Origin: Candidatus Woesebacteria bacterium
GTDB lineage: Bacteria; Patescibacteriota; Microgenomatia; UBA8517
DNA length: 64,000 nt
NCBI GenBank assembly: GCA_013426185.1
Contig: CP058602.1
Location: forward strand, 399,123 to 463,122
Direction of reading: 5' to 3'
A model generated the notes under the pieces. It did not search any database, had not been told where the DNA came from, and saw nothing but the letters and a program-made list of their open reading frames with translations. Within the stretch, counting starts at the first letter, position 1; the number at the start of each line of letters is the position of its first letter. Below are positions 1-64,000 of this stretch, one piece after another. The position numbers and the translations under genes are program-made.

Positions 1-451
1 AGGAAGATTAATAAGGCCTGCAATTTTATTAAGACGATAAAACTTGATTACCATTAAAATAAGAGTAAACCACAAAGAAATAATTATAAACGCTCCAAGA
101 AGGGGATTTTTCAATCCAAAAAAGCCAATAGACCAGAAAGAATTCAAAATTAATTGAATAATAAAGATGCGAACCGCTTCATTTTTTTCTTTCCCCCCTT
201 CTGTCTTTAAGATAAGATAAAAAGAAATACCCATAAGAAAATACAAAAATGTCCAAACAGGACCAAAAACAAAATTTGGAGGGCTAAAAGATGGTTTTTT
301 CAAAGTAGAATACCAAGTTGGAATACTAGAAAAAGTAAAAATGGAGCCTACAAAACATGCTAGAAAAGGTAAAAGCAAAGAAAAAAACAGCTTTTTCAGA
401 TTTAGATTAAGAGAAGATTTCATCAATCAAATATTAGCACTGTATTAATAA

Positions 452-1627
452 TTAACCAAGCCATTTCTTTTTGAGGTCAACAAAATCACCATTGATAATA
501 GAATCTCTAATTTGATTCATTAAATTATTGATAAAAAAGACATTGTGAATTGTTGCAAGCCTCAAGCCCAAAATCTCACCAGAAGTCAAAAGATGGCAAA
601 TATAAGCTCTCGAAAAATTAAGGCACGAATAACAATTGCAAACCTTGCTAAGAGGTCTTTCGTCTGACTTAAAAGTGCTTTTTTTAATATCAAGCCTAAA
701 TTTATTTGACCTTTTTCCTCCATCTTCAGGATGAATAAAAAGAAGCCCAGTTCTTGCCATTCTCGTAATTCCGGTGTTGTCAAAAGTATCAATCCCTCTT
801 GCAATAGCTTCAAAAATGCCCTCAGGCCCACCCCCTAAGCCTAAAGCGTGAACTGGTTTTTCGTCAGGCAAGATATCAGAAATTGTATTAAGAGCTTCAG
901 AGGTAATTTTGGGATCAGAGCCTATTGCCTCGCCTCCAATAGCAATTCCAGGAAATCCGAAGGAAAGCACAAAATCAAGCGATTGTCTCCTTAAATTTTT
1001 ATCCAAATCCCCTTGAACTATGCCATAAAGTGCCTGAAATTCGCCTTTTTTATTCAACTTTTGCCAAGCCAAAAATGACCTTTCTTCCCACTTCAAAGTT
1101 CTCAAAAAAGCCTCTTTAGCTAATTTTTTGGGCATATTCAAAGATTGAGGCTCGTCAAGCGCCATAATAATGTCAGCACCCAATATTTTTTGAATCTCAA
1201 TTGATTTCTCAGGTGTTAAAAGATGCAAAGAACCATCAAGATACGATTTAAAAAGCGCACCTTTATCATTAATCTTAACAACTTTAGCTTCGTCTTCTTC
1301 GCCTTTTGACCACAAAAAAGAAACTTGATAACCACCACTATCTGTGATTGTCGGGCCTTCCCATTTCATAAAATTTGCAAAACCGCCAAACTTTTCTATT
1401 ACTTCAAGACCAGGTTTAAGATAAAGATGATAAGTATTAGCCAGAACCACCTGAGTTTTTGCATCTTTTAAATCCTCAGGGCTTAAAGTGCGAACAGAAG
1501 CGCGGGTTGCAACAGGAGAAAAGGCTGGAGTTTTAATTATTCCATGAGGAGTCTTGATAACACCAGCTCGAGCTTTAGTTTTTAAATCTTTGCCAACTAT
1601 TTTAAAAGAAAAAAGAGACATCAGCAA
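452..1627 (-). CDS. tgt: queuine tRNA-ribosyltransferase (tRNA-guanine transglycosylase)
   Basis: 391 aa. Tgt-like N-terminus (KTPHGIIKTPAF), LGLGGGPEG, C-terminal zinc motif CNCYSC...H. Confidence 0.9.
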   Translation of the reverse strand: MLMSLFSFKIVGKDLKTKARAGVIKTPHGIIKTPAFSPVATRASVRTLSPEDLKDAKTQVVLANTYHLYLKPGLEVIEKFGGFANFMKWEGPTITDSGGYQVSFLWSKGEEDEAKVVKINDKGALFKSYLDGSLHLLTPEKSIEIQKILGADIIMALDEPQSLNMPKKLAKEAFLRTLKWEERSFLAWQKLNKKGEFQALYGIVQGDLDKNLRRQSLDFVLSFGFPGIAIGGEAIGSDPKITSEALNTISDILPDEKPVHALGLGGGPEGIFEAIARGIDTFDNTGITRMARTGLLFIHPEDGGKRSNKFRLDIKKSTFKSDERPLSKVCNCYSCLNFSRAYICHLLTSGEILGLRLATIHNVFFINNLMNQIRDSIINGDFVDLKKKWLG

Positions 1628-1668
1628 ATTCTAGCAAAAAGATTGGGGAAACTAAATTAAGGCGAAGA

Positions 1669-1920
1669 TTATTCGCTATCCTCAGTGTCAATTCTTGCCC
1701 AAAAGCAGTTCTGACATTTCTTAGGTAGTCGCCCCAGAACTTTCTCTGTTTCCCCAATCTTTTCGAGGCTCCGCTCAAAAATCCTGTCTTCCATATCGGG
1801 AGGAAGACGGAAATCTAAAACTGAATTCAGACCTTCCAGAGCTTCTTCATACTCGTCTTGAATCCGAACAATAGTCTCTACCCAAGGACATCCGCCATTG
1901 CAACTAATTCTTTCAACCAT
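1669..1920 (-). CDS. small Cys-rich (zinc-ribbon-like) hypothetical protein
   Basis: 83 aa with CNGGC...C and CQNC pairs. No family recognised. Confidence 0.4.
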   Translation of the reverse strand: MVERISCNGGCPWVETIVRIQDEYEEALEGLNSVLDFRLPPDMEDRIFERSLEKIGETEKVLGRLPKKCQNCFWARIDTEDSE

Positions 1921-1983
1921 AAACTAAATAGAAATTAAAATAATATAAACAAAAAGTCAAGTCAAAAGATCAAGCTCTTTCTA

Positions 1984-2517
1984 TCAAGGACTAGTTGCAA
2001 TCCATGCTATCTTATACTTGCCAGTTTCAACCTCTTTAAGATTTATCCATCTTTTATTTATTCCTTCCACCCAACCGTAATTGGGAATAGGAAGATCAGT
2101 TAAATTCTTTTTAAGAGAAACATCTATATCAACCTCAAAAGAATTGCGAGTCTTATCTATCTTTGACTCTTTGATATTAACCGATTTAAAAGAAGAAAAA
2201 TTGTTTAAAGAAACAGCCCAACTTTGCATTCCTGCGTCGTCTTTCAGATCCATCATAAGAACAGCATCGGAAATTCTGCCTCCATCTATTAATTCACAAA
2301 AAGTCCTGACCATATCTTCTTTTGATGGCAAAGGGGTACTAATTTCAGGAGAAGGAGATAAAACAGCAGTTAAAATCGGAGAATTCAAGACCTCGGGCTC
2401 ATTAGTATTTTTCTTATTTAAAAATTTACCGGCCAAAAAGAAAACTCCAACAAAAGCAGCCAAAATCACAAAAAACAAAATCCACCTTTTTGCAATTTTT
2501 GCAAGCATTATACACAC
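1984..2517 (-). CDS. membrane-anchored hypothetical protein
   Basis: 177 aa, single N-terminal TM helix, then a soluble domain. Confidence 0.5.
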   Translation of the reverse strand: MCIMLAKIAKRWILFFVILAAFVGVFFLAGKFLNKKNTNEPEVLNSPILTAVLSPSPEISTPLPSKEDMVRTFCELIDGGRISDAVLMMDLKDDAGMQSWAVSLNNFSSFKSVNIKESKIDKTRNSFEVDIDVSLKKNLTDLPIPNYGWVEGINKRWINLKEVETGKYKIAWIATSP

Positions 2518-2548
2518 AGATTATATAGCAAAAAGAAGATTAACAAAA

Positions 2549-2587
2549 ACATCAATTTGATCCCGGATCAGGGTAATGGCATTTCTT
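2549..2587. repeat. 39-bp copy of the secA 3'-end (direct repeat partner of 8463-8501)
   Basis: 35/39 identical to 8463-8501. The minus strand reads FKKCHYPDPGSN-stop, i.e. a SecA C-terminal zinc-finger tail, in an intergenic position. Confidence 0.7.
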
Positions 2588-2611
2588 GAAGTGCTAGCCA
2601 AATAGGAAACC

Positions 2612-3205
2612 TTATATCTCTATTTCTTTCATCTCCAAAGGTGACCAATCGATATACCTCGCTAAATCAAGAAATACCAACTGATCATATTTTTTTCCCG
2701 CAGCAATAACTCCAAGTAGATGCCTGAAAAATATTGCGTGTCCAACCACAGCAACTCTATTATATCTCTCTTTTTGTTTTTTAAGAAATTTTAAAAATTT
2801 CTCTGCCCTTGCCTTTATTTCGTTAAAACTTTCGCTGCCATCATATTTCCAATTAGGATCTTTACGATATTCTAAAAGCCCCCAATCCCAAAATTTTCTT
2901 GCCTCTTCTCGACTTTTACCGTCTAAAAACTTGGGCCTAATATACTCATAAATATAATCGACAATTTCATAGTTGCCTTTACCAAAAAGCAAATCTGCCG
3001 TTCTTGTTGCCCTAACTAAAGGAGAACAATATACTTTATCTACCTTTAGATCAGAATAAAGCCCTTTTTCAACTGAGGTTTCATCTATTATTGCATCTGG
3101 GCTTTGAGATTTCCCCTCTTCTGAATCAATTGTCTTAGCATGGCGAATTAAATATAATTTCATACAGTCAAAAGTTATTCTATATAAAACATCAATTCTT
3201 TTCAC
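2612..3205 (-). CDS. histidine phosphatase family protein (phosphoglycerate mutase-like)
   Basis: 197 aa, N-terminal LYLIRHAKT (RHG catalytic motif), later His (VVGHAIF). Confidence 0.75.
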   Translation of the reverse strand: MKRIDVLYRITFDCMKLYLIRHAKTIDSEEGKSQSPDAIIDETSVEKGLYSDLKVDKVYCSPLVRATRTADLLFGKGNYEIVDYIYEYIRPKFLDGKSREEARKFWDWGLLEYRKDPNWKYDGSESFNEIKARAEKFLKFLKKQKERYNRVAVVGHAIFFRHLLGVIAAGKKYDQLVFLDLARYIDWSPLEMKEIEI

Positions 3206-3254
3206 CTTTTCTATAAGATTCTAGGCTCAGAAAAAACAAAAAGAGGCTTGCAGA

Positions 3255-3372
3255 TGCTTTCGATTCCTAACTTTTGGGTGTGTAAAGCTTGCGAAGAAGC
3301 CTTCAGGTTCCTAACTTTCGATGTCTTTTGGTTTTTCTTCCAGCCTTTTGGTTCCTAACTTTCGATGTCTGC
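3255..3372. repeat. 44-bp tandem repeat (~2.5 units) across the 3' end of the kinase gene
   Basis: ggttcctaactttcgatgtct at 3306-3326 and 3350-3370 (period 44). Degenerate copy cgattcctaactttt at 3259-3275. The two full copies are read in different frames (TSKVRN / HRKLGT). Confidence 0.7.
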
Positions 3373-4013
3373 ATTAATTTTTCCAAACCATCGGCTACAT
3401 ATTCTAGTATTTTGGTTTTATCATCAAATAGAAACGTATTTCTTTGGCAAGAAAGTTTTTCTGTTAAAAATTTATTCAATTTTAAAGCTGTTTTAATTTG
3501 TTTCTTATTCAGAAATCTCCTATGAGTAATAGATTGCATGTTATTAATTAATCTCTTTTCATCATCTAATATTAAATAAAAATCTAGGCAATCCACTCCC
3601 TTAATCTCAATCAATGTTTTTAATTCAGGAAATATGTGGTTGCCTTCTATAATAAAATTCTGCCTTTCGGTTTTGGAAAAGCGTAAAATATTAACAATCG
3701 GTGTAAATAAGGCTTTCGCCTGGCTAAAATAATTATTAAAAAGATCTTTATCTGAATTTGAGTATTTGTAAAGATCGTATGTATGACAAGTAAAAATTTC
3801 TCCTTTTTCCTCTAATAATGAATAATAAACAGCCCTGATTATACCGGTAGGAATAATAGCCATACTATGTAAGAAACCCTGAAGTTCCCTCGCTATTGTT
3901 GATTTCCCGGTACCACAATAACCGCCTATAAGGATTACTAGAGGCCTCTTAATTCTGCCTGAAGACCACATTTCGTTAAATCTATTAAAAACCGAAAAAA
4001 TTCTCTTATTCAT
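3303..4013 (-). CDS. P-loop kinase (AAA / 2-phosphoglycerate-kinase-like nucleotide kinase fold)
   Basis: 236 aa, Walker A GGYCGTGKSTIA near the N-terminus. 4-nt overlap with the upstream nucleotidyltransferase gene. Confidence 0.6.
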   Translation of the reverse strand: MNKRIFSVFNRFNEMWSSGRIKRPLVILIGGYCGTGKSTIARELQGFLHSMAIIPTGIIRAVYYSLLEEKGEIFTCHTYDLYKYSNSDKDLFNNYFSQAKALFTPIVNILRFSKTERQNFIIEGNHIFPELKTLIEIKGVDCLDFYLILDDEKRLINNMQSITHRRFLNKKQIKTALKLNKFLTEKLSCQRNTFLFDDKTKILEYVADGLEKLMQTSKVRNQKAGRKTKRHRKLGT

Positions 4014-4639
4014 AACCCAATATTTCTAAATAAGTTATAAACTCTATCTTTTGCAACTTGTTGTGCACCAGGATCTCTAAAATTATTTAAAGAAAAGTTT
4101 ATTATATGCCACCACCGCATTTTCTCCTCATCGGGTAAAGAGGAAAAATTATTTACAAGCAATCTTACATCTTTAAAATCTTTTTCACGAGGCGGTATTT
4201 CTCCTTTATTTGCTAATTTTTGGACTAAAATAATTGCGGGGTGGACTATTAATACTCCATGATCCTCACGCTCTATCTCAACTGCGCTAGACACTAGAAA
4301 ACCATCCTCGAACGATAAACCATTCCAAAAAGTATTAGGCCTTACAACATCAATCCTCCTAAAATGTAAATCTGTATCCAACCACCCATTTACAACCACA
4401 ATATCTATATCTCTATGATACCGACTCTTTCTACCAATAAAAAAATCCATCGCCAACCCTGAGGCTAAAAGGTAATTAATTCTCCCCTCTGAAGAACGTT
4501 GAGGGAATTTTGATATCAATTTGAAAAAACCCTCAAATGTTCCCCCTTTCAAAAGCATTCCTAAAGACAGTCTTCTCAAATAACTACTAAATTCTTCTAA
4601 ACTAAAGCCCTTTCCTCGAAAAACTTCTAATTCTTTCAT
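4010..4639 (-). CDS. Pol-beta-superfamily nucleotidyltransferase domain protein
   Basis: 209 aa, GS...D.D core (SGLAMDFFIGRKSRYHRDIDIVV). Confidence 0.6.
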   Translation of the reverse strand: MKELEVFRGKGFSLEEFSSYLRRLSLGMLLKGGTFEGFFKLISKFPQRSSEGRINYLLASGLAMDFFIGRKSRYHRDIDIVVVNGWLDTDLHFRRIDVVRPNTFWNGLSFEDGFLVSSAVEIEREDHGVLIVHPAIILVQKLANKGEIPPREKDFKDVRLLVNNFSSLPDEEKMRWWHIINFSLNNFRDPGAQQVAKDRVYNLFRNIGL

Positions 4640-4662
4640 GGTATGAACAAGAACTTAAAATA

Positions 4663-5484
4663 TTAAAATCTCACTACTATTTTTAATGCTACATGATCAG
4701 ATAGTAATCCTTTATTAAGCTCTTTATCAATCAATGGTTTTTTAAAAAGATGCTCTCTTTTTTCAACTCCAATATCTTTGGCTGATGGCTTTAACAAAAT
4801 GTAGTCTAACCTCTTTCCTTTTTCACCTTTCGGTAAAAATACTTTTTGAAAAGTTGGAGAATCAAAATTTTTGTAAGGGTCCATAACTCCTAATACCTTA
4901 ATCAATTCTTTATAAAAAGCCGAATTTTTAGAAATATTAAAATCCCCGGTCAAAACAATCAGTTTATATTTACTCAATCTCTTAATAACATTTTTTAACC
5001 TCTCAATAGAAGCACTATAGATTTGATTAAATTTATTAGCCGAAGACCAATCATGAGTAGGATTAGCCACCATGTGAGTATTTGCCACTACAACTTTCCC
5101 AGAAAGAAACTTTGAAAACAAAATTCCTTTTCCTGAAAGAAGGTTTCGAAAAATAACTCTTAACCATCCTTCCACAGCCAAACAAGCCACAACACTTAAA
5201 GGATAAGTATAGGCAAAATAAGCGCTTTCAAAAGGTTTTAATTTTGAGAAGGTAACCACCCCCCCTCTTGGGCCAAGCAATGCCCTTTCATAAACACAAT
5301 AAGGAAAATTAGTAAGTTTATTCTTAATAATTTCTAAATGTTTATATGTAAAAACTTCCTGAAGGTTAATAATATCCAGATTTTCGTTATTTAAAAAATC
5401 CCCTATCTTAACTAACCTTTTAACAGTAGATTCGCTAAAAATAGGTGTTCCTTTTATATTAAAAGTAACTACAGATAATTGCAT
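4663..5484 (-). CDS. endonuclease/exonuclease/phosphatase (EEP) family protein
   Basis: 273 aa, N-terminal INLQEV, later TGDFN and SDH motifs typical of the EEP fold. Confidence 0.75.
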   Translation of the reverse strand: MQLSVVTFNIKGTPIFSESTVKRLVKIGDFLNNENLDIINLQEVFTYKHLEIIKNKLTNFPYCVYERALLGPRGGVVTFSKLKPFESAYFAYTYPLSVVACLAVEGWLRVIFRNLLSGKGILFSKFLSGKVVVANTHMVANPTHDWSSANKFNQIYSASIERLKNVIKRLSKYKLIVLTGDFNISKNSAFYKELIKVLGVMDPYKNFDSPTFQKVFLPKGEKGKRLDYILLKPSAKDIGVEKREHLFKKPLIDKELNKGLLSDHVALKIVVRF

Positions 5485-6488
5485 TTTTTTGATATTTTAC
5501 AGAGCGTTGTTATTTTTTTCAAAAAAATTACAATATGTTTTTTCTGAAGAACCAAAACTAGTAATATCATAGTATAATCTCCTGTGCTTAGAAGTACCGA
5601 GACTGCTATATACATGGGTAACCAGACATAATAAAAATCAGATAGAGGAAACTCATTTAAAGAAAAAATATTAATAAATCGCCTACTATGAGGGGAAAAT
5701 AGATAGACCAAGATCCAAAAAATTAAATAAACAAGAAATAGAATCTTCATGTTAATATTTTTAACCAAAAAAGAAAAGAATAAAAGAAGCAACACTTCTG
5801 GCAAATATAAGATCTTAATAAGCTTTTGGCTAAATTTCACATCTTTAACAGTGGTTAAAGTTTTAACACCTGAACCTAGATCACTAGAAAAATCTTCTAT
5901 TTGGTGCATCAACATAGCTCTCAACCCCAAAACGAAAAGTGCAACCGAAAAAAGATAACCCTCAGTTTTATTGTAATCTAAAACAGAAAACACCAACAAA
6001 ACAGGCAGAGTCCTTTGGATCAAAGAGCCAACAACTATATCAAGAAAAGGCTTTTCCTTAAATCTCACTGGCGGAGAAGAATAAAAAACTACCAAAAAAA
6101 ACATTATTACCCACCAAAACATTATTTTTAAAACAAAACCTCCAAAAAACCACCAAAAAATAGAGGATAAAATAAAAAACAAAACCGAAGTTAAAAAAAT
6201 ATGATAATCTTTAATATTAGCACTTGTGCGAATTTTGCCAGCTTTTAAATCTACAAATTTATCCCAATAATCGTTAAGGATAGAGGCAAAAGAACCATAA
6301 AGCACAAAAAATGCAAGAAGAATCCAAAATACTATTCCAAAACCTGGCGTCAGTTCTTTGAGACCTCCTTTTTCTATAATAACTAGACCAATTGAAACAA
6401 TAAAAAAAATTAACTTTGTATTTGACCAAGAATGCCAACGAATAAACTTATTCAAGAATTCAAGTCTACCCGCTAATGATCCGAACAT
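5469..6488 (-). CDS. UbiA-family prenyltransferase (polytopic membrane protein)
   Basis: 339 aa, about 8 TM helices, NDYWDKFVD matches the UbiA NDxxDxxxD motif. Confidence 0.7.
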   Translation of the reverse strand: MFGSLAGRLEFLNKFIRWHSWSNTKLIFFIVSIGLVIIEKGGLKELTPGFGIVFWILLAFFVLYGSFASILNDYWDKFVDLKAGKIRTSANIKDYHIFLTSVLFFILSSIFWWFFGGFVLKIMFWWVIMFFLVVFYSSPPVRFKEKPFLDIVVGSLIQRTLPVLLVFSVLDYNKTEGYLFSVALFVLGLRAMLMHQIEDFSSDLGSGVKTLTTVKDVKFSQKLIKILYLPEVLLLLFFSFLVKNINMKILFLVYLIFWILVYLFSPHSRRFINIFSLNEFPLSDFYYVWLPMYIAVSVLLSTGDYTMILLVLVLQKKHIVIFLKKITTLCKISKKCNYL

Positions 6489-7747
6489 TTCATATAATTA
6501 GAATAAGTTTGTAAAAACTTTTCTCTCAACCCTTTAATTAAAAAATTGTCTGGTAGAATAATTTCTTTTGATTGATTTATCCACTGATCCAGGTATCGAC
6601 TATCCGGGATAAGGGAAACCAGATATTCAAAAAAACTATCTAGTTCTCTTCGAGGTAAATTTTTACTAACATAATCAAACATCTCATTATATATACCGTG
6701 GCCGATTATTTCAAGATCACGTTGTTTTATCGATCTCAACTTAATAAAGCTTTCAGCTAAACCAATAATTTCTGCCCAAACAGGCAAGTCCCACAACCAA
6801 TAAAGATTTTGTAATTTATTAAAAGCAATTCCCCTTATTAGAATCATTCTAATCATTCTTCTTAAAACCATCTTTAAGTATTCATCATTATTTTTATCCA
6901 AATCTAATTCTCCTGGAAATTCCTCTCTCGCTAAAGAAAAAACCTCCGATTTGTTATTGTTTAGTTTATAACCTTTATTTTCATCTTTTTTCCCCAAAAA
7001 AAATATTTCCCTTCTAATACTAGCTAATGAAACAAAAGGACTCACATAATGATTTATTCCCATCCTGTTTGCCACAATACCAAAACGATTATTCTCCCCC
7101 GTTACCGGATTTCCTTCATCATCAAAGGGTTGAAAGTGTCCAATTCTTTTAAAGGTCTGAACATGCATAGCATAACCACCCGAACCTCTAGTCTCCTTGA
7201 TCCCAGACAAAGTTAAAGACCAGACGACCTGAAACCTTATCCAAGCTGATCCAACTATTAGCATCAAACTACTTTTTCTGCTCTTCTGACTATTAACCCA
7301 TTTGATCAACTCAGTAGGATTATTCCTCTCACAAAAACTGACCAATTCGAAATTCCTATTAATAGCAGAAACTATTTCTTGGAAGAACATTTTATGAACA
7401 AAAACATCGGCATCAACCGTTGAAATAATCGCATTATCTTTAGAATTCCCTAATTCCGAATCTAAAAGATTTAAAACATATTTAAAACCAGTATTTCTTG
7501 GTTGGCCTCCGCACCTCAATTTAGAATTTTCCTCAATAACCTTAAAAGAATCAAAACCATTTTTATACCTTAACCCTACCTCTACAGTTTTATCTTCGCT
7601 CCTATGATTTACAAGAACTAAATTAAGACTAAAATTACCATAACTACCAGCATCTAACAAACTTTTTAATATAAATCCAATATACCTCTCCTCATTATAG
7701 GCCGGTACTATTATAAATATTCTTTCCCTCACGTTTTTTGGAAACAC
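6473..7747 (-). CDS. family 2 glycosyltransferase
   Basis: 424 aa, N-terminal FIIVPAYNEERYI (GT-A DxD-type signature). Confidence 0.75.
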   Translation of the reverse strand: MFPKNVRERIFIIVPAYNEERYIGFILKSLLDAGSYGNFSLNLVLVNHRSEDKTVEVGLRYKNGFDSFKVIEENSKLRCGGQPRNTGFKYVLNLLDSELGNSKDNAIISTVDADVFVHKMFFQEIVSAINRNFELVSFCERNNPTELIKWVNSQKSRKSSLMLIVGSAWIRFQVVWSLTLSGIKETRGSGGYAMHVQTFKRIGHFQPFDDEGNPVTGENNRFGIVANRMGINHYVSPFVSLASIRREIFFLGKKDENKGYKLNNNKSEVFSLAREEFPGELDLDKNNDEYLKMVLRRMIRMILIRGIAFNKLQNLYWLWDLPVWAEIIGLAESFIKLRSIKQRDLEIIGHGIYNEMFDYVSKNLPRRELDSFFEYLVSLIPDSRYLDQWINQSKEIILPDNFLIKGLREKFLQTYSNYMKCSDH

Positions 7748-7933
7748 TTTTTCACTTTTTAATACTTTCCCTAAAAAAACCAGCTCTTTCCTTAAATCAG
7801 GCTGGTTTCTAAGTATCTAAAATAATCTAAACGTTAACTGACTATATCTTATCACCAAACCCCTAATTCATCAAATTCCGGTTTAGTGTAAAGACATATG
7901 CGACACTTTTAGGTAAGATAACAGATTATGTAG

Positions 7934-8490
7934 GTGAGAAATATGCATATTGTCAAACTAAACGATAAAGAGGTTTTAAGGCCCAAACTTTTGGGCGCAT
8001 ATGAGGCTATGGAACCTAAAAATGTCAGGTATTTGTGTAAACTTTCTGAATACATCATTCAACTTTCCACAGGGTTAAGAAAACCACACAAACATTGTAC
8101 AATTGATTTTGTAAAAAACTTTTGACTGAAACTAAAAAGAAAGTTATAATAATTAAGTTAATCCAATCTGATAATGACCATGAATTTCAGGCTAAATTTG
8201 AAGAATATTTAAAATCATCAAACATTAGTATTCAACATACTTGGATTCACACACCTGATCAAAATGGAGTTGTTGAAAGAAGCCATAGAACCGATGAAGA
8301 GGAATTCTACCAAGAAACTGAGATAGACTACTCAGATTTGGAAGATATAAACAACAAGCTCAAGCTCTGGCTTGAATATTACAACACTAAAAGATTACAC
8401 TTTAGTCTGAATTATTTGACACCCGAAGAATACCAGTGTCGCATATCTAGTTACCTCGCACGACATCAATTCGGTCCCGGATCGGGGTAA
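7934..8490 (+). mobile_element. degraded DDE transposase (rve integrase-core, IS481/IS3-like) pseudogene
   Basis: ORF 8122-8490 carries the rve C-terminal part (SDNDHEF...NGVVERSHRT...YNTKRLHFSLNYLTPEEY). The upstream 63-aa ORF is out of frame. No HTH or N-terminal DDE residues remain. Confidence 0.7.
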
Positions 8491-8501
8491 TGACATTTCT
8501 T
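8463..8501. repeat. 39-bp direct repeat (partner of 2549-2587) overlapping the secA stop codon
   Basis: The minus strand encodes the SecA tail KKCHYPDPGPN-stop. The plus strand is the read-through tail of the transposase ORF. Confidence 0.7.
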
Positions 8502-11225
8502 CCATTTCTTCCCCGACCCGCACCAACAGGGATCGTTTCGGCCAATCTTTTTGGAGGAAGCCTGAACCCTTTTGACCAAAGGCTTGTCTCCACTTACCGA
8601 CTCTTTTACTTCGGGAGATTGGCTTAAGCCCATCATATCGGATGTATCAACATTAGTTTGAGCCATATCAAGCGGAATCTCCTGAGGCCTTTCCATAACA
8701 CCAATCCTAAATATTCTTCGCGTAAGTTCGTCATCAATTTTTTCGAGAAGACTTTCAAAAGAATTATAAGCTTCATTTTTAAACTCAACCAAAGGATCCT
8801 TCTGTGCGTAAGCCTGAAGCCTTACATTTTCTCTTAAGCTATCCAAATAATCTATATGTTCAATCCAAAAATGATCAATCGCAGAAAGATAAGCAAACTT
8901 GTCAATTTGGTTTGAGATATCAGTGCCATACTGCTTTACCCGCGCATCATAAACATCTTTTACAACTTTCAACAAAAACCCTCTAATCTCATTTTCTCCC
9001 TCTAATTCGCTCAATTTTTTCTTAAAAGCGTCTTTTGAGGCATCATCAAAAGGAACTATTTCCAAAAATAAAGCCAAAAGATATTCATAATCAAAACTAC
9101 CTTCCCGTTGTGAAGACAAAATAATTCTGTCAATTTTCTTCTCAAGCTTTTCAAAAACAACATCATGAAGGTCATCTGCCATCAAAACTTTCCTTCTTAA
9201 CTTATAAACAACCTCCCTTTGCTGATTAGCAACATCATCGTATTCAACTACACTCTTCCTCAAATCAAAATTGAAGCCCTCAACCTTAATTTGCGCCTGC
9301 TCAATCGCCCGCGAGACAAGCCTATTTTCTATTGGCTGGTCTTCAGGAATAGCAAGCCTATCCATCAAAGATTTGATTTGATCTCCACCAAAAATACGCA
9401 TCAAGTCATCTTCAAGAGAAAGATAAAAACGAGAGGAACCAGGGTCACCCTGCCTGCCTGAACGACCACGAAGTTGATTATCAATTCTTCTTGATTCATG
9501 CCGCTCGGTGCCAATCACATAAAGCCCCCCAAGGCTAACAACTTTGTCATGATCCTCTTGCCATTTTTTGACTTCTTTTGATTTTGCCCATTTTTCCTTG
9601 GAAACCCCAGCCGGACAATCCGGAAAAGAACCTCCTAAGACAATATCAACTCCTCGCCCAGCCATATTGGTTGCAACAGTTACTGCATGGAGTTTACCAG
9701 CATCAGCAATAATTGATGCTTCTTTTTCGTGGTTTTTGGCGTTTAGGACATTGTGGGGAATTTTCTTTCTCTTTAAGTACTGGCTTATTATTTCGTTCTT
9801 TTCAATAGAAGTCGTACCCACCAAAACTGGCTGACCCTTTTTGTATCTTTCCTCAATATCAGAAACTATGGCTCCATATTTGGCACGAAGAGTTTTGTAA
9901 ATCAAATCAGGGTGATCAACCCTAATCATTGGCTTATGAGTTGGAATAACAACCACATCAAGTTTATAAATCTTTTTGAATTCCTCAGCTTCAGTGGCTG
10001 CAGTTCCTGTCATACCTGAAAGAACCTCATACATCCTGAAGTAATTCTGAAAAGAAATAGTCGCCAAAGTCTTTGACTCCTGCTGAATAGGAACGCCTTC
10101 TTTGGCCTCAACTGCCTGATGCAAACCATCACTCCAACGCCTGCCAAACATCAGTCTTCCCGTAAACTCATCAACAATAATCACCTGATTATCTTTGACA
10201 ATATAATCTCTATCTTTCAAAAAAAGCGTCTTGGCACGAAGCGCGTTTTCAATATGATGTATGGCGTCAAAATCCTTTTCATAAAGGTTGGGAACACCCA
10301 AAAGCTTTTCTACCCTTGCAATACCATGGTCAGTTAAAGTCGCTGTTTTTGCCTTTTCGTCAATTTTAAAATCAGTATCAGGGTTTAATTTTTCAACAAG
10401 CTGAGCAAATTGATAATATTTCTGGGTTGGTTCACTATCAGGAGCAGAAATTATAAGCGGCGTTCGCGCCTCATCAATTAAAACTGAGTCAACCTCATCA
10501 ACCACGGCAAAATAATGCTCACCCAAGCCTTCCTTTCCACCAGTCTTTTTGCCAAGAGGTGATGATTGAACAATCTCATCCAAACTTTGGGCCATATTGT
10601 CGCGAAGATAATCAAAACCAAACTCATTATTGGTGCCATAGGTAATATCACACTCATAAGCCTCGCGACGAGAGGATGGCCTTAAATGTTCAAGCCTCTC
10701 ATCCCCATGGCTTTTGTCAGAATAATTAGGATCAAAGACAAAAGATTTTGACTCCTGAATAATAATACCAACCGAAAGCCCCAAGAGATTAAATGTCGGT
10801 CCATTCCAACCAGCATCGCGTCTTGCTAGATAGTCATTGACCGTCACAAGATGAGCGCCTCTTTCTTTTAAGGCACGAAGATACAAAGCAGGAACAGCAG
10901 ATAAAGTTTTTCCCTCGCCTGTTTTCTGCTCTGCCACTTTGCCTTCAAACAAGGCAACTGCCGCCATCAACTGGACATCAAAATGCCTAAGGCCAATAGC
11001 GCGAAAGGAAGCCTCACGCACTAAAGCAAAGGCTTCAGGCAAGATGGATTCCAAAGACTCGCCTTTATTAATTCTTTCTTTAAACTCCTGTGTCTTTTTG
11101 GCAAAATCCGAGTCTTTTAGCTTTTTGACCTTTGAATCGTAAGAGTTGATTTTCTCAACTACTTTGGCAAGGCGATCAACTTCTTTAGCATTTAAATCAA
11201 GCAATTTGGAAATAAATTTAAACAT
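8466..11225 (-). CDS. secA: preprotein translocase ATPase SecA
   Basis: DEAD-like motor domains throughout. C-terminal zinc finger CWCGSGKKWKKCH. Likely start is MFKFISKLL, 8 codons inside the listed ORF. Confidence 0.95.
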   Translation of the reverse strand: MFKFISKLLDLNAKEVDRLAKVVEKINSYDSKVKKLKDSDFAKKTQEFKERINKGESLESILPEAFALVREASFRAIGLRHFDVQLMAAVALFEGKVAEQKTGEGKTLSAVPALYLRALKERGAHLVTVNDYLARRDAGWNGPTFNLLGLSVGIIIQESKSFVFDPNYSDKSHGDERLEHLRPSSRREAYECDITYGTNNEFGFDYLRDNMAQSLDEIVQSSPLGKKTGGKEGLGEHYFAVVDEVDSVLIDEARTPLIISAPDSEPTQKYYQFAQLVEKLNPDTDFKIDEKAKTATLTDHGIARVEKLLGVPNLYEKDFDAIHHIENALRAKTLFLKDRDYIVKDNQVIIVDEFTGRLMFGRRWSDGLHQAVEAKEGVPIQQESKTLATISFQNYFRMYEVLSGMTGTAATEAEEFKKIYKLDVVVIPTHKPMIRVDHPDLIYKTLRAKYGAIVSDIEERYKKGQPVLVGTTSIEKNEIISQYLKRKKIPHNVLNAKNHEKEASIIADAGKLHAVTVATNMAGRGVDIVLGGSFPDCPAGVSKEKWAKSKEVKKWQEDHDKVVSLGGLYVIGTERHESRRIDNQLRGRSGRQGDPGSSRFYLSLEDDLMRIFGGDQIKSLMDRLAIPEDQPIENRLVSRAIEQAQIKVEGFNFDLRKSVVEYDDVANQQREVVYKLRRKVLMADDLHDVVFEKLEKKIDRIILSSQREGSFDYEYLLALFLEIVPFDDASKDAFKKKLSELEGENEIRGFLLKVVKDVYDARVKQYGTDISNQIDKFAYLSAIDHFWIEHIDYLDSLRENVRLQAYAQKDPLVEFKNEAYNSFESLLEKIDDELTRRIFRIGVMERPQEIPLDMAQTNVDTSDMMGLSQSPEVKESVSGDKPLVKRVQASSKKIGRNDPCWCGSGKKWKKCHYPDPGPN

Positions 11226-11468
11226 ACTCAGTGCAAAAAATATTAACAAGGTAAGTATAGCAAAGAAAACTGCTAAGTGATAATGAAGACTTAAGAAATC
11301 AAAAACAGTAGGCTAAAGGCCGTAAAAGAAAAAAGCAACCAAAGAACGCTTCTTCCTTTTTAAAAAGACGCTTTAGCCTACTGTAATTTTAAGCCAAACA
11401 AACTTAAAAGAGGTGAGGCAAACCCCTAAAAATAAGGATAAAAAAGGGTCTGCCCCACCTAATAAAAC

Positions 11469-12800
11469 TTAATACTGAGGATCAGGGTTCTCCTCACAAT
11501 ACTTCAAAATACGCCTGTGCGTCTCCTCTGGGGGAAGAAGTCTCCCTGCGCTGTCAAAGAAACAGTCTTTTTTGACTTTTTCCTGTTCCTTCCGAAGCGC
11601 CTCTGGGATTAACCTCTCGGAACGTCGGGTATAGGTTTCCAAAGGTATAACACTTATCTTTGGAAAAGGAATCTGAGGACTAGGGACGAGGCGAATTCGG
11701 GAAGTGGTATTATGATCCGCTGTCATCAGAGCAAACTGAGCTAGTGGATCCGCAGACTTGTTGCCATCTAAAACCGATACTATGTTAGTATTAGATGTAC
11801 CAAGCTTAGGATAAAAACCACCTCTTCCAACCATAGCCGCAACCCTACTTATCGCCTCAGTAGGAATTCCACCCGTAACCATTCCACCACCCGGTTCTGC
11901 TACAGCTCTAAAAGCATCAACTGCACGCGACGCGCTCTCATAAAAAGTAATACAATGGTAGTGCGCCCCAAGAACAAGGCTACGGTGGTACCCCCAAAGA
12001 AAGACCTGCCACTGAAATTCCTGCGGGACCCCCTTGGGAGCAGACCAAACTTCAACTAAGCCATGGGGGGTATTTTGGAGAAGATCTAAATAATCACTTA
12101 GGTCCTCACCACGCTCTCCCACAAAGACCAACACTGCACAAATCCTCGAGTCCTGAGTCAATTTTAAAACTTCCTTCCAGGCCTCAAGAATAAGAGTAGT
12201 TTTACCCAAGCCGCCCTCACCAAGAATATAAGTTGTTTGCCCATAACCTTGAACAGCTCCCAAAAGATAAATCATTCTCCAAGCTATACTTCCGCCTTTA
12301 TCCAGAGGGATTATCTCTTGAGGATATTCAGGCAACACTTCAAAGTCAAAAAATGGCCTATGAGAGAAAGGCTTTTGGCCATTTACGGAAGTGATACAGA
12401 CCAGATCACCCTCAACCCCCACCTCCACTTTATCCCCCATCCTCAAATTGTAATACTTCACTATAGGTGGAGGGACTTCCAAACCCCAGCTTTTCAAATC
12501 ATCCGAATTGATATCACCCTTTTTCAAAAGGTCGGCATAATCTGCAGGGTTTAGGTAGTGCGGGTAAGGGTTCGGAAGAGTCACACTCTCTCCATCAAAA
12601 GCCCAAAAACACGTGGGGCCGTCTGGCTTGACCAGGACTGCCTGAGAACTCTGGCCTATTATCTGATCAGATGGAAAAGAAGTTAAAACCCTTCGCAGGT
12701 CTTTTTCTAAAACCAAAACGGTCCTGGGAACAGGTTTATCCCCATAAAGGAGTAGCTCTTTAGGGTCAACCTCCTCCTGAATAACATAAGCAGAAATCAT
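11469..12800 (-). CDS. P-loop NTPase (GxGGxGKTT Walker A; VirB11/STAND-like, family unresolved)
   Basis: 443 aa, ILGEGGLGKTTL and a Walker-B-like VLVFVGERGED. GC-rich codon usage. RBS aaggagg upstream. Confidence 0.55.
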   Translation of the reverse strand: MISAYVIQEEVDPKELLLYGDKPVPRTVLVLEKDLRRVLTSFPSDQIIGQSSQAVLVKPDGPTCFWAFDGESVTLPNPYPHYLNPADYADLLKKGDINSDDLKSWGLEVPPPIVKYYNLRMGDKVEVGVEGDLVCITSVNGQKPFSHRPFFDFEVLPEYPQEIIPLDKGGSIAWRMIYLLGAVQGYGQTTYILGEGGLGKTTLILEAWKEVLKLTQDSRICAVLVFVGERGEDLSDYLDLLQNTPHGLVEVWSAPKGVPQEFQWQVFLWGYHRSLVLGAHYHCITFYESASRAVDAFRAVAEPGGGMVTGGIPTEAISRVAAMVGRGGFYPKLGTSNTNIVSVLDGNKSADPLAQFALMTADHNTTSRIRLVPSPQIPFPKISVIPLETYTRRSERLIPEALRKEQEKVKKDCFFDSAGRLLPPEETHRRILKYCEENPDPQY

Positions 12801-12945
12801 AGTTCCTCCTTTTTCTATTACTATTTTACCCTCGAGGACTTGGCGCTATTTTTCTTTTTGGATACGCCACGCCATAGGCTTAAAGCAAAACTTAAAGACC
12901 ATGGCATGGCGTACCCAATCGTTTGTTTGGCTTTCAAAGTGCCCT

Positions 12946-13075
12946 TCTTTAATTAAAGCTATAGAAGGCTTATCTTCCTGCTTTAAGCAAAGAAGAATTA
13001 AATTTTTAAATAAATTCTCTAGTTTTAACCAACTAACAAAAGCTAGTTGGCTAAAAAAGAGACACAGCAAGAAAG
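12946..13075. repeat. island repeat copy 1 (module 2 only), preceded by a distinct 12-bp-stem hairpin at 12862-12915
   Basis: Shares gtgcccttcttta...ccaactaacaaaagctagttggctaaaaaagagacacagcaagaaag with copies 2 and 3. Lies upstream of CDS 11469-12800. Confidence 0.8.
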
Positions 13076-13304
13076 TTAATTAAAAAGGGCGTTTACCAAA
13101 AGAAAAGGAGGATGGGAATCAAAGATCCCCATCCTCTGGGCCAAACTCAAAAATTAGAGATCCAGTAATTAATGAGACTAAGTAATATACAGAGAAAAGA
13201 AAGCACCAAAAAACTTAAAACATAAAACAAGCAAGATCGCCACACCATTGTCTTTTCAAACCTGTTGGGATCTGGCAATTCAAATCTTACATATCTTCCC
13301 ATAG

Positions 13305-13799
13305 TTACCTCAACTCCATAAACTGGCACAAAAACAAATAGTAATACCGGCGAGAAGGAAACTCTTTCCTAACTGCTGGGCCAACAATAGCAAGACTCCA
13401 ATCAAGGTAAAAAGGTATTCCAGTGGATGAAACAGCAATACTATCAACGCCAAATTCAACCAGAGCCTGTTTCGGCCAAAGGGAAGCCATCGCTTCTAAA
13501 AATCTATCCACCCAAAGAGCCAGATTACAACCCTCGTCTAAAAACTCTTCGAGAGTAATGTAGCCATTATTAGGATAGACAATAGCTCTTTCACCCTCAG
13601 GACTAGCCTCAAACCCAAGGCCTAACTTTCTAGCCTGAAAGTTAAAAGCCTCTAGAACACGATCCCTCTGATCAGGGTTGCCAAAAATCTGGACTCTAGC
13701 AAATTCTGGGGAATATCTAAATCCCCAAACAGGAAAACTCCCATCCCAGGATCCAGGAAGAAAACAATTAAACGCAGGAGCATAAATATCTGTGTCCAC
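13305..13799 (-). CDS. hypothetical protein (island)
   Basis: 164 aa, GC-rich ORF, no recognisable motif. Confidence 0.45.
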   Translation of the reverse strand: MDTDIYAPAFNCFLPGSWDGSFPVWGFRYSPEFARVQIFGNPDQRDRVLEAFNFQARKLGLGFEASPEGERAIVYPNNGYITLEEFLDEGCNLALWVDRFLEAMASLWPKQALVEFGVDSIAVSSTGIPFYLDWSLAIVGPAVRKEFPSRRYYYLFLCQFMELR

Positions 13800-13814
13800 T
13801 TTTCCTCCCTCTTT

Positions 13815-15053
13815 TTACTCCTGATCGCTCCCTACATAGATAACAGAACCAGAAGGGCCTTGGCTTTCATCAACCTCATTAGAAGATGAAGAAGTTGAAG
13901 ACGAACTAAGAACCCTGCCAGTTAACAACGAAAAGAAAGGGCCCTGCTGCCCTTGCTGCTGCTGTTCCGCCTGCAACCGTCTGGACTCATCCCTCGCTCT
14001 GAAAAGAATCTCTTTCAGACGAGAAACATCATCCATATAAGGAAGAAAATCTGTGCCGGATTTATTAATGTAGATGATTAGCAAAGCCCCAGTGCCATAC
14101 TTCCTGTACCAGAGTGAAAGGAAAAATTCCTTAAACCACCCGGTTTTGAACCTGTTTTTTACCTCCGGATCTAAATCGACTGTAACATCCTCCGGATCTG
14201 CAGCCGTCAACACATCCTGGATACCAGAGTTGACAGTCAAAGAGGTAACAGGAAGCCCTGAATGGCCACCTGAAAAAAACAGATGCTTCAAAAAAGCCCG
14301 TGTAGTCTCAGGAAGTAAAAGTATTGCTAAGACTAAAATAATGCTCCCAAAGATCCACAAGTTAAAAATACCAACAATCAAAAGAAAAACCATAAAGATC
14401 AATGGCTTGATAACAGGCATCAAGCCAAGGAGGTTCTTCCTGATCCTTAACAAGACTGAATTGTGTGTAAAGACTGTAAAAATTGTCGTCCTCCGATCCC
14501 ACTCCAGAAGGGATAACTTCACAACAAGGACCAACACTAAAAGACAAACAAGAATTATATTTGCCCCAATATTTAGAGGCAAAGGTAAAAAAAACCATAA
14601 AGCGAAAGAGATAAACCAACCCAAGATGGTAACAAGTGGCAAAAATTGCCAGTTCATCACAAAATCCACTGTCGCCACTTTTGAAGGCAGCTGACGGTGG
14701 AATAAAATCTCACGATCTCGAGCGCGATAAACTAACTTGTCTTCTTTGGGAAGCCAGAAAAAACTAAATAGCCGGAGAAGAAAACCAGGTTTCTCCTCCG
14801 ACCCGACCGCAATTTTGGAAAAGATGGAATACAACAATATTACAGCCGCTAAAGTAGCAAGGCTGTAAAAAATGTAATATCCCGCTCTTCCAAAATCGAT
14901 CTGAAATTCAGGAAGACCAAAACTTACAAGGTCTATCCCAAAAAGGCTTAGCATAAAAAGGTAACCCAAAGCGGCTACCAAAACAAAAACCAAGGCCAAT
15001 ATAGCCCCTAAAAAATTCTTTCCTTCCATAGATCTCTCCCTTCCGAAAAACAA
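13815..15053 (-). CDS. polytopic membrane protein (island), C-terminal Q/S-rich tail
   Basis: 412 aa, at least 6 hydrophobic helices, RBS gggagag, low-complexity QAEQQQQGQQG...SSSTSSSS tail. Confidence 0.5.
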   Translation of the reverse strand: MFFGRERSMEGKNFLGAILALVFVLVAALGYLFMLSLFGIDLVSFGLPEFQIDFGRAGYYIFYSLATLAAVILLYSIFSKIAVGSEEKPGFLLRLFSFFWLPKEDKLVYRARDREILFHRQLPSKVATVDFVMNWQFLPLVTILGWFISFALWFFLPLPLNIGANIILVCLLVLVLVVKLSLLEWDRRTTIFTVFTHNSVLLRIRKNLLGLMPVIKPLIFMVFLLIVGIFNLWIFGSIILVLAILLLPETTRAFLKHLFFSGGHSGLPVTSLTVNSGIQDVLTAADPEDVTVDLDPEVKNRFKTGWFKEFFLSLWYRKYGTGALLIIYINKSGTDFLPYMDDVSRLKEILFRARDESRRLQAEQQQQGQQGPFFSLLTGRVLSSSSTSSSSNEVDESQGPSGSVIYVGSDQE

Positions 15054-15061
15054 ATTTTTAT

Positions 15062-15320
15062 GGCTCCTCTTGTTTTTGGGTGAGCCTCGATTAATCTCCT
15101 AAACTCAAATTAGAGAATTAAGAAACTAATCAAGGCTCACCCAGATTGGTGTGGGATAATCTTCTTTCTTGCTGTGTTGTTAAAGTGCCCTTCTTTACTT
15201 AAAGAATAGAAGGCTTATCTTCCTGCTTTAAGTAAAGAAGAATTAAATTTTTAAATAAATTCTCTAGTTTTAACCAACTAACAAAAGCTAGTTGGCTAAA
15301 AAAGAGACACAGCAAGAAAG
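15062..15320. repeat. island repeat copy 2 (modules 1+2), immediately upstream of CDS 13815-15053
   Basis: Near-identical to 18647-18905. Contains a 9-bp stem gggtgagcc/ggctcaccc, a 15-bp perfect stem cttctttacttaaag/ctttaagtaaagaag, and the hairpin ccaacta..tagttgg. Flanked by cttgctgtgt/acacagcaag inverted repeats. Confidence 0.85.
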
Positions 15321-15377
15321 AAAAAAGAAGTGAAAGGACCGCCAAAAAGAAGGCTTTGAAACTTGAAAGCAGTCCTT

Positions 15378-16667
15378 TCACTTACAAAACAAAATAGAAT
15401 GGTCTTGGATATTCGAGGAGGCCTGCCTTAGCCAAACATGCGCATGGGCAGCCGTTGAATTCCCAATATTACCCACACTGCCTATTTCCCGTCCGGCTGT
15501 GACTTGGCTCCCCACGGCAAGATTTTCAGGAAAATGCAAATGCATTATCCCTAGTTCTGTACCGTTTTCCAACTTGAGGGTTAGAATAGAATTGCCCAAG
15601 CCATCATAAAACATAGCTGTGACAACCCCATTCATTGGAGTAAAAAGCGGAGTCCCATCAGAAGCTATATAATCATAGCCTTTGATGAGTCCACAGCTCC
15701 AACTTGTACCCTCACAGCCGGTGTGGTAACCTCGAGGACCAATGGTATACATGCCACCAATAAGGGGCTTGCAGTCACCATCGCCTCCAGGATTATCAAC
15801 CGGCAAACCTTCACCTGGGCTGTCATCATAGGCATAAGCAACTTTCGGAAAGATTCCAAGAAGTTGCAAAGCCTCCAAGACAATTTTTTTCCAGAACAAA
15901 GGCTTAAGAACTACACGGTTGGCCCCGGGGGTTGTTGCTATCGGCAATTTATCTCCAGTTCTACTCAGAAGCTCTGAGTAGAGCCGGTAGACAAATTCAC
16001 CCTGCGGAGGATAACGATTCCACCCCATAAACTCGTTAATAAAATTCTCCTTCCCCTTAGAATAGGCGTCATCCAGTCCTATCAGCTTGTAATAAACACA
16101 AGCCGCATAGGCTGACGCCCGCCTATCAGTTCGATCAGGGATAGGGAACACTTCCAAAAGTTCAGGGTAAAGCTCCGGGATTTGAACGGTCCAGAGCCTT
16201 TCCCATGTGGAATCTATAAACTGCCAAGTACCAATAGCAGTTGCCCTGTTTTTAGTCCTATAATTGGTATAGGAACTAGATTCACTAAAAGCAACCGCTA
16301 TGTTAAGGCGCGGATCACACCATGGGAAATGCATATAAGCCTCCCAGACCGGATCCCACACCTCAGGAGGAGCATAAAACTCTACCTCATTTCCATTCCA
16401 ATAGGTTATGGTGAATGGTTGGATAACTGTCTCTTTACCATCCACCACAACTGGAACGGAACGGATATTAAAATCCTGGACCCCCAGGAGTCCGGAAACG
16501 ACTTCTTCATAATGCTGGGGGTCCGTGTCATGATAGTAACCCAAGGATAAAACCATGGTTACTATCAAGACAAATAGGAAAAAAGGGGTATTAGCCAAAA
16601 GAAGAAGGAAGAGTTTAAGAGTCAGTTTCTTCATCCTCTTCCCCTTTCGGCTTAATACGTTCGACAA
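15378..16667 (-). CDS. bifunctional cell-wall hydrolase: lytic transglycosylase (SLT) + M23 (LytM) peptidase, VirB1/CwlT/PrgK-like
   Basis: 429 aa with signal peptide. SLT motif AFSESSSYTNY...AIGTWQFIDSTW. C-terminal M23 motifs GIMHLHF and AAHAHV. Confidence 0.75.
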   Translation of the reverse strand: MSNVLSRKGKRMKKLTLKLFLLLLANTPFFLFVLIVTMVLSLGYYHDTDPQHYEEVVSGLLGVQDFNIRSVPVVVDGKETVIQPFTITYWNGNEVEFYAPPEVWDPVWEAYMHFPWCDPRLNIAVAFSESSSYTNYRTKNRATAIGTWQFIDSTWERLWTVQIPELYPELLEVFPIPDRTDRRASAYAACVYYKLIGLDDAYSKGKENFINEFMGWNRYPPQGEFVYRLYSELLSRTGDKLPIATTPGANRVVLKPLFWKKIVLEALQLLGIFPKVAYAYDDSPGEGLPVDNPGGDGDCKPLIGGMYTIGPRGYHTGCEGTSWSCGLIKGYDYIASDGTPLFTPMNGVVTAMFYDGLGNSILTLKLENGTELGIMHLHFPENLAVGSQVTAGREIGSVGNIGNSTAAHAHVWLRQASSNIQDHSILFCK

Positions 16668-18615
16668 AACTCAGAAGGGGGTAGTGGAGATGCTGATTCA
16701 GGGTGACTACTAACTCACCTGTTTGCGGGTTTATCACCTTAGCCAGATGACCTGTGCCCTCACCCATCTTAAACAAAAAATTAAAGGATTGGACCACATC
16801 TCCAATAACTTTCTTAAAATCATCGACATTCTGGATAGCTATCCAGATACGTATGCCAGCGTTTGCCCCTTGAGTTACAAACCAGTTAATAGTTCTTGCA
16901 AGATTAACTGCCGTGTCCCAAGGCAAGCTTCCCAAGACAGGGTGATCCTTCTGCTGGTTCGCCAAGTGCGACCAGTTATCTACAACCAACAGTAGATCAC
17001 TCCCAGTCTGAGGATAAAAATCTACCATAGCCCTTTTAAGGCTATTCAGAAAGCTATCCAGATACGCAAGCCAGCCAAGAGTATTGCCGGACTTAAGTTC
17101 AAAAGCGACAGACCTCGTTGGAAAACCGTATTTCTTCCACTCTTCAACAAGCTCTACAACATGGCCTTCTGCGATTTTGCCATATTCAACATGAAGCTGC
17201 AATTGTTTCTCTCTAACCTCTTTGTCAGTCGGATTGTTGTTGCTATCCTCATTTCTGAGAACATCCAATGCATCCGGCAGAATTAACTCAAATACCTTAC
17301 CACCTTCTTCACGTATTCTAGTCGCAGCTCTATCCAAACGGCTTGCAGTCAAATCCACCCACACTACAACTCTTTTTGCCTGAGCCGCTAACACCTGCAT
17401 AATAGTGGATTTACCCGCCTTCTTTGATGGGCCCACAAACACCCACGAAGGGTACAATTTGGGATTTATTAGATAGGGGGTTCTGCCCACATGGCCAAGA
17501 ACCAATGACCCGTTCGGATCTCCAACGGGTATAATGGCCTCGGCCACTTGCTGCAAAATCCCAGAAGGAGAGACACTAGTCCATCCTCTAACAGAGTGTC
17601 TTCCAAAACGGCCAGGCAAATTCGGACCGCCAGGGAAAAAGGCGCGCCAGGCAATTTCCAGATCAGCCCCTGTAACAAGCTTCCAGTTACTGATTTCCAG
17701 TAACTTTCCGCTCATTGACAATACTGACTGAGAGTCACCCTTGCGCACTTTTAACCGCAGAAGTGGCGTAACAAAAAGAAAGGGTGTTCCTCTCTGAAAT
17801 TCGAGGCGGAGGAAAATATCAACAGGCAGCTTTAGCAACTCGGCAAAATTCTTCGAGCTGAGCTGCCCGCCATCCCAGAAATAAAACGACCATTGATTGT
17901 CTATGACAACCTGATCGTCTACGAACACCACCGACCGCGGCGATGCATAGTCTAGGTGACACGCATCACCCGTCATAGGGTCGTGGGAAATATAGTTAAG
18001 CTTCGGAGGAAGACCATAAACTAATGAATGGAGCCCTGAACCTGCATTACTACTGTTCAGGACTTTCCCTCCAAAAACACCACTAAAACGTGGTGCGAAG
18101 TTGGGAGGAACAAAAAGCCAAAGAGTTCGAGCAATGTGGATAGAACTATCATCGTTCCCCACTGCCCATCTTTTTATAGCATCCAAGAAGCTCCTCCGAT
18201 AGTCGTTTGCCCCCTCAGTCAGACGAGACAGGTTTCCAAAAAACCGGCCAAACATCAGGGGGTGGCAAGTGAGCACCAAGCGCAAGTCATAGCATCCCAT
18301 CTCGGGAAGCTTGAATAGCGCCGGCACCTCAACTACCTTGCCATTACCGGCGTCAAATGGGTAAGGAGAAAGGGTACTCCCGTCAGTAAAAACCAATACA
18401 GAGTTGGCACCGCTCTTCCCAACAAAGGTAGCTTGTATCTTGTCACCGTCAACCACTTTTGACGGTAATACCCTAAGACCACCAAATAACCAAGCGGTAC
18501 TGGTGTCCTCGTTGTGCCCATTTACCCCGACAACAGGGTCTCTAGGAGGTGGTAAAAGAGGCTGATGTCTCCCATTAAGACCCAAACGATGGAGTAAAAG
18601 CTGAAGACTATTCAT
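16615..18615 (-). CDS. P-loop ATPase, VirB4/TrbE-like (putative T4SS ATPase)
   Basis: 666 aa, mid-protein Walker A GPSKKAGKST, Walker-B-like LLLVVDNWSH (compare VirB4 DEAW), no TM helices. Family assignment is tentative. Confidence 0.5.
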   Translation of the reverse strand: MNSLQLLLHRLGLNGRHQPLLPPPRDPVVGVNGHNEDTSTAWLFGGLRVLPSKVVDGDKIQATFVGKSGANSVLVFTDGSTLSPYPFDAGNGKVVEVPALFKLPEMGCYDLRLVLTCHPLMFGRFFGNLSRLTEGANDYRRSFLDAIKRWAVGNDDSSIHIARTLWLFVPPNFAPRFSGVFGGKVLNSSNAGSGLHSLVYGLPPKLNYISHDPMTGDACHLDYASPRSVVFVDDQVVIDNQWSFYFWDGGQLSSKNFAELLKLPVDIFLRLEFQRGTPFLFVTPLLRLKVRKGDSQSVLSMSGKLLEISNWKLVTGADLEIAWRAFFPGGPNLPGRFGRHSVRGWTSVSPSGILQQVAEAIIPVGDPNGSLVLGHVGRTPYLINPKLYPSWVFVGPSKKAGKSTIMQVLAAQAKRVVVWVDLTASRLDRAATRIREEGGKVFELILPDALDVLRNEDSNNNPTDKEVREKQLQLHVEYGKIAEGHVVELVEEWKKYGFPTRSVAFELKSGNTLGWLAYLDSFLNSLKRAMVDFYPQTGSDLLLVVDNWSHLANQQKDHPVLGSLPWDTAVNLARTINWFVTQGANAGIRIWIAIQNVDDFKKVIGDVVQSFNFLFKMGEGTGHLAKVINPQTGELVVTLNQHLHYPLLSFVERIKPKGEEDEETDS

Positions 18616-18646
18616 AAAACTCTCCTTTCCGAAAAAAAATTTTACT

Positions 18647-18905
18647 GGCTCCTCTTGTTTTTGGGTGAGCCTCGATTAATCTCCTAAACTCAAATCTAGA
18701 GAATTAAGAAACTAATCAAGGCTCACCCAGATTGGTGTGGGATAATCTTCTTTCTTGCTGTGTTGTTAAAGTGCCCTTCTTTACTTAAAGAATAGAAGGC
18801 TTATCTTCCTGCTTTAAGTAAAGAAGAATTAAATTTTTAGATAAATTCTCCAGTTTTAACCAACTAACAAAAGCTAGTTGGCTAAAAAAGAGACACAGCA
18901 AGAAA
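18647..18905. repeat. island repeat copy 3 (modules 1+2), immediately upstream of the VirB4-like ATPase gene
   Basis: Differs from copy 2 by only a few substitutions. Confidence 0.85.
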
Positions 18906-19044
18906 TTTTTGGATAAAAGAAAGTTAATCGGCAATTAACCAAAGCTTTTTTGGAATGCTTCAAATTAACTTTCTCAAACAAAAAAAGAGAGGATGGTAGT
19001 TCCTTGATTTGTTCCTTGAAAGAAAAGGAACTACCATCCCTCAA

Positions 19045-19371
19045 TTATCTCTTAATTACTCTTATTACCTTACTGTAAGGTTTATACGACCTTACTTTTT
19101 TCCGGTAAATCACAAACCTAACTAGCCTTGTGGCTAGAAAGACTAGTAATATACTTACCGAAAGGGGTAACAGGCAAGCAAGAGACAGACGGAAAAATAA
19201 AACTACTACTGGTTTCCATGCTACCGACAAAATGCAGAAAAAGGAAACCAGTAGCATCAAAAACGGGGCAATATACCTAGTGAAGTACCTCTTCACTGGA
19301 TAGTGCTCCGTTGGGTCAAACAAAAAATATAACCAGAACCTAACTTTTTCCCTAAGATTCCTCGTATTCAT
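19045..19371 (-). CDS. small membrane protein (island)
   Basis: 108 aa, 2-3 hydrophobic helices. Confidence 0.4.
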   Translation of the reverse strand: MNTRNLREKVRFWLYFLFDPTEHYPVKRYFTRYIAPFLMLLVSFFCILSVAWKPVVVLFFRLSLACLLPLSVSILLVFLATRLVRFVIYRKKVRSYKPYSKVIRVIKR

Positions 19372-19380
19372 CTTAACCTC

Positions 19381-20769
19381 CTAGGGAATTACAATATCGT
19401 CTGAATTAGAAAGCTGGGAAATTTTTTCCCCAAGACTGGTAAGGTTGGGGTCTCCCTTAGCCTTACTGGCAGCTTGGAGAATACCACCAAACACCTTCTC
19501 CTTGGGATAGGCCTGTTGCAGGTCTTGGCCTGCCTCTTTAGCAGCTTTCCTATCAATCAATCCCTCTGCTACCTGTGTAGTAGCGTTGACAACAGGGATA
19601 ACGATAGGTGCCGCCTCAGGGGCTGCCACAGCTGTCACTAAATTTACAGCCGTAGCCACCTTACCCACAGCCGCCTTTGCCTTACTAGCCTCCTCTTGCG
19701 GCTTGGATGGAGAAGGCGTTGGAGAAGACTGGTTAGGGCCATTCTCTCCCGGGCTTGGGGGGATGACAACATCTCCGGAAGGAACATCTGTTGGCCCACT
19801 GGAAGTGAAACCACTATCCCCAGCCGGTCCAGAAGGGACATCTCGTTCAGAGCCAGAAGAGGAAGAGCCAGCTGTTAGCAAAGGAACAAATTCTTCGGGA
19901 ACTACAACTTCTCCCCCTCCGCTTCTACTAGCTCGCCTACTCCTCTCCCACGGTTCTAAAACAGAATTCCAGTCTACCGGAGGTCTTTCCTTGCTCACAC
20001 CCTCTATAGCCGTTTCTTCTTCATCCCTAAATTCGGGAGTGAGGATTGCGGCCAGGAAAGGTACGGTGACATAACAAAAGAACATTGTCAAAATAACTGT
20101 CCCCGTATAAAACACATTTACTAGGACAGTTACTGGACCAAAAGCCCAATCAGGATAATTGCTTCCAAAGAATTGAACGATGGCATTGAAAAGGGCAAGA
20201 AAAATTGCCCATCCAAAAACCTCGCCAATTATGAAAGCAATACCCTTAATTGATCGCCCCAAAATGGACCAAGATAGAGCAACGATAGCTGCAATCAACA
20301 TAACGACCTGCCACCTTGAGACAATCAAAGGGATCAGAAAAGTCAACGTAACCCCCCATGCCGCACTTGCCAAATTTCCCAAATCAGGAGACAACTCCCA
20401 CCGCATGGCGGTAAGGATTTTCTCCAGCCTAAGTTCGGCGGGTAAGACTATTTCACCCAATCTGGTAGTGAAGTCTATAAATAACAACACTACCATCGGG
20501 ATAGAGAACATCAATATCATGCTAGTTACAAGCCCAGCACTAACAACTTTCCCTCTACCCACACTACGTGCAAGGGATATAAGCGCTGAGATAAAACCAG
20601 CAAGGATTAAAAAAATCAAGACCGGACCAAGATACTGTTGAATTTCCTGCGGCGAGATCTTTAAAAAAAAGCTGTCCCGCCAGTGTCCTTCAACAGCATC
20701 TGGGATTTGACACCCCGTCAGCAGAAGACTGCCGACGGTTAAGAAGAAAAATGCCGGCAGTCTCTTCAT
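19381..20769 (-). CDS. polytopic membrane lipoprotein, VirB6/TrbL-like topology, P/S/G-rich C-terminal tail
   Basis: 462 aa. Lipobox LLLTGC, at least 6 TM helices, C-terminal low-complexity PSPGENGPNQSSPTPSPSKP. Confidence 0.5.
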   Translation of the reverse strand: MKRLPAFFFLTVGSLLLTGCQIPDAVEGHWRDSFFLKISPQEIQQYLGPVLIFLILAGFISALISLARSVGRGKVVSAGLVTSMILMFSIPMVVLLFIDFTTRLGEIVLPAELRLEKILTAMRWELSPDLGNLASAAWGVTLTFLIPLIVSRWQVVMLIAAIVALSWSILGRSIKGIAFIIGEVFGWAIFLALFNAIVQFFGSNYPDWAFGPVTVLVNVFYTGTVILTMFFCYVTVPFLAAILTPEFRDEEETAIEGVSKERPPVDWNSVLEPWERSRRASRSGGGEVVVPEEFVPLLTAGSSSSGSERDVPSGPAGDSGFTSSGPTDVPSGDVVIPPSPGENGPNQSSPTPSPSKPQEEASKAKAAVGKVATAVNLVTAVAAPEAAPIVIPVVNATTQVAEGLIDRKAAKEAGQDLQQAYPKEKVFGGILQAASKAKGDPNLTSLGEKISQLSNSDDIVIP

Positions 20770-20785
20770 TGCCCCTCCTATAGTA

Positions 20786-21070
20786 CTACGGCAACAGGCT
20801 GGGGGCGCTTCCCGAAAAGACAGAGTTGTAGATCCCCTCTGCCCATCTTACGATTTGAGCGTTGGAGAGGTTCATGATATCCCTAAAGCCGACTACCACA
20901 AAGGCCGCTGCAATTAACACGCCAAAAATAATTACCCCGAGGCCCCAAACAGTTTGGTTGCCTCTCCAAACGCCGGAGACCCCGGCTTGAGAAAACAGGG
21001 CCTGGATTAAAAAATACAGGCCAAAAACTATCATCGCGATGCCAGCGACAACTCCTACAAAAGCAATCAT
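20786..21070 (-). CDS. small 2-TM protein (VirB3/VirB2-like size and topology)
   Basis: 94 aa, two hydrophobic helices, RBS aggagag. First gene downstream of repeat copy 4. Confidence 0.45.
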   Translation of the reverse strand: MIAFVGVVAGIAMIVFGLYFLIQALFSQAGVSGVWRGNQTVWGLGVIIFGVLIAAAFVVVGFRDIMNLSNAQIVRWAEGIYNSVFSGSAPSLLP

Positions 21071-21106
21071 TTTACACTCTCCTTCTGAAGATTGGGTTAG
21101 ATTTTA

Positions 21107-21350
21107 GGCTCCTCTTGTTTTTGGGTGAGCCTCGATTAATCTCCTAAACTCAAATTAGAGAATTAAGAAATTAATCAAGGCTCACCCAATTTGGGATTTT
21201 TGTTAAAAAGGTTCTCTTGTCGCCTCAAATTTCTTGCTGTGTTGTTAATGTGCTCTCCTTTACCAAGTTAAAAGAAGGGCAACCCTTCTTTTCTTAAGGC
21301 AAAGAAAATCAAACTTTTGAAGACAAAACTTAATTTGTCTTCAAAACTAA
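21107..21350. repeat. island repeat copy 4 (module 1 plus a divergent hairpin-rich tail)
   Basis: Shares ggctcctcttgtttttgggtgagcc...ggctcaccc...cttgctgtgttgttaa with copies 2 and 3. Tail has stems aagaaggg/cccttctt and tttgaagaca/tgtcttcaaa. Confidence 0.8.
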
Positions 21351-21483
21351 ACACTCAAATAATCTTAAGTGCTTAGTTTTAAATAGGGGTGTAATTGAGA
21401 AAGACCTGCTGGTGGAGACGAGATTAAAAAACGCGCAAAATGCGTTTTAATCTTTGCCAACCACCAGCAGGATGAATTTAAAA

Positions 21484-21564
21484 TGGTGGGGAGAGGATTC
21501 GAACCTCCTTATTCCTGGAGTATAAAATTCCAGCGCTCATCCTTTCTCTTTGAGCTTCCCCACC
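21484..21564 (-). tRNA. tRNA-like gene, non-canonical (81 nt), identity unresolved
   Basis: Perfect 7-bp acceptor stem GGTGGGG/CCCCACC, T-arm GGAGG-TTCGAAT-CCTCT, discriminator A, no encoded CCA. D and anticodon regions are 8 nt longer than canonical. One fold gives anticodon loop UUUUAUA (anticodon UUA). Confidence 0.55.
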
Positions 21565-21575
21565 AATACCAATAA

Positions 21576-22061
21576 TTACCGATAACGACGCCACTTTTTC
21601 TGGCCGGCACGGTCAACAAATTCCTGCCAGACAGCAACCCCTTCTGGAATATCCTCTTCCCGTGTGAAGAAAACAGGGTCGCCACCCATATTAGCCAAGA
21701 AACGACCGGTTGGCCTTTCTTTATTGCTATTACCAGGCGTCGCTTTTTTTTGGCCCTGAGGACGATTGCCTTTTTCTTCCTCTTCCATCTGCGCGAGGAC
21801 TTCTCGCACCACCCACTGTGGGCAGAAATCCTCAAAGTTGGCGAGGAAGTAAAAAACAAGGACATCGTCCAAGGGACCCACAATAAGATCCGGAAATACA
21901 ACCCAAAGAAATCCGGCCACAAAACCAAGCTTAAGCCAACCGGAAACTCTGGGATCTTTTAAGAGCCGAATTTTAAGCTTCAGACCTTTTAAAATCTGAA
22001 GCATAATTCCAGCTCTTTCCGGATCACGGCGAACAGGGGATTTGGGTTGGGGAGTCGCCAT
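21576..22061 (-). CDS. DUF1232 (YkvA-like) membrane protein
   Basis: 161 aa; FPDLIVGPLDDVLVFYF matches the D.IPD.IP..G..DD core of DUF1232. Confidence 0.55.
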   Translation of the reverse strand: MATPQPKSPVRRDPERAGIMLQILKGLKLKIRLLKDPRVSGWLKLGFVAGFLWVVFPDLIVGPLDDVLVFYFLANFEDFCPQWVVREVLAQMEEEEKGNRPQGQKKATPGNSNKERPTGRFLANMGGDPVFFTREEDIPEGVAVWQEFVDRAGQKKWRRYR

Positions 22062-22129
22062 AAAAAGACCTCCTTCTACTCCCCAACCCTTAAATATCCC
22101 TCACGGCTGGGGAGCATCAGAAAAGGAAC

Positions 22130-22588
22130 TCAAGCCGTAGTAGCCGGCTCGGCAGCCTTTTTCGCATTGCCATTTTCGTTGTCTTGGTACTCCTTGTAAC
22201 GTTTTTGCCAAGGCCTATCTTTGATAGCTTTGATGAACTCATCCTTAACTTGCCGAAGCTGCTCGTCAGAACAACCGAGGTCTTTCATTACCAACGTCAG
22301 CAGCCAAGGGGTATTATGCCGAGTTACATCAAAACGTCGGCCATTTGGTAAACAGATAAACAATCTACCACCTTCGAAAGAGAAGTGTGGCACAGAAGGA
22401 CGACTCAAGCGAGAAACAATTTCTGCAGCCACTCTCGCAGGGCCCGCAAAGGAAACATTGTTTGGACCCGTCAGAATCACCTTCTGTTCACCCATACCAT
22501 CCCAATCGCCTGGAGTAAAAAATCTTGGGAAGACCTCCGGGTTCTCAGCCTTTATTTCAAATGAGCCAATTCTCAACGTGCCAGACAT
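22130..22588 (-). CDS. hypothetical protein
   Basis: 152 aa, GC-rich, no motif recognised. Confidence 0.45.
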   Translation of the reverse strand: MSGTLRIGSFEIKAENPEVFPRFFTPGDWDGMGEQKVILTGPNNVSFAGPARVAAEIVSRLSRPSVPHFSFEGGRLFICLPNGRRFDVTRHNTPWLLTLVMKDLGCSDEQLRQVKDEFIKAIKDRPWQKRYKEYQDNENGNAKKAAEPATTA

Positions 22589-22933
22589 ATCTCACTCTCC
22601 TTAAACGAATGAAAAGATTTTTACTGACTTACAGAACTTACAGAAATTAAAAACCCGGTTTCCTCAATATGACCTCCTTCCTTAATTGAAAGAAAAAACT
22701 ATGTGCCCTGCTTTTTCTTTTTAGCTTGGGGCCGGAATACTTTTAAACTTAATAAACAATAAACACAAAAACAAAAATAATAAAAATGGAAAACAATTTT
22801 AAGAAGACTGTTGAAGAAATAACGCTTAAAAGCATTCCTGCCCCAAGCTTTTTGGCCCAAACTACCCCTGTCTTAATTCCAATTACACCCCTATGTTAAG
22901 GTGCAATTCCTTTTTCAAGGAATAAGAGCAGGA

Positions 22934-22958
22934 ACAAAAAAAGCTGCCACAGGCAGCC
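22934..22958 (-). terminator. intrinsic terminator downstream of the VKOR-like gene
   Basis: Hairpin gctgccacaggcagc followed on the minus strand by a T7 run. Confidence 0.55.
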
Positions 22959-23093
22959 TCTCAACCACTTTTCAACTTAAAAAGATCTAACCACTTATAG
23001 GATTATGGCCTATTATAAAAAAACTTTTATTTATTGTCAAGCTTTTCAAAACAAAAGAGGCAAAACCCACTAACAAAATTACTATAAGAGATT

Positions 23094-23561
23094 TTAATTA
23101 TTCTTATTACGGGATAAATTAAAATTCAAAAACAAAGAAATCATAAAAAGAAAAAACATAACTGTTTGACAAGTAAGACAGACTGGGCAGACAACTTTAA
23201 TAAAGAAAATCTCCAAGATTGTAAGCCTCAAGCAAAATATCATCCCAAAAGAAGACATAAAAAGAGCCAGTCTTTTCCTTTCGGTGAGAGAGGAAAACAA
23301 AATCACAGCATAACCAATAAGACCAACCAAAGCCACAGGAACACCGGCGAAAGTAGCCAAAGACCCAGAAATAACAGCCTGGCAATTTACTTTATCGTTA
23401 ATGTCGCAAAATAAAACAGGTTTGGGATTGTAAAAGTTGTAAAGAAGATAACTAGCAAGAATAATGCCAACAAAAGAAAAAGCCGCCATCAAATAAAACC
23501 AAATTTTCTTATTTAAAGCCATAGACAATTTTATCATATTTAGACAGGAGGTGTCAGACAT
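23094..23561 (-). CDS. vitamin K epoxide reductase (VKOR)-family membrane protein
   Basis: 155 aa, 4 TM helices, loop Cys pair C-x7-C (CDINDKVNC) and a TM CxxC (CPVC). Confidence 0.6.
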   Translation of the reverse strand: MSDTSCLNMIKLSMALNKKIWFYLMAAFSFVGIILASYLLYNFYNPKPVLFCDINDKVNCQAVISGSLATFAGVPVALVGLIGYAVILFSSLTERKRLALFMSSFGMIFCLRLTILEIFFIKVVCPVCLTCQTVMFFLFMISLFLNFNLSRNKNN

Positions 23562-23564
23562 CGG

Positions 23565-24180
23565 CTATCGGACATTGGCCGTCAGACATCAGATGTCGGA
23601 CATCAGCTATCGGAATTTGGTCGGAACTGGCCGAAGTTGGTCTCCGCCTGTGGCGGAGTTGGTCAAAAGTTAGTCCTCACTTACAGTGAGGTTGGTCAAA
23701 GTTAGTCGGAGTTAGTAGAAAGTAGAACGTAGTAAATAGAAAGCAAAATTAATAAATAGTTAAAAGTGCAAAGTTAAAAGTTGTGTATTATCCTTTCTAC
23801 TTTCTGCTTACTAATTTCTACTAATTTTAAGTTTTGATTTTTGAGTTTTAAGTTTTAATTTAATTTGTAATTTGGAAAATTGGAAAATTGTAATTTGTTT
23901 AGGATTTAGAATTTAGAATTTGAAATTTGTATATTGTAATTTGTTTGGATCTTGGAATTTGGAGCTTGTAATTTGGGACTTATTTTTAATTTGTGATTTG
24001 AAATTTGTGATTTGTTTAGAGTTTAGAATTTCGGATTTAGAATTTAATTCAGTAATCTATAATCTAGAATCTATAATCTAACTAGAAAGTTTTAACTTTT
24101 AAGTTTTGAATTATATTTTTGACTTTTGAGTTTTAATTTTTGAGTTAATTATCAATTTGACCAAAAACAATTCTTATCTT
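23565..24180. repeat. AT-rich low-complexity, satellite-like non-coding spacer
   Basis: ~600 bp with no ORF. Many imperfect copies of taatttg, tagaattt, gaaatttg. The 5' part has paired hairpins tccgcctgtggcgga and cctcacttacagtgagg, each followed by gttggtcaaa(a)gttagt. Confidence 0.7.
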
Positions 24181-24201
24181 AGAATAACTTAGAATAAAGA
24201 T

Positions 24202-24654
24202 ATGGAAAAGAAAAAGGAAAGCATACTTTTAAGATCAAAAGAAAATCGGATCATCGCTGGCGTTTGCGGCGGGTTGGGAGAGTTTTTCAAAATCGATCCA
24301 ACTGTAATCAGAATTATTTTCATTCTTATTACTCTTTTTGGTGGCTCGGGTGGTCTCCTTTATCTTATTCTCTGGCTTATTATCCCCTCTGAAAATAAAG
24401 GCAAAGAACCAAAAGATTTAATTAGAGATAACGCCAAAGAGATAAAAGATGAGACAAAGGAACTAATCAAAAAGAGTAAAAATTACTCCAAGAAAGAAGA
24501 AGGAAGACTGATTATCGGCATGACCTTAATGATTTTGGGCCTTATGTTTTTGCTTGAAAACTTCAACATCTTCCGTATTCAATATCTTTTTAGACTCTGG
24601 CCTTTAATTCTTATTGTCATTGCTCTTGGTATTCTTTTTAAGAAAAATGACTGA
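24202..24654 (+). CDS. PspC-domain protein
   Basis: 150 aa; IIAGVCGGLGEFFKIDPTVIRIIFIL is the PspC domain signature, with 2 further TM helices. Confidence 0.8.
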   Translation: MEKKKESILLRSKENRIIAGVCGGLGEFFKIDPTVIRIIFILITLFGGSGGLLYLILWLIIPSENKGKEPKDLIRDNAKEIKDETKELIKKSKNYSKKEEGRLIIGMTLMILGLMFLLENFNIFRIQYLFRLWPLILIVIALGILFKKND

Positions 24655-25033
24655 AGAAGATAGTGATATCTACAGCGCAATTATTTTAATTTTTGTTGGT
24701 GTAATCTTGCTTTTGAACAATTTTGGCTTTCTGCCTTGGAGTTATTGGGGCGTTCTTTTCCAATTTTGGCCACTTCTTATTATTAACTGGGGAGTTGCCC
24801 TTGCCTTTGGCAGAAACTCTATATTGCACCTTGTTAGTTTCTTACTTATAGTTATTGTCTTTATCTATTCTGCCAGTGTCGTAAGCCCTAAATTTAATAA
24901 CTGGATTGAAAGCCAAGTTCCAAGCTGGAAAGAAATTAGAAAAAGAATACCTGAAAGGAAGTTCCAAGTAGAAAAAAGAAAAGTCTTTCGCTGCGACCCT
25001 ATTACAGGTGAATGCTCGGTTTACTACAAATAA
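24614..25033 (+). CDS. membrane protein (possible PspC partner)
   Basis: 139 aa, 3 hydrophobic helices. Overlaps the previous gene, so the true start is probably MTEEDSD. Confidence 0.45.
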   Translation: MSLLLVFFLRKMTEEDSDIYSAIILIFVGVILLLNNFGFLPWSYWGVLFQFWPLLIINWGVALAFGRNSILHLVSFLLIVIVFIYSASVVSPKFNNWIESQVPSWKEIRKRIPERKFQVEKRKVFRCDPITGECSVYYK

Positions 25034-25658
25034 AAACTAAATTAGCCTGAGGATAAAAGTATTCAACTTCACTAAAAAAATTCTCAAGTTTACGGCCTAA
25101 AAAAAGAGCAGATTTACGAGTCTTTAAATCCGAAGTATAAAGCCTGTTAAAAAGAACAACACCTCCTTTTGAGATAATCTTTGACACCAACTTCAAAAAT
25201 TTATCAGAGGAAAATTTTTCTGGAAATTTAGAACCGCAATAAAGATCAACGACAATAAGGTCATACTTTTTGCGCCTTTTTAACTCATTTAAAACAAAAT
25301 CCAAAGCATCGGCAACTTTTATTTTTACTTTTTTTCTATCAAGACCTAAATATTTCTCCCCCAGACTAACCATAAAATGATCAATATCAACACCATAAAC
25401 TTTTGCCTGAGTCCAAGTTGAATTTACTAATTTTGCTACTGTTCCCCCACCCAAACCCAAAATCAAACAATTCTTAATATCAAGATTTCTCTTTTTGAGC
25501 TTCTCCAAAACTTTTTTCCAGATAGATTCAACAACTCCACCTGATTGGGTTAATCCTTCTGCTTGAATATAAGTCCCCCAGGCCAAAGATTTAACAACCT
25601 TCAATCGACCATTATAAGGAGATTCAACTGAAGCCAAAGTTTTCTCAAAAATTACCAC
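25002..25658 (-). CDS. SAM-dependent methyltransferase, spermidine-synthase-like fold
   Basis: 218 aa; LILGLGGGTVAKL glycine-rich SAM loop, VYGVDID, DLIVVDLY. Confidence 0.6.
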   Translation of the reverse strand: MVIFEKTLASVESPYNGRLKVVKSLAWGTYIQAEGLTQSGGVVESIWKKVLEKLKKRNLDIKNCLILGLGGGTVAKLVNSTWTQAKVYGVDIDHFMVSLGEKYLGLDRKKVKIKVADALDFVLNELKRRKKYDLIVVDLYCGSKFPEKFSSDKFLKLVSKIISKGGVVLFNRLYTSDLKTRKSALFLGRKLENFFSEVEYFYPQANLVFICSKPSIHL

Positions 25659-25690
25659 TAAGTTATTCTAGCAAATTCTAGACCAAGAGA

Positions 25691-25771
25691 TTGACAAGGA
25701 CGGACCTTGTCAAAAAGCAACTTTTTTCGAGGCCAATTTTCTAGTCGTATGACAAGGACGGACCTTGTCAA
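25691..25771. promoter_or_regulatory. two copies of a perfect 23-bp palindrome TTGACAAGGACGGACCTTGTCAA in a divergent promoter region
   Basis: 25691-25713 and 25749-25771, each followed by aaaagcaaYtt. Third copy at 31316-31338. Confidence 0.6.
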
Positions 25772-25846
25772 AAAGCAATTTCTATTGAAGCTAATACGTC
25801 TTGGCTTTGGACAGAGTCGGATCCTGTTCAGGGAGTTTTTTAAAAA

Positions 25847-27019
25847 TTGTTATATAATTGGCTGATGAATAAACCTTTAGCCGAGATTTTAAGACCCAAA
25901 AGCCTTGATGAATTTATAGGACAAGAGCATTTGGTTGGAAAAAATGGAATAGTCAGCCTTCTTCTCAAAAATCAAAAAACCAATTTTCCTTCTCTAATTT
26001 TTTGGGGACCACCTGGTGTCGGAAAAACCACTCTCGCAAGAATCATAGCCAGAAGCCTAAACCGAAATTATTTTGAGTTCTCAGCTGTTTCCTCCTCAAT
26101 CAAAGAAGTAGAAAAAATAGTTAATAGCGAAGAAAATCCGCCTGTCATAGTTATCGATGAGATCCATCGTTTCAACAAATCCCAACAAGCAAAATTTTTG
26201 CCTTGGGTTGAGTCGGGCAAAATCGTTTTAATCGGCGCAACCACTGAAAACCCTTCATTTGAGGTAATCTCCCCACTTTTATCAAGAACGAAAATTCTTG
26301 TTTTCAAACAACTTGAAAAAGAAGAGCTTGAAAAAATTGCTCAGAAAGGAATTAACTACTTTAAAGCAAAAATTAAAAATGACGCCCTTGATTTTTTGAT
26401 TGAAAGTTCAAACGGAGACGCAAGAATTCTCTTAAACACGATTGAAGTTGCCGCTTCTTTACTCAAAAAAGGAAAAATGATCGATACCACAACAATTGAG
26501 CAAGCATTGCAGAAAAAACAATTAATGTTTGACAAAAAAGGAGAAGAATTTTATAACCTGATTTCAGCCTATATTAAATCAATGAGAGCATCTGATGTTG
26601 ATGCGGCACTATATTATCTTGCCCGAATGGTTGAGGCAGGGCAAGACCCTTTATATATTGCAAGAAGAATGGTTGTTTTTGCTTCAGAAGACGTAGCATC
26701 ACCAACTGCTTTAGTAGTTGCAAACTCAGTTTTTCAAGCTTGCCAAGAAATAGGTTATCCTGAATGTCAGGAAAATCTAGCCGCAGGCACGGTTTACCTT
26801 GCAACTGCCAAAAAAGACAGAAGCGCTTATGAGGCTTATATAAAAGCTTTGGAAGACGTCCGCCAATTTGGCAATCTACCAGTACCTTTAAAAATCAGAA
26901 ATCCTGTCACTAAACTAATGGAACAAATAGGCTACGGCAAAGGCTACAAAAAATACACAAAAGAAAGTTTGCTACCAGAAAAATTAAAAGGCAGAAAATA
27001 TTATAAAATTCAAAAATAA
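25847..27019 (+). CDS. rarA: replication-associated recombination protein A (AAA+ ATPase RarA/MgsA)
   Basis: 390 aa; WGPPGVGKTTLARIIA Walker A, VIVIDEIHRFNKSQQ Walker B and sensor, MgsA C-terminal domain. Confidence 0.9.
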   Translation: MLYNWLMNKPLAEILRPKSLDEFIGQEHLVGKNGIVSLLLKNQKTNFPSLIFWGPPGVGKTTLARIIARSLNRNYFEFSAVSSSIKEVEKIVNSEENPPVIVIDEIHRFNKSQQAKFLPWVESGKIVLIGATTENPSFEVISPLLSRTKILVFKQLEKEELEKIAQKGINYFKAKIKNDALDFLIESSNGDARILLNTIEVAASLLKKGKMIDTTTIEQALQKKQLMFDKKGEEFYNLISAYIKSMRASDVDAALYYLARMVEAGQDPLYIARRMVVFASEDVASPTALVVANSVFQACQEIGYPECQENLAAGTVYLATAKKDRSAYEAYIKALEDVRQFGNLPVPLKIRNPVTKLMEQIGYGKGYKKYTKESLLPEKLKGRKYYKIQK

Positions 27020-27022
27020 AAT

Positions 27023-27190
27023 ATGGAAAGAAAATTAGAATGTAAAAAAGGTCAAGATAGCCAAGACAAAGAAAAAGTAATCAAACCCAAGGAACCAATA
27101 AACGGCACAAAACCTATTGAGATACCTCGTAAACCAGAATGTGAGAAAAAACACATCACCCAAGATGGAAAAAGAAAATCTCAATCATGA
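27023..27190 (+). CDS. possible small Lys-rich protein (55 aa)
   Basis: ATG-initiated ORF missing from the track (<60 aa): MERKLECKKGQDSQDKEKV... Low-complexity, so uncertain. Confidence 0.25.
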   Translation: MERKLECKKGQDSQDKEKVIKPKEPINGTKPIEIPRKPECEKKHITQDGKRKSQS

Positions 27191-27220
27191 ATCTTCAACA
27201 CCTGGTTTTGAAATCTGCTA

Positions 27221-27865
27221 TTGCCACCTTCAAAATCAAGATATACAATTTTCTCTACTATGATTACCGAAGTTTTCTTTGATGTTGAAACAAAAACTTT
27301 TTTTGATGAATCCGGAGCCTCAAAACCTGAAGAATTGGGTATTTCTATAGTCTCTCTATACAGAAGAACCCTTGACGAAAATCTAAATGAAAAAGAAGGA
27401 AAAATGTACAGCTTTTGGGAAAATGAAATATCTCAAATGTGGAACCTATTTCTTGACGCTCAAAGAATTATTGGTTTTAACAGCATTAGGTTTGATTTGC
27501 CAGCCTTAAAACCTTACAGTCCGCCATTCTTCCCCAAACTTCCACACTTTGATATTTTACAAGAAGTGAAAAAAGTGTTCGGCAAAAGAGTTTCTCTTGA
27601 TAACATAGGTCGAGAGACTCTGGGTATAACCAAGATAGATAATGGGGCAAACGCAGTTCTTTACTTCCAAAAAGGAGACGGCAAAAGCCTCTCGCTCCTT
27701 AAAAAATATTGTGAAGCTGATGTTGACCTAACACGTAGAATTTATGATTTTGCTCTGAAAAACAAGAAATTAAGATTTAAAGATCACTGGAACAATCCGC
27801 AAGAGATAGAGGTAGACTTTTCATACAGCAAAAATTCAAAAGACAATCAGCTTGGTTTATTTTGA
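27221..27865 (+). CDS. RNase H-like 3'-5' exonuclease (DEDD-type) family protein
   Basis: 214 aa; FFDVETK (Exo I D.E), IGFNSIRFD (Exo II), YCEADVDLTRRIYD (Exo III Y..D). Confidence 0.5.
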   Translation: MPPSKSRYTIFSTMITEVFFDVETKTFFDESGASKPEELGISIVSLYRRTLDENLNEKEGKMYSFWENEISQMWNLFLDAQRIIGFNSIRFDLPALKPYSPPFFPKLPHFDILQEVKKVFGKRVSLDNIGRETLGITKIDNGANAVLYFQKGDGKSLSLLKKYCEADVDLTRRIYDFALKNKKLRFKDHWNNPQEIEVDFSYSKNSKDNQLGLF

Positions 27866-28417
27866 ATGAATATAATAAAAATAAAACCACTACTTCCAGC
27901 TTCCTCAGGAGCACTTGTATTCTTTAGAGGAAAAATCTTGCTAATTAAAAGAGATAACAAACCTAATATTCCTCATCCTGATATGTGGTCTATTCCTGGC
28001 GGTCAAGTTGAAAAAGGAGAAAGTTTTGATGAAGCTCTAAAAAGGGAATTGCAAGAAGAAATTGGAATAATTCCTAAGAGGTATAAACTACTGGGTTTCC
28101 TTAAAGTAAAAACAGACAAAGTAAAAAGAGCTATCTATTTAATAAAAATAAGCAGAGAAGAATTCAAAAAAGCTAAACTGGGCAATGAAGGGCAAGAAAT
28201 GAAATGGTTCAGACCTGATGAGATAAAAGACTTAAATGCGGTACCTCAAGTGAGAGATTTCTTCCGAAAAAATGCTGGGGTATTAAGCATGCTAATAAAA
28301 GACTGTACAAAAATTGAGGAATTGAAAAATTCTCTTAAAACGAAAATAAGAAAGGATACAGAATTTGTGTTATTTGATTTCAAAAACAACAGTAACAGTC
28401 TTGGAAACAACTCCTGA
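27866..28417 (+). CDS. NUDIX hydrolase
   Basis: 183 aa; Nudix box GGQVEKGESFDEALKRELQEEIGI. Confidence 0.75.
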   Translation: MNIIKIKPLLPASSGALVFFRGKILLIKRDNKPNIPHPDMWSIPGGQVEKGESFDEALKRELQEEIGIIPKRYKLLGFLKVKTDKVKRAIYLIKISREEFKKAKLGNEGQEMKWFRPDEIKDLNAVPQVRDFFRKNAGVLSMLIKDCTKIEELKNSLKTKIRKDTEFVLFDFKNNSNSLGNNS

Positions 28418-29155
28418 CCCTGGTTCAATAGGCATTCCCCCTCCTCCTCCCATATTACTCCTTAAATATGGAACTACTGGACTTGATGAGTATCCTTCAG
28501 ACACATTAAGTATTCCCCCCAACTTTTTTCCAGACAAATCAGCAATCTTCTGCGCCTTACTTCTTGCGTTTTCAATAGCATCTTTAATAAGTAACTCTTC
28601 AACTTCCTTTGTGTCATCAAAAGAAAAATTTGGACCGTAAACATTTGTCGCTCCAGTCTGGGTTAGAACTTTTGATAGTTCTGAAGCTCTGTCAACATTC
28701 CTCAAGATAATGCTAACATTATTGCTAACGCGCCACTGGCCAGGTCTCGTTTTTTGTCTGCCCTCCTCCCAATAAGATTCCTCTTGCTGATATATGTTTA
28801 GATTTTCCGTCTTAATATCAGATCTCTCAATTCCAAACTTCAAAACAGCATTAATTATTCCTTCTACCTTTTGATTTACAGAATTAACTGCCTCATCCTT
28901 ATTGTCAGATACCGCCGAAACGCCTGCTGTAAAAGTAGCGATCTGTGTTTTTTCCTTACTTTCAGCAGTTCCAGTAACAACGATGGTTGAAGGCTGTGCC
29001 AATTCAATTTTGCCCCATTTAATATCTTTCCAGGGTAAAAAATAAAAAGCAGCTAAAAGCAAACCTAAGACAAAAACGGAAACAAACAAATTGGAAAGAA
29101 AAGAAGAACTCTTCGCTTGAGTCTGTTTCACTTGGACAGGATTATTTTCTTCCAC
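28370..29155 (-). CDS. SIMPL/DUF541-family secreted protein
   Basis: 261 aa, N-terminal TM or signal, GIERSDIKTENLNIYQQ typical of SIMPL (26 kDa periplasmic immunogenic protein family). Confidence 0.55.
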   Translation of the reverse strand: MEENNPVQVKQTQAKSSSFLSNLFVSVFVLGLLLAAFYFLPWKDIKWGKIELAQPSTIVVTGTAESKEKTQIATFTAGVSAVSDNKDEAVNSVNQKVEGIINAVLKFGIERSDIKTENLNIYQQEESYWEEGRQKTRPGQWRVSNNVSIILRNVDRASELSKVLTQTGATNVYGPNFSFDDTKEVEELLIKDAIENARSKAQKIADLSGKKLGGILNVSEGYSSSPVVPYLRSNMGGGGGMPIEPGSGVVSKTVTVVFEIK

Positions 29156-29210
29156 ATTTATATCCTAGAAAGAAAGGCTGCGAGTGTCAAGACGCAATCT
29201 AAAAAAGATC

Positions 29211-29480
29211 TTAAAACGGAGTTTGTTCTTCAAGAGAATCATCTCCCAATTCCTCTTCGTTCACACCACTTGGCAACTCTTCCAAATCACGAAACTCATT
29301 TTTAATCTCATGAATTTCGTTTTCTATCTCCTCAAGCCTCTTCTTAATTCTTCTTGAAAGCTCAAGGCCTCGCCTAAACTTAGGTGTCGCCTCCTCAAGC
29401 GAAATTTTGCCCGATTCAAATTCTTCAGTCAACTTGGTTAATTCCTCAAAATCAGACTTTAGTGTCCCTTTTTTATTCAT
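29211..29480 (-). CDS. xseB: exodeoxyribonuclease VII small subunit
   Basis: 89 aa; FEELTKLTEEFESGKISLEEA...FRRGLELSRRIKKRLEEIENEI matches XseB. 4-nt overlap with xseA. Confidence 0.8.
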   Translation of the reverse strand: MNKKGTLKSDFEELTKLTEEFESGKISLEEATPKFRRGLELSRRIKKRLEEIENEIHEIKNEFRDLEELPSGVNEEELGDDSLEEQTPF

Positions 29481-30769
29481 AATTTTTCAAGTTTTAACAC
29501 CTCCGATGCTATTTTACCATCAACAAAGTTAGTTGTAATCAGTGAATTTTTAGAGACACTTTTAATTGATCTGACAAGTTTGCCATTTTCATCAAAAGTA
29601 AGACTAAAACCTCGTGCCAAAGTCTTCTTTATATCAAATGAGTGAAAATATCTGATTAGACTCAAGATCGCTTCTTTCTGTTTCAAAAACAAATAATTGC
29701 AGGCATTGTAGAGTCTCGTTTTTAATACTTTATTTTCTTTTCCTAAATTCAAAATCCGTGACTTTAATAGATTAAACTGGCTAAGCATTTTATCCTTTAC
29801 TCTTGTCACAAGATAGATTTGATAAGAAATAGCCTTTTCCAAAATTGAGACTCTCTTTCTTAAATCGTTTTTGGTATCAGCAAGCCTCTGCTTAATAAAA
29901 TTGTCTATAATTTTCAGGAAATAATTAACATCACTTAAGATCTCATTTCTTGTTTTGACCAAAAGCTCGGCTGCATTTGAAGGAGTAGAAGCTCGCAAAT
30001 CAGAAACCAAATCGGCAATGGTAAGATCATCCTCATGTCCCACCCCACAAACAACCGGGATTTTGCTTGAAAAAATAGCCCTAGCCAGCCTTTCGTCATT
30101 AAAAGACTGCAAATCCTCAAGCGAACCACCCCCACGAACCAAAACCAAAGCATCAAGGTCGGGCATCTTTTGATTGAAATAATTAAAAGCAGAAACAATA
30201 GAATCAACAGAGTCTCTTCCCTGAACCAAGACTGGATAAAAATATATTTTTATGCCGCCAATTCTTTCTCTTAACACCTTGACAAAATCATTGAAAGCGC
30301 GAGAAGAGGGTGCAGTAATAAGTCCTATATTTTCAGGAAAAGGAGTAATTTTCCTTTTTCTTGCCTCATCAAAAAGCCCTTCTGACGACAATTTTTCTTT
30401 CAACTTTTCAAAAGCGAGCCTCAAAGCTCCTTCACCAGCCGGTACTATTTTAGTCGCATAAAGACTGAATTTCCCAGTTTTCTGGTACAACCGAGGGATT
30501 CCATAAATATGAACCATCATTCCAGCCTCCAAAACAGAATAACCTGAGATTTGATAAGTGACAGCAAAAACATCAAGACTTGAAGTATCATCTTTAACAG
30601 TCAAAAAAAGCCACTTATTCTGGCTAACTTTAATTTCAGCAATCTCACCTTCAACTACAACTTCACCAACACCAGAAAGATAAATATTGATAAACTCATT
30701 AAACTCACTAACTTTAAAAACCTTTTCTTCTATTTCTTTCATTCCTAAAGTATAATCACACAAAGACAA
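29477..30769 (-). CDS. xseA: exodeoxyribonuclease VII large subunit
   Basis: 430 aa; N-terminal OB fold, central catalytic domain (VLVRGGGSLEDL), C-terminal coiled region. Confidence 0.9.
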   Translation of the reverse strand: MSLCDYTLGMKEIEEKVFKVSEFNEFINIYLSGVGEVVVEGEIAEIKVSQNKWLFLTVKDDTSSLDVFAVTYQISGYSVLEAGMMVHIYGIPRLYQKTGKFSLYATKIVPAGEGALRLAFEKLKEKLSSEGLFDEARKRKITPFPENIGLITAPSSRAFNDFVKVLRERIGGIKIYFYPVLVQGRDSVDSIVSAFNYFNQKMPDLDALVLVRGGGSLEDLQSFNDERLARAIFSSKIPVVCGVGHEDDLTIADLVSDLRASTPSNAAELLVKTRNEILSDVNYFLKIIDNFIKQRLADTKNDLRKRVSILEKAISYQIYLVTRVKDKMLSQFNLLKSRILNLGKENKVLKTRLYNACNYLFLKQKEAILSLIRYFHSFDIKKTLARGFSLTFDENGKLVRSIKSVSKNSLITTNFVDGKIASEVLKLEKL

Positions 30770-30786
30770 TTTTTAATCAAGAGAAT

Positions 30787-30996
30787 ATGACAAATGAAAG
30801 ACTAGAACAGATTATAAAATTTGCTGAAGGATTAAAACAAAATCCAAAAGGCAAAGATCTATTAAAAGGGGCCATAGAAAACGTGAGAGAATTGCTAAAA
30901 AATGGAGAGCCTGTAGAAAGAACACTTGAGAGTTTGGAACAAGTGCAAAAGACTTTCGATTCAATACCAACAAAGGGAAAAGAAAGAAATAACTAA
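30787..30996 (+). CDS. small hypothetical protein
   Basis: 69 aa charged helical ORF, no motif. Confidence 0.3.
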   Translation: MTNERLEQIIKFAEGLKQNPKGKDLLKGAIENVRELLKNGEPVERTLESLEQVQKTFDSIPTKGKERNN

Positions 30997-30998
30997 AA

Positions 30999-31322
30999 CT
31001 AAACTCGCCCAAAAGCTTTCTTCAACTCAATCTTTGCTTCTTCAAGTATCTTTCTTCGCTCAAGTGGCAATCTTTTTCCGGCTCGATTGATATAGAAATT
31101 AAGCATACTCATTGCTGATTGATAAGGCGTTTTTGCCTTGCTGCGTATTGAATTTTCAGCTGATTCTTTTAAAGAAAGGGCAATCTTTTTGGGATCATTC
31201 CAAGTAAAAACCCCTTCTTCAAGATCAAGAGCAATAGAAGTCTTTGTCACTTTCTCCGACCAGTTCCGCGAAGTCATACCTAAACTAATTTTACACCTTT
31301 TGGACAAGGTCCGAATTGACAA
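30999..31322 (-). CDS. DUF3175-like small protein
   Basis: 107 aa; TWNDPKKIALSLKESAE...SAMSMLNFYINRAGKRLP resembles DUF3175. The true start may be the internal MTSRNW. Confidence 0.5.
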   Translation of the reverse strand: MSIRTLSKRCKISLGMTSRNWSEKVTKTSIALDLEEGVFTWNDPKKIALSLKESAENSIRSKAKTPYQSAMSMLNFYINRAGKRLPLERRKILEEAKIELKKAFGRV

Positions 31323-31338
31323 GGTCCGTCCTTGTCAA
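31302..31338. promoter_or_regulatory. third copy of the 23-bp palindrome (TTGACAAGGTCCGTCCTTGTCAA) plus an adjacent half-site
   Basis: 31316-31338 is the exact reverse complement of 25691-25713. Half-site ggacaaggtccgaa at 31302-31315. Upstream of the DUF3175-like gene. Confidence 0.6.
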
Positions 31339-31347
31339 TCCCATAAT

Positions 31348-31914
31348 TTATTCCCTACAACAATCTATCGCTTTTTTGACTAGCTGTCCCATCTTCTCAA
31401 AAATACTAGCAGAACCTTGAACTTCAGGTTTTTTATCTTCGCTCAAGAATTCAATCTTCTTATTTTTCGTTGTTTTAATATCAGAAACACCAACCACACC
31501 AAGATTCAAACCCCAAAAAAGAGAATAAAGCTGATAGGATTTTTGGAACATGTCTTCTGCCTCGCTTCTCTCTCCTTTTGTCAAAGCCTTTGTGCCAACT
31601 TCCAGCAAACGCATCGAGGCAGAAAGTAAATGCTTACTAATACACCAAACCTCACCTTCATAATCCTTGATAATCCTTTTCAAAAGAGATTTTCTCATCT
31701 CGCGAACTTCATCTAAAAGATCAAGATACTTCTTATTTTTTGTCTTGTTATAGGTAAAAAATAAGTGCTCTTCAATCGAGATTAAATTCATAATTCCAAT
31801 TGAAAGATCCTCGTCTGAAGATAAATCAAGCTTTTCGCCTTTTTCCATTTCCTTCACTTTTTCCAAAAACTTATTTATATCAACCTCCATCTTTTTGCCT
31901 TTCATAAGATTCAC
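31348..31914 (-). CDS. hypothetical protein
   Basis: 188 aa, helical, charged, no motif. Confidence 0.45.
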   Translation of the reverse strand: MNLMKGKKMEVDINKFLEKVKEMEKGEKLDLSSDEDLSIGIMNLISIEEHLFFTYNKTKNKKYLDLLDEVREMRKSLLKRIIKDYEGEVWCISKHLLSASMRLLEVGTKALTKGERSEAEDMFQKSYQLYSLFWGLNLGVVGVSDIKTTKNKKIEFLSEDKKPEVQGSASIFEKMGQLVKKAIDCCRE

Positions 31915-31920
31915 CTCCTT

Positions 31921-32433
31921 TTACAAGGTTAACAAATAAAAAATAAAACTGGTCAAAGTAAGCAAAAAAACAGGAACTATAACTTTCTGATAATAAATAA
32001 AGACCTTGCCATTATTTTTATTTCTTAGCCATCTGTCAAGCCAAACTCCAAGAAGAAAAACAAAAGAACCAAATAGTATTCCCAATAAAATTTTATCAAC
32101 ACCCCAAAAAGTATTGCCATTTATTCCAATAAAGTGGGACCAATAAAGAGGAGGAATTACAAAAACAAACATCAAAAAAGTAGAAATAAAATCTAGATGA
32201 CGAATTTTTATCCCCTTTTTACCTATAAAGTCAGATAACCAAAACCCGCTTGAAAGAATAAGTCCACCTATCCAAACTCCAACAACAGTATCATCTATCC
32301 CCAGCCATCTTGAAATTCCAAGCCCAGCACCAACCGCAACTGTACAAACAGGACAAACTGCCAATACGGGTTTGGAAAAGACAAAAAATGGCAAAAATAA
32401 AGTCAAGAAAAAGAAAACAAATCGCATAATCAT
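31921..32433 (-). CDS. membrane protein with periplasmic CxxC (CPVC) motif
   Basis: 170 aa, signal/TM then CPVC, 4 TM helices. Co-oriented with the downstream thiol-redox genes. Confidence 0.5.
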   Translation of the reverse strand: MIMRFVFFFLTLFLPFFVFSKPVLAVCPVCTVAVGAGLGISRWLGIDDTVVGVWIGGLILSSGFWLSDFIGKKGIKIRHLDFISTFLMFVFVIPPLYWSHFIGINGNTFWGVDKILLGILFGSFVFLLGVWLDRWLRNKNNGKVFIYYQKVIVPVFLLTLTSFIFYLLTL

Positions 32434-32885
32434 TTTGAAAGAGTAGAGCTCTCACTTGCCGCCTTTAATTTTTCAGAAAAATAATCAATGATATCAGGGG
32501 TTCCAATTAAGCATTTCCCTTCAGGTGTATAAAGAAAAGGAACTCCAATTGAATTTGTACTAATTCCGCATCTCTGAGCCACTTGAGAAAGCTCAAAAGC
32601 ATTAGTTCTATTATCATAGACTTCTTTTTTGATAACCTTAACTTTCTCCTCAAGCTTATTTTCTTTCATCCACCCCTCGACATCAGCGCAATGAGGGCAG
32701 GTATTGCCGTAATAAAAAATTGGATCGCCATTATTTTTCGCTTCATCCGGAGTTTTTGTTTCAATAGTATCTTGAGAATTCTTAACCTGGCTAGTCTTTT
32801 TACCTTGGCTTCCCCAGACAATAGCAGCTAGCATTCCAGCTGTTAGTAAGATAACAAGCAAGGTAACAATAACCGTTTGCTTCAT
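32430..32885 (-). CDS. thioredoxin-fold thiol:disulfide oxidoreductase (CPHC active site), membrane-anchored
   Basis: 151 aa, N-terminal TM, YYGNTCPHCAD...GVPFLY thioredoxin-fold motifs. Confidence 0.7.
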   Translation of the reverse strand: MKQTVIVTLLVILLTAGMLAAIVWGSQGKKTSQVKNSQDTIETKTPDEAKNNGDPIFYYGNTCPHCADVEGWMKENKLEEKVKVIKKEVYDNRTNAFELSQVAQRCGISTNSIGVPFLYTPEGKCLIGTPDIIDYFSEKLKAASESSTLSK

Positions 32886-32890
32886 AGCCT

Positions 32891-33886
32891 TTAGATTTTA
32901 ACAGAAAAGAAATTAAACAGGTAGCCTATTAAGATAATTCCCAAAGTGACCATAGCAAAAAAACTAACAAGCAGCTTTGTTTTCATCGCCCGCTTTAAAA
33001 TCAAGGCTTCCGGCAAAGACAAACCAACAGTTGCCATCATAAAAGCAAGAGCTGTGCCAAAAGGAACCCCTTTTTGAACCAAAGCTTCCATAACAGGTAT
33101 GACACCAACTGCATTTGAATATAAAGGCACCGCTAAAATAGAGGCTAAAGGAACAGACCAAAAACTGCTATTCCTTAAATACTTCTCAAAAAAACCAACA
33201 GGCACAAAACCATGAATTAGAGCTCCCAAGCCAACACCAATTAAAACATAAACAAAAATTTTCCTTGTCAGACTCCATCCCTCCAACCAAAATTGCTTCA
33301 AAAGAACAAGTAAAGGTAATTTTTTTGTCTTGATCTCCAATCTTTGGTTTAGCTTTCCATTTTCAATAACCTTTCTTATAGTTTCATCTATTTCTTTATC
33401 AAGTCCCATCTTACCCAAAAAAAAGCCTCCTATCATCCCCAAAACAACACCTGAAAAAACATAGAGCAAAGTTATCTTCAAACCAAAAAGGCCAATAAAA
33501 ACTGCAATTGAGGCCTCATTCACAAGAGGAGAGGTAATTAAAAAAGCAAGTGTCACACCAAGAGGAATTCCTGACGAGAGAAAACCAACAAAAAGAGGTA
33601 TAGAAGAACAGGAACAAAAAGGAGTAATCACCCCAAAAGCTGAAGCTAAAAAGTAATCAAAACCATACCATCGTCTTTTGGTTAGAAAATCGCGAATTTT
33701 CTCAGTTGGAATAAAGTAGCGAATAATCGCCATTAAATAATTGATAACAAGAAGTAAAATAAAGATCTTAACTGAATCATAAATAAAAAAGTTTAAACTT
33801 TGAGCCAAATGAGTATTCTCCTTAAGGCCGAGAAGACTAAAGGTCAAAAAATCAAAAATTTTTTGTAAAGGGTAGAAAATATCCAT
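32891..33886 (-). CDS. COG0701/ArsP-like permease
   Basis: 331 aa, about 8 TM helices, conserved TPFCSCSSIPLF motif. Confidence 0.65.
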   Translation of the reverse strand: MDIFYPLQKIFDFLTFSLLGLKENTHLAQSLNFFIYDSVKIFILLLVINYLMAIIRYFIPTEKIRDFLTKRRWYGFDYFLASAFGVITPFCSCSSIPLFVGFLSSGIPLGVTLAFLITSPLVNEASIAVFIGLFGLKITLLYVFSGVVLGMIGGFFLGKMGLDKEIDETIRKVIENGKLNQRLEIKTKKLPLLVLLKQFWLEGWSLTRKIFVYVLIGVGLGALIHGFVPVGFFEKYLRNSSFWSVPLASILAVPLYSNAVGVIPVMEALVQKGVPFGTALAFMMATVGLSLPEALILKRAMKTKLLVSFFAMVTLGIILIGYLFNFFSVKI

Positions 33887-33906
33887 AAAAACAAAATTCT
33901 AGAAAA

Positions 33907-34155
33907 TCAAGAATTTTCCTGAATTATTTTCTTTATCTCTTCAGTATCCGGTGTAAATCCAACCATCACAGGTTTGCCATCAATCACGAGAACCGGAGAT
34001 TGCATTATTCCAAACTCAATTATCTTTTGAATTCCCTCCTGTCCACTAATATACTCAACCTCATCTTTAATCCCCAATTCAGAAGCAGCCACTTTAGCAG
34101 CTTCCCATAAATTCCTGCAGGTTGAGCACCCAGAACCCAAAACTTGGATTTTCAT
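33907..34155 (-). CDS. thioredoxin-like small protein (redox-active disulfide protein 2 family)
   Basis: 82 aa; MKIQVLGSGCSTC...VLVIDGKPV. 4-nt overlap with the ArsR gene. Confidence 0.7.
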   Translation of the reverse strand: MKIQVLGSGCSTCRNLWEAAKVAASELGIKDEVEYISGQEGIQKIIEFGIMQSPVLVIDGKPVMVGFTPDTEEIKKIIQENS

Positions 34156-34433
34156 ACTTCCACCTCCCCCAAAATCTGAACAACCTTCTGTCCCTTTCTT
34201 GTTAAGGAATAATATGTCCTTGGGCCAACTTCTCTACCTTTAATAAGACCAAAATCCTTAAGGTCTGCAATGTGATGAGAAATTAAGCTTTGAGATAATT
34301 TTGTAGATTTGACCAAATCACAAACGCAATTTTCTTTTTTTGAGAGCTCTTTTAAAAGTCTTAATCGATTTTCTTCAGATAAGATTTTAAGAAAGAATGA
34401 CAATTTCCGACAATTATATGAACCCATATTCAT
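34152..34433 (-). CDS. ArsR/SmtB-family metalloregulator
   Basis: 93 aa; wHTH with metal-site Cys pair ENCVCDLV and SQSLISHHIADL. Confidence 0.8.
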   Translation of the reverse strand: MNMGSYNCRKLSFFLKILSEENRLRLLKELSKKENCVCDLVKSTKLSQSLISHHIADLKDFGLIKGREVGPRTYYSLTRKGQKVVQILGEVEV

Positions 34434-34437
34434 ATAT

Positions 34438-34459
34438 CATAGTACTTTTGAATACTATG
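34438..34459. promoter_or_regulatory. candidate ArsR operator (imperfect palindrome catagta-N8-tactatg)
   Basis: 7-bp inverted arms with 8-bp spacer, 5 bp upstream of the arsR start codon. Confidence 0.45.
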
Positions 34460-34469
34460 TCAAGAAGCA

Positions 34470-34505
34470 AAAGGTCCTCTTTTTTCAAAAAAAAAGAGGA
34501 CCTTT
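34470..34505 (-). terminator. intrinsic terminator downstream of CDS 34520-34750
   Basis: Perfect 13-bp stem aaaggtcctcttt/aaagaggaccttt separated by a T/A run. Confidence 0.55.
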
Positions 34506-34519
34506 CAAGAGAAGTAAAA

Positions 34520-34750
34520 CTACTTTCCCAAACGAGCAGCGTCTGCAGCACTTAAAATCTTGAAAAGCTTCATTCCGTCAACTTCAGCCTTTGCTGCTTT
34601 TTTACCATTCTTCATGGTAACAACAGTCACCTGACTATCAGGGACTTCAACGGTTGATCTTGTCTTAACGTTATAGAATTTCAATTTACTCACCCCCTTG
34701 CTCTCAAAGCTAACTAGCCTTAAACTAATACAAACTTCAAGCTTTGTCAA
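34520..34750 (-). CDS. small hypothetical protein
   Basis: 76 aa, followed by the terminator hairpin. No family recognised. Confidence 0.4.
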   Translation of the reverse strand: MTKLEVCISLRLVSFESKGVSKLKFYNVKTRSTVEVPDSQVTVVTMKNGKKAAKAEVDGMKLFKILSAADAARLGK

Positions 34751-34804
34751 GAAGTAAAGCTAAACAAGCTTGAAAAGGGAGACAAAAATGCTATTATAAG
34801 GATT

Positions 34805-35002
34805 ATGGCAGAAAAAGGCGAAAATCCTTTAAAACTCCCAAAAAGAAAGATTTCTGAAGATGAAGCCAATTATTATGCAAGATCAGGCGGAAGTGGAGGA
34901 AAAAGCCTAGAAGTTCCAACTTTTATGAGAGAGGAGCAAGAAAAAATTAAAAGTCTACCCAAAGCAAAAACGCCTCAAGAAAAAGATATTTCCAAAAACT
35001 AA
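34805..35002 (+). CDS. small hypothetical protein
   Basis: 65 aa, charged. Confidence 0.3.
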   Translation: MAEKGENPLKLPKRKISEDEANYYARSGGSGGKSLEVPTFMREEQEKIKSLPKAKTPQEKDISKN

Positions 35003-35005
35003 ATT

Positions 35006-35230
35006 TTGAAAATTAAAAGCTCAAGTAGAATGAAAGAAGAAGAAATTTGCCTAAATTTTGAAAATATTAAAGCTGCCGGCAAGACTAAATTAGCCCGCTG
35101 CCCATACATTGAAAGTTGCGATGGTAAGACTTGCGATTTTACTAGAGAGTCAAAAAAAGAACTAAAAGAAGACCTAGAACAAGAAAAAGCTATTCTTGCT
35201 TGGCAGTTAAGTCTAAATAAGAGAAACTAA
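35006..35230 (+). CDS. small Cys-containing hypothetical protein
   Basis: 74 aa with CPYIESCDGKTC. Confidence 0.3.
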   Translation: MKIKSSSRMKEEEICLNFENIKAAGKTKLARCPYIESCDGKTCDFTRESKKELKEDLEQEKAILAWQLSLNKRN

Positions 35231-35280
35231 ACCTATTTATTTCGGCTTTCTATAAAAGAGAGTAGAGCAAAAAAATCAAG

Positions 35281-35976
35281 ATGAAAACCCTTTTAGAAGT
35301 CAAAAACCTAAAAATAAACCTTGACGAAAACAACATCGTTAAAGATCTATCATTTCAACTTAAAGAAGGAGAAATATTAACAATTCTTGGCCCAAACGGA
35401 TCTGGAAAGAGCGTCTTGATTAAAACTCTACTCGGAATTTTTCCATACGAAGGAGAAATAATCTGGCACAAAAAGCCAAAAATAGGGTATCTACCTCAAA
35501 ATCTAAATCAAATTGGCCTCAAAAATTATCCCCTGACAGTATTTGACTTTTTCAAACTCAAAAACGAAAGACTTACAAAAAAAGAAATGATCAAATATCT
35601 AGAAATTGTGGGGCTTAAAGAAGAAATTTTGGACAAAACTGTAGGAGTCCTCTCTGGGGGAGAGTTTCAAAGAGTGTTAATAGCCTGGGTCTTAATATCA
35701 AAACCAGAGCTCGTATTTTTTGATGAACCAACATCAGGAATTGATCTTTCAAAAGAAGAGACTATCTACTCTCTTCTTAAAAAAATAAAGGAAAAAGAAA
35801 ATTTAACCATAATCCTGATAACACACGACTTGAGTGTTATTTACAAATACTCAGACAATGTTTTGTATCTAACACACAAAAAACATTTCTGCTACGGCAA
35901 GCCTAAAGAAATATTAAAAGAAGGAAATCTAAAAGAAATCTACGGAGAAAATATTGGAATTTATAAGCACAAATAA
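35281..35976 (+). CDS. ABC transporter ATP-binding protein (metal/ZnuC-like)
   Basis: 231 aa; Walker A GPNGSGKS, signature LSGGEFQRV, Walker B LVFFDEP, H-loop ITHD. Confidence 0.85.
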   Translation: MKTLLEVKNLKINLDENNIVKDLSFQLKEGEILTILGPNGSGKSVLIKTLLGIFPYEGEIIWHKKPKIGYLPQNLNQIGLKNYPLTVFDFFKLKNERLTKKEMIKYLEIVGLKEEILDKTVGVLSGGEFQRVLIAWVLISKPELVFFDEPTSGIDLSKEETIYSLLKKIKEKENLTIILITHDLSVIYKYSDNVLYLTHKKHFCYGKPKEILKEGNLKEIYGENIGIYKHK

Positions 35977-36748
35977 TATGGAGCAAGCCATACTTACAAT
36001 AACAAGCGCAATTTTTATAAGCTCAGCTGCTGCCTATCTTGGAACTCTTATGCTTTCAAGGAAGATGTCTGTCACAGCTGACCCTTTGGCACACCTTGCC
36101 TTTCCCGGAGTAACATTGGCTCTAATTCTTGGAATTGAAATCTCGTTTGGCATCTTCCCTTTTATAATCATCGGCGCTTTATTAATTTGGCTTCTTGAAA
36201 AAAGAACCAAACTCCCCTTTGAAAATCTTTCAGCCGTTATTTTTGCAATAGGCGTTGGAACAGCCTTAGTTTTTTTGCCTATTGAAAAAGCTGAAGAAGC
36301 TCTTGTTGGTGTAATTGATAATATCACACTAAGCGAGACACTTTTTATAACTCTCACATCTCTAACCTCTATTGTCCTGACAAGAAAAATATATTCCAAA
36401 ATTATGCTAATTAATATTGACGAAGAACTGGCAACAGCAGAAAAAATAAATGTAAGCAAATACAACTTAATTTATCTTTTAAACATTGCCCTTGTCATAG
36501 GACTTGGGGTTTACTTGGTTGGGGGATTGATTACTGCCGCTTTAGTTGCAATACCTGCTGCAACCTCAAGAAATTTAAGTAAAAATCTATCTTCATACCA
36601 AACAATGTCTGTTATATTTGGAATTTTATCTTCTATAACAGGTATAACCACTGCTCACCTGACAAATTTGCCTACAGGACCGATGATAATTGTAGCAAAC
36701 GCTATTTTATTTATTCTCTCTCTTGCCTTCTCAAGAAAGAGGAGTTAG
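35954..36748 (+). CDS. ABC-3 family metal transporter permease (ZnuB-like)
   Basis: 264 aa, 7-8 TM helices. Overlaps and is co-oriented with the ATPase gene. Confidence 0.8.
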   Translation: MEFISTNNMEQAILTITSAIFISSAAAYLGTLMLSRKMSVTADPLAHLAFPGVTLALILGIEISFGIFPFIIIGALLIWLLEKRTKLPFENLSAVIFAIGVGTALVFLPIEKAEEALVGVIDNITLSETLFITLTSLTSIVLTRKIYSKIMLINIDEELATAEKINVSKYNLIYLLNIALVIGLGVYLVGGLITAALVAIPAATSRNLSKNLSSYQTMSVIFGILSSITGITTAHLTNLPTGPMIIVANAILFILSLAFSRKRS

Positions 36749-36948
36749 TTGCTTCTGACAAATATCTGCTCACCATTCGGCAAAACAATATTCTCCTCTC
36801 CACCTCCAGACACAACAATAGCATCATTTTTACCCTGCGAGACTACATATTTTTTACCACCATCACCCACAAGCTCTACCACACCATCGCCAGCACCTTC
36901 GTTTTTAATTAAATCTCCCAACTGTTGATAAACTTTTCTTTCGGACAT
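36745..36948 (-). CDS. small Gly-rich hypothetical protein
   Basis: 67 aa. Confidence 0.3.
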   Translation of the reverse strand: MSERKVYQQLGDLIKNEGAGDGVVELVGDGGKKYVVSQGKNDAIVVSGGGEENIVLPNGEQIFVRSN

Positions 36949-37031
36949 AAGCAGTGATTTTACTCAAAAAACGGCAAAAAAACAACAAAAATTGCAAAAT
37001 TATGAATTTTTATTTTGAGGTAAAATAAGAT

Positions 37032-37628
37032 ATGCATAAAACCAAAAGTAAAAACAAAGAAAGACAATTGATAATAATTGATCTTGATGATACCTTAATT
37101 GACACTTATTCATTCAAAAATATAATCTTTGACAAGCTTGCCTTAGAGTCAGGCCTTACAAAAAAAGAAATAGAAGAAATTTATCAAGAAATAAAAAGAA
37201 AAGGAAATAAAAACCTTTTATCAACCTTTTGTTTAGAAATTGGTAACAAATCTAATAAAGACAAGAACATTTTTGAGAAGACAATTCTATCAGCCGTAAA
37301 GACCATAAAAATTAACAAAGAGGTTCTTAACTTTGTCAAAAAAACGAAAGGAGACAAAATACTATTAACGCAAGGAGAAACAAAATTCCAAAAAGCAAAA
37401 ATTGAATTTCTAAAAGAGAAAACAAAAATAGACAAAATTTTGAGCGATATAGTTATAACAAAAAATGACAAAGCACAATTTATAAGTTCCAAAATTAAAA
37501 GGAACAAATTCATTTTCAAAGGGAAAAGCTACAACACTATCACTATTTTAGACGACAAACTTGATTTGTTTTATGATTTGAGAATGTATCCTTTTATTGG
37601 ACTAATTCACCCCAAAGAAATTGAGTAG
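37032..37628 (+). CDS. HAD-superfamily hydrolase
   Basis: 198 aa; motif I LIIIDLDDTLIDT, C-terminal ILDDK. Confidence 0.6.
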   Translation: MHKTKSKNKERQLIIIDLDDTLIDTYSFKNIIFDKLALESGLTKKEIEEIYQEIKRKGNKNLLSTFCLEIGNKSNKDKNIFEKTILSAVKTIKINKEVLNFVKKTKGDKILLTQGETKFQKAKIEFLKEKTKIDKILSDIVITKNDKAQFISSKIKRNKFIFKGKSYNTITILDDKLDLFYDLRMYPFIGLIHPKEIE

Positions 37629-37632
37629 GAGT

Positions 37633-38940
37633 TTAATTTTTGAGAGAAGAGATAAAATCTTCAAGATTAACTAACTTTTGATCTCCAGTTTCTAGATCTT
37701 TGACCTTGATAAGACCTTTTTTAATCTCTTCCTCGCCAAACATAACCACCCAAGGAATACCCAAACTATCAGCATATTTAAACTGTTTATCAAGTTTTGA
37801 GGAATCATAATAAACTTCAGCGGCTATTCCTGCCGCTCGGAATTTCTTCGACAAGAGAGAATAATTTGAGGGATCAATTCCAGGAAAATTAACAACCAGA
37901 ACCTTGGAATTGGTCTTAACTTTTTCAACTTTACCTAACTTTTCAAGAGCCGAAAAAAGCCTATCAACACCCACTGAAGTTCCGACAGCTGGCAAATCAA
38001 CTTTGCCGTCTGACAAAAGTGAAATCAATTTATCAAATCTGCCACCACTGCAAACACTGCCTATTTCAGGCAAATCCAAAAGGTAAGTTTCATAAATTAT
38101 GCCCGTATAGTAGTCAAGCCCACGAACAATGGTTGGGTCAAAGACAACTAGATTTTCACCATAGCCTGATTTCTTTAAAATAGAAAACACTTCCCCCAGG
38201 TTAGATATTCCCTCAAGAAGAGCAACACTTGACCCCAAGACTTCTCTTATCTTGTCTATTTTTTCTTCGCTACTGCCACTAATTGACAAAAATTGTAAGA
38301 CTAATTCAGAAACTTTGTCTCCAAATTCAATCTTTATTTCCTCAAGAACTTTGTCTTTTCCTAGCTTACTAGTCTTATCAATTATCAAAAATAATTTCCT
38401 GGAAGCATCGCTATCAAGGCCTAATTTTTCAGATAAAGCATCAAGAATTCTTCTATTGTTAACAGAAATCAAAGCACCAACACCCAAGGCCTGCATGGCA
38501 TCTGCCATCATCATCACAATTTCACTATCAGAAAGTGCGCTTTTGGCACCAACTATATCAGCATCAAATTGCAAAAACTCGCGATACCTACCTGTCTGCG
38601 GGCTTTCGCCACGCCAGACATTACCAACTTGATATCTTTTATAAGGCAAGACTAGATCGTCTTTATATTGCGCCACAACCCGTGCCAAAGGAACAGTTAA
38701 ATCATAACGAAGCGCAACTTTTCTTCCCCCATGATCCTCAAACTGATAAATAAGTTTCTCCCCTTCCTCGCCATATTTACCTGTTAAGGTCTCAAAACGC
38801 TCGATGGCAGGGGTATCAAGTGGGAGAAAGCCATAGCTTTCGTAAACCTTTTTTATAGTTTCAATCATCCTTTGCCGAGGTATAAGCTCTGAGGCAAGAA
38901 AATCACGAAACCCCGACATCGGACCTTTAGTTTTTGCCAT
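37633..38940 (-). CDS. hisS: histidine--tRNA ligase
   Basis: 435 aa; class II motifs (GFRDFLP, RYREF, GGRYD) and a C-terminal anticodon-binding domain. Confidence 0.9.
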   Translation of the reverse strand: MAKTKGPMSGFRDFLASELIPRQRMIETIKKVYESYGFLPLDTPAIERFETLTGKYGEEGEKLIYQFEDHGGRKVALRYDLTVPLARVVAQYKDDLVLPYKRYQVGNVWRGESPQTGRYREFLQFDADIVGAKSALSDSEIVMMMADAMQALGVGALISVNNRRILDALSEKLGLDSDASRKLFLIIDKTSKLGKDKVLEEIKIEFGDKVSELVLQFLSISGSSEEKIDKIREVLGSSVALLEGISNLGEVFSILKKSGYGENLVVFDPTIVRGLDYYTGIIYETYLLDLPEIGSVCSGGRFDKLISLLSDGKVDLPAVGTSVGVDRLFSALEKLGKVEKVKTNSKVLVVNFPGIDPSNYSLLSKKFRAAGIAAEVYYDSSKLDKQFKYADSLGIPWVVMFGEEEIKKGLIKVKDLETGDQKLVNLEDFISSLKN

Positions 38941-39033
38941 ATTCTTAATTATAAAAGACGCGATCGCAAAAAGAAACCGACATAAAGACTTTCAACCAAA
39001 GGGACCACAGCCTGAGAACCAAGAAAAGAATCT

Positions 39034-39759
39034 CTAAGGGCGATAGGGAATACTTACAACCGTGATATTATCCGAACCACCACAAGCATTGGCCATCTCA
39101 ATCAAAGTTTTTACAAAATCACGATTGGAGGAGGATTGCTGATTCACATATAATACATTTCCAATTCCAATCTTTCCGTTGTCAAGATACCTAGTAAACC
39201 CATCCGTTGCCAAAACAAGCTTTTGTCCAGGAGTCAAATTTACCTCTGCAATATTTGGAGTCCGAAGCATCATCGGCTTTCCTCCCGAGCTACCCAAAGC
39301 TTGATTAAGCCTTCCCTTACGATCTTCATCACGGGGCGTGAGTTCTCGGATCTCCCCTTTTCGGGAATCAAGCAGCAAGGCAGAGCTATCACCGACCGAA
39401 AAAATACGAAAATGATTTGGCACTATCTCCTGAGCAACAACAAGTGTTGTAAAACCCTTATCAATTTTAGAATTAATAATCGCGATATCCTCTGGGGTTA
39501 CAACCTTCGACCCCTCCGCAATTTTTCTTAACAAAACAACTGCTGTTCTAGAAGCTATCTCACCATGTTCTTCTCACCCAACGCCATCTGCCACAGCATA
39601 AGTTGGTCGCGGAAGATCAAAGCCTAGCAATATTGCGTCTTCGTTAGATCTCCTTTTCAAACCCCAATTCGTTTCGCCATAAGGTTGATGAGCAGCAAAG
39701 TCTTTTTTCTCTCTACTCCTCCTCCCACCTTCCAGATCAACTCTAACTGCATCTACCAT
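39034..39759 (-). pseudogene. PP2C-family Ser/Thr phosphatase interrupted by an in-frame TGA at 39574-39576
   Basis: N-terminal ORF RRSNEDA...AVADGVG-stop. The same frame continues EEHGEIASRTAV...GGSDNITVVSI. The stop replaces the second Gly of the conserved DGMGG motif. Confidence 0.65.
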
Positions 39760-39793
39760 AATCTACATTATAAATTTTACTTAATTCATCAAG

Positions 39794-40036
39794 TCAATAA
39801 GCCTCTATCTGTTTTGGAGGGCACTTACTATCCGCAAAAGAACAAAAAACACAGCAATCCCCCTTCTTGGGTTTTAACAGCTTACTACAATAAACACACT
39901 TATAAAAATACTGGCAAGAATCAGTGGGCATGGTCAGCACCTGCTTTTCTCCACATTCAGGACAGGTCAAAACAGCTTTCGTCCTAATCTCGCCCATAAA
40001 GCTAGTATACACCCCACCACCGCGATTACAAAACAA
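39794..40036 (-). CDS. small Cys-rich zinc-ribbon protein
   Basis: 80 aa; CPECGEKQ...CVYCS...GDCCVFCS (three Cys pairs). Confidence 0.45.
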   Translation of the reverse strand: MFCNRGGGVYTSFMGEIRTKAVLTCPECGEKQVLTMPTDSCQYFYKCVYCSKLLKPKKGDCCVFCSFADSKCPPKQIEAY

Positions 40037-40168
40037 GCCAATATCCTAGCCACTGACAGAGGCGCATTTTGCTCGGTTGCGCTAGGAACGAACCCTACTC
40101 AGCCATAATCAGAGTAAAATCACAAGGTTCTAGCTTGTCGAATGGCTTGCACTGAGCTTGCCGAAGTG

Positions 40169-40239
40169 CTGCCCAGCAGGGATTCGAACCCCAATTTTCG
40201 CGTCCAGAGCGCGACGTCCTACCATTAGACGACCGGGCA
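40169..40239 (-). tRNA. tRNA-Gln (anticodon CUG)
   Basis: 71 nt. U1-A72 acceptor pair with G73 discriminator (tRNA-Gln identity set). D-arm GTCT/GGAC, anticodon loop CUCUGGA, T-arm TGGGG-TTCGAAT-CCCTG. No encoded CCA. Confidence 0.75.
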
Positions 40240-40500
40240 AAGTTTTAAAGAATCTCTAAGCATTAGCTTCAGAGCTTTCTTGCCTTTTGCTGTTTTAAGA
40301 TATTTTTCTCTCCTTTGTGCATCTTCTTTGCTCAAATATGCTTCGTAAAACACCAACCTTAGACCTTTTCTATTTTTTGTCAACTTCACCCCACCACTTT
40401 TATGCTTCCTAATTCTTTGTCTCAAATCCCCAGAATAACCTATATAAAAACGCCGACCATCAAACAAGACATAAACATAGTAGAATTCTCTAAGCACCAA
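40225..40500 (-). CDS. GIY-YIG nuclease family protein (small, YhbQ/UPF0213-like)
   Basis: 91 aa; YVYVL...GRRFYIGYSGDLRQRIRKH GIY-YIG core. The 3' end overlaps tRNA-Gln by ~15 nt. Confidence 0.7.
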   Translation of the reverse strand: MVLREFYYVYVLFDGRRFYIGYSGDLRQRIRKHKSGGVKLTKNRKGLRLVFYEAYLSKEDAQRREKYLKTAKGKKALKLMLRDSLKLCPVV

Positions 40501-40578
40501 TATATATTATAGCGTCCACCCCAAACCAGAATAAATTCGGTTTAGGGTGCCATGAATCAAACGTTGTTTTGGTTCATG

Positions 40579-40642
40579 GCAGAGCGCGACGTCCTACCAT
40601 GTCGTCGCTTCGCTCCTTTTGCTTCGCACAGACGACCGGGCA
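40579..40642 (-). pseudogene. tRNA-Gln 5'-half pseudo-copy with a 29-nt insertion in the D-loop
   Basis: TTGCCCGGTCGTCT-[29 nt]-ATGGTAGGACGTCGCGCTCTG matches tRNA-Gln positions 1-36. It then diverges into a hairpin ccatgaa...ttcatgg. Confidence 0.6.
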
Positions 40643-40649
40643 ACGATAA

Positions 40650-41060
40650 ACAGGTAAAAGGCAAGAGTTAAAAGTTAAAAGAATTCGGATTTCAGCCATC
40701 GGCTGTCAGCTGTCAGTTCCGAGTCCTATCTTAATTCATAAATCAAAAATCAATATTCTATGATTAAAAATAAAAGAGCAATAGAAATCAAATAAAACTA
40801 TTTAATTTTAGCACAAATCAGATTCAAAATCGATAAAAAATAGAGCTTAGGCTTGATAGCAAAAAACAACAACCAACATTCAACAACCAACAATCGAAAA
40901 CTGCCACAGGACTTACAAAATCCTCAGCTCCGATACTGTAGTAAATTCAGATATAAACAGAGGCAGATCAAAAGATAAGTTGTTTCTTTAGAAATTCAAT
41001 AGTATTGGAACAGTTCTCTACTCTCGTACTTAAAAATCCATATTAAAAATAAAATAAAAT
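40650..41060. repeat. AT-rich low-complexity non-coding spacer
   Basis: No ORF. Contains cagccatcggctgtcagctgtcag (related to the catcggctatcgg units at 23565-23620) and caacaaccaaca-type runs. Confidence 0.6.
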
Positions 41061-42629
41061 TTAAGAGACAATCTCTTCTTTCTTCGCTTTAATAAAATGA
41101 ATCCATTCTTCAACAACCTCAAGAAAAACTTTAAGTGGCGCCTCGATAATAAAATCAAGAATAAAACTTAAGACATTAATACTTGCAATTTTTGATGATA
41201 GCCATTGCCCTACTTTAATAACAGGCAAGAAAATAAAATCTTTAAAAGAAGAAAGCAAAGATTCTCTGTCATCCTTCTCTAAACTAAAATCCTTGGCAAT
41301 GCCGCGCACACGATAAGCAAAAAATGAAACCACCGACAAGAAAAACAAAAATATAATTTGACTAACAGGGTTAAAACCAAGTTTTGTCAAAATCCAAATC
41401 ACCCCGCCAAAAGTAATGCCAAACATCACAAGATAAAAAATGCCAAAAATCTCACTTATTTTTTGACCTTTAGAAAGTGAAGAGATAATTTTTACTTCAG
41501 GTTTATCTTGAGAATAAAAATAATCATTAATCACTTCTACCATCCTTTCGGTATTTTCCTCATCGGGTAAATCTATATCAAGATTGAGAAGGAACATCAA
41601 AAGAGGTGGAAAAGAAAGATTAATTCCAAGCGCTAGATAATTCACCTTCCCAAAGATAATGTCTATTGGCAGCTCAAGCAAAATCCCAATCACCATTTTG
41701 GTCAAAAAAATATAAACAATGCTTCTTAAAGAAGCGCGTGAGAGCTTGTCTTTTGTTTCGCGATAAAGATCTTCAAGAAGAGATCTAACGGTCTCCTCTA
41801 GCCTATCTTTATTTGAGACCAAATCAACAAAATCTTGTTGATAAGTATTCACCATTTCGCGAATAATATTAAAAGGGGGCGAAAGAAAAACAACTTCTCT
41901 TTTTAGGACAGAAGCAAGCGGATAATTAAGCTGAGATTCAATATACGAAAGATTTTGAAAGAAATCGCCTCTTAATTTTTCAGCGTCAGCTTGATTATTA
42001 AACCAGGCAGGAAAGAGCGTCTTTAATAACTTATACGCTATCAAGCCGTCACTGTTTTTACCAAATCCGCGCTCAACAGCAATGTAAATTTGAATCGATT
42101 TTGTTTTGGAATCAGCTTCATCAAAATCAAGTCTTCTAGAAAGCGTTTCAAAAACATAATTGATAATAACCTGCGGCAGAGGATCAAAAGCAAGCTTTTC
42201 TTCTATCTCACAAGAGGCAATCTCCAAAACTCTCTTTGACAAGCCGTTGACACCCTCGGCTCCCGAAAGCAAGGACCTGTATTTCTCAATTATCACAGCT
42301 ATTTCCTCAACTAACCCTGCAGATACAGATTCGGGCTTTAAATACCTTGCCCAAAGAAGCTCTTTTACAAGAAGACGGGCTAACTTTTCGCTTTTCTGGT
42401 TTAAAAAAAGACGCCTTTTCAAAATTCTTTCGATTGCCGCCTGACGAATCAGATGCTCCGCTCTAAACTCGACTGCATTCCTTGCCGACTCATAAATTAC
42501 CGCCAAAGTAGAAGCAGTTTTACTAATTGCAAGCGGTTCCTCAACTTTCTTCTGGGAAAGCTTTAGTTTAAAAGCTAAAGAAAGTTCTTTTTTAAATTCT
42601 TCTGTTTGTAAGTTAAGCCCGTCTCTCAT
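41061..42629 (-). CDS. hypothetical protein with C-terminal TM helices
   Basis: 522 aa, helical N-terminal domain, 3-4 C-terminal TM helices. Confidence 0.5.
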   Translation of the reverse strand: MRDGLNLQTEEFKKELSLAFKLKLSQKKVEEPLAISKTASTLAVIYESARNAVEFRAEHLIRQAAIERILKRRLFLNQKSEKLARLLVKELLWARYLKPESVSAGLVEEIAVIIEKYRSLLSGAEGVNGLSKRVLEIASCEIEEKLAFDPLPQVIINYVFETLSRRLDFDEADSKTKSIQIYIAVERGFGKNSDGLIAYKLLKTLFPAWFNNQADAEKLRGDFFQNLSYIESQLNYPLASVLKREVVFLSPPFNIIREMVNTYQQDFVDLVSNKDRLEETVRSLLEDLYRETKDKLSRASLRSIVYIFLTKMVIGILLELPIDIIFGKVNYLALGINLSFPPLLMFLLNLDIDLPDEENTERMVEVINDYFYSQDKPEVKIISSLSKGQKISEIFGIFYLVMFGITFGGVIWILTKLGFNPVSQIIFLFFLSVVSFFAYRVRGIAKDFSLEKDDRESLLSSFKDFIFLPVIKVGQWLSSKIASINVLSFILDFIIEAPLKVFLEVVEEWIHFIKAKKEEIVS

Positions 42630-42660
42630 CTTTGAGGAATTTTACACCTAAAAGCAGTTA

Positions 42661-42975
42661 TTAAAAAGATGATAGACTGTTTCTTAATTTCTTCAAGATT
42701 AATGAGAAAAGCGAAGGCGCTCTTTTTTCCTGTTGCCTTTTGGTCCAAACCGAAATTACCACCCACCTTTTGTCTTTCTCTTTTGCCACAATCTCAACTC
42801 TCAAATTACCATATAAACGCCAGTAGATGTAGGCTCCTTTTGAAAAAGCATAGCGGCTACCTGAGGGATTATGCCAAACAGCCCAAATATCAGAAATTTT
42901 AAGACCGCGCTCTCTTGCTCTTTCTAAAGCATGATTCGTAAAGTAAAGTCCTTTAAAACTTTTTGTGCTCACCAT
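42661..42975 (-). CDS. DUF4258-family protein (putative toxin-like)
   Basis: 104 aa; HALERARERGL resembles the DUF4258 HA..R..ERGI motif. Confidence 0.45.
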   Translation of the reverse strand: MVSTKSFKGLYFTNHALERARERGLKISDIWAVWHNPSGSRYAFSKGAYIYWRLYGNLRVEIVAKEKDKRWVVISVWTKRQQEKRAPSLFSLILKKLRNSLSSF

Positions 42976-43294
42976 AAGTGGAAACTAACCCAGTTATCTC
43001 AAGGGTCAAAATAAGAACAGCTTCCTTTACAATCTTAATAATATCTTCCTCAGCTTTTGATTTGAGAAAATCAATTATTTTTTCATCAGCAGGATTTTTT
43101 GCAACAAGCGAGGCAAATTCGGCATGATGCTCCTTGGGTAAAACTTTCAAAATCGAAGACAAAACACGATAATGAATCAGCTCATCAATAAGTAGTGCAA
43201 GTTCCGAAAATTCATCATTATCTCTTACTATTTTCTTTAGTTTTTTTTCTATCTTTTCTAACTTTAGAAAACGATCGTAAAAAACAGTACTCAT
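42953..43294 (-). CDS. hypothetical protein, overlapping upstream partner of the DUF4258 gene
   Basis: 113 aa helical protein. 23-nt overlap with the downstream gene (TA-like organisation). Confidence 0.4.
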   Translation of the reverse strand: MSTVFYDRFLKLEKIEKKLKKIVRDNDEFSELALLIDELIHYRVLSSILKVLPKEHHAEFASLVAKNPADEKIIDFLKSKAEEDIIKIVKEAVLILTLEITGLVSTYGEHKKF

Positions 43295-43298
43295 ATTT

Positions 43299-44276
43299 TT
43301 AAGCTTTAACTAAATTTTTAGCCTCAAGATCAATCTTGTCATATTCAACAGGTCCCAAAGGCACCTCACCTTCTGACTCATCAATAAAAAAAAGAAGAAC
43401 AGGCCCCTTTTTGTAAGAAGGCCCACCCAGATAATTCATAACTTCAGGGCTCCCACCAAAATGCTTACCTGTCCAAGCAGCAGGTCCTGAATCAGCAATT
43501 GAGGCAACAACGGCTCTCCCATTTTCTGTATTTACAATTAAAACCTTGCGATATTTATACCAATTCTTAAGAAAAGGTTGATTAGTGTTCCAGTCAGGTA
43601 GATAAAGAGTTTGGACCACTGCATACCACCTTTCTATATTTTCGATTTCAGGAGTCATTTTTTGAGAAGACGGAGCAAAATAACCCCAAGCACCAAGTCC
43701 GGGTGCCATTCCCTCTTTCAAAACCAAGCGGTCATCTGTATGTTTTTCAAGAGTATCGCCTGGATATCTTCTTAAATGCTGCTCAATACCAATAATTCCA
43801 TAAGTAGTATTCAAGTGTTGGCCATCAAGAGTTGCTTTGGCTTTAATTCCAAGAACCTGGCCAAAAAGCTTCTCCAATAAACTTTCTTCCTGAGGCATAA
43901 GCGGTCTTACCTTTTTGGGCAAAATTGAATCTAGATTTGAAACAAGAATATTTCTTAAATTGACAGCGTTATCCAAACCATTATCCTTAAATCTTTCAAT
44001 AGACATTGACGGCAAGGCCGCTATCTTACCGTCAGGGACAGAAAAAAGTAGCGTTCCTGCCAAGAGCCCACCTGAAATAATCTTTGAAGAATGCTCTCTT
44101 ATTTTCCCTAAATTTATTCCTTTTTCAGAAAGCAAAGACCAAAATTCAGGATATTTTTCTTTAAGGTTCTTTTCAGCCTCAAAACTTTTTAGTTTTAACT
44201 TGTTACGATAAAATTCTCCGTCAACTTTATCTTTATAAGTTTTATGATAAGTCTGTGTAGGAAGTTTTCCTCCCAT
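43299..44276 (-). CDS. hypothetical protein (one TM helix)
   Basis: 325 aa. Confidence 0.5.
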   Translation of the reverse strand: MGGKLPTQTYHKTYKDKVDGEFYRNKLKLKSFEAEKNLKEKYPEFWSLLSEKGINLGKIREHSSKIISGGLLAGTLLFSVPDGKIAALPSMSIERFKDNGLDNAVNLRNILVSNLDSILPKKVRPLMPQEESLLEKLFGQVLGIKAKATLDGQHLNTTYGIIGIEQHLRRYPGDTLEKHTDDRLVLKEGMAPGLGAWGYFAPSSQKMTPEIENIERWYAVVQTLYLPDWNTNQPFLKNWYKYRKVLIVNTENGRAVVASIADSGPAAWTGKHFGGSPEVMNYLGGPSYKKGPVLLFFIDESEGEVPLGPVEYDKIDLEAKNLVKA

Positions 44277-44278
44277 AG

Positions 44279-45625
44279 TTAAAGCAAAGCGCTTATTCTT
44301 TTCAAAGCCTCATCCCTTCCAAGAATTATTATAGACTCGTTAATTGGAGGAGTAATCCTCTTGCCTGTTATCGCCAACCTTAAATCCATAAAGAAATCGC
44401 CTGTCTTAAAACCTTTTTCCTGAATTTTATCCATCAAAGCCTCATTTAATGAATCAAGATTCCAAGGAACACTTTTTATAGCCTCAAGACAAGTTGAAAG
44501 ATGTTCTTTGTAATTATTACCAAGAAGAGAGACATCTACACCAGGCCTTTCGAAAAAGAATCCCGCCAAAGTCTCAAACTCTCTTAATGTCTTAATTCTT
44601 TCTTTAATCAGAGGAACCACTTTCAATATCTCATCTAGCTCGTACTTATCACGAAAAAGGCTAACTATACGAGATGCCAAATCTTTATCTGATAATTGCC
44701 TGATATACTCACCATTAAACCAATCAAGCTTGTCTCTGTTAAATATGGGATTATTCTTTTGAAAACCAGCAGGGTCAAAGACACTTACAAAATCAGAGAG
44801 GGTAAAAAGCTCACGGTTATCCTTCGGCGCCCAACCTAAAAGCATTACAAAATTAAGAAGAGCTTCGGGCAAATAGCCATCATTAAGCAGAGCCTCACAG
44901 GAAACAGATCCTTTTCTCTTTGACAACTTTCCGCCTTCAGGATCCAAAATATCTGTCAGATGCCCAATTGCAGGCATCTTGTAACCTAAGTATTCATAAA
45001 CCAGAAGATGAATAGGTGTTGAAGGCAACCAATCATGACCTCTTAAAACATGAGACACCTCCATCAGATAATCATCAACCACGACTGCCAAGTGATAAGT
45101 AGGAAAACCATCTGACTTTAAAAGTGTTGTGTCTGCCACGCTTGAAGTGTTCCAGCTAATCTTTTTGTTTAAAACAAAATCGTTAAAAGAAACTATTTTA
45201 TTTTCAGGGACTTTGAGCTTGATAGCGCCTGTCTTAAGATTTAAGTCTCGGCAAGGGTCGCGCAGCACTTTACCAGAACTTTCGGTTTTGGGATTTCGGG
45301 GAGGACATTGGCAATAAAAAGCATAACCCTTTTTCACTAAAGACAAAGCTGCGTCCTGATAGATTCCTGTTTTAACTCTTTCTGATTGAACATAATATTC
45401 ATCCCACTTAAGACCAAAAGTTTCCAAGAGCTCAAGAATTTTTTCTTTTGATCCTTTTATTTCTCTTTTTTGGTCCGTATCTTCAATTCTTAAAATAAAA
45501 TCACCACCATAATGTTTTGCCAAAGCATAAGAATAAAGAGCTGTTCGCAAACCTCCTATATGCAAATCCCCAGTAGGGCTTGGGGCAAAACGGGTTCTAA
45601 TCTTTGACTTTCTTTTGTCAGGCAT
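44279..45625 (-). CDS. gltX: glutamate--tRNA ligase
   Basis: 448 aa; RFAPSPTGDLHIGG (HIGH) and KLSKR (KMSKS). Confidence 0.9.
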   Translation of the reverse strand: MPDKRKSKIRTRFAPSPTGDLHIGGLRTALYSYALAKHYGGDFILRIEDTDQKREIKGSKEKILELLETFGLKWDEYYVQSERVKTGIYQDAALSLVKKGYAFYCQCPPRNPKTESSGKVLRDPCRDLNLKTGAIKLKVPENKIVSFNDFVLNKKISWNTSSVADTTLLKSDGFPTYHLAVVVDDYLMEVSHVLRGHDWLPSTPIHLLVYEYLGYKMPAIGHLTDILDPEGGKLSKRKGSVSCEALLNDGYLPEALLNFVMLLGWAPKDNRELFTLSDFVSVFDPAGFQKNNPIFNRDKLDWFNGEYIRQLSDKDLASRIVSLFRDKYELDEILKVVPLIKERIKTLREFETLAGFFFERPGVDVSLLGNNYKEHLSTCLEAIKSVPWNLDSLNEALMDKIQEKGFKTGDFFMDLRLAITGKRITPPINESIIILGRDEALKRISALL

Positions 45626-46722
45626 TACAATTGAATTATACCCTCTCTTCAGGCTATACTCAAAAGGGGATTTTTATGACAAGACTTACACAAGTTTCAA
45701 TAATTACAAGAAAGATAATTCGTTATACCTTTTTCGGTATTATTGGCATCATACTTTTGCGCGGTGCTTTCCTTACTGCCTATAAAATCTACAGGCACTA
45801 TTTTCCAGCTCCTCCACCGCCACCCACTGTCTCCTTTGGCAAACTGCCAGCTTTACCCTTTCCTCAAAAAGACAATCCAACCAACTTGCAATTTCGTCTT
45901 GAGACACCAACTGGCAGCTTGCCTCAATTTCCATACACTGTAAAGATTTTCTTTATGCCCAAAGTCTTTCCGACACTTTTGTCTCTTGATGAAACGAAAA
46001 GAAAAGCTCTCAGCCTCAACTTCGATGGTGAATCTTCTCAGATAACTGAAACGGTTTACTCTTTCAAAAACTCAAAAGTGCCTTCGGAATTAAAGATTAG
46101 TATAGCCACAGGAGTTTTTTCAATCAGCTATAATTTGGCCGAAGATCCATCACCTCTAGACAAAAGGCCTCCGGTCCCTGAAATAGCTGCAACCAAGGCT
46201 AGATCCTTTCTCTCAAGGGCCAATCTTTTAGCAAAAGACCTAAACGGGCCTACAATTACCGAACCCGTTGTGCTTGAGGGAACAAAGATTATTGGCGCAA
46301 AGTCTCTATCTGACGCAAATTTCGTCAAGGTTAATTTCTTCAGGAAAGACTACGACAACTACCCAAGTGTCACTCCTGATCCAAAAGAAGCTAATGTGTG
46401 GCTGATTGTAAGCGGCGACCCTCAACGCGAGAAAGAAATCGTGGGCGCTGAATATCATTATTTTCCAGTTGATGAAACCAAATTCGCCACCTACCCTGTC
46501 AAAACTGCTCAAGAAGCATGGCAAGAATTGCAAGCTAACAAAGCTTTTATTGCCAGTCTCGGTGAAAATCAAGACAAAGAAATTACAATAAGAAGAATTT
46601 ATCTTGCCTATTATGATGCTGGAGTCCAAACAGATTTTTACCAACCAGTAGTTGTCTTTGAAGGAGACAGAAACTTTAAAGCTTATCTCCCTGCTGTCAC
46701 TAGTGACTATTACGGGCAATAA
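45604..46722 (+). CDS. hypothetical membrane-anchored/secreted protein
   Basis: 372 aa. Probable start at MTRLTQ, one TM helix, PPPPP linker. Confidence 0.5.
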   Translation: MTFFCQALQLNYTLSSGYTQKGIFMTRLTQVSIITRKIIRYTFFGIIGIILLRGAFLTAYKIYRHYFPAPPPPPTVSFGKLPALPFPQKDNPTNLQFRLETPTGSLPQFPYTVKIFFMPKVFPTLLSLDETKRKALSLNFDGESSQITETVYSFKNSKVPSELKISIATGVFSISYNLAEDPSPLDKRPPVPEIAATKARSFLSRANLLAKDLNGPTITEPVVLEGTKIIGAKSLSDANFVKVNFFRKDYDNYPSVTPDPKEANVWLIVSGDPQREKEIVGAEYHYFPVDETKFATYPVKTAQEAWQELQANKAFIASLGENQDKEITIRRIYLAYYDAGVQTDFYQPVVVFEGDRNFKAYLPAVTSDYYGQ

Positions 46723-47757
46723 TTATTTAACCTCCACCCAAAGCCAATCGTAGCTTGAATTGACCCAATTTATAAGCTCCTTGGTTTCTCCAAATCGGTC
46801 TTGACTCCCAAGAAGAATTATAAGCAAACGATGATCATCTTTTTCATAATAAGTAATCAGGTTTTCCCTTGCATTTTCTGTCCACCCTGTTTTAAGACCC
46901 AAAACCCCATCCACTTCTCCCAACAATTTATTAGTGCTTACAAGGTGCTGTCTTATTTTTCCGTCAGCGCTTTCAATATTTATTTCTTTTTTTCTAACTA
47001 TTGCTTTGATTTCAGGATTCTCAAGCGCTGCTTTTGCAATTAGAACTAAATCACGCGCTGTTGTTTTATGATTTCCACCGTCAAAACCTGTTGGGTTCTC
47101 AAAATGGGTATTAACAGCCCCCAAATCGCTAGCTTTTTTGTTCATAGCCAGAACAAACCCCTCAACTCCGCCGGGATAATTTTCAGCCAAAAGATAGGCT
47201 GCATCATTCGCAGAATAAACCAAAAGAGCATTTACCAAATCTATCACCTTAACACTTTCACCTCTAACAAGACCCATCTTTTGACCATCAATAAACTGAC
47301 CATTAAAAGTAAAAACAGCATTCAGGTCAAAAGACTCAAGCGCAACCAAAGCTGTTACAAGCTTTGTAATTGAAGCTGGAAGCAAAGATAAATCAGGATT
47401 CTTTTCATAAAGAGAAGTGTTACTATCAAGATCAAGAACAATAACTGATTGGGCTGAAAGAACAGGAAAAGAAAAAACTCCTTCCTTAAGAACAGGTTTT
47501 AAGACGAAAACCTTATCCTCAAGAGGAACCTTTTTGTAATCCATTTGATAAGACAAAACTGAACTAGTTTTCTTTACCTCTTGTTTTTGGTGAGATATAA
47601 AAATAAAAAAGAAGATAATTACAAAAGCCGACGACAAATAAATTATGAGATGATCTTTGGCTAGCAGCTTTCCTGCCTTACCCTTTTTTAGCCTAAAAAA
47701 AAGAAAGGAAAAGATTTTGTTCTTCAATTTCAGATTTCTTTTCTTCTTTGCTTTCAT
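46723..47757 (-). CDS. D-alanyl-D-alanine carboxypeptidase (S11, PBP5-like)
   Basis: 344 aa; SITK (SxxK), YSAND (SxN), LKTGWT (KTG). Confidence 0.8.
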   Translation of the reverse strand: MKAKKKRNLKLKNKIFSFLFFRLKKGKAGKLLAKDHLIIYLSSAFVIIFFFIFISHQKQEVKKTSSVLSYQMDYKKVPLEDKVFVLKPVLKEGVFSFPVLSAQSVIVLDLDSNTSLYEKNPDLSLLPASITKLVTALVALESFDLNAVFTFNGQFIDGQKMGLVRGESVKVIDLVNALLVYSANDAAYLLAENYPGGVEGFVLAMNKKASDLGAVNTHFENPTGFDGGNHKTTARDLVLIAKAALENPEIKAIVRKKEINIESADGKIRQHLVSTNKLLGEVDGVLGLKTGWTENARENLITYYEKDDHRLLIILLGSQDRFGETKELINWVNSSYDWLWVEVK

Positions 47758-47759
47758 AA

Positions 47760-49178
47760 CTACTTCTTGGCAACTTTTATCCCCAACTCTTGAAGTTGTT
47801 CGTCTGTGGCTTCACTTGGAGCATCAAGAACAGAGGTGGTACCGTTTGAAGACATTGGGAAAGCAATCACCTCCCGCAAGCTGGGCTGGCCTAAGATAAC
47901 CATCAGGAGGCGATCAATTCCGGGCGCGATCCCTCCATGAGGTGGAACACCATATTTGAAAGCAGTTAACATATGGTCAAACTGATGCTTTTGTTCCTCG
48001 GTAAAACCAATTAAATCGAAAACTTTATCTTGAATTTCGGGTTGATGAATTCTAATGCTGCCTCCACCCACTTCAAAACCATTCAAAACCAGATCATGCT
48101 GCAAACCCCGCACCCGACCTGGGTCTTTATCCAAAAGTGGAATATCATCAGGATGAGGAGCAGTAAACATATGATGTGAAGGCGCCCACTTAGACTTGCC
48201 CGAACCATAGAAAAAATCTTCTTTTGTCTGCTCACTAAACAGTGGAAAATCAATCACCCAAGCAAAAGCCAATTCGTCAGGATTATTTTTGTCTTTTCTC
48301 AAGTCAGGCTTGTCACTACCGTACTTTTCCATTGCCTCATGATGAGAAATTCTAGGCCAAGGCTCCTTAGTAAACTTCTTATTTGGAAAAAGCTTTTTAA
48401 TCATCTTGGTAAACATCTCCTCAACCAAAGCCAAAATATCATCTTGGGTCACAAAGCTCATTTCAATATCAAGTTGTGTAAACTCACCATAGGCTCTGTC
48501 TGCTCTTGGATCTTCATCACGAAAGCATCTTGCAATTTGGAAATATCTTTCAAATCCGGCAACCATTAAAAGCTGCTTATATTGCTGAGGAGATTGAGGT
48601 AAAGCATAAAACTTCCCAGGTTGAAGTCGAGAGGGAACTATAAAATCACGAGCGCCCTCAGGAGTAGTTTTTGTCAAAATTGGGGTCTCGATCTCCACAA
48701 AATCACGTTCAAAGAGCCAGTTTCTTAAAAATTGAAGAACTTTAAAACGATTCCTGATATTTTTGGTCATACGAGGCCTTCTTAAATCAAGATAACGATA
48801 CTTAAGACGAACCGCTTCTTCTATTTCAAGACCATCTGTATCAAGAGGAAGAGGCAATTCCGAAGCCAAACTTATAACTTCAAGGTGTTTTACTTCTATT
48901 TCAACTTTCCCTGTTTCAAGATTGGGGTTAACTAATTTTTCTGGTCTTTCACGAACAACTCCAACAACTTCAACTACTGATTCGACAGTCAATTTTGGCA
49001 AAGAGCTAAAAACACACTGGACTATCGCGCTTCTATCTCTTAAGTCGATAAAAGCTATTTTTCCATGATCACGAATAGAATTGACCCAACCCAAAAGTCT
49101 GACCTTCTTGCCAACCAATTTCGTTGTTTCAATCGCTAAAGTTCTTTTTCCCATTACTTCAAGATATTTTAATCTCAA
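47760..49178 (-). CDS. aspS: aspartate--tRNA ligase, archaeal/short type (likely non-discriminating)
   Basis: 472 aa class IIb; OB fold, QSPQQYKQLLM, FRDE, GGGSIRIH. Confidence 0.8.
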   Translation of the reverse strand: MRLKYLEVMGKRTLAIETTKLVGKKVRLLGWVNSIRDHGKIAFIDLRDRSAIVQCVFSSLPKLTVESVVEVVGVVRERPEKLVNPNLETGKVEIEVKHLEVISLASELPLPLDTDGLEIEEAVRLKYRYLDLRRPRMTKNIRNRFKVLQFLRNWLFERDFVEIETPILTKTTPEGARDFIVPSRLQPGKFYALPQSPQQYKQLLMVAGFERYFQIARCFRDEDPRADRAYGEFTQLDIEMSFVTQDDILALVEEMFTKMIKKLFPNKKFTKEPWPRISHHEAMEKYGSDKPDLRKDKNNPDELAFAWVIDFPLFSEQTKEDFFYGSGKSKWAPSHHMFTAPHPDDIPLLDKDPGRVRGLQHDLVLNGFEVGGGSIRIHQPEIQDKVFDLIGFTEEQKHQFDHMLTAFKYGVPPHGGIAPGIDRLLMVILGQPSLREVIAFPMSSNGTTSVLDAPSEATDEQLQELGIKVAKK

Positions 49179-49179
49179 A

Positions 49180-49500
49180 AAGGAAGACTTACAAGAAGAA
49201 CTTATAACTCAAAACTTAAAACTTAAAAGTTAACAATTAGATTATAGATTTTGGATTATTGTAGATTATAGAATAAAATTACAAATCACAAATTACAATA
49301 TACAAACAAATTACAATATACAAATTCCAAATTTTAATCTCTAATTTCTAAATTCTAAACAATTCTACAATTATCCAATTTTCCAAATTACAAACAAATC
49401 AGGAATACTGAATATAGTATTATGAATTATGTATTATGGGGGTAATGCATTTCTCTGCATAATACATAATACAAGATACTAAATACCAGCTTTCGACTAG
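49180..49500. repeat. AT-rich low-complexity spacer with motifs complementary to those at 23565-24180
   Basis: caaattaca, aaattcta and aaaactta runs, the reverse complements of the taatttg/tagaattt units in the 23.6-24.2 kb spacer. Confidence 0.65.
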
Positions 49501-49510
49501 CTTCGACTAA

Positions 49511-50992
49511 CTATTGTCTCAACGCTTTCTTTATTTCCCTTTTTGCCGCACTCGTCGCCACAAAATCAAGCCAATCACGACGCGGCTTTTGAGGATTTTT
49601 ACTTTTGATTATTTCAACAACATCCCCGCTTTTTAGTTTATAATCAAGTGGGACTATCCTGCCATTTACTTTTGCTCCTTTAATATAATTACCTAGATGT
49701 GTGTGCACAGCATAAGCAAAATCAACAGGTGTGGCATCAGCAGGTAAATCATAAACATCTCCAGCCGGCGAAAAAACAAAATTTCTATGCATTAGAACAT
49801 CAAACTTAACTGCCTCAAGATATTCTTTAGAATCGCTTAGCTCTTCCTGCCAACGGACCAACTGATTTACCCACCCCATTTTCTCTTTTGGAGCTTTCAC
49901 ACCTATCTCCTCGAGATAGGCCCCACTCTTGCCCTTTGCTTTCTCCTCGCTATAAGCCCAATGAGCTGCAAGACCATATTCTGCTTCCTGATGCATCTTT
50001 TGTGTTCTTATCTGAATCTCAACAATTTTACCCTTAGGCCCAAAAACTTTTGTATGGATAGAGCGATAACCATTAGGCTTTGGCTGAGCAATAAAATCCG
50101 AAATCCCCAAGTAAGGCACGGGTTTATAGAAATTATGAATTATACCCAAGCTTGAATAACAAGCAGGAATGTTATTATCTTCAACAATAACTCTTAAGGC
50201 TACGATATCATAAATCTTTCCAAAATCACCGGCAATTTCAGGCCTCTTCAACTTCGTCCACAAAGAATAAAGATGCTTCTTCCTTGACTGCATAACTACT
50301 CGTATTTTTTCCTCTGCCAAATAACGCAAGATCTTCTGCCTCATAGTTTTTATAATATTTTCAGCCTCTTTATAGTAAGGTTTGGAAATCTTCACAAGGT
50401 TTTGATATTCATCAGGGTAAAGATAAAAAAAAGACAAGTCTTCAAGTACACCCTTAACCTCTCCCATACCCAATCTCTCAGCCAAGGGAGCATAAATTTC
50501 AAGCGTCTCCCGAGCAATCTTTTTCTGCCTATCGGAAGGCAAAGCCCAAAGAGTTCTCATATTGTGGAGTCTATCGGCTAATTTAACAAAAACTACTCTC
50601 AAATCTCGGGCCATAGCCAAAAACATTTTTCTTAAATTCTCAACAAACTGATCCTCTTTGGATCCTCTCAATTTAATGGAAGAAACCTTACTGACACCTT
50701 GAACAAGATAGGCTATATCAGAACCAAACTTGGTCTCTAATTTTTCTTTCTTAACACCAGCATCTTCTATAGTGTCATGAAGAAGACCTGCAATAACAGT
50801 AGCCAAGTCTAACTTCCAATCAGCTAAAATTAGAGCAGTCTCCAAAGAATGAGAGACATAAGGATCACCAGAGAATCTTAACTGACCTTGATGCGCTTCT
50901 TGGGCAAATTGCCATGCCTCATCAAGAAGTTTCTCTTCCTTTCTGCTATTTAAGTCTAACTTTCTCTTTAACTCAAGAAATTTCTCCTCCAT
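49511..50992 (-). CDS. RelA/SpoT-family (p)ppGpp synthetase/hydrolase, compact form
   Basis: 493 aa; HD hydrolase (HSLETALIL...HD), synthetase domain, TGS domain. No ACT or C-terminal domains. Confidence 0.85.
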   Translation of the reverse strand: MEEKFLELKRKLDLNSRKEEKLLDEAWQFAQEAHQGQLRFSGDPYVSHSLETALILADWKLDLATVIAGLLHDTIEDAGVKKEKLETKFGSDIAYLVQGVSKVSSIKLRGSKEDQFVENLRKMFLAMARDLRVVFVKLADRLHNMRTLWALPSDRQKKIARETLEIYAPLAERLGMGEVKGVLEDLSFFYLYPDEYQNLVKISKPYYKEAENIIKTMRQKILRYLAEEKIRVVMQSRKKHLYSLWTKLKRPEIAGDFGKIYDIVALRVIVEDNNIPACYSSLGIIHNFYKPVPYLGISDFIAQPKPNGYRSIHTKVFGPKGKIVEIQIRTQKMHQEAEYGLAAHWAYSEEKAKGKSGAYLEEIGVKAPKEKMGWVNQLVRWQEELSDSKEYLEAVKFDVLMHRNFVFSPAGDVYDLPADATPVDFAYAVHTHLGNYIKGAKVNGRIVPLDYKLKSGDVVEIIKSKNPQKPRRDWLDFVATSAAKREIKKALRQ

Positions 50993-52681
50993 CTAACTAA
51001 TTTTAAAATCTTTTAACCTAAGTTCTATTTTTTCAATACCATTCCAATTATTTTTATCAATACCAAACACGATGTCTAAAAAAGTATCTCTTTTTATTCG
51101 AGACAGAGAATTTCCAAAACCAAAAGCAACCGCTTCAAATATTCTTTGAGAATGATTTAAAACTAGACGCAAATGTTTACCATCTTTCCCCATATTTTTC
51201 GCATCTAGCACTCTCACTTTGCGAGAAAGAAAAATTGGAGAAGGATTATCTATACCCAGAGGCTCAAAAAGAGAGAGAGCTAAAAGCAATTTATCATCTA
51301 TAAAATCAAAGTCCACCTCAAGATCAACATAAAGCTTGGGTTGTAAGAGACTATCTTTTATCTTTTTGTTGGCATATCTAATAAATTTCTCTTTGAAACT
51401 ATCAATCTTGTCTGTTTTTATAGAAAAGCCTGCTGCCATCGAATGACCACCCAATGATTCGAACATGCTCTCAAATTCTCTTAGTCCTTTTGTGATATCA
51501 AACCCAGCTACAGAACGAACAGAAGCTTTGGAAAACCCTTTTTTCTCTGAAATAACAACAGCTGGTCGATAAAATTCTTCAACTAACTTGCCTGCCACCA
51601 AACCTATAATTCCCTCATTGTAATCTCGCCCTTTAACTACCAAGACCTTGTTCCCAAGCTCTCTCGTGGCTTTGATACGCACTTCTTCCACAAGCTTGTC
51701 TACCATATTTTGCCTTTCTTGATTAACCCGACTTAAATGCAAAGCCAGATCCCGTGCTTTTTCCTGATTTTTGGTACATAAAAGATGCAAAGATTCAAGA
51801 GCATGAGAAATTCTGCCCATAGCATTAATCCGCGGCGCGATAACATAATTCATCTCATAAGTCCCTATCTCACCTTTTTTGATACCAGCCTCTTTAAAAA
51901 GCTCTATAAGACCTTTTCTTTTGGTGTTATTTATAGCCTCAATTCCATATTTAGCAAAACTACGATTAACCCCAACAAGTGGCATCTGATCAGCTATTGT
52001 GCCTATTGCCAGAAGATCTAGGCCATCATTGTCATAGAATGAATTCTTAACTTCCATCTTCTTCTTTAAGAAAGAAGACAAGAACCAGGAAACTCCCGCC
52101 CCTGAGATTTTTTCAGTGTGAATGACAACATCAGCAGCGGGAATTTTGGGACCTTTTTTATGGTGATCACTAACAACAACCTCAAGTCCCATTTCCTTAA
52201 TCCTTTTCACCTCATCAAAGGCAACTATGCCATTATCAACAGTAATCACCATTCCTAAATCAGGATACTTTTTTTTCAAGCGAGCCACACTCTCAGCTCT
52301 TACACCATAACCTTCCTTGGCGCGGTCAGGCAAATACGGCAAAACTTTAAACCCTCGAGAATACAAGGCTTCCCATAAAATAGCGCTTCCTGTTATTCCA
52401 TCAGCATCATAGTCTCCATAAATAATAATTGATTGACCTTTTTTGCCAACTTCTTTTATCTTGGCGACTGCTTCTTCCAATTTTTCTTCGTCAAGGCCAA
52501 CATCTGAAGCTTTCAATTTAAAAGGATGAGGTGGATTAAGAAAGAATTCTCTCTCTTTTTTATCTTTAATACCCCTATTTTCCAAAAGAATGGTCGTCAA
52601 GCGATTAATATCAAGCTTTGATTTTGAATCTAACGAGCTCTTTATTTCCCAAATTTTGCCAGAAACACCAATAATCGCCAT
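50993..52681 (-). CDS. recJ: single-stranded-DNA-specific exonuclease RecJ
   Basis: 562 aa; DHH motifs (IYGDYDADGITG, VVSDHH) and DHHA1. Confidence 0.9.
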   Translation of the reverse strand: MAIIGVSGKIWEIKSSLDSKSKLDINRLTTILLENRGIKDKKEREFFLNPPHPFKLKASDVGLDEEKLEEAVAKIKEVGKKGQSIIIYGDYDADGITGSAILWEALYSRGFKVLPYLPDRAKEGYGVRAESVARLKKKYPDLGMVITVDNGIVAFDEVKRIKEMGLEVVVSDHHKKGPKIPAADVVIHTEKISGAGVSWFLSSFLKKKMEVKNSFYDNDGLDLLAIGTIADQMPLVGVNRSFAKYGIEAINNTKRKGLIELFKEAGIKKGEIGTYEMNYVIAPRINAMGRISHALESLHLLCTKNQEKARDLALHLSRVNQERQNMVDKLVEEVRIKATRELGNKVLVVKGRDYNEGIIGLVAGKLVEEFYRPAVVISEKKGFSKASVRSVAGFDITKGLREFESMFESLGGHSMAAGFSIKTDKIDSFKEKFIRYANKKIKDSLLQPKLYVDLEVDFDFIDDKLLLALSLFEPLGIDNPSPIFLSRKVRVLDAKNMGKDGKHLRLVLNHSQRIFEAVAFGFGNSLSRIKRDTFLDIVFGIDKNNWNGIEKIELRLKDFKIS

Positions 52682-52683
52682 AA

Positions 52684-54084
52684 TTGAAGTATAATAATAC
52701 CAGAATGGAAATTAAACTACCAGAAAAAGTCATAGAAATCATAAAGATATTAAAAGACAACAAATTTGAAGCCTATATTGTCGGCGGCGCGGTAAGAGAT
52801 ATCCTGATGGGTAAAGACGTCTATGATTGGGATTTTACAACAAACGCCACACCAGAAGAGATGCTTAAAATTTTTTCCAATAGTTATTACGACAACGAAT
52901 TTGGAACAGTAGGTATTCCCAACGAAAAAGAAGGAGAAAGACCTTATGAAATTACAACCTTCAGGACTGAAAGAAAATATGATGATAAAAGGCATCCGTC
53001 GGAAGTTAAATGGGGCAAGACTCTTGAAGAGGACTTAAAAAGACGAGATTTTACTATCAACGCTATGGCTTTTGATATTTTGAAAGATAAGCCTAAAGTT
53101 GAAGTTAGGTTAATCGATTATTTTGACGGGCAAAAAGATATGGAAAAGAAATTAATCAGAGCGGTTGGTGAACCACAAGAAAGATTTTCAGAAGACGCCT
53201 TAAGAATGATGCGGGCAGTAAGAATAGCAGCTGAGCTTAATTTTAAAATCGAAGAAAAGACTCTTGAAGCAATAAAAAATAATGCGAGTTTAATCAAAAA
53301 AATTGCCTACGAAAGGGTAAGAGACGAGTTACTTAAATTACTTGCTTCCAATCATCCTTATGAAGGCGTGTTGGTATTGAGAGAGTCTGGTTTGATGGAA
53401 ATAATTTTACCTGAACTTGAAAAAACATTTGGGGTTGACCAAGTTTCCCCAAACAGGCACCACATCTATGATGTTGGAACACACAGTCTTCTCACCTTGA
53501 AATATACCGCTTTAAAAAACAATGACCCCATAACAAGGCTTGCAAGTCTAATTCATGATGTTGGCAAATATCAAACTTATAAAAAACAAGATAATGGAGT
53601 TATTACTTTCTACAATCACGAAATAGTAGGTGCAAAAATTGCAAACCGTATTGCAGACCGCTTAAAATTTTCCAAAAAACAGAAAGACAAACTTTGGCGT
53701 CTTGTCCGTTATCATCAATTCACAGTAGATGAAAAGCAAACTGATTCTGCCATAAGAAGATTTATTAGAGAAGTTGGAATTGAAAATGTAAAAGACGCAA
53801 TTGATATAAGAGTTGGAGACAGACTCGGAAGTGGAGCTAGAGAAACTAGCTGGAGGCTAGAAGCGTTTAAAAGAAGGCTAGTTGAAGTCCAAAAAGAGCC
53901 ATTTAGTATCCACGACCTTAAAATAGACGGAAATCAAGTTATGGAGATTTTGAAAATTAAACCTGGTCCAAAAGTAGGGCAAGTGCTCCAAATTCTTTTT
54001 GAGAAAGTGGTCAACAAAGAATTGCCCAACGAAGAAGAAGCTCTAAAAGAAGAAGTCGCAAATATCGGAAAAGGCTTATCTTAA
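52684..54084 (+). CDS. cca: CCA-adding tRNA nucleotidyltransferase with HD domain
   Basis: 466 aa; GGAVRD..., DF...N head domain, HD domain (HD...GK). Confidence 0.85.
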   Translation: MKYNNTRMEIKLPEKVIEIIKILKDNKFEAYIVGGAVRDILMGKDVYDWDFTTNATPEEMLKIFSNSYYDNEFGTVGIPNEKEGERPYEITTFRTERKYDDKRHPSEVKWGKTLEEDLKRRDFTINAMAFDILKDKPKVEVRLIDYFDGQKDMEKKLIRAVGEPQERFSEDALRMMRAVRIAAELNFKIEEKTLEAIKNNASLIKKIAYERVRDELLKLLASNHPYEGVLVLRESGLMEIILPELEKTFGVDQVSPNRHHIYDVGTHSLLTLKYTALKNNDPITRLASLIHDVGKYQTYKKQDNGVITFYNHEIVGAKIANRIADRLKFSKKQKDKLWRLVRYHQFTVDEKQTDSAIRRFIREVGIENVKDAIDIRVGDRLGSGARETSWRLEAFKRRLVEVQKEPFSIHDLKIDGNQVMEILKIKPGPKVGQVLQILFEKVVNKELPNEEEALKEEVANIGKGLS

Positions 54085-54179
54085 GAGCTAAGTGATTTCA
54101 AAATAAAAAACTTAAACCTATAATCTATCGGATATTCACCCCTCTGGATGAGAAGATTAATCCTAATACTTTATCAAAA

Positions 54180-55025
54180 TCACCCAGGCTTACACCCCCT
54201 AGCAAAATAATAACCGAGTAGTCCTCTTTCTATGGCCTGATGAGAAGCTATAGGAGCTCTTCTGCTTCTCCTCAAAATTTCGGAGCCAGGATCTCCTTCG
54301 GTTATCCTTAAACTAGCATGTTCGCTCATTCTCCTGACAGATCCAATTATACTAGGTGTATGATCTACTAAAACTATATCCGTAAAACCGATTGCCTCCC
54401 AAACATTCTCTAATTCCCTCGCTTTCAAGACACTAGGAATGCACCAACCATCTTTAATCTGCTCCAAAAGCGCACCCTCAACTTCATCCAAAGGATCCCT
54501 TAGTAAAAACATATCGCTCAGGACAACCCTACCGCCCGGCTTAAGAACACGGAAGGTCTCTTGCATAAGCAACACCTTATCATAAGAGTGAACATAACTC
54601 TCGCAAAAAATAACCGCATCGAATACCTCGGTAGGAAAAGATAGATAATGATAGTCTTGACAACTAAATAGTATCTGACCTTCTGGAGCTTGATGCCGAT
54701 AATTCTCAGCGGAAATTAACTGGTTATAGGCAATGTTAACTCCCACAACCTTTACACTTGGATGCTTGCCAACAAGTTCAAATGTCAGCGCTCCCGACCC
54801 GCAACCAGCATCCAACACTAATGAACGAGGTGGTAGTTGTGCAAAATTGATAAGCTGTCTTGTAAGCTCTTTAACCTCTTCGTAATGAGATAGGTTCCTC
54901 CCTTCAACAGCAAAACCAGCATGAAGAGCATAAACTCCTTCTCTCTCCTCGTCTCTTCCCCAGTTGTTATAGGCTTGTTCTGCTGCAAGATAATAACCTT
55001 TAATCTTTTCAATTATCTCTTTCAT
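54180..55025 (-). CDS. class I SAM-dependent methyltransferase
   Basis: 281 aa; VLDAGCGSGALT motif I. Confidence 0.7.
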   Translation of the reverse strand: MKEIIEKIKGYYLAAEQAYNNWGRDEEREGVYALHAGFAVEGRNLSHYEEVKELTRQLINFAQLPPRSLVLDAGCGSGALTFELVGKHPSVKVVGVNIAYNQLISAENYRHQAPEGQILFSCQDYHYLSFPTEVFDAVIFCESYVHSYDKVLLMQETFRVLKPGGRVVLSDMFLLRDPLDEVEGALLEQIKDGWCIPSVLKARELENVWEAIGFTDIVLVDHTPSIIGSVRRMSEHASLRITEGDPGSEILRRSRRAPIASHQAIERGLLGYYFARGCKPG

Positions 55026-55504
55026 ATTCTTTTCAAAAAATATTTAACTACTCTTCTGAAAGTTATTTTTAACTCACGATAAGTTAGTAAAGAAAGAATT
55101 TTGTCCGAACTGTACCAATGTGCCCAAATAACATCCTTATCTATAGGAGTGAAAATCAAATTACCTCTTCTGAGAAAGACAACAAAAACTTGTTGCCAGC
55201 TCTCTATTTTGAGTGGCAAATTTTTATATTTAAATTTATGTATTAATGGTATTGAAATTAATTCTGATTTTTTGATTTCAAGGCCGGTTTCCTCCAATAA
55301 TTCTCTAATCGCCGCTTCGCGAAAATCCTCAAAAGGATTTAAACTCCCACTTGGAAAGGTTACCGCATTACTGGGCATAGATTTAATAACCAGAAATATC
55401 CTTCTTTTATTCCTGTTTCTACAAACAATTACAAGCACTCCAGGTAACGCTTTACTTTTTATTAGAAACTTTATGTTGTTGATGAATTTGAGAAATCTAT
55501 CCAT
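55022..55504 (-). CDS. NUDIX hydrolase
   Basis: 160 aa; Nudix box FPSGSLNPFEDFREAAIRELLEETGL. Confidence 0.6.
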   Translation of the reverse strand: MDRFLKFINNIKFLIKSKALPGVLVIVCRNRNKRRIFLVIKSMPSNAVTFPSGSLNPFEDFREAAIRELLEETGLEIKKSELISIPLIHKFKYKNLPLKIESWQQVFVVFLRRGNLIFTPIDKDVIWAHWYSSDKILSLLTYRELKITFRRVVKYFLKRI

Positions 55505-55563
55505 TCTATCTCCCTCTAACTAAAATAATTATTTAATTTCTGATTGACAATTTTTTGCAGATT

Positions 55564-56460
55564 CTACTTTGAAAGTCTTCTCAGGCGCAGTTTTTCTTCA
55601 ACACTATTCCAAACCACAAGAAGGGGAACTGCAACAAATGGCGAGGAATAAGTACCAGAGATTGTACCAACCAAAAGAGCCGCAGCAAACCATTTAACTG
55701 TTGAGCCACCAAGAAGTATCATCGCAAGAAGCATAAAAATTATGGTAAAAGAATTATTTAAAGATCTGACCATAGTCTCGCTTAAAGCACGATTGGCAAG
55801 AGAAGTAATCTCTCCTCCTTCCTTTTTCTGTAATTCTCTTATCCTGTCATAAACAACAATCGTATCGTGAACCGAAAAAGAAAGAGTGGTCAAAAGTGCA
55901 GTAACAAAAAGAAAATCTACTTCAGCAGAGAAAAAGCGACCAAACCAAGCAAAAGACCCAATCAAAATAAAGGTATCATGAAACATTGCCAAAATAGCAG
56001 AAACCCCAAACTTAAAGCTACTAAACTGACGCGCCACCATCAAAAGAATAAAAAATGAGCTGATTAAAACCGCATAGACTGTCTTTTTGACAAGCTCAGG
56101 ACCAACCGATGGTCCTACGCTTTCAAATCTCAATTCTTCAACCTTACCATTAGTAGTATCCTTTAAAATCTTGTTTAGTTTTTCCTTCTGACTTTCATCA
56201 ATATTTGAGAGACGAAACAAATAGACATCATCACTACCCACTTGAGAAATCGAAGAAACATTTACTCCCAATTCTTTTTCTATTTGAGATGTTATAGCTT
56301 CAGTCGGCGCATTCTTAATAAGTTTATATTCGGCCATTACTCCACCTGTAAAATCAACACCAAGCTTAAGTCCCCATCTCAAAAGTCCAAAAATAGAAAG
56401 AAAAAGCGCTAAAAGCGAGATACTAAAATAAATATATTTATATTTTAACCAGTTAATCAT
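55564..56460 (-). CDS. secF: protein translocase subunit SecF
   Basis: Start MINWLKYKY lies 2 nt after the secD stop. 6 TM helices. The listed ORF is N-terminally over-extended. Confidence 0.85.
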   Translation of the reverse strand: MINWLKYKYIYFSISLLALFLSIFGLLRWGLKLGVDFTGGVMAEYKLIKNAPTEAITSQIEKELGVNVSSISQVGSDDVYLFRLSNIDESQKEKLNKILKDTTNGKVEELRFESVGPSVGPELVKKTVYAVLISSFFILLMVARQFSSFKFGVSAILAMFHDTFILIGSFAWFGRFFSAEVDFLFVTALLTTLSFSVHDTIVVYDRIRELQKKEGGEITSLANRALSETMVRSLNNSFTIIFMLLAMILLGGSTVKWFAAALLVGTISGTYSSPFVAVPLLVVWNSVEEKLRLRRLSK

Positions 56461-57850
56461 TTTTGTTTTTCTCCCGAACAAAAACACGAAGCAGATTCCT
56501 TGAGACAACAATACCCGTAAACATACTAAGGCCCACTCCAAGCGCCAAAGTTATAGCAAAACCTCGCACAGGACCTGAAGTGTGCAAAAAACCCCAATCA
56601 AAAGGATTAGCAAGAACAAAGGCGGTAGTTAAAGTTGCAATATTGGCATCACGAATTGAATCCCAAGCTCTTCCAAAAGAAACTTCAAGAGCCTCGCGCA
56701 GTGGTCTTCTTGGCCTTTCTTCTTTAAACCTTTCAAAAATCAGGATATTGCTGTCAACCGCCATCCCAACTGAAAGCAAAAAGCCAGCAATACCAGGAAG
56801 AGTCAAGACAACAGGGATCAATTTATACAAAGCAAGACTGATAACAGCAAAGACAAAAAGAGCAATGCTGGCAATTAAACCAAGCCAACCGTAGGATAAA
56901 ACCATAAACAAAACAACCATAAAAAGACCTATCAATCCTGCTTGAATACTTCTTTGGATAGACTCTTCACCTAAAGTGGCACCGACAGTTCTTTGTTCAA
57001 TCAATTTAACAGGGACAGGGAGAGCTCCCGCATTAAGTTGTATGGTCATCTTTTTAGCCTCATCAAGCGTAAAGTCACCGGTAATCTGTGCCATACCGCC
57101 AGCTATCTTCTCTTTCACCAAAGGAGCAGAAATAATCTCATTATCAAGAAAAATAGGTAACACTTTATTAACATTTCTTTCGGTTAAAGTCTCAAACTTC
57201 TTTGCTCCCTCAGGAGTAAATTCAAGACTCACAGAAGGTTTACCTGTGGTATTGTCAAAAACTACACTTGCTTTTTTCAAATCAGCGCCAGTCAGATCAC
57301 TAAAGGTAAAAGGAAGCTCGTTTGTCTTTTTCTCTCCCTCTCCCTCTTTAATTTCCTTAACCTCTGCAAAGACAAGCTGAGCTGTCTGACCAATCAAAGC
57401 TGTAGCATCCCTAGGATCGCTTACTCCAGGCAATTCAACAATAATTCTGCTTTTGCCTTCAAATAAAGAGGTTTGAACATTGGGTTCTGACACGCCAAAA
57501 AAATTAACCCGCCTCTCAATCACTTCTTTAAGAGAAGAAAGAGCAGTTGCTTTTTCCCCTTCTGGAATTTTTGATAAATCAGCCTCAAAAACCAAGTGGC
57601 TGCCTCCCGCAAGATCAAGCCCTAAAACCAAATCAAGGCTTCTTTTAAATGAAAATCGACCCAACTTAAGATCAATATTGCCTCTTTCCAAAGTCTTGTC
57701 AAAAGAATATCTGCCTACTTTAAACTTTACAGGAAGTTTGGCTGGCAAGCTAATATAAAGGCAAATCAAGGTAACAAGAAAAATGGCAATAACCTTAAAA
57801 AGAGGTGACTTCATATAACCATTATTCCACAAGTCCTTCCTGATCTCCAA
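56453..57850 (-). CDS. secD: protein translocase subunit SecD
   Basis: 465 aa; periplasmic domain plus C-terminal 5 TM helices, SecD-like. Confidence 0.85.
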   Translation of the reverse strand: MEIRKDLWNNGYMKSPLFKVIAIFLVTLICLYISLPAKLPVKFKVGRYSFDKTLERGNIDLKLGRFSFKRSLDLVLGLDLAGGSHLVFEADLSKIPEGEKATALSSLKEVIERRVNFFGVSEPNVQTSLFEGKSRIIVELPGVSDPRDATALIGQTAQLVFAEVKEIKEGEGEKKTNELPFTFSDLTGADLKKASVVFDNTTGKPSVSLEFTPEGAKKFETLTERNVNKVLPIFLDNEIISAPLVKEKIAGGMAQITGDFTLDEAKKMTIQLNAGALPVPVKLIEQRTVGATLGEESIQRSIQAGLIGLFMVVLFMVLSYGWLGLIASIALFVFAVISLALYKLIPVVLTLPGIAGFLLSVGMAVDSNILIFERFKEERPRRPLREALEVSFGRAWDSIRDANIATLTTAFVLANPFDWGFLHTSGPVRGFAITLALGVGLSMFTGIVVSRNLLRVFVREKNKND

Positions 57851-58406
57851 TAATCATTATTCTGCTTGAAGAGAGAATTCCCAATAAAAATGGGTCACGC
57901 CTTTTTTTCCTAAATTCAAATTCCTCCCGCGACATCACTGTATAATTTATTTCCATATTACGACTTGCTTCTTCATATCTTATTAGGGACGCAAGTTCCG
58001 GTAAGACAATATCTCCAACCACAAGAATATCTACTTCATCCTCTTTTAATCTCCTCTCTCTTTTTACAAATCGTTCAGAAAACATTACCCAGTTGACATT
58101 GCCTATTTTTCTTCTGTTTTCAATAATTTTTTCCCCTATACCTGTGGTTTTAGCAACCATCGAAAGAATATCCTCAAAAAATGGATAATCCTGCCTTGGC
58201 CAATAGTAAACTCTGTTACCTCGCACTTCTTTTTTAATGACACCAGCCTTCTCAAGTTTTTCAAGCCCAAGCCTGACTGCATTAATTTCTTCTTTAATCT
58301 CACGGGCAATACCTCTTACATGATAGAGCTCATTAATATTGGAAAAAAATAATTCCAAAAGCTTTACCCTAACCCGAGAAGTTATGATATCTGAAAGACT
58401 TGCCAT
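57822..58406 (-). CDS. winged-helix DNA-binding protein with a C-terminal domain of unknown function
   Basis: 194 aa; N-terminal wHTH-like (VRVKLLELF...YHVRGIAREI...LEKLEKAGVI). Confidence 0.4.
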   Translation of the reverse strand: MASLSDIITSRVRVKLLELFFSNINELYHVRGIAREIKEEINAVRLGLEKLEKAGVIKKEVRGNRVYYWPRQDYPFFEDILSMVAKTTGIGEKIIENRRKIGNVNWVMFSERFVKRERRLKEDEVDILVVGDIVLPELASLIRYEEASRNMEINYTVMSREEFEFRKKRRDPFLLGILSSSRIMIIGDQEGLVE

Positions 58407-58424
58407 TTTAAGTTAAGGCAGGAA

Positions 58425-59627
58425 TTAATAATTGACTTTGTTGCCGATAGCTAAAATCTCTACCCAAATTGGACCTCTTACAAAAAAGATCTCTTTACCC
58501 TTTTTATCCCTAAAAATAATCATTGACTCTCGACTCTCTTTCTCCCAAGTTGCCTCAATCGCCTCACCATTTTGGAAAATCAAAGCATTCCCTTTACCTA
58601 TTGTTGTGTACAGATTATGTTTATTTCTGTCAACTGATGTTTTTTCTTGAGTAAAAATAATTGCCACATTCTTGGCTTTTATTTGCTCATTGTTCTCGTG
58701 ATCTTTATGTTCAACTCCGCCATTAAATCTTAAATACTCATTATTGGCAGGATTATATTTCCAAGTGACACTATATTCTGGCTTATTGCTCCAGAAGTCA
58801 AAAGATATTTCTTTCACTGACTGAGATTGAGATTTGCCATCAGCAAATCTCCACGGTTTAAAATTAATATCCCAAGAAACTCCATTTTTATCTTTGGCTG
58901 CAAAACCTCTCTTTTCTGCTTGCAAGTAAGCCTGATCAAGAGAAGCCATCATGGTATGTTCTGTCGCTACAGGGTGGTCAAGCCTATCATAATTGCGCCA
59001 AAAGACAGGATAGCCTGAATCGTAAGTTGTATCAAAATCATTACCCTGCGGGACTCTCCAACCCAAAGTCTGAAGGAGCTCAAGAGCGCGAGCTTCTTTT
59101 ATTGTATCGCCCGTTCCGGCAAAATCATTAGCACCTCCAACATGCATAAAGATAGGATTTTTACCATAGGCTGCAGCCAAATCAATGAAATAGACACGAG
59201 CAGACCTAACTGGCGCTACCTTAACATCTCCTGCTGCTGCGCCACAATAAAAAATGGCTAAAAATCGAGTAATTCCACCCTCTGCTACTGCCTCATAGAC
59301 AACATCAGCCTTAGAAATTCCAGATTGAGGCCTTGCATCAACCGAATTTTCTATGACAACAGCAATAGGCCTTCTTTTCTCCCAAACAGCTCTCTCAGGT
59401 TTACTAAACAAGGCCCCATTCAAAGGACATTCTTCAGTCTTGGGCAATCCTTCCCCAATCTTGGAACGAACCTGAGACAGATCACCTGAAACATCTACGT
59501 TATTTGAAGAAGATGTTTTACCACCAAGAAAAGAAAATATCGCAAGAGAAGCTCCTGCCGAAAAAAGATAAAGACCTAAAAAGGCCGATATCAACATAAT
59601 CCTTTTTGATGTTAGAAAATTTTTCAT
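58425..59627 (-). CDS. DUF3048 (YerB-like) lipoprotein/secreted protein
   Basis: 400 aa, signal peptide; RPIAVVIENS...ARPQSGISKADVVYEAVAEGGITRFLAIF matches DUF3048. Confidence 0.6.
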   Translation of the reverse strand: MKNFLTSKRIMLISAFLGLYLFSAGASLAIFSFLGGKTSSSNNVDVSGDLSQVRSKIGEGLPKTEECPLNGALFSKPERAVWEKRRPIAVVIENSVDARPQSGISKADVVYEAVAEGGITRFLAIFYCGAAAGDVKVAPVRSARVYFIDLAAAYGKNPIFMHVGGANDFAGTGDTIKEARALELLQTLGWRVPQGNDFDTTYDSGYPVFWRNYDRLDHPVATEHTMMASLDQAYLQAEKRGFAAKDKNGVSWDINFKPWRFADGKSQSQSVKEISFDFWSNKPEYSVTWKYNPANNEYLRFNGGVEHKDHENNEQIKAKNVAIIFTQEKTSVDRNKHNLYTTIGKGNALIFQNGEAIEATWEKESRESMIIFRDKKGKEIFFVRGPIWVEILAIGNKVNY

Positions 59628-60094
59628 TTTGTCTTGACCGCTTTTTCAAGAGCCTTCTTTTCCTCATCCGAAAGCTCATATTCGCTCTTTAAGTTCTTAA
59701 TAGGCTTCACATAGAGCCTCGTCCTCTCACGAGTGTGCAAACCTGTCATCACCCAACCATTATTTTTTCCATCCAAAAGAGCCAAAGAAAAACTATTATT
59801 ACCCCCTGTCTCATTGAAAGGATTAAATCTAATTAAACCCAACTTTTGAAAATGCGCCAATCCTTCTTCCGAATTCTTTCTTACCTCCTGTCTTAAACTC
59901 TCAACCGCTTTTATATTCTCCTTCTCCTTCTTAATTAAATCTTCAAAAATCTTAATAAACCCCTGTTTATCGTTGTCTTTAATTAGCCTGTTTAATCTCA
60001 GAAAGAACCAAAGAAATACTCCTGAGAGTACAACAAGATAAATACTAACAAAAAAAAGCCAAATAAAAAAGGGATTGTTAAAATCCATAACCAA
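59624..60094 (-). CDS. DUF4446-family membrane-anchored protein
   Basis: 156 aa, N-terminal TM; RFNPFNETGGNNSFSLALLD...GLHTRERTRLYVKPI matches DUF4446. 4-nt overlap with the DUF3048 gene. Confidence 0.55.
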   Translation of the reverse strand: MVMDFNNPFFIWLFFVSIYLVVLSGVFLWFFLRLNRLIKDNDKQGFIKIFEDLIKKEKENIKAVESLRQEVRKNSEEGLAHFQKLGLIRFNPFNETGGNNSFSLALLDGKNNGWVMTGLHTRERTRLYVKPIKNLKSEYELSDEEKKALEKAVKTK

Positions 60095-60126
60095 AAATCA
60101 AACTTGAAAACTTTAACATTGTCGCA

Positions 60127-60148
60127 TCTTGACTTTTTTATGTCAAGA
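60127..60148. promoter_or_regulatory. palindrome tcttgac-N8-gtcaaga in a divergent intergenic region
   Basis: 7-bp arms, T-rich spacer, contains a TTGAC -35-like element. Confidence 0.3.
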
Positions 60149-60509
60149 CTTTCAATTTTATTTAAATACCGAAGCCTGCCCTTGTTTTCAATATAAAATT
60201 CGTATATAAATTAAAATGATGAGCGAGCGAAGAACTAAAGAGAAAAAGAGCATGGCTAACTATCAATTTCTCCTAAAATTAAACCAGGAGGGCTCAACTC
60301 CCAAGATAAGCTTTGTTAAGCCAGAATCATCCATACAAATTACAAAAGAAAAACAGAATATACCCGTCCAAAAAAACACAACAAAACCCCTAAGCGAAGT
60401 CGGTATCACTTTCATAAAAAGGGATATCTTCAAAAGTCTGAGCCTGGCAACTTTCATCTTAGTCTTAGAGATAGTGCTATACTTTGTTCTTAGATAGGGG
60501 GTGAGAAAC

Positions 60510-60644
60510 ATGATGTATTGCGTTAAGTGCCGATCTAAAAGAGAAGGCAAAAACAAGACAGAAGTTGCTCTTAAAAACGGCAAGAAGGCGACAAAAGCAA
60601 TCTGTGAAGTTTGTGGCACCACTATGTTTAAGATCGGAGGCTAA
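60510..60644 (+). CDS. small zinc-ribbon protein (44 aa, CxxC...CxxC)
   Basis: Not in the ORF track (<60 aa): [44 protein letters not shown]. Preceded by RBS ggggtgag. Confidence 0.45.
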
Positions 60645-60655
60645 AACCACCCTTA

Positions 60656-61315
60656 TTGAAAAGTACAAAAGAGAATTTGAAAGTGGGTTTGTGTTTCCAA
60701 AAAATGGTTAGCATTAAAAAAGTTCTAGCTACTTTCCAAAAAAAACCTCTAAATGTTCCTCTTGAGGTCTATAAAGATGATTACAAAATATTAATTTCGA
60801 CGCTTTTATCTTCAAGAACAAAGGATGAAACCACATTTAAAGCTGCTGAAAGACTCTTCAAAAAAGCTCCCAATTTTAAAAAACTAAGTGTCTTAAAACA
60901 GAAAGAAATTGAAATACTTATTTATCCTGTCGGCTTTTACAAAACAAAAGCAAAACATCTAAAAGAATTATCCAAGATAATCCTAAAGAAATATCAAGGC
61001 AAAGTGCCTGTAACAAGAACCGACCTTGTCAGTTTGCCTGGTGTGGGAAGAAAAACAGCCAATTTAGTCTTGAATCGAGCTTTCAAAAAACCCGCAATCG
61101 CCGTTGACACTCATGTCCATAAAATTAGTAATCTTTTGGGTTGGGTAAAGACAAAAACACCAGAAGAAACAGAAAAAGAGTTGATCAAAATTGTGCCCAA
61201 AAAATATTGGAAGGATATAAACCGTCTTTTTGTTTCAATAGGAAGGCAATATAACACAAAAGAAAAGTTAGTTGGTTTCTTAAAAGAAAAGGGGCTTATT
61301 GGTAAGCAGCAATAG
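60656..61315 (+). CDS. HhH-GPD base-excision repair glycosylase (endonuclease III-like, no Fe-S cluster)
   Basis: 219 aa; [16 protein letters not shown] HhH-GPD. C-terminus lacks the 4-Cys cluster. Confidence 0.75.
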
Positions 61316-61925
61316 CCACTCCAAAACCATTCTGGGCATAGGTACAACCCCAAACATACTCGCCACCTGTTAAAAGCTTCTTGTGACCCAAAGTGTCAAG
61401 CCAACTATCAACCGCTTCCTGAGGTGAACTTGCTCCAGCTATTAAAAATTCGCTAATATTATACCTTTCAAAAATCCATTTTAAATCAGGCCGTCTTTTA
61501 GGAAGATTAGAAAAACCTTCATGCCCATCAAGTTTGCCAAGTTCTAAGAGCTCGTTTAGACGAATCGAGGCAATGGTGCAAAGCTCGTCAGCTTGTTTTA
61601 AGGGGTTAACTCCATGTTCAACTCGAGATTTGTTTACGGCCTCCCAAAGCTGCGGGCCTGTCCAATCAACACTTTTCTTTTTTGGCGGCAAAGAAGGCGA
61701 AACTATTAAAGTCGGCACCGGAGTTTTCGTAGATAAACCTGAACCTTCTTCCTGCCTAGACTTAATTTGGGATAAATAATTAGAAAACTCATTTATACTT
61801 GAAATTTCTCCCTTCTTAAACCCCAGCAAATAGGCAACTACCACCAACGAAATTACCAAAAAGACAACAAAAATAAAGTAAAAGACATCAAAAATGATTC
61901 TCCAATTAATTTTCATTTGAATCAA
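61296..61925 (-). CDS. CAP (SCP/PR-1/YkwD-like) domain secreted protein
   Basis: 209 aa, N-terminal TM; CAP motifs [20 protein letters not shown]. Confidence 0.6.
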
Positions 61926-62352
61926 GGATAATGGTCACAGGCCCATCAAGCTCCAAGCTGATCTTCATATAACTTCCAAATTTACCAGTCTCCACCTCGA
62001 TACCCAAATTCTTTAGCTTTTCTATAAAAAGATTATAAAGTTTTAAAGCAAGTTCCGGCTCTGCTGCTTTAATAAAAGATGGTCTGTTACCACCTTTAGT
62101 GTCAGCATAAAGAGTAAACTGAGAAACAACAAGCACTTTACCTTCCACATCCTTAACTGCAAGATTTATTTTTCCCTTTTCATCAGACATTACCCTTAAT
62201 TTGGCTAGTTTTTCTGCAAGAAAAAGAGCATCCTCTTCTTTATCTCCTTTTGAAACTCCAAGAAGCACAAAAAGACCTCTCTTGATTTTACCCACAATTT
62301 TTCCCTCGTTTTTTACTTCAGCTTGATCTACCCTTTGCATAATAAGCCTCAT
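61906..62352 (-). CDS. dtd: D-aminoacyl-tRNA deacylase
   Basis: 148 aa; MRLIMQRV...SQFTL...GNRPSF. Confidence 0.85.
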   Translation of the reverse strand: MRLIMQRVDQAEVKNEGKIVGKIKRGLFVLLGVSKGDKEEDALFLAEKLAKLRVMSDEKGKINLAVKDVEGKVLVVSQFTLYADTKGGNRPSFIKAAEPELALKLYNLFIEKLKNLGIEVETGKFGSYMKISLELDGPVTIILDSNEN

Positions 62353-62451
62353 AAGTCAATTCTATCAGATTTTAATGGAGAGATAACAATTTATCAAAGC
62401 TTAATTCCCAAAGCTCATAAGTGTAGATTACAATAGTTGTTTAGATTTCTT

Positions 62452-62826
62452 TCAGACATCATCTTCTTTCTTGAGATAACGATTAATTGAAACCAGATTC
62501 TCTCCTGTAAGAACAACAAACGATTCACCATTACTTTTAAGGTTTCCGATTTGCCTTACCTTACAACTGGATCTGAAAAGATGCTTTTTTGGAGTCTCTG
62601 TCACTTCAACAAGCTTTGATTTGCCTGCTTTGAGATTAGTAACTCTGAAATCAATTAACGAAGAACCACCATTACCATTTTGATGATTATGACCATTAAT
62701 TGGCACCTGATACTCCAACTTGATATGAGGCTTACCAAGACAAGCTTCGGCAAAAGTCCTTTCTCCCCAATTTTTGATTCTTTCAAGATCTTGAAATGTT
62801 AAAATTTTTACATTTTCAGTACTCAA
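62452..62826 (-). CDS. hypothetical protein
   Basis: 124 aa, no motif. Confidence 0.4.
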   Translation of the reverse strand: MSTENVKILTFQDLERIKNWGERTFAEACLGKPHIKLEYQVPINGHNHQNGNGGSSLIDFRVTNLKAGKSKLVEVTETPKKHLFRSSCKVRQIGNLKSNGESFVVLTGENLVSINRYLKKEDDV

Positions 62827-63041
62827 TTGTTTAACGGCAGACTAAAAAGGAAATTACTATTTAAAAAGTAAATTTTCAACCCCCAAAAATGCTTAAAATT
62901 GTAATAGAATTAAACACATAAAAATATCTATATTTTCAATCCATATTTATAAAAATATGAGTTTTTACATCTTACTAATCTTTAGACTTTCAAAAAGGCA
63001 AAAACATCCTCTCTAAATTTTTTGGCATTCAACCAAAATTG

Positions 63042-63694
63042 CTAATCTTCGCGGAGACGGTATTGAAGAGCCTCGGCTAAATGATTGACAGCAATTTCTT
63101 TATCAGAAGATAAATCAGCAATTGTCCTTGCCACTTTTATAACTTTAAAATAAGCGCGCGCTGAAAGATTAAGGCTCGAGATCGCGCTTCTTAATATTGT
63201 GCGACACTCATCGGATAGGGGACAGTATTTTTTAACATCTTTTGTCCCCATCTCAGCATTTGATTTGAGCTTTGTTCCTTGAAAACGCTTTGTTTGTGCT
63301 TCCCTTGCCTTCTGAACTCGCTTCTGGATTTCCTTTGAAGTCTCTGCCTTGTTTTGGCTTGAGAAACCAATTTTTGCGTCTCAACTGATGGAACCTCAAT
63401 ATGAAGGTCAATTCTATCAAGAATTGGCCCTGAGATTCTTTTCTGATATCTTGAGATCTGGCCTGGCGCACATTTGCAAGGCCTTTTAGGATCGCCAAAA
63501 TAGCCGCAAGGACAAGGGTTTGAGGCGGCGACTAAAAGAAACTGAGCAGGATAGGTAACTGAGCCTCTGGCGCGGGAAATCGAAACTTTTCCATCTTCCA
63601 AGGGTTGCCTTAAACTTTCCAAAACATTGCGCGGAAACTCAGGAAATTCATCCAGAAATCGGAATCCTCGAAGGACAAATAAAAAAGGCTTCAT
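63042..63694 (-). pseudogene. ComM/YifB (Mg-chelatase-like AAA+) C-terminal remnant, frameshifted and N-terminally truncated
   Basis: Two overlapping ORFs in different frames carry FLDEFPEF (Walker B end), [19 protein letters not shown] and the ComM C-terminal domain. The ~300-aa N-terminal part with Walker A is absent. Confidence 0.65.
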
Positions 63695-63746
63695 AACCTC
63701 TTAAATTATCCCACAAAATTAAGGCGCAATCCCAGGGCAAAAAACC

Positions 63747-64000
63747 ATGACTGCCCAAAGATTGTCACAAATTCAAACTCTAAGGAAGCGAAATGTCAAG
63801 CGATTTTTAGATTGGGACGCAAACACCGACATTCTCAAAGACTACTTCGCAGGGTTGACCCTCGAACAAATGGTCGCCAAAAACGGTAAAGACTCTTATG
63901 CAGTAAATAGAATCCTCCTCACCAACATATCCGAAAACTGGGAACGAGACAGGCGCATCCTAAGCGATTACCTCTACTCTCCGCTGTCGATAAAAGATAT
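63747..64000 (+). CDS. partial ORF running off the window end (hypothetical)
   Basis: At least 84 codons from ATG (MTAQRLSQIQTLRKRNVKRFLDWDANTD...), no stop before the window end. Sits where the comM 5' portion would be expected. Confidence 0.3.
   Translation, partial: MTAQRLSQIQTLRKRNVKRFLDWDANTDILKDYFAGLTLEQMVAKNGKDSYAVNRILLTNISENWERDRRILSDYLYSPLSIKD

What the first reader, a model, noticed from the sequence alone, without database searches (positions are those of the whole stretch)
2549..8501. 5.9 kb cassette bracketed by 39-bp direct repeats that both encode the SecA C-terminus, with a degraded DDE recombinase at the secA-proximal end
Repeats 2549-2587 and 8463-8501 are 35/39 identical. 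On the minus strand both read ...KKCHYPDPG(S/P)N-stop, the tail of the SecA zinc finger. Copy B is the real secA 3' end and copy A is an orphan fragment in an intergenic spacer. Duplication of a target gene's 3' end at both junctions is the signature of site-specific integration with reconstitution of the target, as in tRNA- or gene-3'-end-integrating islands. The interval carries six co-oriented accessory genes (GT2, UbiA prenyltransferase, EEP, Pol-beta NTase, P-loop kinase, histidine phosphatase) plus an rve-type transposase remnant beside the reconstituted secA end. rve-type enzymes normally make short target duplications, so the mechanism is unclear. Alternatively the fragment at A is a relic of a rearrangement.
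Basis: seen in the sequence. Interest (0 to 1): 0.65.

Follow-up and report, generated by a model that had tools for sequence, protein, structure and literature searches.

The report
Recombinase-less gene cassette in secA tail
A 5.9 kb block of accessory genes is inserted in the last codons of the essential secA gene of an uncultured Woesebacteria-like bacterium. The same spot holds unrelated gene blocks in many related bacteria, all ending in the same short DNA signature, which points to an undescribed site-specific gene-capture hotspot.

Summary
The 39-mers at 2549-2587 and 8463-8501 match 35/39. Copy B is the true secA 3' end; copy A is an orphan.

A relative with 97% identical SecA (L093) has one 39-mer, and secA is followed 30 bp later by the 1984-2517 gene. 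The break falls exactly at the repeat borders, so the inserted unit is window 2588-8462.

The case is not a one-off. Seven complete insertions between a secA tail and an orphan tail were seen: the window, L094, L111, L107, L116, L123, and a cargo-less 45-bp unit in L118. About six further orphan junctions lack a visible secA. Cargo is unrelated between loci. All insertions start at the Lys-Lys-Cys-His codons of the SecA zinc finger (AARAARTGYCAY). All but L123 (divergent signature) carry a conserved 24-30 nt signature, about GGTNCCCTATNT(N)GCTAGCAYTTC, just before the orphan tail. Two loci hold tandem arrays of such units.

None of the seven carries a recombinase. The rve ORF is an unrelated IS481-family fragment with its own 20-bp inverted repeats.

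Best reading: a non-autonomous, CIME-like cassette integrated by site-specific recombination, with the enzyme supplied in trans and not identified. This is a new variant of a known kind. Interest is moderately high.

The parts
8466..11225 (-). secA, 919 aa, the target gene. It ends ...CWCGSGKKWKKCHYPDPGPN*.
   Evidence: Translation. The exact protein is found on 7 contigs with SecA Pfam domains including SEC-C.
8463..8501 (-). Copy B, the attL-like junction: the last 11 codons of secA, the stop codon and 3 nt. The 12-nt core AAGAAATGTCAT (KKCH codons) is 8490-8501.
   Evidence: The L093 alignment to the secA side stops at window 8463.
8455..8462 (.). An 8-nt spacer (minus strand CGTGCGAG) between copy B and the right inverted repeat of the IS fragment. 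It is presumably the remaining secA-proximal end of the inserted DNA.
   Evidence: Sequence; IR coordinates.
7888..8454 (+). Degraded IS481-family insertion sequence, a secondary insertion and not part of the mechanism. Inverted repeats are 7888-7907 and 8435-8454. The C-terminal transposase fragment is ORF 8122-8490 and a possible N-terminal fragment is 7934-8125.
   Evidence: Pfam rve_3 E=9e-16. NCBIfam IS481 gives 80 bits against a cutoff of 224 and covers only profile positions 187-281. IRs are 20 nt, 85% complementary. There is no other copy in the window or in any fetched locus outside the same-species contigs.
3303..7747 (-). Cargo operon: GT2 (6473-7747), UbiA prenyltransferase (5469-6488), EEP phosphoesterase (4663-5484), nucleotidyltransferase-like (4010-4639) and P-loop kinase-like (3303-4013).
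   Evidence: Pfam; NCBIfam. The same five genes occur in the same order at 67-74% aa identity (76.7% nt over window 7816-3373) in a non-secA context in L121.
2612..3205 (-). Histidine phosphatase (His_Phos_1), the last cargo gene. It is not part of the L121 operon.
2588..2611 (-). Conserved end signature of the inserted unit: GGTTTCCTATTTGGCTAGCACTTC, directly abutting the orphan tail. The nhmmer envelope extends to 2619.
   Evidence: Unique in the window. Conserved next to orphan secA tails in L094 and in about 10 distinct metagenome sequences. A profile built from them hits 2588-2617, E=5.6e-6.
2549..2587 (-). Copy A, the attR-like junction: orphan secA tail KKCHYPDPGSN* plus 3 nt. The 12-nt core is 2576-2587.
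   Evidence: The L093 alignment to the left flank starts at window 2587.
1984..2517 (-). Flanking host gene (174/177 aa, N-terminal transmembrane segment, no Pfam match). It follows secA directly in the empty-site relative.

Best explanation
Window 2588-8462 is a non-autonomous integrated gene cassette. It sits in a site-specific insertion hotspot located in the last codons of secA.

The hotspot core is the 12 nt AARAARTGYCAY. These encode Lys-Lys-Cys-His, the last two zinc ligands of the SecA C-terminal zinc finger.

The inserted DNA has two characteristic ends. At its secA-proximal end it carries a replacement for the few codons after His plus a stop codon, so SecA stays intact. At its distal end it carries a conserved 24-30 nt signature (about GGTNCCCTATNT(N)GCTAGCAYTTC) that abuts the displaced original tail.

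The inferred mechanism is conservative site-specific recombination. A circular form of the cassette would carry attP (signature + KKCH core + surrogate tail) and recombine with the secA tail (attB). The enzyme would be a recombinase encoded elsewhere. New units would enter at secA and push older units downstream.

The IS481-family fragment next to secA is a later, unrelated, decayed insertion.

Shown: the insertion polymorphism, its exact borders, its recurrence with unrelated cargo, the conserved signature, the arrays, and the absence of a recombinase in the units. Inferred: the circular intermediate, the kind of recombinase, and the direction of events (gain versus loss).
For: 1. Empty site. 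L093 (SecA 97% aa) aligns to window 13137-8463 and then to 2587-1, sharing one 39-mer. Its gene order is secA, 174-aa gene, 83-aa gene, TGT.

2. Recurrence. L094/L095 (SecA 80%) have four unrelated genes between secA and an orphan tail, and the 24 nt before that orphan match the window's.

3. Wider family. A metagenome scan for GCTAGCNNTTCAARAARTGYNNNTAYCC returned 14 loci, about 10 distinct sequences. All share further conserved bases upstream that the pattern did not require. Where secA lies on the locus, it sits 0 to 2.5 kb upstream with one unrelated ORF or none in between (L118, L111, L107, L116).

4. Exact core. In L116 and L123 the two copies share exactly the 12 nt KKCH core and diverge right after it: SecA ends KKCH|LISDLD* and KKCH|MNSDLGRK*, while the orphans read KKCHYPN* and KKCHYPKEG*.

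5. Arrays. L113-115 and L117 carry two signature+tail units in the same orientation, the distal one more decayed.

6. Coding history of both tails. Differences between the two tails of a pair are overwhelmingly synonymous or stop-preserving. For the window plus L094, which were not pattern-ascertained, the count is 7 against 2. In five other same-species contigs the orphan still encodes the identical peptide. Both tails therefore have a coding history, as expected if one came with the cassette and one is the host original.

7. Tail exchange. L118's secA-attached tail is 29/30 nt identical to the window-species tail, although the two secA genes are 66.6% identical overall. Closer relatives (L088, L089, L094) have different tails. 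Tails therefore move independently of secA.

8. No recombinase. None appears in any of the 7 complete insertions (Pfam; gene tables). tblastn with XerD and a CPR integrase found none in the window. Twenty further mid-sized window ORFs gave no recombinase family.
Against: No recombinase, no circular or episomal copy of the signature, and no autonomous family member was found. Viral contig scans gave 0 relevant hits. Phage and plasmid collections gave no match.

The L093 polymorphism could equally be a deletion between the direct repeats.

Recombination mosaic breakpoints among strains are not at the repeats. They lie near 9150 inside secA and near 1460 inside TGT. Within the species the cassette therefore spreads by ordinary homologous recombination.

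No dyad symmetry or conserved secondary structure typical of known att or attC sites was found.

The synonymous-bias statistic is partly inflated, because the search pattern forced KKCxYP in the orphans.

Only the distal end is conserved across the family. The secA-proximal ends are similar only within subgroups (L116 with L123; the window with L118).
Confidence: 0.6

Rival explanations
1. Ancient duplication with losses. A single old duplication of the secA tail, together with the signature, is inherited vertically in Microgenomates. The space between the two tails is a permissive landing pad whose content turns over by ordinary homologous recombination. 'Empty' genomes such as L093 arose by deletion between the direct repeats.
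For: Deletion between 39-bp direct repeats would regenerate exactly the L093 structure. Strain mosaics show frequent homologous recombination with breakpoints away from the repeats. The window and L094, which are related hosts, share a signature subtype with an extra G and GGTTWCC. No recombinase was found.
Against: Each orphan resembles its own genome's tail rather than other orphans. Orphans keep intact coding and stop codons with synonymous-only divergence, which an untranslated relic should not do over long times. Arrays with graded decay indicate repeated events. The distribution among close relatives is patchy: present in the window, absent at 97%, 87% and 86% SecA identity, present at 80%. 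Near-identical tails occur in hosts whose SecA is 63% identical.
Confidence: 0.17
2. RecA-dependent Campbell-type integration. Circular DNA, such as a plasmid fragment or excised circle, that happens to carry a copy of the conserved secA tail integrates by a single homologous crossover. No dedicated recombinase is needed, and the signature has some other function on the episome.
For: The three ancestral differences among copy A, copy B and the L093 tail fit one reciprocal crossover between repeat positions 9 and 18. The population is highly recombinogenic. No recombinase was found.
Against: In L116 and L123 the shared segment is only 12 nt, far below efficient RecA substrates, yet the junction is at the same codon. 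In L111 and L107 the two tails share runs of at most 5 to 8 nt. A fixed junction immediately after a conserved signature across distant hosts is the behaviour of a site-specific system.
Confidence: 0.12
3. DDE transposition. The 5.9 kb unit is a transposon moved by the rve (IS481-family) transposase, and the 39-bp repeat is an unusually long target-site duplication.
For: An rve_3 fragment lies next to copy B. The direct repeats flank the unit as a target duplication would.
Against: The fragment's inverted repeats bound only 7888-8454, not the 5.9 kb unit. The signature profile does not match them. The six other complete insertions contain no rve gene. The repeat length varies from 12 to 39 nt and the copies differ at synonymous sites, unlike a target-site duplication. 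From general knowledge, IS481-family duplications are short, about 4-15 bp.
Confidence: 0.03

Closest known systems
CIMEs (cis-mobilizable elements), e.g. those at the fda 3' end beside ICESt1/ICESt3 in Streptococcus thermophilus
   Same: [quoted passage not shown] They sit at the 3' end of a housekeeping gene, which is reconstituted, and they accumulate by accretion at the same site.
   Different: No cognate integrase-bearing element at this site was found in any of about 12 loci. The target is the secA zinc-finger codons. The hosts are Patescibacteria, for which no conjugative partner is known. The signature sequence is new.
Tycheposons and the tRNA-anchored genomic islands of Prochlorococcus
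   Same: A streamlined genome in which cargo modules are flanked by a full and a partial copy of the target. Subsequent integrations at the same site push older elements inward, and degenerate remnants persist (10.1101/2020.12.28.424599).
   Different: Tycheposons carry their own tyrosine recombinase and target tRNA genes. Here there is no recombinase in seven complete units, and the target is a protein-coding tail.
Integron gene cassettes
   Same: Recombinase-less units (ORFs plus one short recombination site) are inserted at one fixed chromosomal site. They form same-orientation arrays with the newest next to the site, and the enzyme acts in trans.
   Different: No intI-like gene lies next to the site. 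The signature shows no attC-like folded structure. The site is inside a gene whose end must be replaced. Units can hold 0 to 6 genes.
IMEX elements exploiting XerCD at dif (CTX, TLC, GGI)
   Same: Integrative elements without their own recombinase, short att sites, tandem arrays at the site.
   Different: GC skew keeps the same sign across the site, so it is not at the replication terminus. The sequence shows no recognisable dif-like dyad. Use of Xer is untested.
Genomic islands specific for protein-gene ends, e.g. dusA-specific integrase islands (PMC4482086, listed)
   Same: Site-specific insertion in a conserved housekeeping gene, with the gene restored by element-borne sequence.
   Different: Those islands are defined by a dedicated integrase family adjacent to the site. 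None is present here.

Membership tests
Site-specific integrative element (genomic island / prophage / ICE / IME) | Direct repeats derived from the target flank the element (attL/attR) | tested here: met
   39-nt repeats 2549-2587 and 8463-8501. The same layout occurs in L094, L111, L107, L116 and L123.
Site-specific integrative element (genomic island / prophage / ICE / IME) | An unoccupied site with a single att copy exists in close relatives, with breakpoints at the repeat borders | tested here: met
   L093: alignment blocks end at window 8463 and begin at 2587.
Site-specific integrative element (genomic island / prophage / ICE / IME) | Element-encoded integrase (tyrosine or serine recombinase) next to an att site | tested here: not met
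   Pfam and NCBIfam on all cargo ORFs. tblastn with XerD and a CPR integrase. Gene tables of L094 and L123.
Site-specific integrative element (genomic island / prophage / ICE / IME) | Excised circular form / attP junction | not testable with these tools
   Needs read-level data. The signature was not found in viral, phage or plasmid collections.
CIME (integrase-less island with intact att sites) | attL and attR retained while integration and transfer genes are absent | tested here: met
   Both junctions are intact and there is no recombinase or transfer gene.
CIME (integrase-less island with intact att sites) | A cognate autonomous element uses the same att site and can mobilise it | tested here: inconclusive
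   None among about 12 loci. All look-up quotas were used, and a chase through a helicase cargo gene led to an unrelated island.
IS481-family insertion sequence / composite transposon | Intact DDE transposase | tested here: not met
   Only a 122-aa C-terminal fragment, 80 bits against a cutoff of 224, profile positions 187-281 of 284.
IS481-family insertion sequence / composite transposon | Terminal inverted repeats bound the mobile unit | tested here: not met
   The IRs bound 7888-8454 only. The signature at 2588-2611 is not an inverted copy of them and its profile does not hit them.
Integron | intI gene adjacent to the insertion site | tested here: not met
   Genes flanking secA are not recombinases. 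None was detected in the window by tblastn or by Pfam on 30 ORFs. The survey was not exhaustive.
Integron | attC-type site with conserved folded single-strand structure | tested here: not met
   RNAalifold on 12 signature+tail sequences predicted 0 pairs.
IMEX at dif | The site is the chromosome dimer-resolution site at the terminus (GC-skew switch) | tested here: not met
   GC skew is negative on both sides and cumulative skew is monotonic through 1-64000.
Diversity-generating retroelement (TR/VR pair at a gene 3' end) | Adenine-specific TR-to-VR differences and a nearby reverse transcriptase | tested here: not met
   The differences are C/T, T/C, T/C and A/G (sequences). No RT is among the cargo.

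The most novel reading that the evidence does not exclude
Microgenomates (and perhaps other Patescibacteria) possess an integron-like chromosomal gene-capture platform. Its docking site is the Lys-Lys-Cys-His codons of the SecA zinc finger. Recombinase-less cassettes of 0 to 6 genes are tagged by a conserved ~24-30 nt signature. They are inserted and stacked there by a host-encoded or helper-encoded recombinase of unknown type, and each cassette supplies a new C-terminal tail to SecA.
Probability: 0.3. Interest if true: 0.85.

Novelty: new variant of a known kind. Interest (0 to 1): 0.7.

Why it matters
Patescibacteria have tiny genomes and few recognisable mobile elements, so how they acquire accessory genes is poorly understood.

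This locus shows a precise, recurrent entry point for foreign genes inside an essential gene. The entry point lies immediately after the last zinc ligand, so SecA function is preserved. A short conserved DNA tag makes such cassettes findable by sequence alone.

The tag offers three uses:
- a handle to catalogue the flexible gene pool of these uncultured bacteria;
- a defined pair of DNA sites with which to search for the missing recombinase;
- possibly a docking site for genetic tools in a group that has none.

I found no description of secA-tail integration or of this signature in four full-text searches.

Tried and rejected
1. The search for related loci with whole SecA in genome contigs.

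2. Signature as the inverted repeat of the IS481 fragment. I thought I saw similarity by eye. A profile of 11 signatures gives no hit on 7888-7907 or 8435-8454 even at E<100. Dropped.

3. Signature as a structured RNA. Rfam finds nothing on it and RNAalifold predicts no pairs.

4. Group II intron idea, from the GTGCG next to copy B. There is no intron RNA hit, no RT, and exon duplication does not fit. Dropped.

5. DGR TR/VR idea. The differences are not adenine-specific and there is no RT.

6. dif/IMEX idea. There is no GC-skew switch.

7. Search for an autonomous relative via the SNF2/PLD helicase cargo of L117. It led to an unrelated defence island (L120) with integrases but no signature and no secA.

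8. Viral contig scans with four patterns gave only chance hits or none. Phage and plasmid BLAST of signature+tail and of the IS fragment gave no match.

9. His_Phos_1 as a conserved element core gene. The window and L113 copies are only 30% identical over 64 aa.

10. Recombination breakpoints at the repeats as evidence of independent cassette transfer between strains. The breakpoints are elsewhere.

11. Co-orientation of cargo with secA as an integron-like trait. It is uninformative, because about three quarters of long ORFs in the window are on the same strand.

12. Low GC as evidence of foreign origin. The homologous operon in L121 is equally low relative to its contig.

Full report
**1. Observation**

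The two 39-mers are at the stated coordinates and match 35/39 (family D2). No further copy was seen in the window; by my own estimate a chance 35/39 pair in 64 kb has probability about 1e-6.

On the minus strand, 8463-8501 is the end of a 919-aa SecA (8466-11225) that ends ...CWCGSGKKWKKCHYPDPGPN*. The other copy, 2549-2587, reads *HFKKCHYPDPGSN*. It lies in the spacer between a His_Phos_1 gene and the 1984-2517 gene.

Pfam and NCBIfam confirm the six co-oriented genes and the rve_3 fragment. These are GT2, UbiA, EEP, a weak nucleotidyltransferase-like protein, a P-loop kinase-like protein and His_Phos_1.

SecA homologues place the organism among Woesebacteria/Microgenomates in the Patescibacteria.

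Contigs from independent assemblies at 98.5-100% identity show the same arrangement: six span both junctions (L001-L004, L091, L092) and three shorter ones (L005-L007) cover the secA-IS-GT2 side.

The Pro-to-Ser change in the orphan (window 2560) is carried by the window and L004, which is identical to it. In L001-L003, L091 and L092 the orphan encodes KKCHYPDPGPN*, and it differs from copy B at three synonymous sites only.

**2. The predicted empty site exists**

L093 (ENA ERZ27247220, SecA 97% aa) has this gene order: secA, a 30-bp spacer, the 174-aa gene, the 83-aa gene, TGT.

BLAST aligns L093 to window 13137-8463 (93.5%) and then to window 2587-1 (96.6%). The two blocks overlap on a single 39-mer. 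The polymorphic unit is therefore window 2588-8462, 5,875 bp.

The L093 39-mer differs at one position (position 9) from the species-typical copy A. It differs at two positions (18 and 30) from copy B. This is the pattern a single reciprocal crossover between positions 9 and 18 would give. A pattern compatible with one crossover would, however, arise by chance in two of three orderings, so it is only consistent and not diagnostic.

More distant relatives show that the whole secA-to-TGT interval is variable:
- L089/L090 (87%): secA is followed directly by TGT.
- L088 (86%, a 786-kb contig, the largest carrying this SecA): GH57, DUF5715, a C39-like peptidase and an EEP gene lie between them, with no orphan tail.

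**3. The structure recurs with unrelated cargo and a conserved end signature**

In L094/L095 (SecA 80%), secA is followed by four different genes. These are a 322-aa protein, an archaeal-type AdoMet synthetase, a 364-aa protein and a Peptidase_S51. An orphan copy of that genome's own tail follows: KKCCYPKHG* against KKCCYPKYG*.

Apart from the secA 3' end itself, the only sequence shared between the two loci is the 24 nt before the orphan plus the orphan start:
- window: GGTTTCCTATTTGGCTAGCACTTC|AAGAAATG
- L094: GGTTACCTGTTGGGCTAGCGTTTC|AAGAAATG

A metagenome scan for GCTAGCNNTTCAARAARTGYNNNTAYCC returned 14 loci, about 10 distinct sequences. All also share upstream bases that the pattern did not require. 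The consensus is about (A)TRTGNGGTNCCCTATNT(N)GCTAGCAYTTC. A profile built from them finds one site in the window, 2588-2617, E=5.6e-6.

Where secA lies on the same locus, it is immediately upstream:

| Locus | What lies between secA and the orphan tail |
|---|---|
| L111 | one 210-aa membrane protein |
| L107 | one 459-aa protein |
| L116 | one 763-aa protein with sigma-70 region 4 |
| L118 | no cargo; 45 bp of surrogate tail + signature precede the displaced tail, and the TAG inside GCTAGC serves as the secA stop |
| L123 (found via an aberrant SecA tail in the homologue list) | NUDIX, GNAT, a nucleotidyltransferase-like and an APH-like gene; divergent signature ...CATATGTCATTTC before orphan KKCHYPKEG* |

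**4. Where the junction is**

In L116 and L123 the two copies share exactly 12 nt, AARAARTGYCAY, and diverge right after it. SecA ends KKCH|LISDLD* in L116 and KKCH|MNSDLGRK* in L123.

In every case the orphan begins at the same AAR codon, right after ...CAYTTC. The common core is therefore the Lys-Lys-Cys-His codons.

From established knowledge of the SecA zinc-binding motif (CXCXSGX8CH in E. coli), that Cys and His are the last two zinc ligands. An insertion right after the His codon therefore keeps all ligands, even when the replacement tail is arbitrary.

In the window, L094, L111 and L107, the inserted DNA supplies a proper YP...stop tail. This is why the repeat appears longer there: 39, about 26-39, 24 and 24 nt.

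**5. Both tails have a coding history, and tails move between hosts**

Differences between the two tails of a pair are almost all synonymous or stop-to-stop: 18 against 2, where about 16% synonymous is expected at random.

This count is biased for L111 and L107, because the search pattern forced KKCxYP. The unbiased pairs (the window and L094) give 7 against 2. The species-typical window orphan has 3 synonymous and 0 nonsynonymous differences. A simple target duplication followed by neutral decay of the orphan does not predict this. One tail brought by the cassette and one left by the host does.

L118's secA-attached tail is 29/30 nt identical to the window-species tail, although the two secA genes are 66.6% identical overall. 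No 10-codon window of the gene alignment exceeds 93%.

Closer relatives of the window have other tails: QLPTG*, KLPDGSTV*, KYG*. Tail sequences are therefore exchanged independently of the gene body.

**6. Arrays**

L113/L114/L115 (one organism, contigs of 275-357 kb) carry two signature+tail units 5.1 kb apart in the same orientation, with a 1,550-aa ORF between them. The distal unit is more decayed: ACTAGCACTTT with KKCHHPQYR*.

L117 also has a second, decayed unit 2.6 kb downstream. This is the pattern expected if new units enter at secA and push older ones away.

**7. No recombinase in the units; the rve ORF is a bystander**

None of the seven complete insertions encodes a recognisable recombinase.

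Twenty further mid-sized ORFs of the window are ordinary genes.

The rve ORF is a C-terminal fragment of an IS481-family transposase, 80 bits against a cutoff of 224. It lies inside a 567-bp remnant with its own 20-nt inverted repeats at 7888-7907 and 8435-8454, 8 nt from copy B. It has no other copy in the window or in the other fetched loci, and no counterpart in the other insertions.

**8. The cargo**

The five genes GT2-UbiA-EEP-NTase-kinase form an operon that also exists in another organism, L121. There they are 67-74% aa identical, and 76.7% nt identical over window 7816-3373. That copy is in a context without secA, without the signature and without His_Phos_1. Its GC is 0.337 against 0.376 for the contig, so the cassette's low GC (0.31-0.33) is a property of the operon and not proof of recent foreign origin.

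The combination of a GT2, a UbiA-type prenyltransferase and phosphatases suggests synthesis of a lipid-linked sugar or an envelope modification. That is inference from family names only.

**9. Population context**

Among strains of the species, divergence is mosaic.
- L091 is 99.85% identical across the cassette and left flank but 3.5-4% divergent from about 9150 onward inside secA.
- L001 is divergent only within 196-1458.

The breakpoints are not at the repeats. Within the species the locus therefore spreads by ordinary homologous recombination, whatever created it.

**10. Interpretation**

The best-supported reading is a non-autonomous cassette at a site-specific hotspot, inserted by conservative recombination between a signature+core site on the cassette and the secA tail, with the enzyme supplied in trans.

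The closest known things are:
- CIMEs, meaning att sites retained with integration genes absent (PMC6323972);
- the tRNA-anchored tycheposon islands of Prochlorococcus, where successive integrations push older elements inward and leave partial target copies (10.1101/2020.12.28.424599);
- integron cassettes;
- IMEX elements.

This locus is not a member of any integrase-defined family, because no integrase is present. It is not an integron: there is no adjacent intI and no folded attC. It is not at a dif site: GC skew does not switch.

The main rival is an old, vertically inherited duplication with frequent loss by deletion between the repeats. Four observations weaken it without excluding it: the own-genome similarity of each orphan, the synonymous-only divergence, the graded arrays, and the patchy distribution among close relatives.

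No full-text search turned up secA-tail integration or this signature. Absence from that library is not proof of novelty.

**11. Verdict**

- Observation: confirmed.
The link to the rve fragment is wrong.
- Mechanism: site-specific, enzyme unknown.
- Novelty: new variant of a known kind.
- Interest: 0.7.

Noticed in passing
window 15039-15319, 18624-18905, partial copy 12866-13074: A ~280-bp direct repeat is present at 92-99% identity in two places, with a third partial copy. The copies lie near the starts of hypothetical genes upstream of secA. The same repeats appear in L093 (cross-matches).
   Followed up: partly
window 3298-3326 and 3342-3370: Two 29-nt direct repeats (93%) lie 44 bp apart at the 3' end of the P-loop kinase gene, exactly where nucleotide homology to the L121 operon stops (window 3373). 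The window protein is 236 aa against 209 aa in L121, so a small tandem duplication may have extended it.
   Followed up: no
window 2507-2519: 13 nt (part of TATAATCTGTGTGTATAAT) present in the window are absent in L093. This looks like a small tandem duplication of the TATAAT-containing spacer just upstream of the 174-aa gene.
   Followed up: no
window 1669-2517 compared with L089 12800-12899: The 174-aa and 83-aa genes between the orphan tail and TGT are absent in the 87% relative, where secA is followed directly by TGT. They may be an older insertion. No signature or orphan tail was found beyond them.
   Followed up: partly
window 1711-1722 (minus strand): AAGAAATGTCAG, an 11/12 match to the KKCH core, lies inside the 3' part of the 83-aa ORF (…LPKKCQNCFW…). 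It may be coincidence, or a relic of an old junction.
   Followed up: no
L108 1470-1593 (minus strand as stored): A strong match to the Rfam LOOT RNA (RF03000, 94 bits, E=2e-17). It lies ~680 nt upstream of the signature, within the cargo side of that locus.
   Followed up: no
L116 939 and L123 12724 (secA ends): Two distant hosts have SecA ending KKCH + LISDLD* / MNSDLGRK*. The DNA after the His codon is similar between them (..TAGYGATTTRG..), which suggests a sub-family of cassettes with a shared secA-proximal end.
   Followed up: partly
L120 10001-23147: A defence-type island with an SNF2/PLD helicase, an MmeI-like methyltransferase, a tyrosine integrase and a large serine recombinase. It was found while chasing a cargo gene of L117 and is unrelated to secA.
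   Followed up: no
L094 1717-2388: A Y1 (IS200/IS605-type) transposase gene lies 8 kb upstream of secA in the 80% relative. No link to the insertion site was seen.
   Followed up: no

What the first reader, a model, noticed from the sequence alone, without database searches (positions are those of the whole stretch)
11300..22600. GC-rich ~11 kb island with a minimal Gram-positive-type T4SS-like gene set, ending at a tRNA-like gene
Coding sequences from 11469 to 22588 are visibly GC-richer than the rest of the window, and their proteins are rich in G/P/A/R/W. All are on the minus strand. In transcription order they are a small 2-TM protein, a polytopic VirB6-like lipoprotein with a P/S-rich tail, a small membrane protein, a VirB4-like mid-Walker-A ATPase, a bifunctional SLT+M23 wall hydrolase (the VirB1/CwlT/PrgK role), a polytopic membrane protein, a hypothetical, and a second P-loop NTPase. 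This matches the component logic of monoderm conjugation or secretion machines. No relaxase, integrase or coupling protein is recognisable, and similarities are weak. It could therefore be a degraded ICE or a divergent, undescribed envelope-spanning apparatus such as an episymbiont contact system. The intergenic spacers remain AT-rich like the host.
Basis: partly seen in the sequence, partly recalled or inferred. Interest (0 to 1): 0.85.

Follow-up and report, generated by a model that had tools for sequence, protein, structure and literature searches.

The report
Divergent secretion-like gene block with RNA leaders
A fast-evolving, GC-rich 12-kb gene block in a tiny symbiotic bacterium (Candidatus Woesebacteria) encodes what looks like a very divergent relative of the type IV secretion machines of Gram-positive bacteria. 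It also carries its own copy of the RNA-handling factor Rho and an unusually well-conserved, folded RNA element repeated in front of four groups of its genes.

Summary
Genes at 11469-22588 (all on the minus strand) have GC3 of 0.35-0.58, against 0.22-0.37 in the rest of the window, and the spacers between them are AT-rich. There is no tRNA at about 22.6 kb; a non-canonical tRNA-like element lies inside the block at 21484-21564.

- **ATPase:** the 666-aa protein matches no Pfam or NCBIfam VirB4 model. A confident AlphaFold model has full-length TrwK/VirB4 as its best match, closely followed by HerA and FtsK.
- **Neighbouring genes:** their order (2-TM, polytopic lipoprotein, 2-TM, ATPase, M23 hydrolase, polytopic protein) parallels PrgH-I-J-K-L of pCF10.
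- **Second NTPase:** it is a divergent Rho homologue, not VirB11 or VirD4.
- **Not a decayed ICE:** dN/dS is 0.09-0.37, and the block lies upstream of secA in relatives whose SecA is 71-97% identical.
- **Evolution:** block proteins diverge much faster than the flanking genes, and the block is GC-richer than its flanks in every relative examined.
- **Spacers (new):** they carry a repeated, strongly structured leader of about 290 nt. It is 90-100% conserved between strains whose block proteins are only 46-88% identical. In relatives it hosts type III hammerhead motifs.

Verdict: a new variant of the known Patescibacteria T4SS-like theme, with an undescribed RNA layer.

The parts
23012..23040 (-). 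Perfect sigma-70 consensus promoter (TTGACA-17-TATAAT). This is the likely main promoter of the block.
   Evidence: 12 of 12 hexamer matches. The same promoter is present upstream of the p152 orthologue in relative L002.
22589..23011 (-). Long 5' leader of p152, containing a terminator-like hairpin (22938-22962) and a 31-nt-arm inverted repeat (22723-22849).
   Evidence: The spacer is 91.5% identical to L002, although p152 itself is only 46% identical at the protein level.
22130..22588 (-). p152, a soluble protein with no family match. It is the fastest-evolving gene of the block.
   Evidence: No Pfam, NCBIfam, PHROG or PADLOC hit. It is 45.8% identical to the L002 orthologue, with dS 2.3.
21576..22061 (-). 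p161, a single-TM protein and a conserved component of the block.
   Evidence: One TM segment. Orthologues are present in L002, L086, L087 and L091.
21484..21564 (-). Non-canonical tRNA-like element: a cloverleaf with an 11-nt D loop and a 9-nt anticodon loop.
   Evidence: Rfam tRNA model 40.2 bits against a gathering score of 29. ARAGORN does not call it. Cloverleaf MFE z=-3.4. It is 100% identical in L002. An odd tRNA-like element sits at the equivalent position in L086.
21071..21330 (-). Leader copy upstream of p94. It keeps the 3' half of P1, the conserved GCACATTAACA box and the 27-bp hairpin, but lacks the P1 5' strand.
20786..21070 (-). p94, a 2-TM small membrane protein in the position of PrgF/PrgG or a VirB2-like protein.
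   Evidence: Two TM segments. No family hit. Orthologues in L002 and L086.
19381..20769 (-). p462, a lipobox-bearing polytopic (about 6 TM) protein with a disordered P/S/E-rich tail. It is the VirB6/PrgH-position candidate for the channel.
   Evidence: Invariant Cys20 and Trp124 in the family alignment. TM prediction. There is no sequence evidence for VirB6.
19045..19371 (-). p108, a 2-TM hairpin protein in the VirB3/PrgI position.
   Evidence: hhalign against PrgI is not significant.
18616..18905 (-). Leader copy upstream of the ATPase gene: P1 long-range stem, P2 hairpin, P3 hairpin, conserved GCACUUUAACA box, 27-bp hairpin and Shine-Dalgarno sequence.
   Evidence: It is 99% identical to the copy at 15030-15319. 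MFE -120.6 kcal/mol, z=-11.4. It is 98.6% identical to L002, whereas the adjacent ATPase gene has pS=0.46.
16615..18615 (-). p666, a VirB4-like two-domain ATPase of the HerA/FtsK/VirB4 clade. Walker A is GPSKKAGKST and Walker B is VVDN, so there is no catalytic Glu.
15378..16634 (-). p429 (418 aa from the ATG that gene callers use), a membrane-anchored cell-wall hydrolase. The C-terminal domain is an M23 peptidase. The N-terminal domain has an SLT-like 'ES...GTWQF' motif.
   Evidence: M23: Pfam 6e-11, all six orthologues up to 4e-28, PDB 6e-21. SLT only at E=0.07. In this lineage a Cys replaces the first Zn-ligand His.
15030..15319 (-). Leader copy upstream of p412.
13815..15029 (-). p412 (403 aa from the ATG that follows the leader's Shine-Dalgarno sequence), a polytopic membrane protein with a soluble C-terminal part and a Q/S-rich tail.
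   Evidence: Orthologues in L002 and L086.
13305..13799 (-). p164, a soluble conserved component of unknown fold.
   Evidence: Orthologues in L002, L086, L093 and L095.
13108..13136 (-). Intrinsic-terminator-like hairpin (13-bp stem followed by a T-run) between p164 and the leader of the Rho-like gene.
12801..13074 (-). Leader copy upstream of the Rho-like gene. The P1 3' strand is degenerate. The 74-aa ORF at 12846-13070 lies inside this leader and is spurious.
   Evidence: It is 72% identical to the other copies over a 209-nt register. The '74-aa ORF' matches the other spacers of L002.
11469..12800 (-). p443, a divergent Rho-family hexameric RNA translocase with a non-canonical N-terminal region of about 110 aa.
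   Evidence: PDB Rho 2e-9 for the single sequence and 4e-21 for the family profile. NCBIfam Rho 34.6 bits against a cutoff of 315. It lies at the same end of the block in L091, L093 and L095. NCBI names it Rho, QLG69637.1.

Best explanation
The block spans about 11.47-23.04 kb and sits in the chromosome of a Candidatus Woesebacteria (Microgenomatia, Patescibacteria) genome. It is specific to a small lineage and evolves fast. I read it as the genes for a minimal machine that spans a single-membrane (monoderm) cell envelope, built around a very divergent VirB4-family ATPase.

Inferred working model:
- The soluble ATPase p666 docks on a membrane platform made of the polytopic lipoprotein p462 (VirB6/PrgH position), the 2-TM hairpin p108 (VirB3/PrgI position) and p94.
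- The membrane-anchored hydrolase p429 opens the cell wall locally.
- p412, p164 and p161 are lineage-specific accessory parts.
- The substrate and the direction of transport are unknown. There is no relaxase or coupling protein, so plasmid conjugation is unlikely. Exchange of protein, DNA or nucleotides at the contact with a host cell is the most likely use, as proposed for the canonical Patescibacteria T4SS.

Expression appears to be organised at the RNA level:
- One consensus promoter lies upstream of p152.
- A tRNA-like element and four copies of a highly structured leader of about 290 nt divide the block into modules: p94-p462-p108, p666-p429, p412-p164 and p443.
- In relatives the same leader scaffold holds a type III hammerhead motif, which argues for intercistronic RNA processing.
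- The last module encodes a dedicated Rho paralogue. I infer, without a direct test, that it acts on these leader RNAs.

Shown: composition, gene content, the ATPase fold, the M23 domain, Rho homology, synteny, selection, and the repetition, structure and conservation of the leader. Inferred: that the parts assemble into one machine, what the substrate is, that the RNA is processed in this genome, and the link between the Rho paralogue and the leaders.
For: - **Gene order.** The order parallels pCF10 PrgH-PrgI-PrgJ-PrgK-PrgL. It is conserved in distant family members L086, L087, L091 and L093.
- **Hydrolase.** The M23 hydrolase lies immediately downstream of the ATPase in every locus that holds DNA downstream of it.
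- **Genes are functional.** dN/dS is 0.09-0.37.
- **Stable location.** The block is upstream of secA in lineages with SecA identity of 97.5%, 73% and 71%.
- **Organism and precedent.** The source is a Woesebacteria genome. Relaxase-less, MPF-FATA-like T4SS are known to be widespread in Patescibacteria, with VirB6 'scarce' in Microgenomatia, which the authors attribute to extreme divergence (PMC12102498).
- **RNA layer.** There are four leader copies and none elsewhere in the window. Independent MFE folds of 17 copies from 7 sources mostly give the same P1/P2 architecture. RNAalifold finds 6 pairs with compensatory changes. The leader's fold has z=-11.4. The spacers are 90-100% identical between strains whose adjacent genes have pS 0.24-0.71. 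Hammerhead_3 is the top Rfam hit in the L087 leader (33.9 bits) and the L091 leader (21.1 bits), with the full catalytic core present.
- **Rho paralogue.** It belongs to the block: it has the block's GC content, its own leader copy and a fast rate of change, and it is linked to the block in L091, where the flank is ThrRS rather than SecA.
Against: - No sequence model recognises VirB4, VirB6, VirB3, VirB8 or VirD4 in the block. hhalign of the ATPase family against PrgJ gives only 11% probability.
- The Walker B catalytic Glu that defines VirB4, HerA and FtsK is replaced by Asn here, and by Asp or Asn across the family.
- No structures could be predicted for the membrane proteins, so their roles rest on size, topology and position.
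- The window's own leaders contain no hammerhead core, so RNA self-cleavage is not shown for this genome.
- Whether the genome also has a canonical VirB4 or a canonical Rho elsewhere could not be checked.
- The persistent GC excess of the block in every lineage is not explained by this model.
Confidence: 0.55

Rival explanations
1. The block is an integrated mobile element: an ICE remnant, an integrated plasmid or an unrecognised virus-like element. It keeps its own base composition and uses a VirB4/HerA-type ATPase for transfer or packaging.
For: - The block is GC-richer than its flanks in all relatives examined.
- tRNA or tRNA-like genes lie in or at the edge of the block: two tRNAs at the boundary in L091, one in L095 and a tRNA-like element in the window.
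- Hammerhead motifs are present. These are often found in phage or mobile DNA (my own knowledge).
- Transposase or integrase fragments lie nearby: rve_3 at 8122-8490 and Y1_Tnp in L001 and L087.
- The flanks differ in L087 and L091.
- The best BFVD match is a phage G protein (E=7e-12).
- dS is higher in several block genes than in the flanks, which suggests allelic replacement.
Against: - No integrase, relaxase, replication, capsid or terminase gene was found.
- No flanking direct repeat longer than 10 nt exists.
- The position upstream of secA is the same across lineages with 71-97% SecA identity.
- All genes are under purifying selection.
- The leader 24-mer is absent from 2.9 million viral contigs.
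- No homologue was found in the 80 secA loci from other species.
Confidence: 0.15
2. The machine is not a T4SS relative but a different apparatus driven by a HerA/FtsK-clade ATPase. One possibility is a DNA or nucleotide import system analogous to the archaeal Ced system. Another is a novel surface-structure assembly system. In either case the similarity to VirB4 would reflect only the shared ATPase clade.
For: - No VirB4 sequence signature is present, and Walker B is atypical.
- No T4SS accessory family was detected.
- Patescibacteria depend on imported nucleotides (general knowledge; PMC12102498 discusses possible non-conjugative roles).
Against: - The PrgH-I-J-K-like gene order and the adjacent wall hydrolase are typical of monoderm T4SS.
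- No NurA, Sir2 or nuclease partner of HerA is present.
Confidence: 0.2
3. The block is an anti-phage or anti-competitor defence island built on a HerA-like ATPase.
For: HerA-type ATPases of defence systems are among the structural hits. The block shows rapid evolution and a mosaic pattern of dS.
Against: None of the ten proteins has a PADLOC hit. There is no nuclease, Sir2 or other effector domain. Five membrane proteins and a wall hydrolase do not fit known HerA defence systems.
Confidence: 0.03

Closest known systems
Patescibacteria T4SS (monophyletic VirB4 clade nested in MPF-FATA; Quinonero-Coronel et al. 2025, PMC12102498)
   Same: Both occur in the same phylum and lie on the chromosome. 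Both lack a relaxase and have no coupling protein next to the ATPase. Both combine small membrane proteins, a polytopic protein and a VirB1-role hydrolase that may carry an M23 domain. That paper reports VirB6 as scarce, and VirB3 as rarely linked to virB4, in Microgenomatia.
   Different: The canonical system's VirB4 is found by HMM in about 80% of genomes and often lies near dnaA. Here no Pfam or NCBIfam model sees the ATPase, which is 666 aa long with a D-N Walker B. The family has only 41 clusters at 50% identity among 1.84 billion representatives. The block lies next to secA, is compositionally distinct, and carries a Rho paralogue, structured leaders and a tRNA-like element. The paper does not mention these features in the sections I read.
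pCF10 Prg/Pcf T4SS of Enterococcus faecalis (PrgH-PrgI-PrgJ-PrgK-PrgL)
   Same: The order is collinear: polytopic membrane protein, small 2-TM protein, VirB4-type ATPase, wall hydrolase, further membrane protein. Small membrane proteins lie upstream.
   Different: No significant profile similarity exists: PrgJ 11%, PrgH 0.2% and PrgI 0.8% hhalign probability. The hydrolase here is M23 plus a possible SLT, whereas PrgK has LytM, SLT and CHAP domains. There is no PcfC coupling protein, relaxase or adhesin.
HerA/FtsK-clade hexameric translocases
   Different: The N-terminal domain aligns with VirB4 rather than with the N-terminal region of HerA. No NurA or nuclease partner is present. The genomic context is membrane proteins.
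Transcription termination factor Rho
   Same: Homology runs from the second half of the OB fold to the C-terminus (profile E=4e-21). Walker A, the 'GER' catalytic Glu-Arg, the Ser-x-x-Arg Walker B region, the GG loop, 'FPxI' and a 'TRR' Arg-finger region are all conserved.
   Different: The score is far below NCBIfam's Rho cutoff (34.6 against 315 bits). The first roughly 110 residues, which would hold the N-terminal helix bundle and the first part of the primary RNA-binding site, are unrelated. Relatives carry extensions to 600-705 aa. Only 8 clusters exist in 5.8 billion proteins, all linked to this block.
Type III hammerhead ribozymes in bacterial and phage intergenic regions (Rfam RF00008)
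   Same: Leaders in relatives L086, L087, L091 (four copies) and L092 have a cleavage triplet (GUC, GUA, GUU or CUC), a stem I hairpin, the CUGAnGA core, a stem II hairpin and GAAA closed by stem III.
   Different: Scores are below Rfam's gathering score (33.9 and 21.1 against 48.5). The motifs are nested inside a larger conserved scaffold (P1 stem plus GCACAUUAACA box) that is not in Rfam. The window's own copies have a plain hairpin in that place.

Membership tests
VirB4-based type IV secretion system (MPF-FATA / Patescibacteria clade) | An ATPase recognised by VirB4 sequence models | tested here: not met
   There is no Pfam or NCBIfam VirB4-type hit for p666 or for any of 36 family members. 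hhalign against PrgJ gives 11% probability, aligned only around Walker A. The PDB profile search gives P-loop-only hits.
VirB4-based type IV secretion system (MPF-FATA / Patescibacteria clade) | Two-domain VirB4 fold (N-terminal domain plus RecA-like C-terminal domain) | tested here: met
VirB4-based type IV secretion system (MPF-FATA / Patescibacteria clade) | Walker B with a catalytic Glu (hhhhDE) | tested here: not met
   The family column is D followed by N (18 of 36) or D (18 of 36), never E. The window has VVDN.
VirB4-based type IV secretion system (MPF-FATA / Patescibacteria clade) | VirB6/PrgH-type polytopic channel protein and VirB3/PrgI-type 2-TM protein next to virB4 | tested here: inconclusive
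   Topology and position fit. There is no sequence support.
VirB4-based type IV secretion system (MPF-FATA / Patescibacteria clade) | Peptidoglycan hydrolase (VirB1 role) encoded with the system | tested here: met
   An M23 domain lies directly downstream of the ATPase in all loci that hold DNA downstream of it. The SLT domain is only weak (E=0.07).
VirB4-based type IV secretion system (MPF-FATA / Patescibacteria clade) | Coupling protein (VirD4/TcpA) and, for conjugation, a relaxase | tested here: not met
   Neither is present in the block or in the 64-kb window ORFs that I scanned. The rest of the genome was not available.
Integrative conjugative element | Integrase or recombinase, relaxase, and flanking att direct repeats | tested here: not met
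   No such domains were found. The longest repeat shared by the two boundaries is 10 nt. The only related feature is an rve_3 fragment beyond secA.
Transcription termination factor Rho | Full-length match to the Rho equivalog model, including the N-terminal primary RNA-binding domain | tested here: not met
   NF006886 scores 34.6 bits against a cutoff of 315, and TIGR00767 scores 23.9 against 509. The alignment to Rho begins at Rho residue 81-92, and the first 110 aa do not align.
Transcription termination factor Rho | Rho-type RecA ATPase domain with a closer match to Rho than to F1 or T3SS ATPases | tested here: met
   The family profile gives E=4e-21 to 1e-16 against Rho structures, 1e-6 against T3SS ATPases and 3e-3 against F1 alpha.
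Hammerhead ribozyme, type III (in related loci only) | Conserved catalytic core with three stems, and a score above Rfam's gathering threshold | tested here: inconclusive
   Core and stems are present, and RF00008 is the top hit, but the scores of 33.9 and 21.1 bits are below the gathering score of 48.5. There is no core in the window's own spacers. Self-cleavage cannot be tested with these tools.
tRNA | Cloverleaf with a 7-nt anticodon loop, accepted by tRNA finders | tested here: inconclusive
   The Rfam tRNA model scores 40.2 bits, above the gathering score of 29. ARAGORN does not call it, and the fold has a 9-nt anticodon loop and an 11-nt D loop.

The most novel reading that the evidence does not exclude
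The block is a self-contained 'operon of modules' with two unusual layers.

First, an undescribed class of structured intercistronic leader RNA, together with a tRNA-like element and a dedicated Rho paralogue, processes and gates the transcript of a fast-evolving contact or secretion machine. The leader has a 13-bp closing stem, a GCACAUUAACA box, and a P2 arm that is either a plain hairpin or a hammerhead ribozyme.

Second, the near-identical leaders also act as homologous-recombination anchors. Divergent protein-coding cassettes are swapped between strains through them. This would explain the mosaic dS, the ultraconserved spacers and, through biased gene conversion, the persistent GC excess.
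Probability: 0.25. Interest if true: 0.88.

Novelty: new variant of a known kind. Interest (0 to 1): 0.7.

Why it matters
- **Detection gap for secretion systems.** Patescibacteria are obligate episymbionts, and their T4SS-like genes are essential for growth on the host in the one genetically tractable case (cited in PMC12102498). This block shows that some Microgenomatia carry a VirB4-family machine so divergent that HMM surveys miss it. Censuses of 'T4SS-negative' genomes may therefore undercount such systems.
- **Link between a secretion-like machine and RNA control.** The block ties the machine to a private Rho paralogue and to a conserved structured RNA that alternates with hammerhead ribozymes. 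This gives a concrete, testable case for two open questions: what bacterial hammerheads do, and how gene expression is organised in CPR genomes that have few classical regulators.
- **An unusual evolutionary pattern.** Spacers are ultraconserved, coding cassettes diverge fast, and the GC excess persists in every lineage. This pattern deserves a population-genomic explanation.

Tried and rejected
- **Shallow structure prediction.** Predicting p666 from a 3-sequence alignment gave pLDDT 34 and was unusable. It worked only after the exhaustive representative search supplied 36 homologues.
- **AFDB50 fold search.** The library was unavailable.
- **Sequence routes to T4SS parts.** Pfam, NCBIfam and PHROGs on all ten proteins and on orthologue sets, PDB profile searches, and hhalign against PrgJ, PrgH and PrgI gave nothing significant.
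- **GTDB genome scan with the ATPase.** It found no relatives. This method needs exact short peptides, so it is weak evidence of absence.
- **Rfam at the gathering threshold.** It found no known RNA in the leaders. Relaxed searches gave only miRNA-like hits to the long hairpin, which I regard as chance hairpin matches.
- **The conserved TTAACA box as a -35 element.** The matching -10 (GATTAT) exists only in the window and L002 copies and not in L086 or L093, so I rejected this idea.
- **The 74-aa ORF at 12846-13070.** I rejected it as a gene because it is a translated leader copy.
- **Defence-system reading.** PADLOC found nothing.
- **Boundary att repeats.** None were found.
- **Last protein search.** Using the p462 membrane domain as query returned a single fragment.

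Full report
**1. The observation**

A 1-kb composition profile shows GC of 0.39-0.47 from 9 to 23 kb, against about 0.30-0.39 in most of the rest of the window. Four isolated 1-kb windows elsewhere reach 0.40-0.42. The drop at 23 kb is sharp.

Per gene, the ten block ORFs on the minus strand (11469-22588) have GC 0.38-0.51 and GC3 0.35-0.58. Thirty-eight other ORFs have GC3 0.22-0.37. The block's proteins tend to be richer in G, A, R and P, though the ranges overlap. The spacers inside the block have GC 0.33-0.37. SecA (8466-11249) is mildly raised.

It omits two ORFs at the start of the block, p152 and p161.

No tRNA lies at about 22.6 kb. A relaxed Rfam search finds a tRNA-like element at 21484-21564 on the minus strand (40.2 bits). 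It folds as a cloverleaf with an 11-nt D loop and a 9-nt anticodon loop.

**2. Organism and distribution**

The Rho-like and ATPase proteins are identical to QLG69637.1 and QLG69643.1 of a Candidatus Woesebacteria MAG, on an 818,817-bp contig. The closest SecA among 185,579 species representatives is only 56% identical and comes from Levyibacteriota and Collierbacteria.

The ATPase has three hits in the word-indexed 5.8-billion-protein database. An exhaustive HMMER scan of 1.84 billion representatives finds 41 clusters. The Rho-like protein has eight hits. None of the 80 secA loci from other species contains block homologues, apart from generic M23 matches.

**3. The ATPase**

No Pfam, NCBIfam, PHROG or PADLOC family matches p666. 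The same holds for 36 family members, which give only generic P-loop matches.

With the 36-sequence alignment, AlphaFold2 gives pLDDT 88.9 and pTM 0.84.
- Foldseek against the PDB ranks full-length TrwK/VirB4 of R388 first (E=6e-9, 766 columns, TMq 0.40). HerA (5e-6), FtsK, TcpA and EccC follow.

The ATPase therefore belongs to the HerA/FtsK/VirB4 clade, and only VirB4 also matches its N-terminal half.

At the sequence level, hhalign against PrgJ reaches only 11% probability. Walker A is G-P-S-K-x-x-G-K-[ST]-T with an invariant Lys. Walker B is hhhh-D-[N/D], never the D-E of VirB4, HerA and FtsK. Hydrolysis may therefore be slow, or catalysed in a different way. This last point is an inference.

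**4. The other proteins**

- **p429.** It has a solid M23 domain. In this lineage Cys replaces the first His ligand. The SLT match is weak (E=0.07), with an 'ES...GTWQF' motif.
- **Membrane proteins.** p462 has an invariant lipobox Cys, about six TM segments, an invariant loop Trp and a disordered P/S/E-rich tail. p108 and p94 are 2-TM proteins, and p412 is polytopic. None has sequence similarity to VirB6, VirB3 or VirB2.
- **Gene order.** Their order around the ATPase and hydrolase matches PrgH-PrgI-PrgJ-PrgK-PrgL of pCF10. Searches show that the order is kept in distant family members:

| Locus | ATPase identity to the window |
|---|---|
| L086 | 39% |
| L087 | 33% |
| L091 | 27% |
| L093 | 23% |

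- **p443.** It is a Rho homologue. The single sequence hits Rho structures at 2e-9, and the nine-member profile hits them at 4e-21 over Rho residues about 81-390. T3SS ATPases reach only 1e-6. It falls far below NCBIfam's Rho cutoff, and its first 110 residues are unrelated to Rho. It lies at the same end of the block in L091 (30% identity, E=7e-42), L093 and L095. It shares the block's composition and has its own leader copy.

**5. Not a decaying element**

Searches compare the window with relative L002:

| Region | Protein identity | dN/dS | dS |
|---|---|---|---|
| Flanking genes (VKOR; SecA) | 94.5%; 97.5% | 0.09; 0.07 | 0.31; 0.17 |
| Block genes | 46-88% | 0.09-0.37 | 0.29 to 2.3, a mosaic range |

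The block lies upstream of secA also in L093/L094 and L095, where SecA is 71-73% identical. In those loci the Rho-like protein is 38-56% identical and the ATPase 23%.

L086 shares the methyltransferase flank. L087 and L091 have other flanks.

In every locus the block is GC-richer than its flanks. The extreme case is L091, with GC3 of 0.53-0.73 in the block against 0.27-0.44 in the flanks.

No att-like repeats bound the block. The persistent GC excess remains unexplained. Repeated allelic replacement with biased gene conversion is one hypothesis.

**6. The spacers**

An apparent 74-aa ORF in one spacer matched three other spacers of L002. This led to the finding of a repeated element.
- **Copies.** A sequence of about 290 nt occurs on the coding strand directly upstream of p94, p666, p412 and p443. 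The p666 and p412 copies are 99% identical. There is no copy elsewhere in the window.
- **Conserved pairing.** The 5' motif UUUCUUGYUGUGUCUCU is conserved in L002, L086, L087, L093, L094 and L095. It pairs with a downstream ACACARCAAGAAA that follows an invariant GCACAUUAACA box. The pairing shows a C:G to U:A compensation and a U-G wobble.
- **Structure.** Independent MFE folds of 17 copies mostly give the same P1/P2 architecture. RNAalifold on nine distinct copies finds six pairs with double changes. The full leader folds at -120.6 kcal/mol, with z=-11.4.
- **Conservation.** Between the window and L002 the spacers are 90-100% identical and the tRNA-like element is 100% identical. The adjacent genes differ at 24-71% of synonymous sites.
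- **Hammerheads in relatives.** In L086, L087 and L092 (upstream of the ATPase) and four times in L091, the P2 position holds a type III hammerhead motif with a complete core. RF00008 is the top Rfam hit at 33.9 and 21.1 bits, below the gathering score. The window's copies have a plain hairpin there and no hammerhead core.
- **Rarity.** The leader 24-mer occurs in only four JGI contigs and in no viral contig.
- **Other signals.** A perfect sigma-70 promoter lies at 23040-23012 and is conserved in L002. A strong terminator-like hairpin precedes the leader of the Rho-like gene.

**7. Interpretation**

The best reading is a T4SS-like envelope machine that is specific to one lineage and fixed in the chromosome, built on a very divergent VirB4-family ATPase (confidence about 0.55). 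Its expression is organised by conserved leader RNAs, a tRNA-like element and a private Rho paralogue.

The link between the Rho paralogue and the leaders, and RNA processing in this particular genome, are inferences.

Rivals are a different HerA/FtsK-driven machine (0.2), an integrated mobile or viral element (0.15) and a defence island (0.03).

Compared with the published Patescibacteria T4SS (PMC12102498), this is a new variant:
- it is invisible to the HMMs tried here (Pfam and NCBIfam);
- it lies in a different locus;
- its composition differs from the host genome;
- it has an RNA layer that is not in Rfam.

Noticed in passing
window 12801-13074, 15030-15319, 18616-18905, 21071-21330 (minus strand): A repeated, highly structured leader of about 290 nt lies in front of four gene modules. 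It is not in Rfam and is more conserved between strains than the genes it separates. This became part of the main finding.
   Followed up: yes
L087 7684-7765; L091 8689, 12518, 15420, 16924; L086 about 8173-8250; L092 about 385-455: Type III hammerhead ribozyme motifs are nested in the leader scaffold of related loci, mostly upstream of the ATPase gene. Rfam scores are below the gathering threshold, but the catalytic core is complete.
   Followed up: partly
window 21484-21564 (minus strand): A tRNA-like cloverleaf with a 9-nt anticodon loop is missed by ARAGORN and by the whole-window Rfam run. It is 100% identical in L002. An odd tRNA-like element with a 23-nt insert sits at the same relative place in L086.
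   Followed up: partly
L083 (JGI contig Ga0484001_0000047), end of contig: A 352-kb JGI contig from a metagenome assembly ends 157 nt upstream of the ATPase gene, inside the leader repeat. The near-identical leader copies probably break short-read assemblies.
   Followed up: no
L093 3857-4130 against L094 4045-4195; L093 6413-6650 against L094 6484-6637: Closely related strains differ in the length of the variable inner arm of the same leader: the distance from the 5' motif to the 3' box is 252 against 129 nt, and 216 against 132 nt. The arm seems to gain or lose hairpin modules.
   Followed up: no
window 8122-8490 (plus strand): A 122-aa ORF at the 3' end of secA corresponds to a gene that the collection's precomputed Pfam annotation of locus L083 marks as an rve_3/rve_2 integrase-core fragment. 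It looks like an IS remnant beside the block.
   Followed up: no
L091 130-303 and 1008-4800: In the most GC-rich relative the block starts right after tRNA-Val and tRNA-Ala. It contains an extra 662-aa protein and a 282-aa protein with an RNA polymerase alpha C-terminal domain, which is another transcription-related part.
   Followed up: no
window 15378-16634 (p429), around residue 325: In the window, L002 and L086 lineage, the first zinc-ligand His of the M23 HxxxD motif is replaced by Cys and there is a 3-residue insertion. The HxH motif is kept.
   Followed up: no
window 18616-18640 and 18906-18925 (minus strand): In the MFE fold, the Shine-Dalgarno sequence of the ATPase gene (GGAAAGGAGAG) pairs with a pyrimidine tract just 5' of the leader. 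This suggests translational occlusion.
   Followed up: no
window 22062-22129 and 22130-22588: The 68-nt spacer between p152 and p161 is 100% identical to L002, while p152 itself is only 46% identical (dS 2.3). This is an extreme mosaic boundary.
   Followed up: partly
window 41061-42629 (minus strand): A 522-aa ORF has no Pfam family at E<=1e-5. It lies among housekeeping genes (aminoacyl-tRNA synthetases, RelA/SpoT, RecJ, SecD).
   Followed up: no

What the first reader, a model, noticed from the sequence alone, without database searches (positions are those of the whole stretch)
12846..21360. Modular hairpin-rich repeat (~150-260 bp) placed immediately upstream of each of four island transcription units
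Four co-oriented copies sit at 12946-13075, 15062-15320, 18647-18905 and 21107-21350. Each lies 25-60 nt upstream of a start codon with a good RBS, for the ATPase, the 412-aa membrane protein, the VirB4-like ATPase and the 2-TM protein. Module 1 is the ggctcctcttg..gggtgagcc-[49 nt]-ggctcaccc stem-loop and is present in copies 2, 3 and 4. Module 2 is a perfect 15-bp stem cttctttacttaaag/ctttaagtaaagaag plus the hairpin ccaacta..tagttgg, bounded by cttgctgtgt/acacagcaag inverted repeats, and is present in copies 1, 2 and 3. Copies 2 and 3 are almost identical across ~260 bp. This near-identity despite separate locations, the consistent orientation and the position before genes argue for a functional cis-element rather than random MITE insertions. 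It could be a shared promoter or operator cassette, or a structured 5' leader, riboregulator or processing site. A MITE with terminal inverted repeats that carries promoters is an alternative.
Basis: seen in the sequence. Interest (0 to 1): 0.8.

Follow-up and report, generated by a model that had tools for sequence, protein, structure and literature searches.

The report
Repeated structured leader RNA, Woesebacteria secretion cluster
The four repeats are real and belong to an undescribed family of highly folded RNA leaders that precede each gene block of a secretion-like cluster in Woesebacteria (candidate phyla radiation), are better conserved than the proteins they precede, and always accompany a Rho-like ATPase gene.

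Summary
Observation confirmed. Four co-oriented repeats, read on the minus strand like the genes, each sit between an intrinsic terminator and a strong ribosome-binding site. All four have the same architecture. Hairpins A and B are closed by an X:Y stem (module 2). A long hairpin C of 19-26 bp follows (module 1). Copy 1 has a diverged hairpin C and copy 4 a diverged module 2.

They are not MITEs. No copies lie elsewhere in the window. Every true metagenome hit lies in the same syntenic chromosomal cluster. The copies are 92-96% identical across three strains, against 59-81% for the coding sequences.

A covariance model built from copies 1-3 finds homologous leaders in distant Woesebacteria (SecA 71% identical). 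One always lies upstream of the Rho-like ATPase gene, and one distant genome again has four co-oriented copies.

Covariation is strong: 35 of 54 pairs change on both sides. Wobble pairs are strand-asymmetric (G·U 48-89 against A·C 2-6). The sense strand folds 18-29 kcal/mol better than the antisense in 18 of 18 copies. These point to a sense-strand RNA. Rfam has no match.

The mechanism is inferred. I favour a shared cis-regulatory leader that governs read-through, processing or translation at unit boundaries, with the cluster's Rho-family ATPase as candidate partner.

The parts
21228..21362 (-). Copy 4, module 2' (diverged X', hairpin A 21315-21346, hairpin B 21255-21306, Y 21230-21253).
   Evidence: Covariance model R1, built without this copy, hits it full length at 36.7 bits, E 2e-7. 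Fold. Coordinates.
21123..21187 (-). Copy 4, hairpin C (type 3, about 27 bp). It is followed by AAAAACAAGAGGAGCC, a spacer, a Shine-Dalgarno sequence and the ATG of the 94-aa 2-TM protein at 21070.
18749..18905 (-). Copy 3, module 2. X 18889-18905, hairpin A 18854-18887, AU-rich linker, hairpin B 18776-18826, Y 18751-18774.
   Evidence: Covariance model 191.9 bits. Fold. Covariation.
18663..18728 (-). Copy 3, hairpin C (type 3, 26 bp). Then an A-rich tail, the GAGCC 5'-arm mimic (18647-18671) and a Shine-Dalgarno sequence. The ATG of the 666-aa HerA/FtsK-superfamily ATPase is at 18615.
15163..15319 (-). Copy 2, module 2. X 15303-15319, hairpin A 15268-15301, hairpin B 15190-15240, Y 15165-15188.
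   Evidence: Covariance model 191.3 bits. Fold.
15078..15142 (-). Copy 2, hairpin C. In this genome it is type 3, by conversion from copy 3. Relatives carry type 2', AGGUGGGCCUCAAUCA... Next come a Shine-Dalgarno sequence and the ATG at 15029 of the 404-aa membrane protein.
12917..13074 (-). Copy 1, module 2. X 13058-13074, hairpin A 13023-13056, hairpin B 12944-12995. The Y stem is replaced by GCACUUUGAAAGCC.
   Evidence: Covariance model 168.8 bits. Fold.
12860..12916 (-). Copy 1, hairpin C type 1 (GGGUACGCCAUG..CGUGGCGUAUCC, 20 bp). Then AAAAAGAAAAAUAGCGCC, a Shine-Dalgarno sequence and the ATG at 12800 of the Rho-like ATPase. The base of this hairpin is identical in the distant locus L036.
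13098..13136 (-). Intrinsic terminator T1, directly upstream of copy 1.
   Evidence: Terminator scan.
15321..15383 (-). Intrinsic terminator T2 after the M23 peptidase gene. Its U-run runs straight into X of copy 2, leaving no room for a promoter.
   Evidence: (I19).
18980..19042 (-). Intrinsic terminator T3 after the 108-aa gene. An extra hairpin 'hp0' (18919-18973) follows, before copy 3.
   Evidence: (I15).
21405..21471 (-). Inverted repeat CCUGCUGGUGG/CCACCAGCAGG enclosing a small terminator, upstream of copy 4.
11469..12800 (-). 443-aa Rho-family ATPase. This is the gene that the leader family accompanies in every lineage examined.
   Evidence: PDB Rho E 2e-9. NCBIfam Rho 9e-9, far below cut-off. 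The top 50 Foldseek hits are all Rho, E 6e-16. Leaders lie upstream of homologues in L032, L035, L036 and L037.
23012..23040 (-). Perfect TTGACA-17-TATAAT promoter at the head of the cluster. It is a candidate promoter for a long transcript. This assignment is an inference.

Best explanation
The repeats are paralogous copies of an undescribed, lineage-specific structured RNA. It is a leader or intercistronic element transcribed in the sense direction. It heads every transcription unit of a chromosomal, envelope-associated secretion-like gene cluster in Candidatus Woesebacteria.

Gene content of the cluster:
- Small 2-TM protein.
- Multi-TM proteins.
- HerA/FtsK-superfamily ATPase.
- M23 peptidoglycan hydrolase.
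- Rho-family ATPase.

Layout of each unit: the terminator of the previous unit; an X:Y-closed domain with hairpins A and B around an AU-rich linker; a 19-26 bp hairpin C; an A-rich spacer; a strong Shine-Dalgarno sequence; the start codon.

Shown here:
- The element exists.
- It is confined to the cluster.
- It is more conserved than the proteins.
- Its helices covary.
- Selection acts on the sense strand.
- One copy always precedes the Rho-like ATPase gene.

Inferred:
- The cluster is read as one or a few long transcripts that must pass internal terminators. T2 abuts copy 2 with no space for a promoter.
- The leaders act in cis as a common recognition platform. This platform sets read-through, processing, stability and translation at each unit boundary, so that all units are co-regulated.
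- The most likely trans partner is the cluster's own Rho-family RNA translocase. It would autoregulate through its own leader, the ancestral copy, and control the other units through the duplicated copies.
- RNase III cleavage of the long duplexes is the main alternative effector.
For: Copy number and placement:
- Four copies confirmed.
- No further copy in the other 55 kb of the window.
- Long hairpins are concentrated at 11.3-21.4 kb.
- All eight true hits of a metagenome-wide 19-mer scan lie in the same cluster.

Conservation:
- Window against L001: leaders and terminators 96-100% identical, coding sequences 78-90%.
- Three-way identity: 92-96% for leaders 1-3, 59-81% for coding sequences.
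- The copy-1 leader is 95% identical upstream of an ATPase allele that is only 52% identical.

Distant homologues, found with model R1:
- L035: 58 bits.
- L037: 60 bits.
- L032: 34 bits.
- L036: four co-oriented copies at 27-53 bits. They lie upstream of a 667-aa gene that occupies the position of the window's 666-aa ATPase but gave no BLASTP match to it, two other units, and the Rho-like ATPase.
- In L036 SecA is 71% identical to the window's SecA, and the only cluster proteins that still match are 27-36% identical.

Covariation:
- Hairpin C: 10 of 19 pairs change on both sides and 99.5% of cells pair.
- Module 2: 21 of 54 pairs, and 35 of 54 in the diverse set. No shuffle of 500 reached these values. 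Slid controls gave 38-52% pairing.

Strand specificity:
- Sense MFE is 18-29 kcal/mol better than antisense in 18 of 18 elements.
- G·U against A·C counts: 180:11, 89:2 and 48:6.
- Ortholog substitutions in stems are almost all Watson-Crick to G·U changes in the sense strand.

Context:
- Terminators precede the leaders in all lineages.
- The ATPase is Rho-like.
- Rfam has no match.
Against: - There are no transcript data. Transcription of the leaders, the 5' ends and read-through of terminators are all inferred.
- The leaders sit after terminators, not before or overlapping them. This differs from classical attenuators and from put/EAR/conAn2, so the way they would affect termination is unclear.
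- Nothing here shows that the Rho-like ATPase binds RNA. It lacks a detectable Rho N-terminal RNA-binding domain in Pfam. It could instead be a secretion motor.
- Very long, near-perfect helices and invariant loops within the close clade are also what concerted evolution of a DNA repeat would give.
- G·T wobble asymmetry fits a single-stranded DNA form of the same strand as well as RNA.
- The covariance-model alignments lean towards the modelled structure. The hairpin C alignment was anchored on the stem bases.
Confidence: 0.6

Rival explanations
1. The leaders are RNA processing and stability modules with no dedicated regulator. RNase III cleaves the 19-26 bp duplexes, or a single-strand endonuclease cuts the AU-rich linker. 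This splits a polycistronic transcript into unit mRNAs with protective terminal hairpins, as at the phage T7 early RNase III sites.
For: - Helix lengths of 15-26 bp, uninterrupted.
- An AU-rich single-stranded linker between two stable hairpins.
- A tRNA or tRNA-like gene embedded in the same cluster, which would be an RNase P/Z site.
- Sense-strand selection.
Against: - Sequence conservation of X, Y, the upper stem of hairpin A and the base of hairpin C across deep divergence. This suggests sequence-specific recognition, not just a duplex.
- No cleavage data.
- It does not explain the constant link with the Rho-like gene.
Confidence: 0.2
2. The repeats are a DNA-level promoter/operator cassette. 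Each supplies a promoter after the preceding terminator, plus palindromic operators for one transcription factor.
For: - Each unit follows a strong terminator, so promoters are needed unless there is read-through.
- TTAACA-16-GATTAT in copies 2 and 3.
- Unpaired segments are also invariant within the close clade.
Against: - The -10 is absent in copies 1 and 4, and in the orthologous copy 2 of L001 and L012.
- No hexamers are conserved at fixed positions in the diverse family.
- Other genes of this genome use promoters matching 10 or more of 12 positions, 2-23 nt from the start codon.
- Helices covary instead of conserving sequence, and tolerate G·U but not A·C. A double-stranded operator would not behave this way.
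Confidence: 0.1
3. The element acts as single-stranded DNA. It could be a strand-specific fold such as an Frpo/ssi single-strand promoter or an attC-like recombination site, used when the cluster is single-stranded. Alternatively the repeats serve as homology anchors for swapping variable gene cassettes.
For: - Strand-specific wobble pairing also fits single-stranded DNA.
- The context is secretion- or conjugation-like.
- Gene alleles differ sharply between conserved repeats: an ATPase allele 52% identical, and the 152-aa gene replaced.
- L033 lacks the segment between copies 3 and 2.
Against: - The cluster is chromosomal, syntenic and flanked by housekeeping genes.
- No relaxase or integron integrase in the cluster.
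- No -35/-10 inside the stems.
- Fixed position next to Shine-Dalgarno sequences.
- The L033 deletion may be an assembly collapse, because assemblies break at the repeats.
Confidence: 0.06
4. The repeats are a selfish MITE-like palindromic repeat, homogenised by gene conversion, with no function.
For: - A 17-bp X:Y terminal inverted repeat in copies 2 and 3.
- Near-identity of paralogues.
- Assemblies break at them.
Against: - No copies outside the cluster.
- All copies are co-oriented with the genes.
- Copies sit at comparable intergenic positions of the cluster in lineages with 71% SecA identity; the Rho-like ATPase, M23 and 164-aa matches (27-36%) anchor the gene order.
- No empty sites and no target-site duplication at the X/Y ends.
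- The repeat extends beyond the inverted repeat.
- Copy 1 lacks Y.
- Strong covariation.
Confidence: 0.03

Closest known systems
Repeated protein-binding leader or intercistronic RNA sites within one operon or regulon. Examples from my own knowledge: the three PyrR binding loops of the Bacillus pyr operon and the four ANTAR dual-hairpin sites of the Enterococcus eut locus.
   Same: Several paralogous copies of one structured RNA, co-oriented. Each lies in front of a gene block of a single functional cluster, giving coordinated control by one factor.
   Different: In those systems the site overlaps a downstream terminator and competes with it as an antiterminator. Here the terminator lies upstream, and hairpin C is followed by an A-run, not a U-run. 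The elements are much larger (about 260 nt, with helices of 15-26 bp). There is no sequence or Rfam similarity.
Processive antitermination in monoderm conjugation operons (the conAn1/conAn2 system of pLS20; PMC8191782, PMC8955417), and HK022 put RNA (PMC9378689).
   Same: A long secretion or conjugation-type operon punctuated by internal intrinsic terminators. A large cis-acting structured RNA with an essential inverted repeat. Patescibacterial type IV secretion systems are reported to derive from the monoderm conjugation machinery (PMC12102498).
   Different: conAn2 and put occur once per operon (put once per early operon), at the operon's start and ahead of the terminators. Here a copy follows every terminator. 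No conAn1-like gene was identified. No homology is shown. No antitermination activity was tested.
The autoregulatory leader of rho: Rho-dependent attenuation in its own 5' leader in E. coli (own knowledge).
   Same: A conserved leader directly upstream of a Rho-family ATPase gene in every lineage examined.
   Different: The protein is far below Rho family cut-offs and hypervariable between strains. The leader is highly structured, whereas rut sites are unstructured and C-rich. The same leader also heads non-rho units.
Correia/NEMIS, RUP, BOX and REP/BIME-type intergenic repeats (MITE-like; own knowledge).
   Same: Hairpin-rich repeats of 100-260 bp with terminal inverted repeats, in intergenic DNA and sometimes co-transcribed.
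   Different: Those are dispersed genome-wide in both orientations. This family is confined to one cluster, always in the sense orientation, found at matching positions of the cluster in distant lineages, and covarying.

Membership tests
MITE / dispersed palindromic repeat | Many copies dispersed over the genome, in either orientation, with empty sites in relatives. | tested here: not met
   Covariance-model scan of the 64-kb window finds only the four copies. All true hits of a metagenome-wide 19-mer scan lie in the same cluster. All sites are filled in L001, L012 and L033. The complete source genome was not available.
MITE / dispersed palindromic repeat | Terminal inverted repeats flanked by a target-site duplication. 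| tested here: not met
   A 17-bp X:Y inverted repeat is present only in copies 2 and 3. Copy 1 lacks Y and copy 4 has a degenerate X. No direct duplication flanks X..Y, and the repeat continues beyond Y into hairpin C.
Any Rfam 15 family | Match at the family's gathering score. | tested here: not met
   Only tRNA passes in the window and in related loci. At E<=10 there are only generic hairpin (miRNA precursor) matches far below cut-off.
Structured cis-regulatory RNA (generic) | Helices supported by compensatory changes, on the strand that is sense to the downstream gene. | tested here: met
   35 of 54 pairs change on both sides, 94% of cells pair, no shuffle of 500 reaches this, and slid controls give 38-52%. 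Hairpin C shows 10 of 19. G·U against A·C is 48:6 and 89:2. Sense MFE is better in 18 of 18 copies. Caveat: the alignments were fitted to the structure.
Structured cis-regulatory RNA (generic) | Transcribed as part of the mRNA leader. | not testable with these tools
   No transcriptome data. Indirect support: T2's U-run abuts X of copy 2, so that copy can only be reached by read-through.
Terminator/antiterminator attenuators (PyrR, ANTAR, RAT, T-box type) | The regulatory structure overlaps or competes with an intrinsic terminator lying between it and the gene. | tested here: not met
   No stem plus U-run lies between the leader and the start codon. Hairpin C is followed by A-runs. The terminators lie upstream of the leader.
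Processive antitermination RNAs (put, EAR, conAn2) | A single element near the operon start, upstream of the terminators it suppresses, with antitermination activity. | tested here: not met
   Position criterion not met. The elements follow each terminator and number four per cluster. No Rfam hit. Activity is not testable here.
Sigma-70 promoter cassette | Conserved -35/-10 hexamers at a fixed position in all copies. | tested here: not met
   The best match is 9 of 12, in copies 2 and 3 only. It is absent from copies 1 and 4 and from copy 2 of L001 and L012. Nothing is conserved in the distant copies.
VirB4 (type IV secretion system signature ATPase), for the 666-aa protein | Detectable homology to VirB4/TrbE/CagE families. 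| tested here: inconclusive
   No Pfam, NCBIfam or PDB sequence or profile match. The AF2 model (pLDDT 88) matches HerA, FtsK, TcpA, TrwB and EccC at E 3e-6 to 3e-3 with TM below 0.3. This gives superfamily membership only.
Transcription termination factor Rho, for the 443-aa protein | Rho-type RecA ATPase fold. | tested here: met
   The top 50 Foldseek PDB hits are all Rho, E 6e-16, about 350 aligned columns, TM 0.5. phmmer against PDB Rho gives 2e-9.
Transcription termination factor Rho, for the 443-aa protein | Passes the curated Rho equivalog cut-offs and has the N-terminal Rho RNA-binding domain. | tested here: not met
   NF006886 scores 34.6 bits against a cut-off of 315. TIGR00767 scores 23.9 against 509. 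Pfam finds only a weak ATP-synt_ab match and no Rho_RNA_bind or Rho_N. Alleles are 52% identical between close strains.

The most novel reading that the evidence does not exclude
The Rho-family hexameric translocase would be a dedicated partner of the leader RNAs, loading on them as a sequence- and structure-specific entry site.

Two versions are possible:
(a) It acts as a private termination/anti-termination switch that gates the whole apparatus.
(b) It acts as the substrate-coupling motor of the secretion-like machine, feeding leader-tagged RNA into the channel. That would be an RNA-export system in an epibiotic CPR bacterium, with the leader playing the role that oriT plays for DNA.

The evidence does not exclude either version. 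It shows only the invariant leader-ATPase linkage, the sense-RNA structure, and the absence of a recognisable coupling ATPase other than the HerA/FtsK-like protein.
Probability: 0.07. Interest if true: 0.9.

Novelty: new variant of a known kind. Interest (0 to 1): 0.62.

Why it matters
Almost nothing is known about gene regulation in the candidate phyla radiation (Patescibacteria). Their type-IV-secretion-like clusters are reported as essential for the epibiotic lifestyle of cultivated Saccharibacteria (PMC11665869, PMC12102498).

What this element offers:
- A large RNA of about 260 nt with strong covariation, not in Rfam.
- Sequence conservation exceeding that of the fast-evolving proteins it precedes.
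- One copy per transcription unit.
- A constant link to a divergent Rho paralogue.

It gives a concrete handle on how such a cluster is co-regulated, and it is a candidate new RNA class with a candidate protein partner.

Practical consequence: the repeats break or collapse short-read assemblies of these genomes exactly inside this cluster.

Tried and rejected
- Rfam at gathering and at E<=10 gave only tRNA and generic miRNA-hairpin noise.
- Viral contig scans with an X pattern and a hairpin C pattern gave nothing true. Six chance 17-mers had no BLAST similarity.
- A scan of the GTDB species-representative genomes (genome contigs) with peptides from the 666-aa ATPase found no relative. With the Rho-like alignment it found one locus only, L035. 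So GTDB representatives barely cover this clade.
- The protein word search for the 666-aa ATPase found three proteins only.
- MITE reading: rejected (see membership test).
- Promoter cassette: no conserved hexamers.
- Riboswitch-type aptamer: considered unlikely. The helices are long and near-perfect. The junction and linker are AU-rich and not conserved in the diverse set. Hairpin B is entirely missing in L032.
- Small ORFs inside the repeats (74 aa at 12846-13070, 60 aa at 15199-15381; JGI calls a 74-aa gene in L003). They are in different frames and extents in different copies, and substitutions follow stems rather than codons. I treat them as spurious.
- The 'GAGCC 5'-arm mimic' after hairpin C covaries between type 3 (GAGCC) and type 1 (GCGCC) in this clade. 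It is absent in copy 4 of L001 and in L036, while L032, L035 and L037 instead have a GUCCC/GGGAC stem enclosing hairpin C. It is not a family-wide feature.
- L032 has no direct repeats by sequence, although the covariance model finds one good and one weak copy.
- The sequence-profile attempt to link the 666-aa protein to VirB4 failed.

Full report
OBSERVATION

The region was read directly and searched for repeats. Four copies exist, all in one orientation. The flanking genes lie on the minus strand, so everything below is described 5'->3' on the minus (sense) strand.

Copies 2 and 3 are 99% identical over about 260 nt. Copy 1 shares the upstream half and copy 4 the downstream half. The core 25-26-mers occur three times each, with 0.00 expected by chance, and nowhere else in the 64 kb.

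Each copy is preceded by an intrinsic terminator of the upstream gene:
- T1: 13098-13136.
- T2: 15321-15383.
- T3: 18980-19042.
- An inverted repeat plus terminator at 21405-21471.

ANATOMY

Folding the sense strand gives the same architecture for all four copies.
- A pyrimidine-rich motif X (UUUCUUGCUGUGUCUCU) pairs with a purine-rich motif Y (..GCACWUUAACAACACAGCAAGAAA).
- This X:Y stem encloses hairpin A (15 bp plus a 4-bp extension), an AU-rich linker and hairpin B (17+5 bp).
- A short linker follows, then hairpin C, an uninterrupted 19-26 bp helix, then an A-rich tail.

Both are present in diverged form.
- Copy 1 has a type-1 hairpin C, GGGUACGCCAUG...CGUGGCGUAUCC, at 12860-12916.
- A covariance model built only from copies 1-3 recovers copy 4's module 2' full length (36.7 bits, E 2e-7).

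Long hairpins of this kind are concentrated at 11.3-21.4 kb and are rare in the rest of the window.

ORGANISM AND LOCUS

The 443-aa protein is identical to an NCBI entry from a Candidatus Woesebacteria MAG (GCA_020725745.1). The rest of the window encodes housekeeping functions: aminoacyl-tRNA synthetases, RelA/SpoT, RecJ, SecDF, SecA and TGT.

The cluster is not a mobile island. Relatives carry the same gene order between MgsA/PspC/VKOR and SecA/TGT.

Status of the two ATPases:
- The 666-aa 'VirB4-like' ATPase has no Pfam, NCBIfam or PDB sequence or profile match. It has only 42 homologues among 1.8 billion representative proteins. A confident model (pLDDT 88) matches HerA, FtsK, TcpA, TrwB and EccC only weakly. 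That gives superfamily membership; VirB4 identity is unproven.
- The 443-aa ATPase is a divergent Rho-family protein. Against PDB Rho it scores E 2e-9. Against NCBIfam Rho it scores E 9e-9, but 34.6 bits against a cut-off of 315. All top 50 Foldseek hits are Rho, at E 6e-16.

CONSERVATION

A close relative, L001/L002, has flanks 91-95% identical to the window and carries all four elements at the same places. Between the two genomes the leaders and their terminators are 96-100% identical. The cluster's coding sequences are 78-90% identical, and one gene is replaced outright.

Across three genomes, three-way identity is 92-96% for leaders 1-3. Copy 4 is 77%. The coding sequences are 59-81%.

In L033 the copy-1 leader is 95% identical although the ATPase behind it is only 52% identical in protein.

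In relatives, copy 2 carries a third hairpin C type, AGGUGGGCCUCAAUCA... The 260-nt identity of copies 2 and 3 in this window is therefore a recent conversion, not evidence of function by itself.

Short-read assemblies end or jump at the repeats.

DISTRIBUTION

A metagenome-wide scan for the 19-mer in Y gave 15 loci. Eight are true, and all eight lie in this same cluster. The other seven are chance matches with no further similarity. Viral contigs gave nothing true.

The covariance model found no other copy in the window. It did find full-length matches in distant Woesebacteria:
- L035: RIFCSPLOWO2_01_FULL_39_61, ATPase 32% identical, 58 bits.
- L037: 60 bits.
- L032: 34 bits, with hairpin B deleted.
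- L036: four co-oriented copies at 27-53 bits.

In every one of these loci a copy lies directly upstream of the Rho-like ATPase gene. In L036 the other copies precede a 667-aa gene that sits where the window's 666-aa ATPase sits, and two further units. That 667-aa protein gave no BLASTP match to the window's ATPase at E 1e-3, so its relatedness is inferred from size and position only. L036 shares 71% SecA identity with the window. Of the cluster proteins only three still match, at 27-36% identity.

These distant leaders also have an upstream terminator, a hairpin C analogue and an A-rich tail before the Shine-Dalgarno sequence. The base of the type-1 hairpin C (GGGUACGCCAUG/CGUGGCGUAUCC) is identical between the window and L036. 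The multi-copy arrangement is therefore old, and it is tied to this cluster and above all to the Rho-like gene.

STRUCTURE AND STRAND

Hairpin C was aligned across its three sequence types, anchored on the stem base. It keeps 99.5% of cells paired, and 10 of 19 pairs change on both sides.

Module 2 was aligned by the model.
- With 15 distinct sequences: 97.8% paired and 21 of 54 pairs changed on both sides.
- With nine diverse sequences: 94% paired and 35 of 54.
- In both, no shuffle of 500 reached the observed values, and slid-partner controls fell to 38-60%.
- Hairpins A and B carry the covariation. X and Y are mainly conserved in sequence.

These alignments are fitted to the structure, which inflates pairing. 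The slid controls and the number of pair types argue that the signal is real.

The structure is strand-specific.
- The sense strand folds 18-29 kcal/mol better than the antisense in 18 of 18 elements.
- G·U pairs outnumber A·C juxtapositions 180:11, 89:2 and 48:6.
- Substitutions between orthologues in stems are almost all Watson-Crick to G·U changes on the sense strand.

A double-stranded DNA operator or a symmetric palindrome would not show this. A sense transcript would. So, less probably, would a single-stranded DNA form of the same strand.

HOW IT MOST LIKELY WORKS

No promoter is conserved in the family. The best sigma-70-like match, TTAACA-16-GATTAT at 9 of 12, exists only in copies 2 and 3. 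It is lost in copy 2 of relatives. By contrast, other genes of this genome have promoters matching 10 or more of 12 positions, lying 2-23 nt from their start codons. A perfect TTGACA-17-TATAAT sits at the head of the cluster at 23012-23040.

T2's U-run runs directly into X of copy 2, so that leader can only be transcribed by read-through.

I therefore infer one or a few long transcripts punctuated by terminators. This is known for monoderm conjugation operons (PMC8191782, PMC8955417), from which patescibacterial type IV secretion systems are thought to derive (PMC12102498).

Under this model the leaders are a shared cis-acting RNA platform at each unit boundary. The invariant association with a Rho-family ATPase makes that protein the best candidate partner. 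It would autoregulate at its own leader and control the other units through the duplicated copies. RNase III processing of the long duplexes is the main alternative effector.

These mechanistic steps are inference. What is shown is the element, its confinement to the cluster, its conservation, its covarying sense-strand structure and its linkage to the Rho-like gene.

COMPARISON WITH KNOWN SYSTEMS AND NOVELTY

Rfam 15 has no match. The literature searches run here turned up no description of such an element in Patescibacteria.

The element works like repeated leader sites such as the PyrR or ANTAR sites, or like cis-acting antitermination RNAs such as put and conAn2. It fails their defining positional features. 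It lies after terminators, not before or overlapping them, and it occurs once per unit. The MITE reading is rejected.

It is best filed as a new variant of the known kind 'cis-regulatory leader RNA'. The mechanism is unresolved, and the protein context is unusual.

Noticed in passing
window 21484-21564 (-); L012 2373-2460; L032 2389-2462: A tRNA-like cloverleaf lies inside the cluster, just upstream of copy 4. It has a 9-nt anticodon loop, and neither ARAGORN nor Rfam calls it in the window. Its orthologue in L012 passes Rfam tRNA (54.7 bits), and ARAGORN calls it an 88-nt tRNA-Phe(aaa). L032 has a normal tRNA directly upstream of its leader.
   Followed up: partly
window 22880-22894 and 21383-21397: A perfect 15-bp inverted repeat (AUAGGGGUGUAAUUG / CAAUUACACCCCUAU in the sense RNA), 1.5 kb apart. 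It brackets the variable 152-aa gene, the 161-aa gene and the tRNA-like element. The chance expectation is 0.11 matches in the window. It could be a long-range processing stem or a cassette boundary.
   Followed up: partly
window 23012-23040 (-) and 22589-23010: A perfect TTGACA-17-TATAAT promoter is followed by a non-coding leader of about 420 nt. The part aligned to L001 (22665-23633) is 92% identical. The leader contains a hairpin plus U-run at 22938-22962, before the 152-aa gene. It could be an attenuator or a small RNA.
   Followed up: partly
whole window, e.g. genes at 28370-29155, 34152-34433, 59624-60094, 61906-62352: Several genes have good sigma-70-type promoters whose -10 ends only 2-23 nt from the start codon. 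This suggests leaderless or very short-leader mRNAs. It contrasts with the long structured leaders and strong Shine-Dalgarno sequences of the cluster.
   Followed up: partly
window 11469-22588 versus L001, L012, L033, L036: The cluster proteins evolve much faster than the flanks. The 152-aa gene is not alignable between close strains. The Rho-like ATPase has alleles 52% identical. The 666-aa ATPase is nearly invariant over its first ~400 residues and more diverged after that. In L036 its positional counterpart is unrecognisable by BLASTP, while SecA stays 71% identical.
   Followed up: partly
L033 4585-5015; L003, L004, L005, L028 contig ends: L033 joins the 108-aa gene directly to the 405-aa gene and lacks the HerA-like ATPase and M23 genes. 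That is exactly a copy 3/copy 2 recombination product, or an assembly collapse. Several assemblies end within the repeats.
   Followed up: no
window 11250-11468 (-): The intergenic region between the Rho-like ATPase gene and SecA is 96% conserved. It holds a terminator plus a long two-tier hairpin (outer arms 11305-11318 / 11371-11384). Its folding z-score is -8.5. The covariance model does not match it.
   Followed up: partly
L035 7197-7420 and 9341-9520: The distant Woesebacteria locus has its own two-copy structured intergenic repeat of about 200 nt (81-92% identical). It is unrelated in sequence to the leader family.
   Followed up: no
window 23830-24160: AT-rich degenerate tandem repeats (TTTGnnATTTG-type units) lie in the divergent intergenic region between the VKOR and PspC genes.
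   Followed up: no
window 25691-25771 and 31317-31338; L001 3084-3187: The palindrome TGACAAGGACGGACCTTGTCA is repeated twice between the spermidine-synthase-like and MgsA genes, and once more at 31.3 kb. It is conserved in L001 and looks like an operator.
   Followed up: no
window ~1984-8490: Compared with L002 and L029, this genome carries an insertion between SecA and TGT. It holds glycosyltransferase, UbiA and phosphatase genes plus integrase (rve) fragments at 8122-8490.
   Followed up: no
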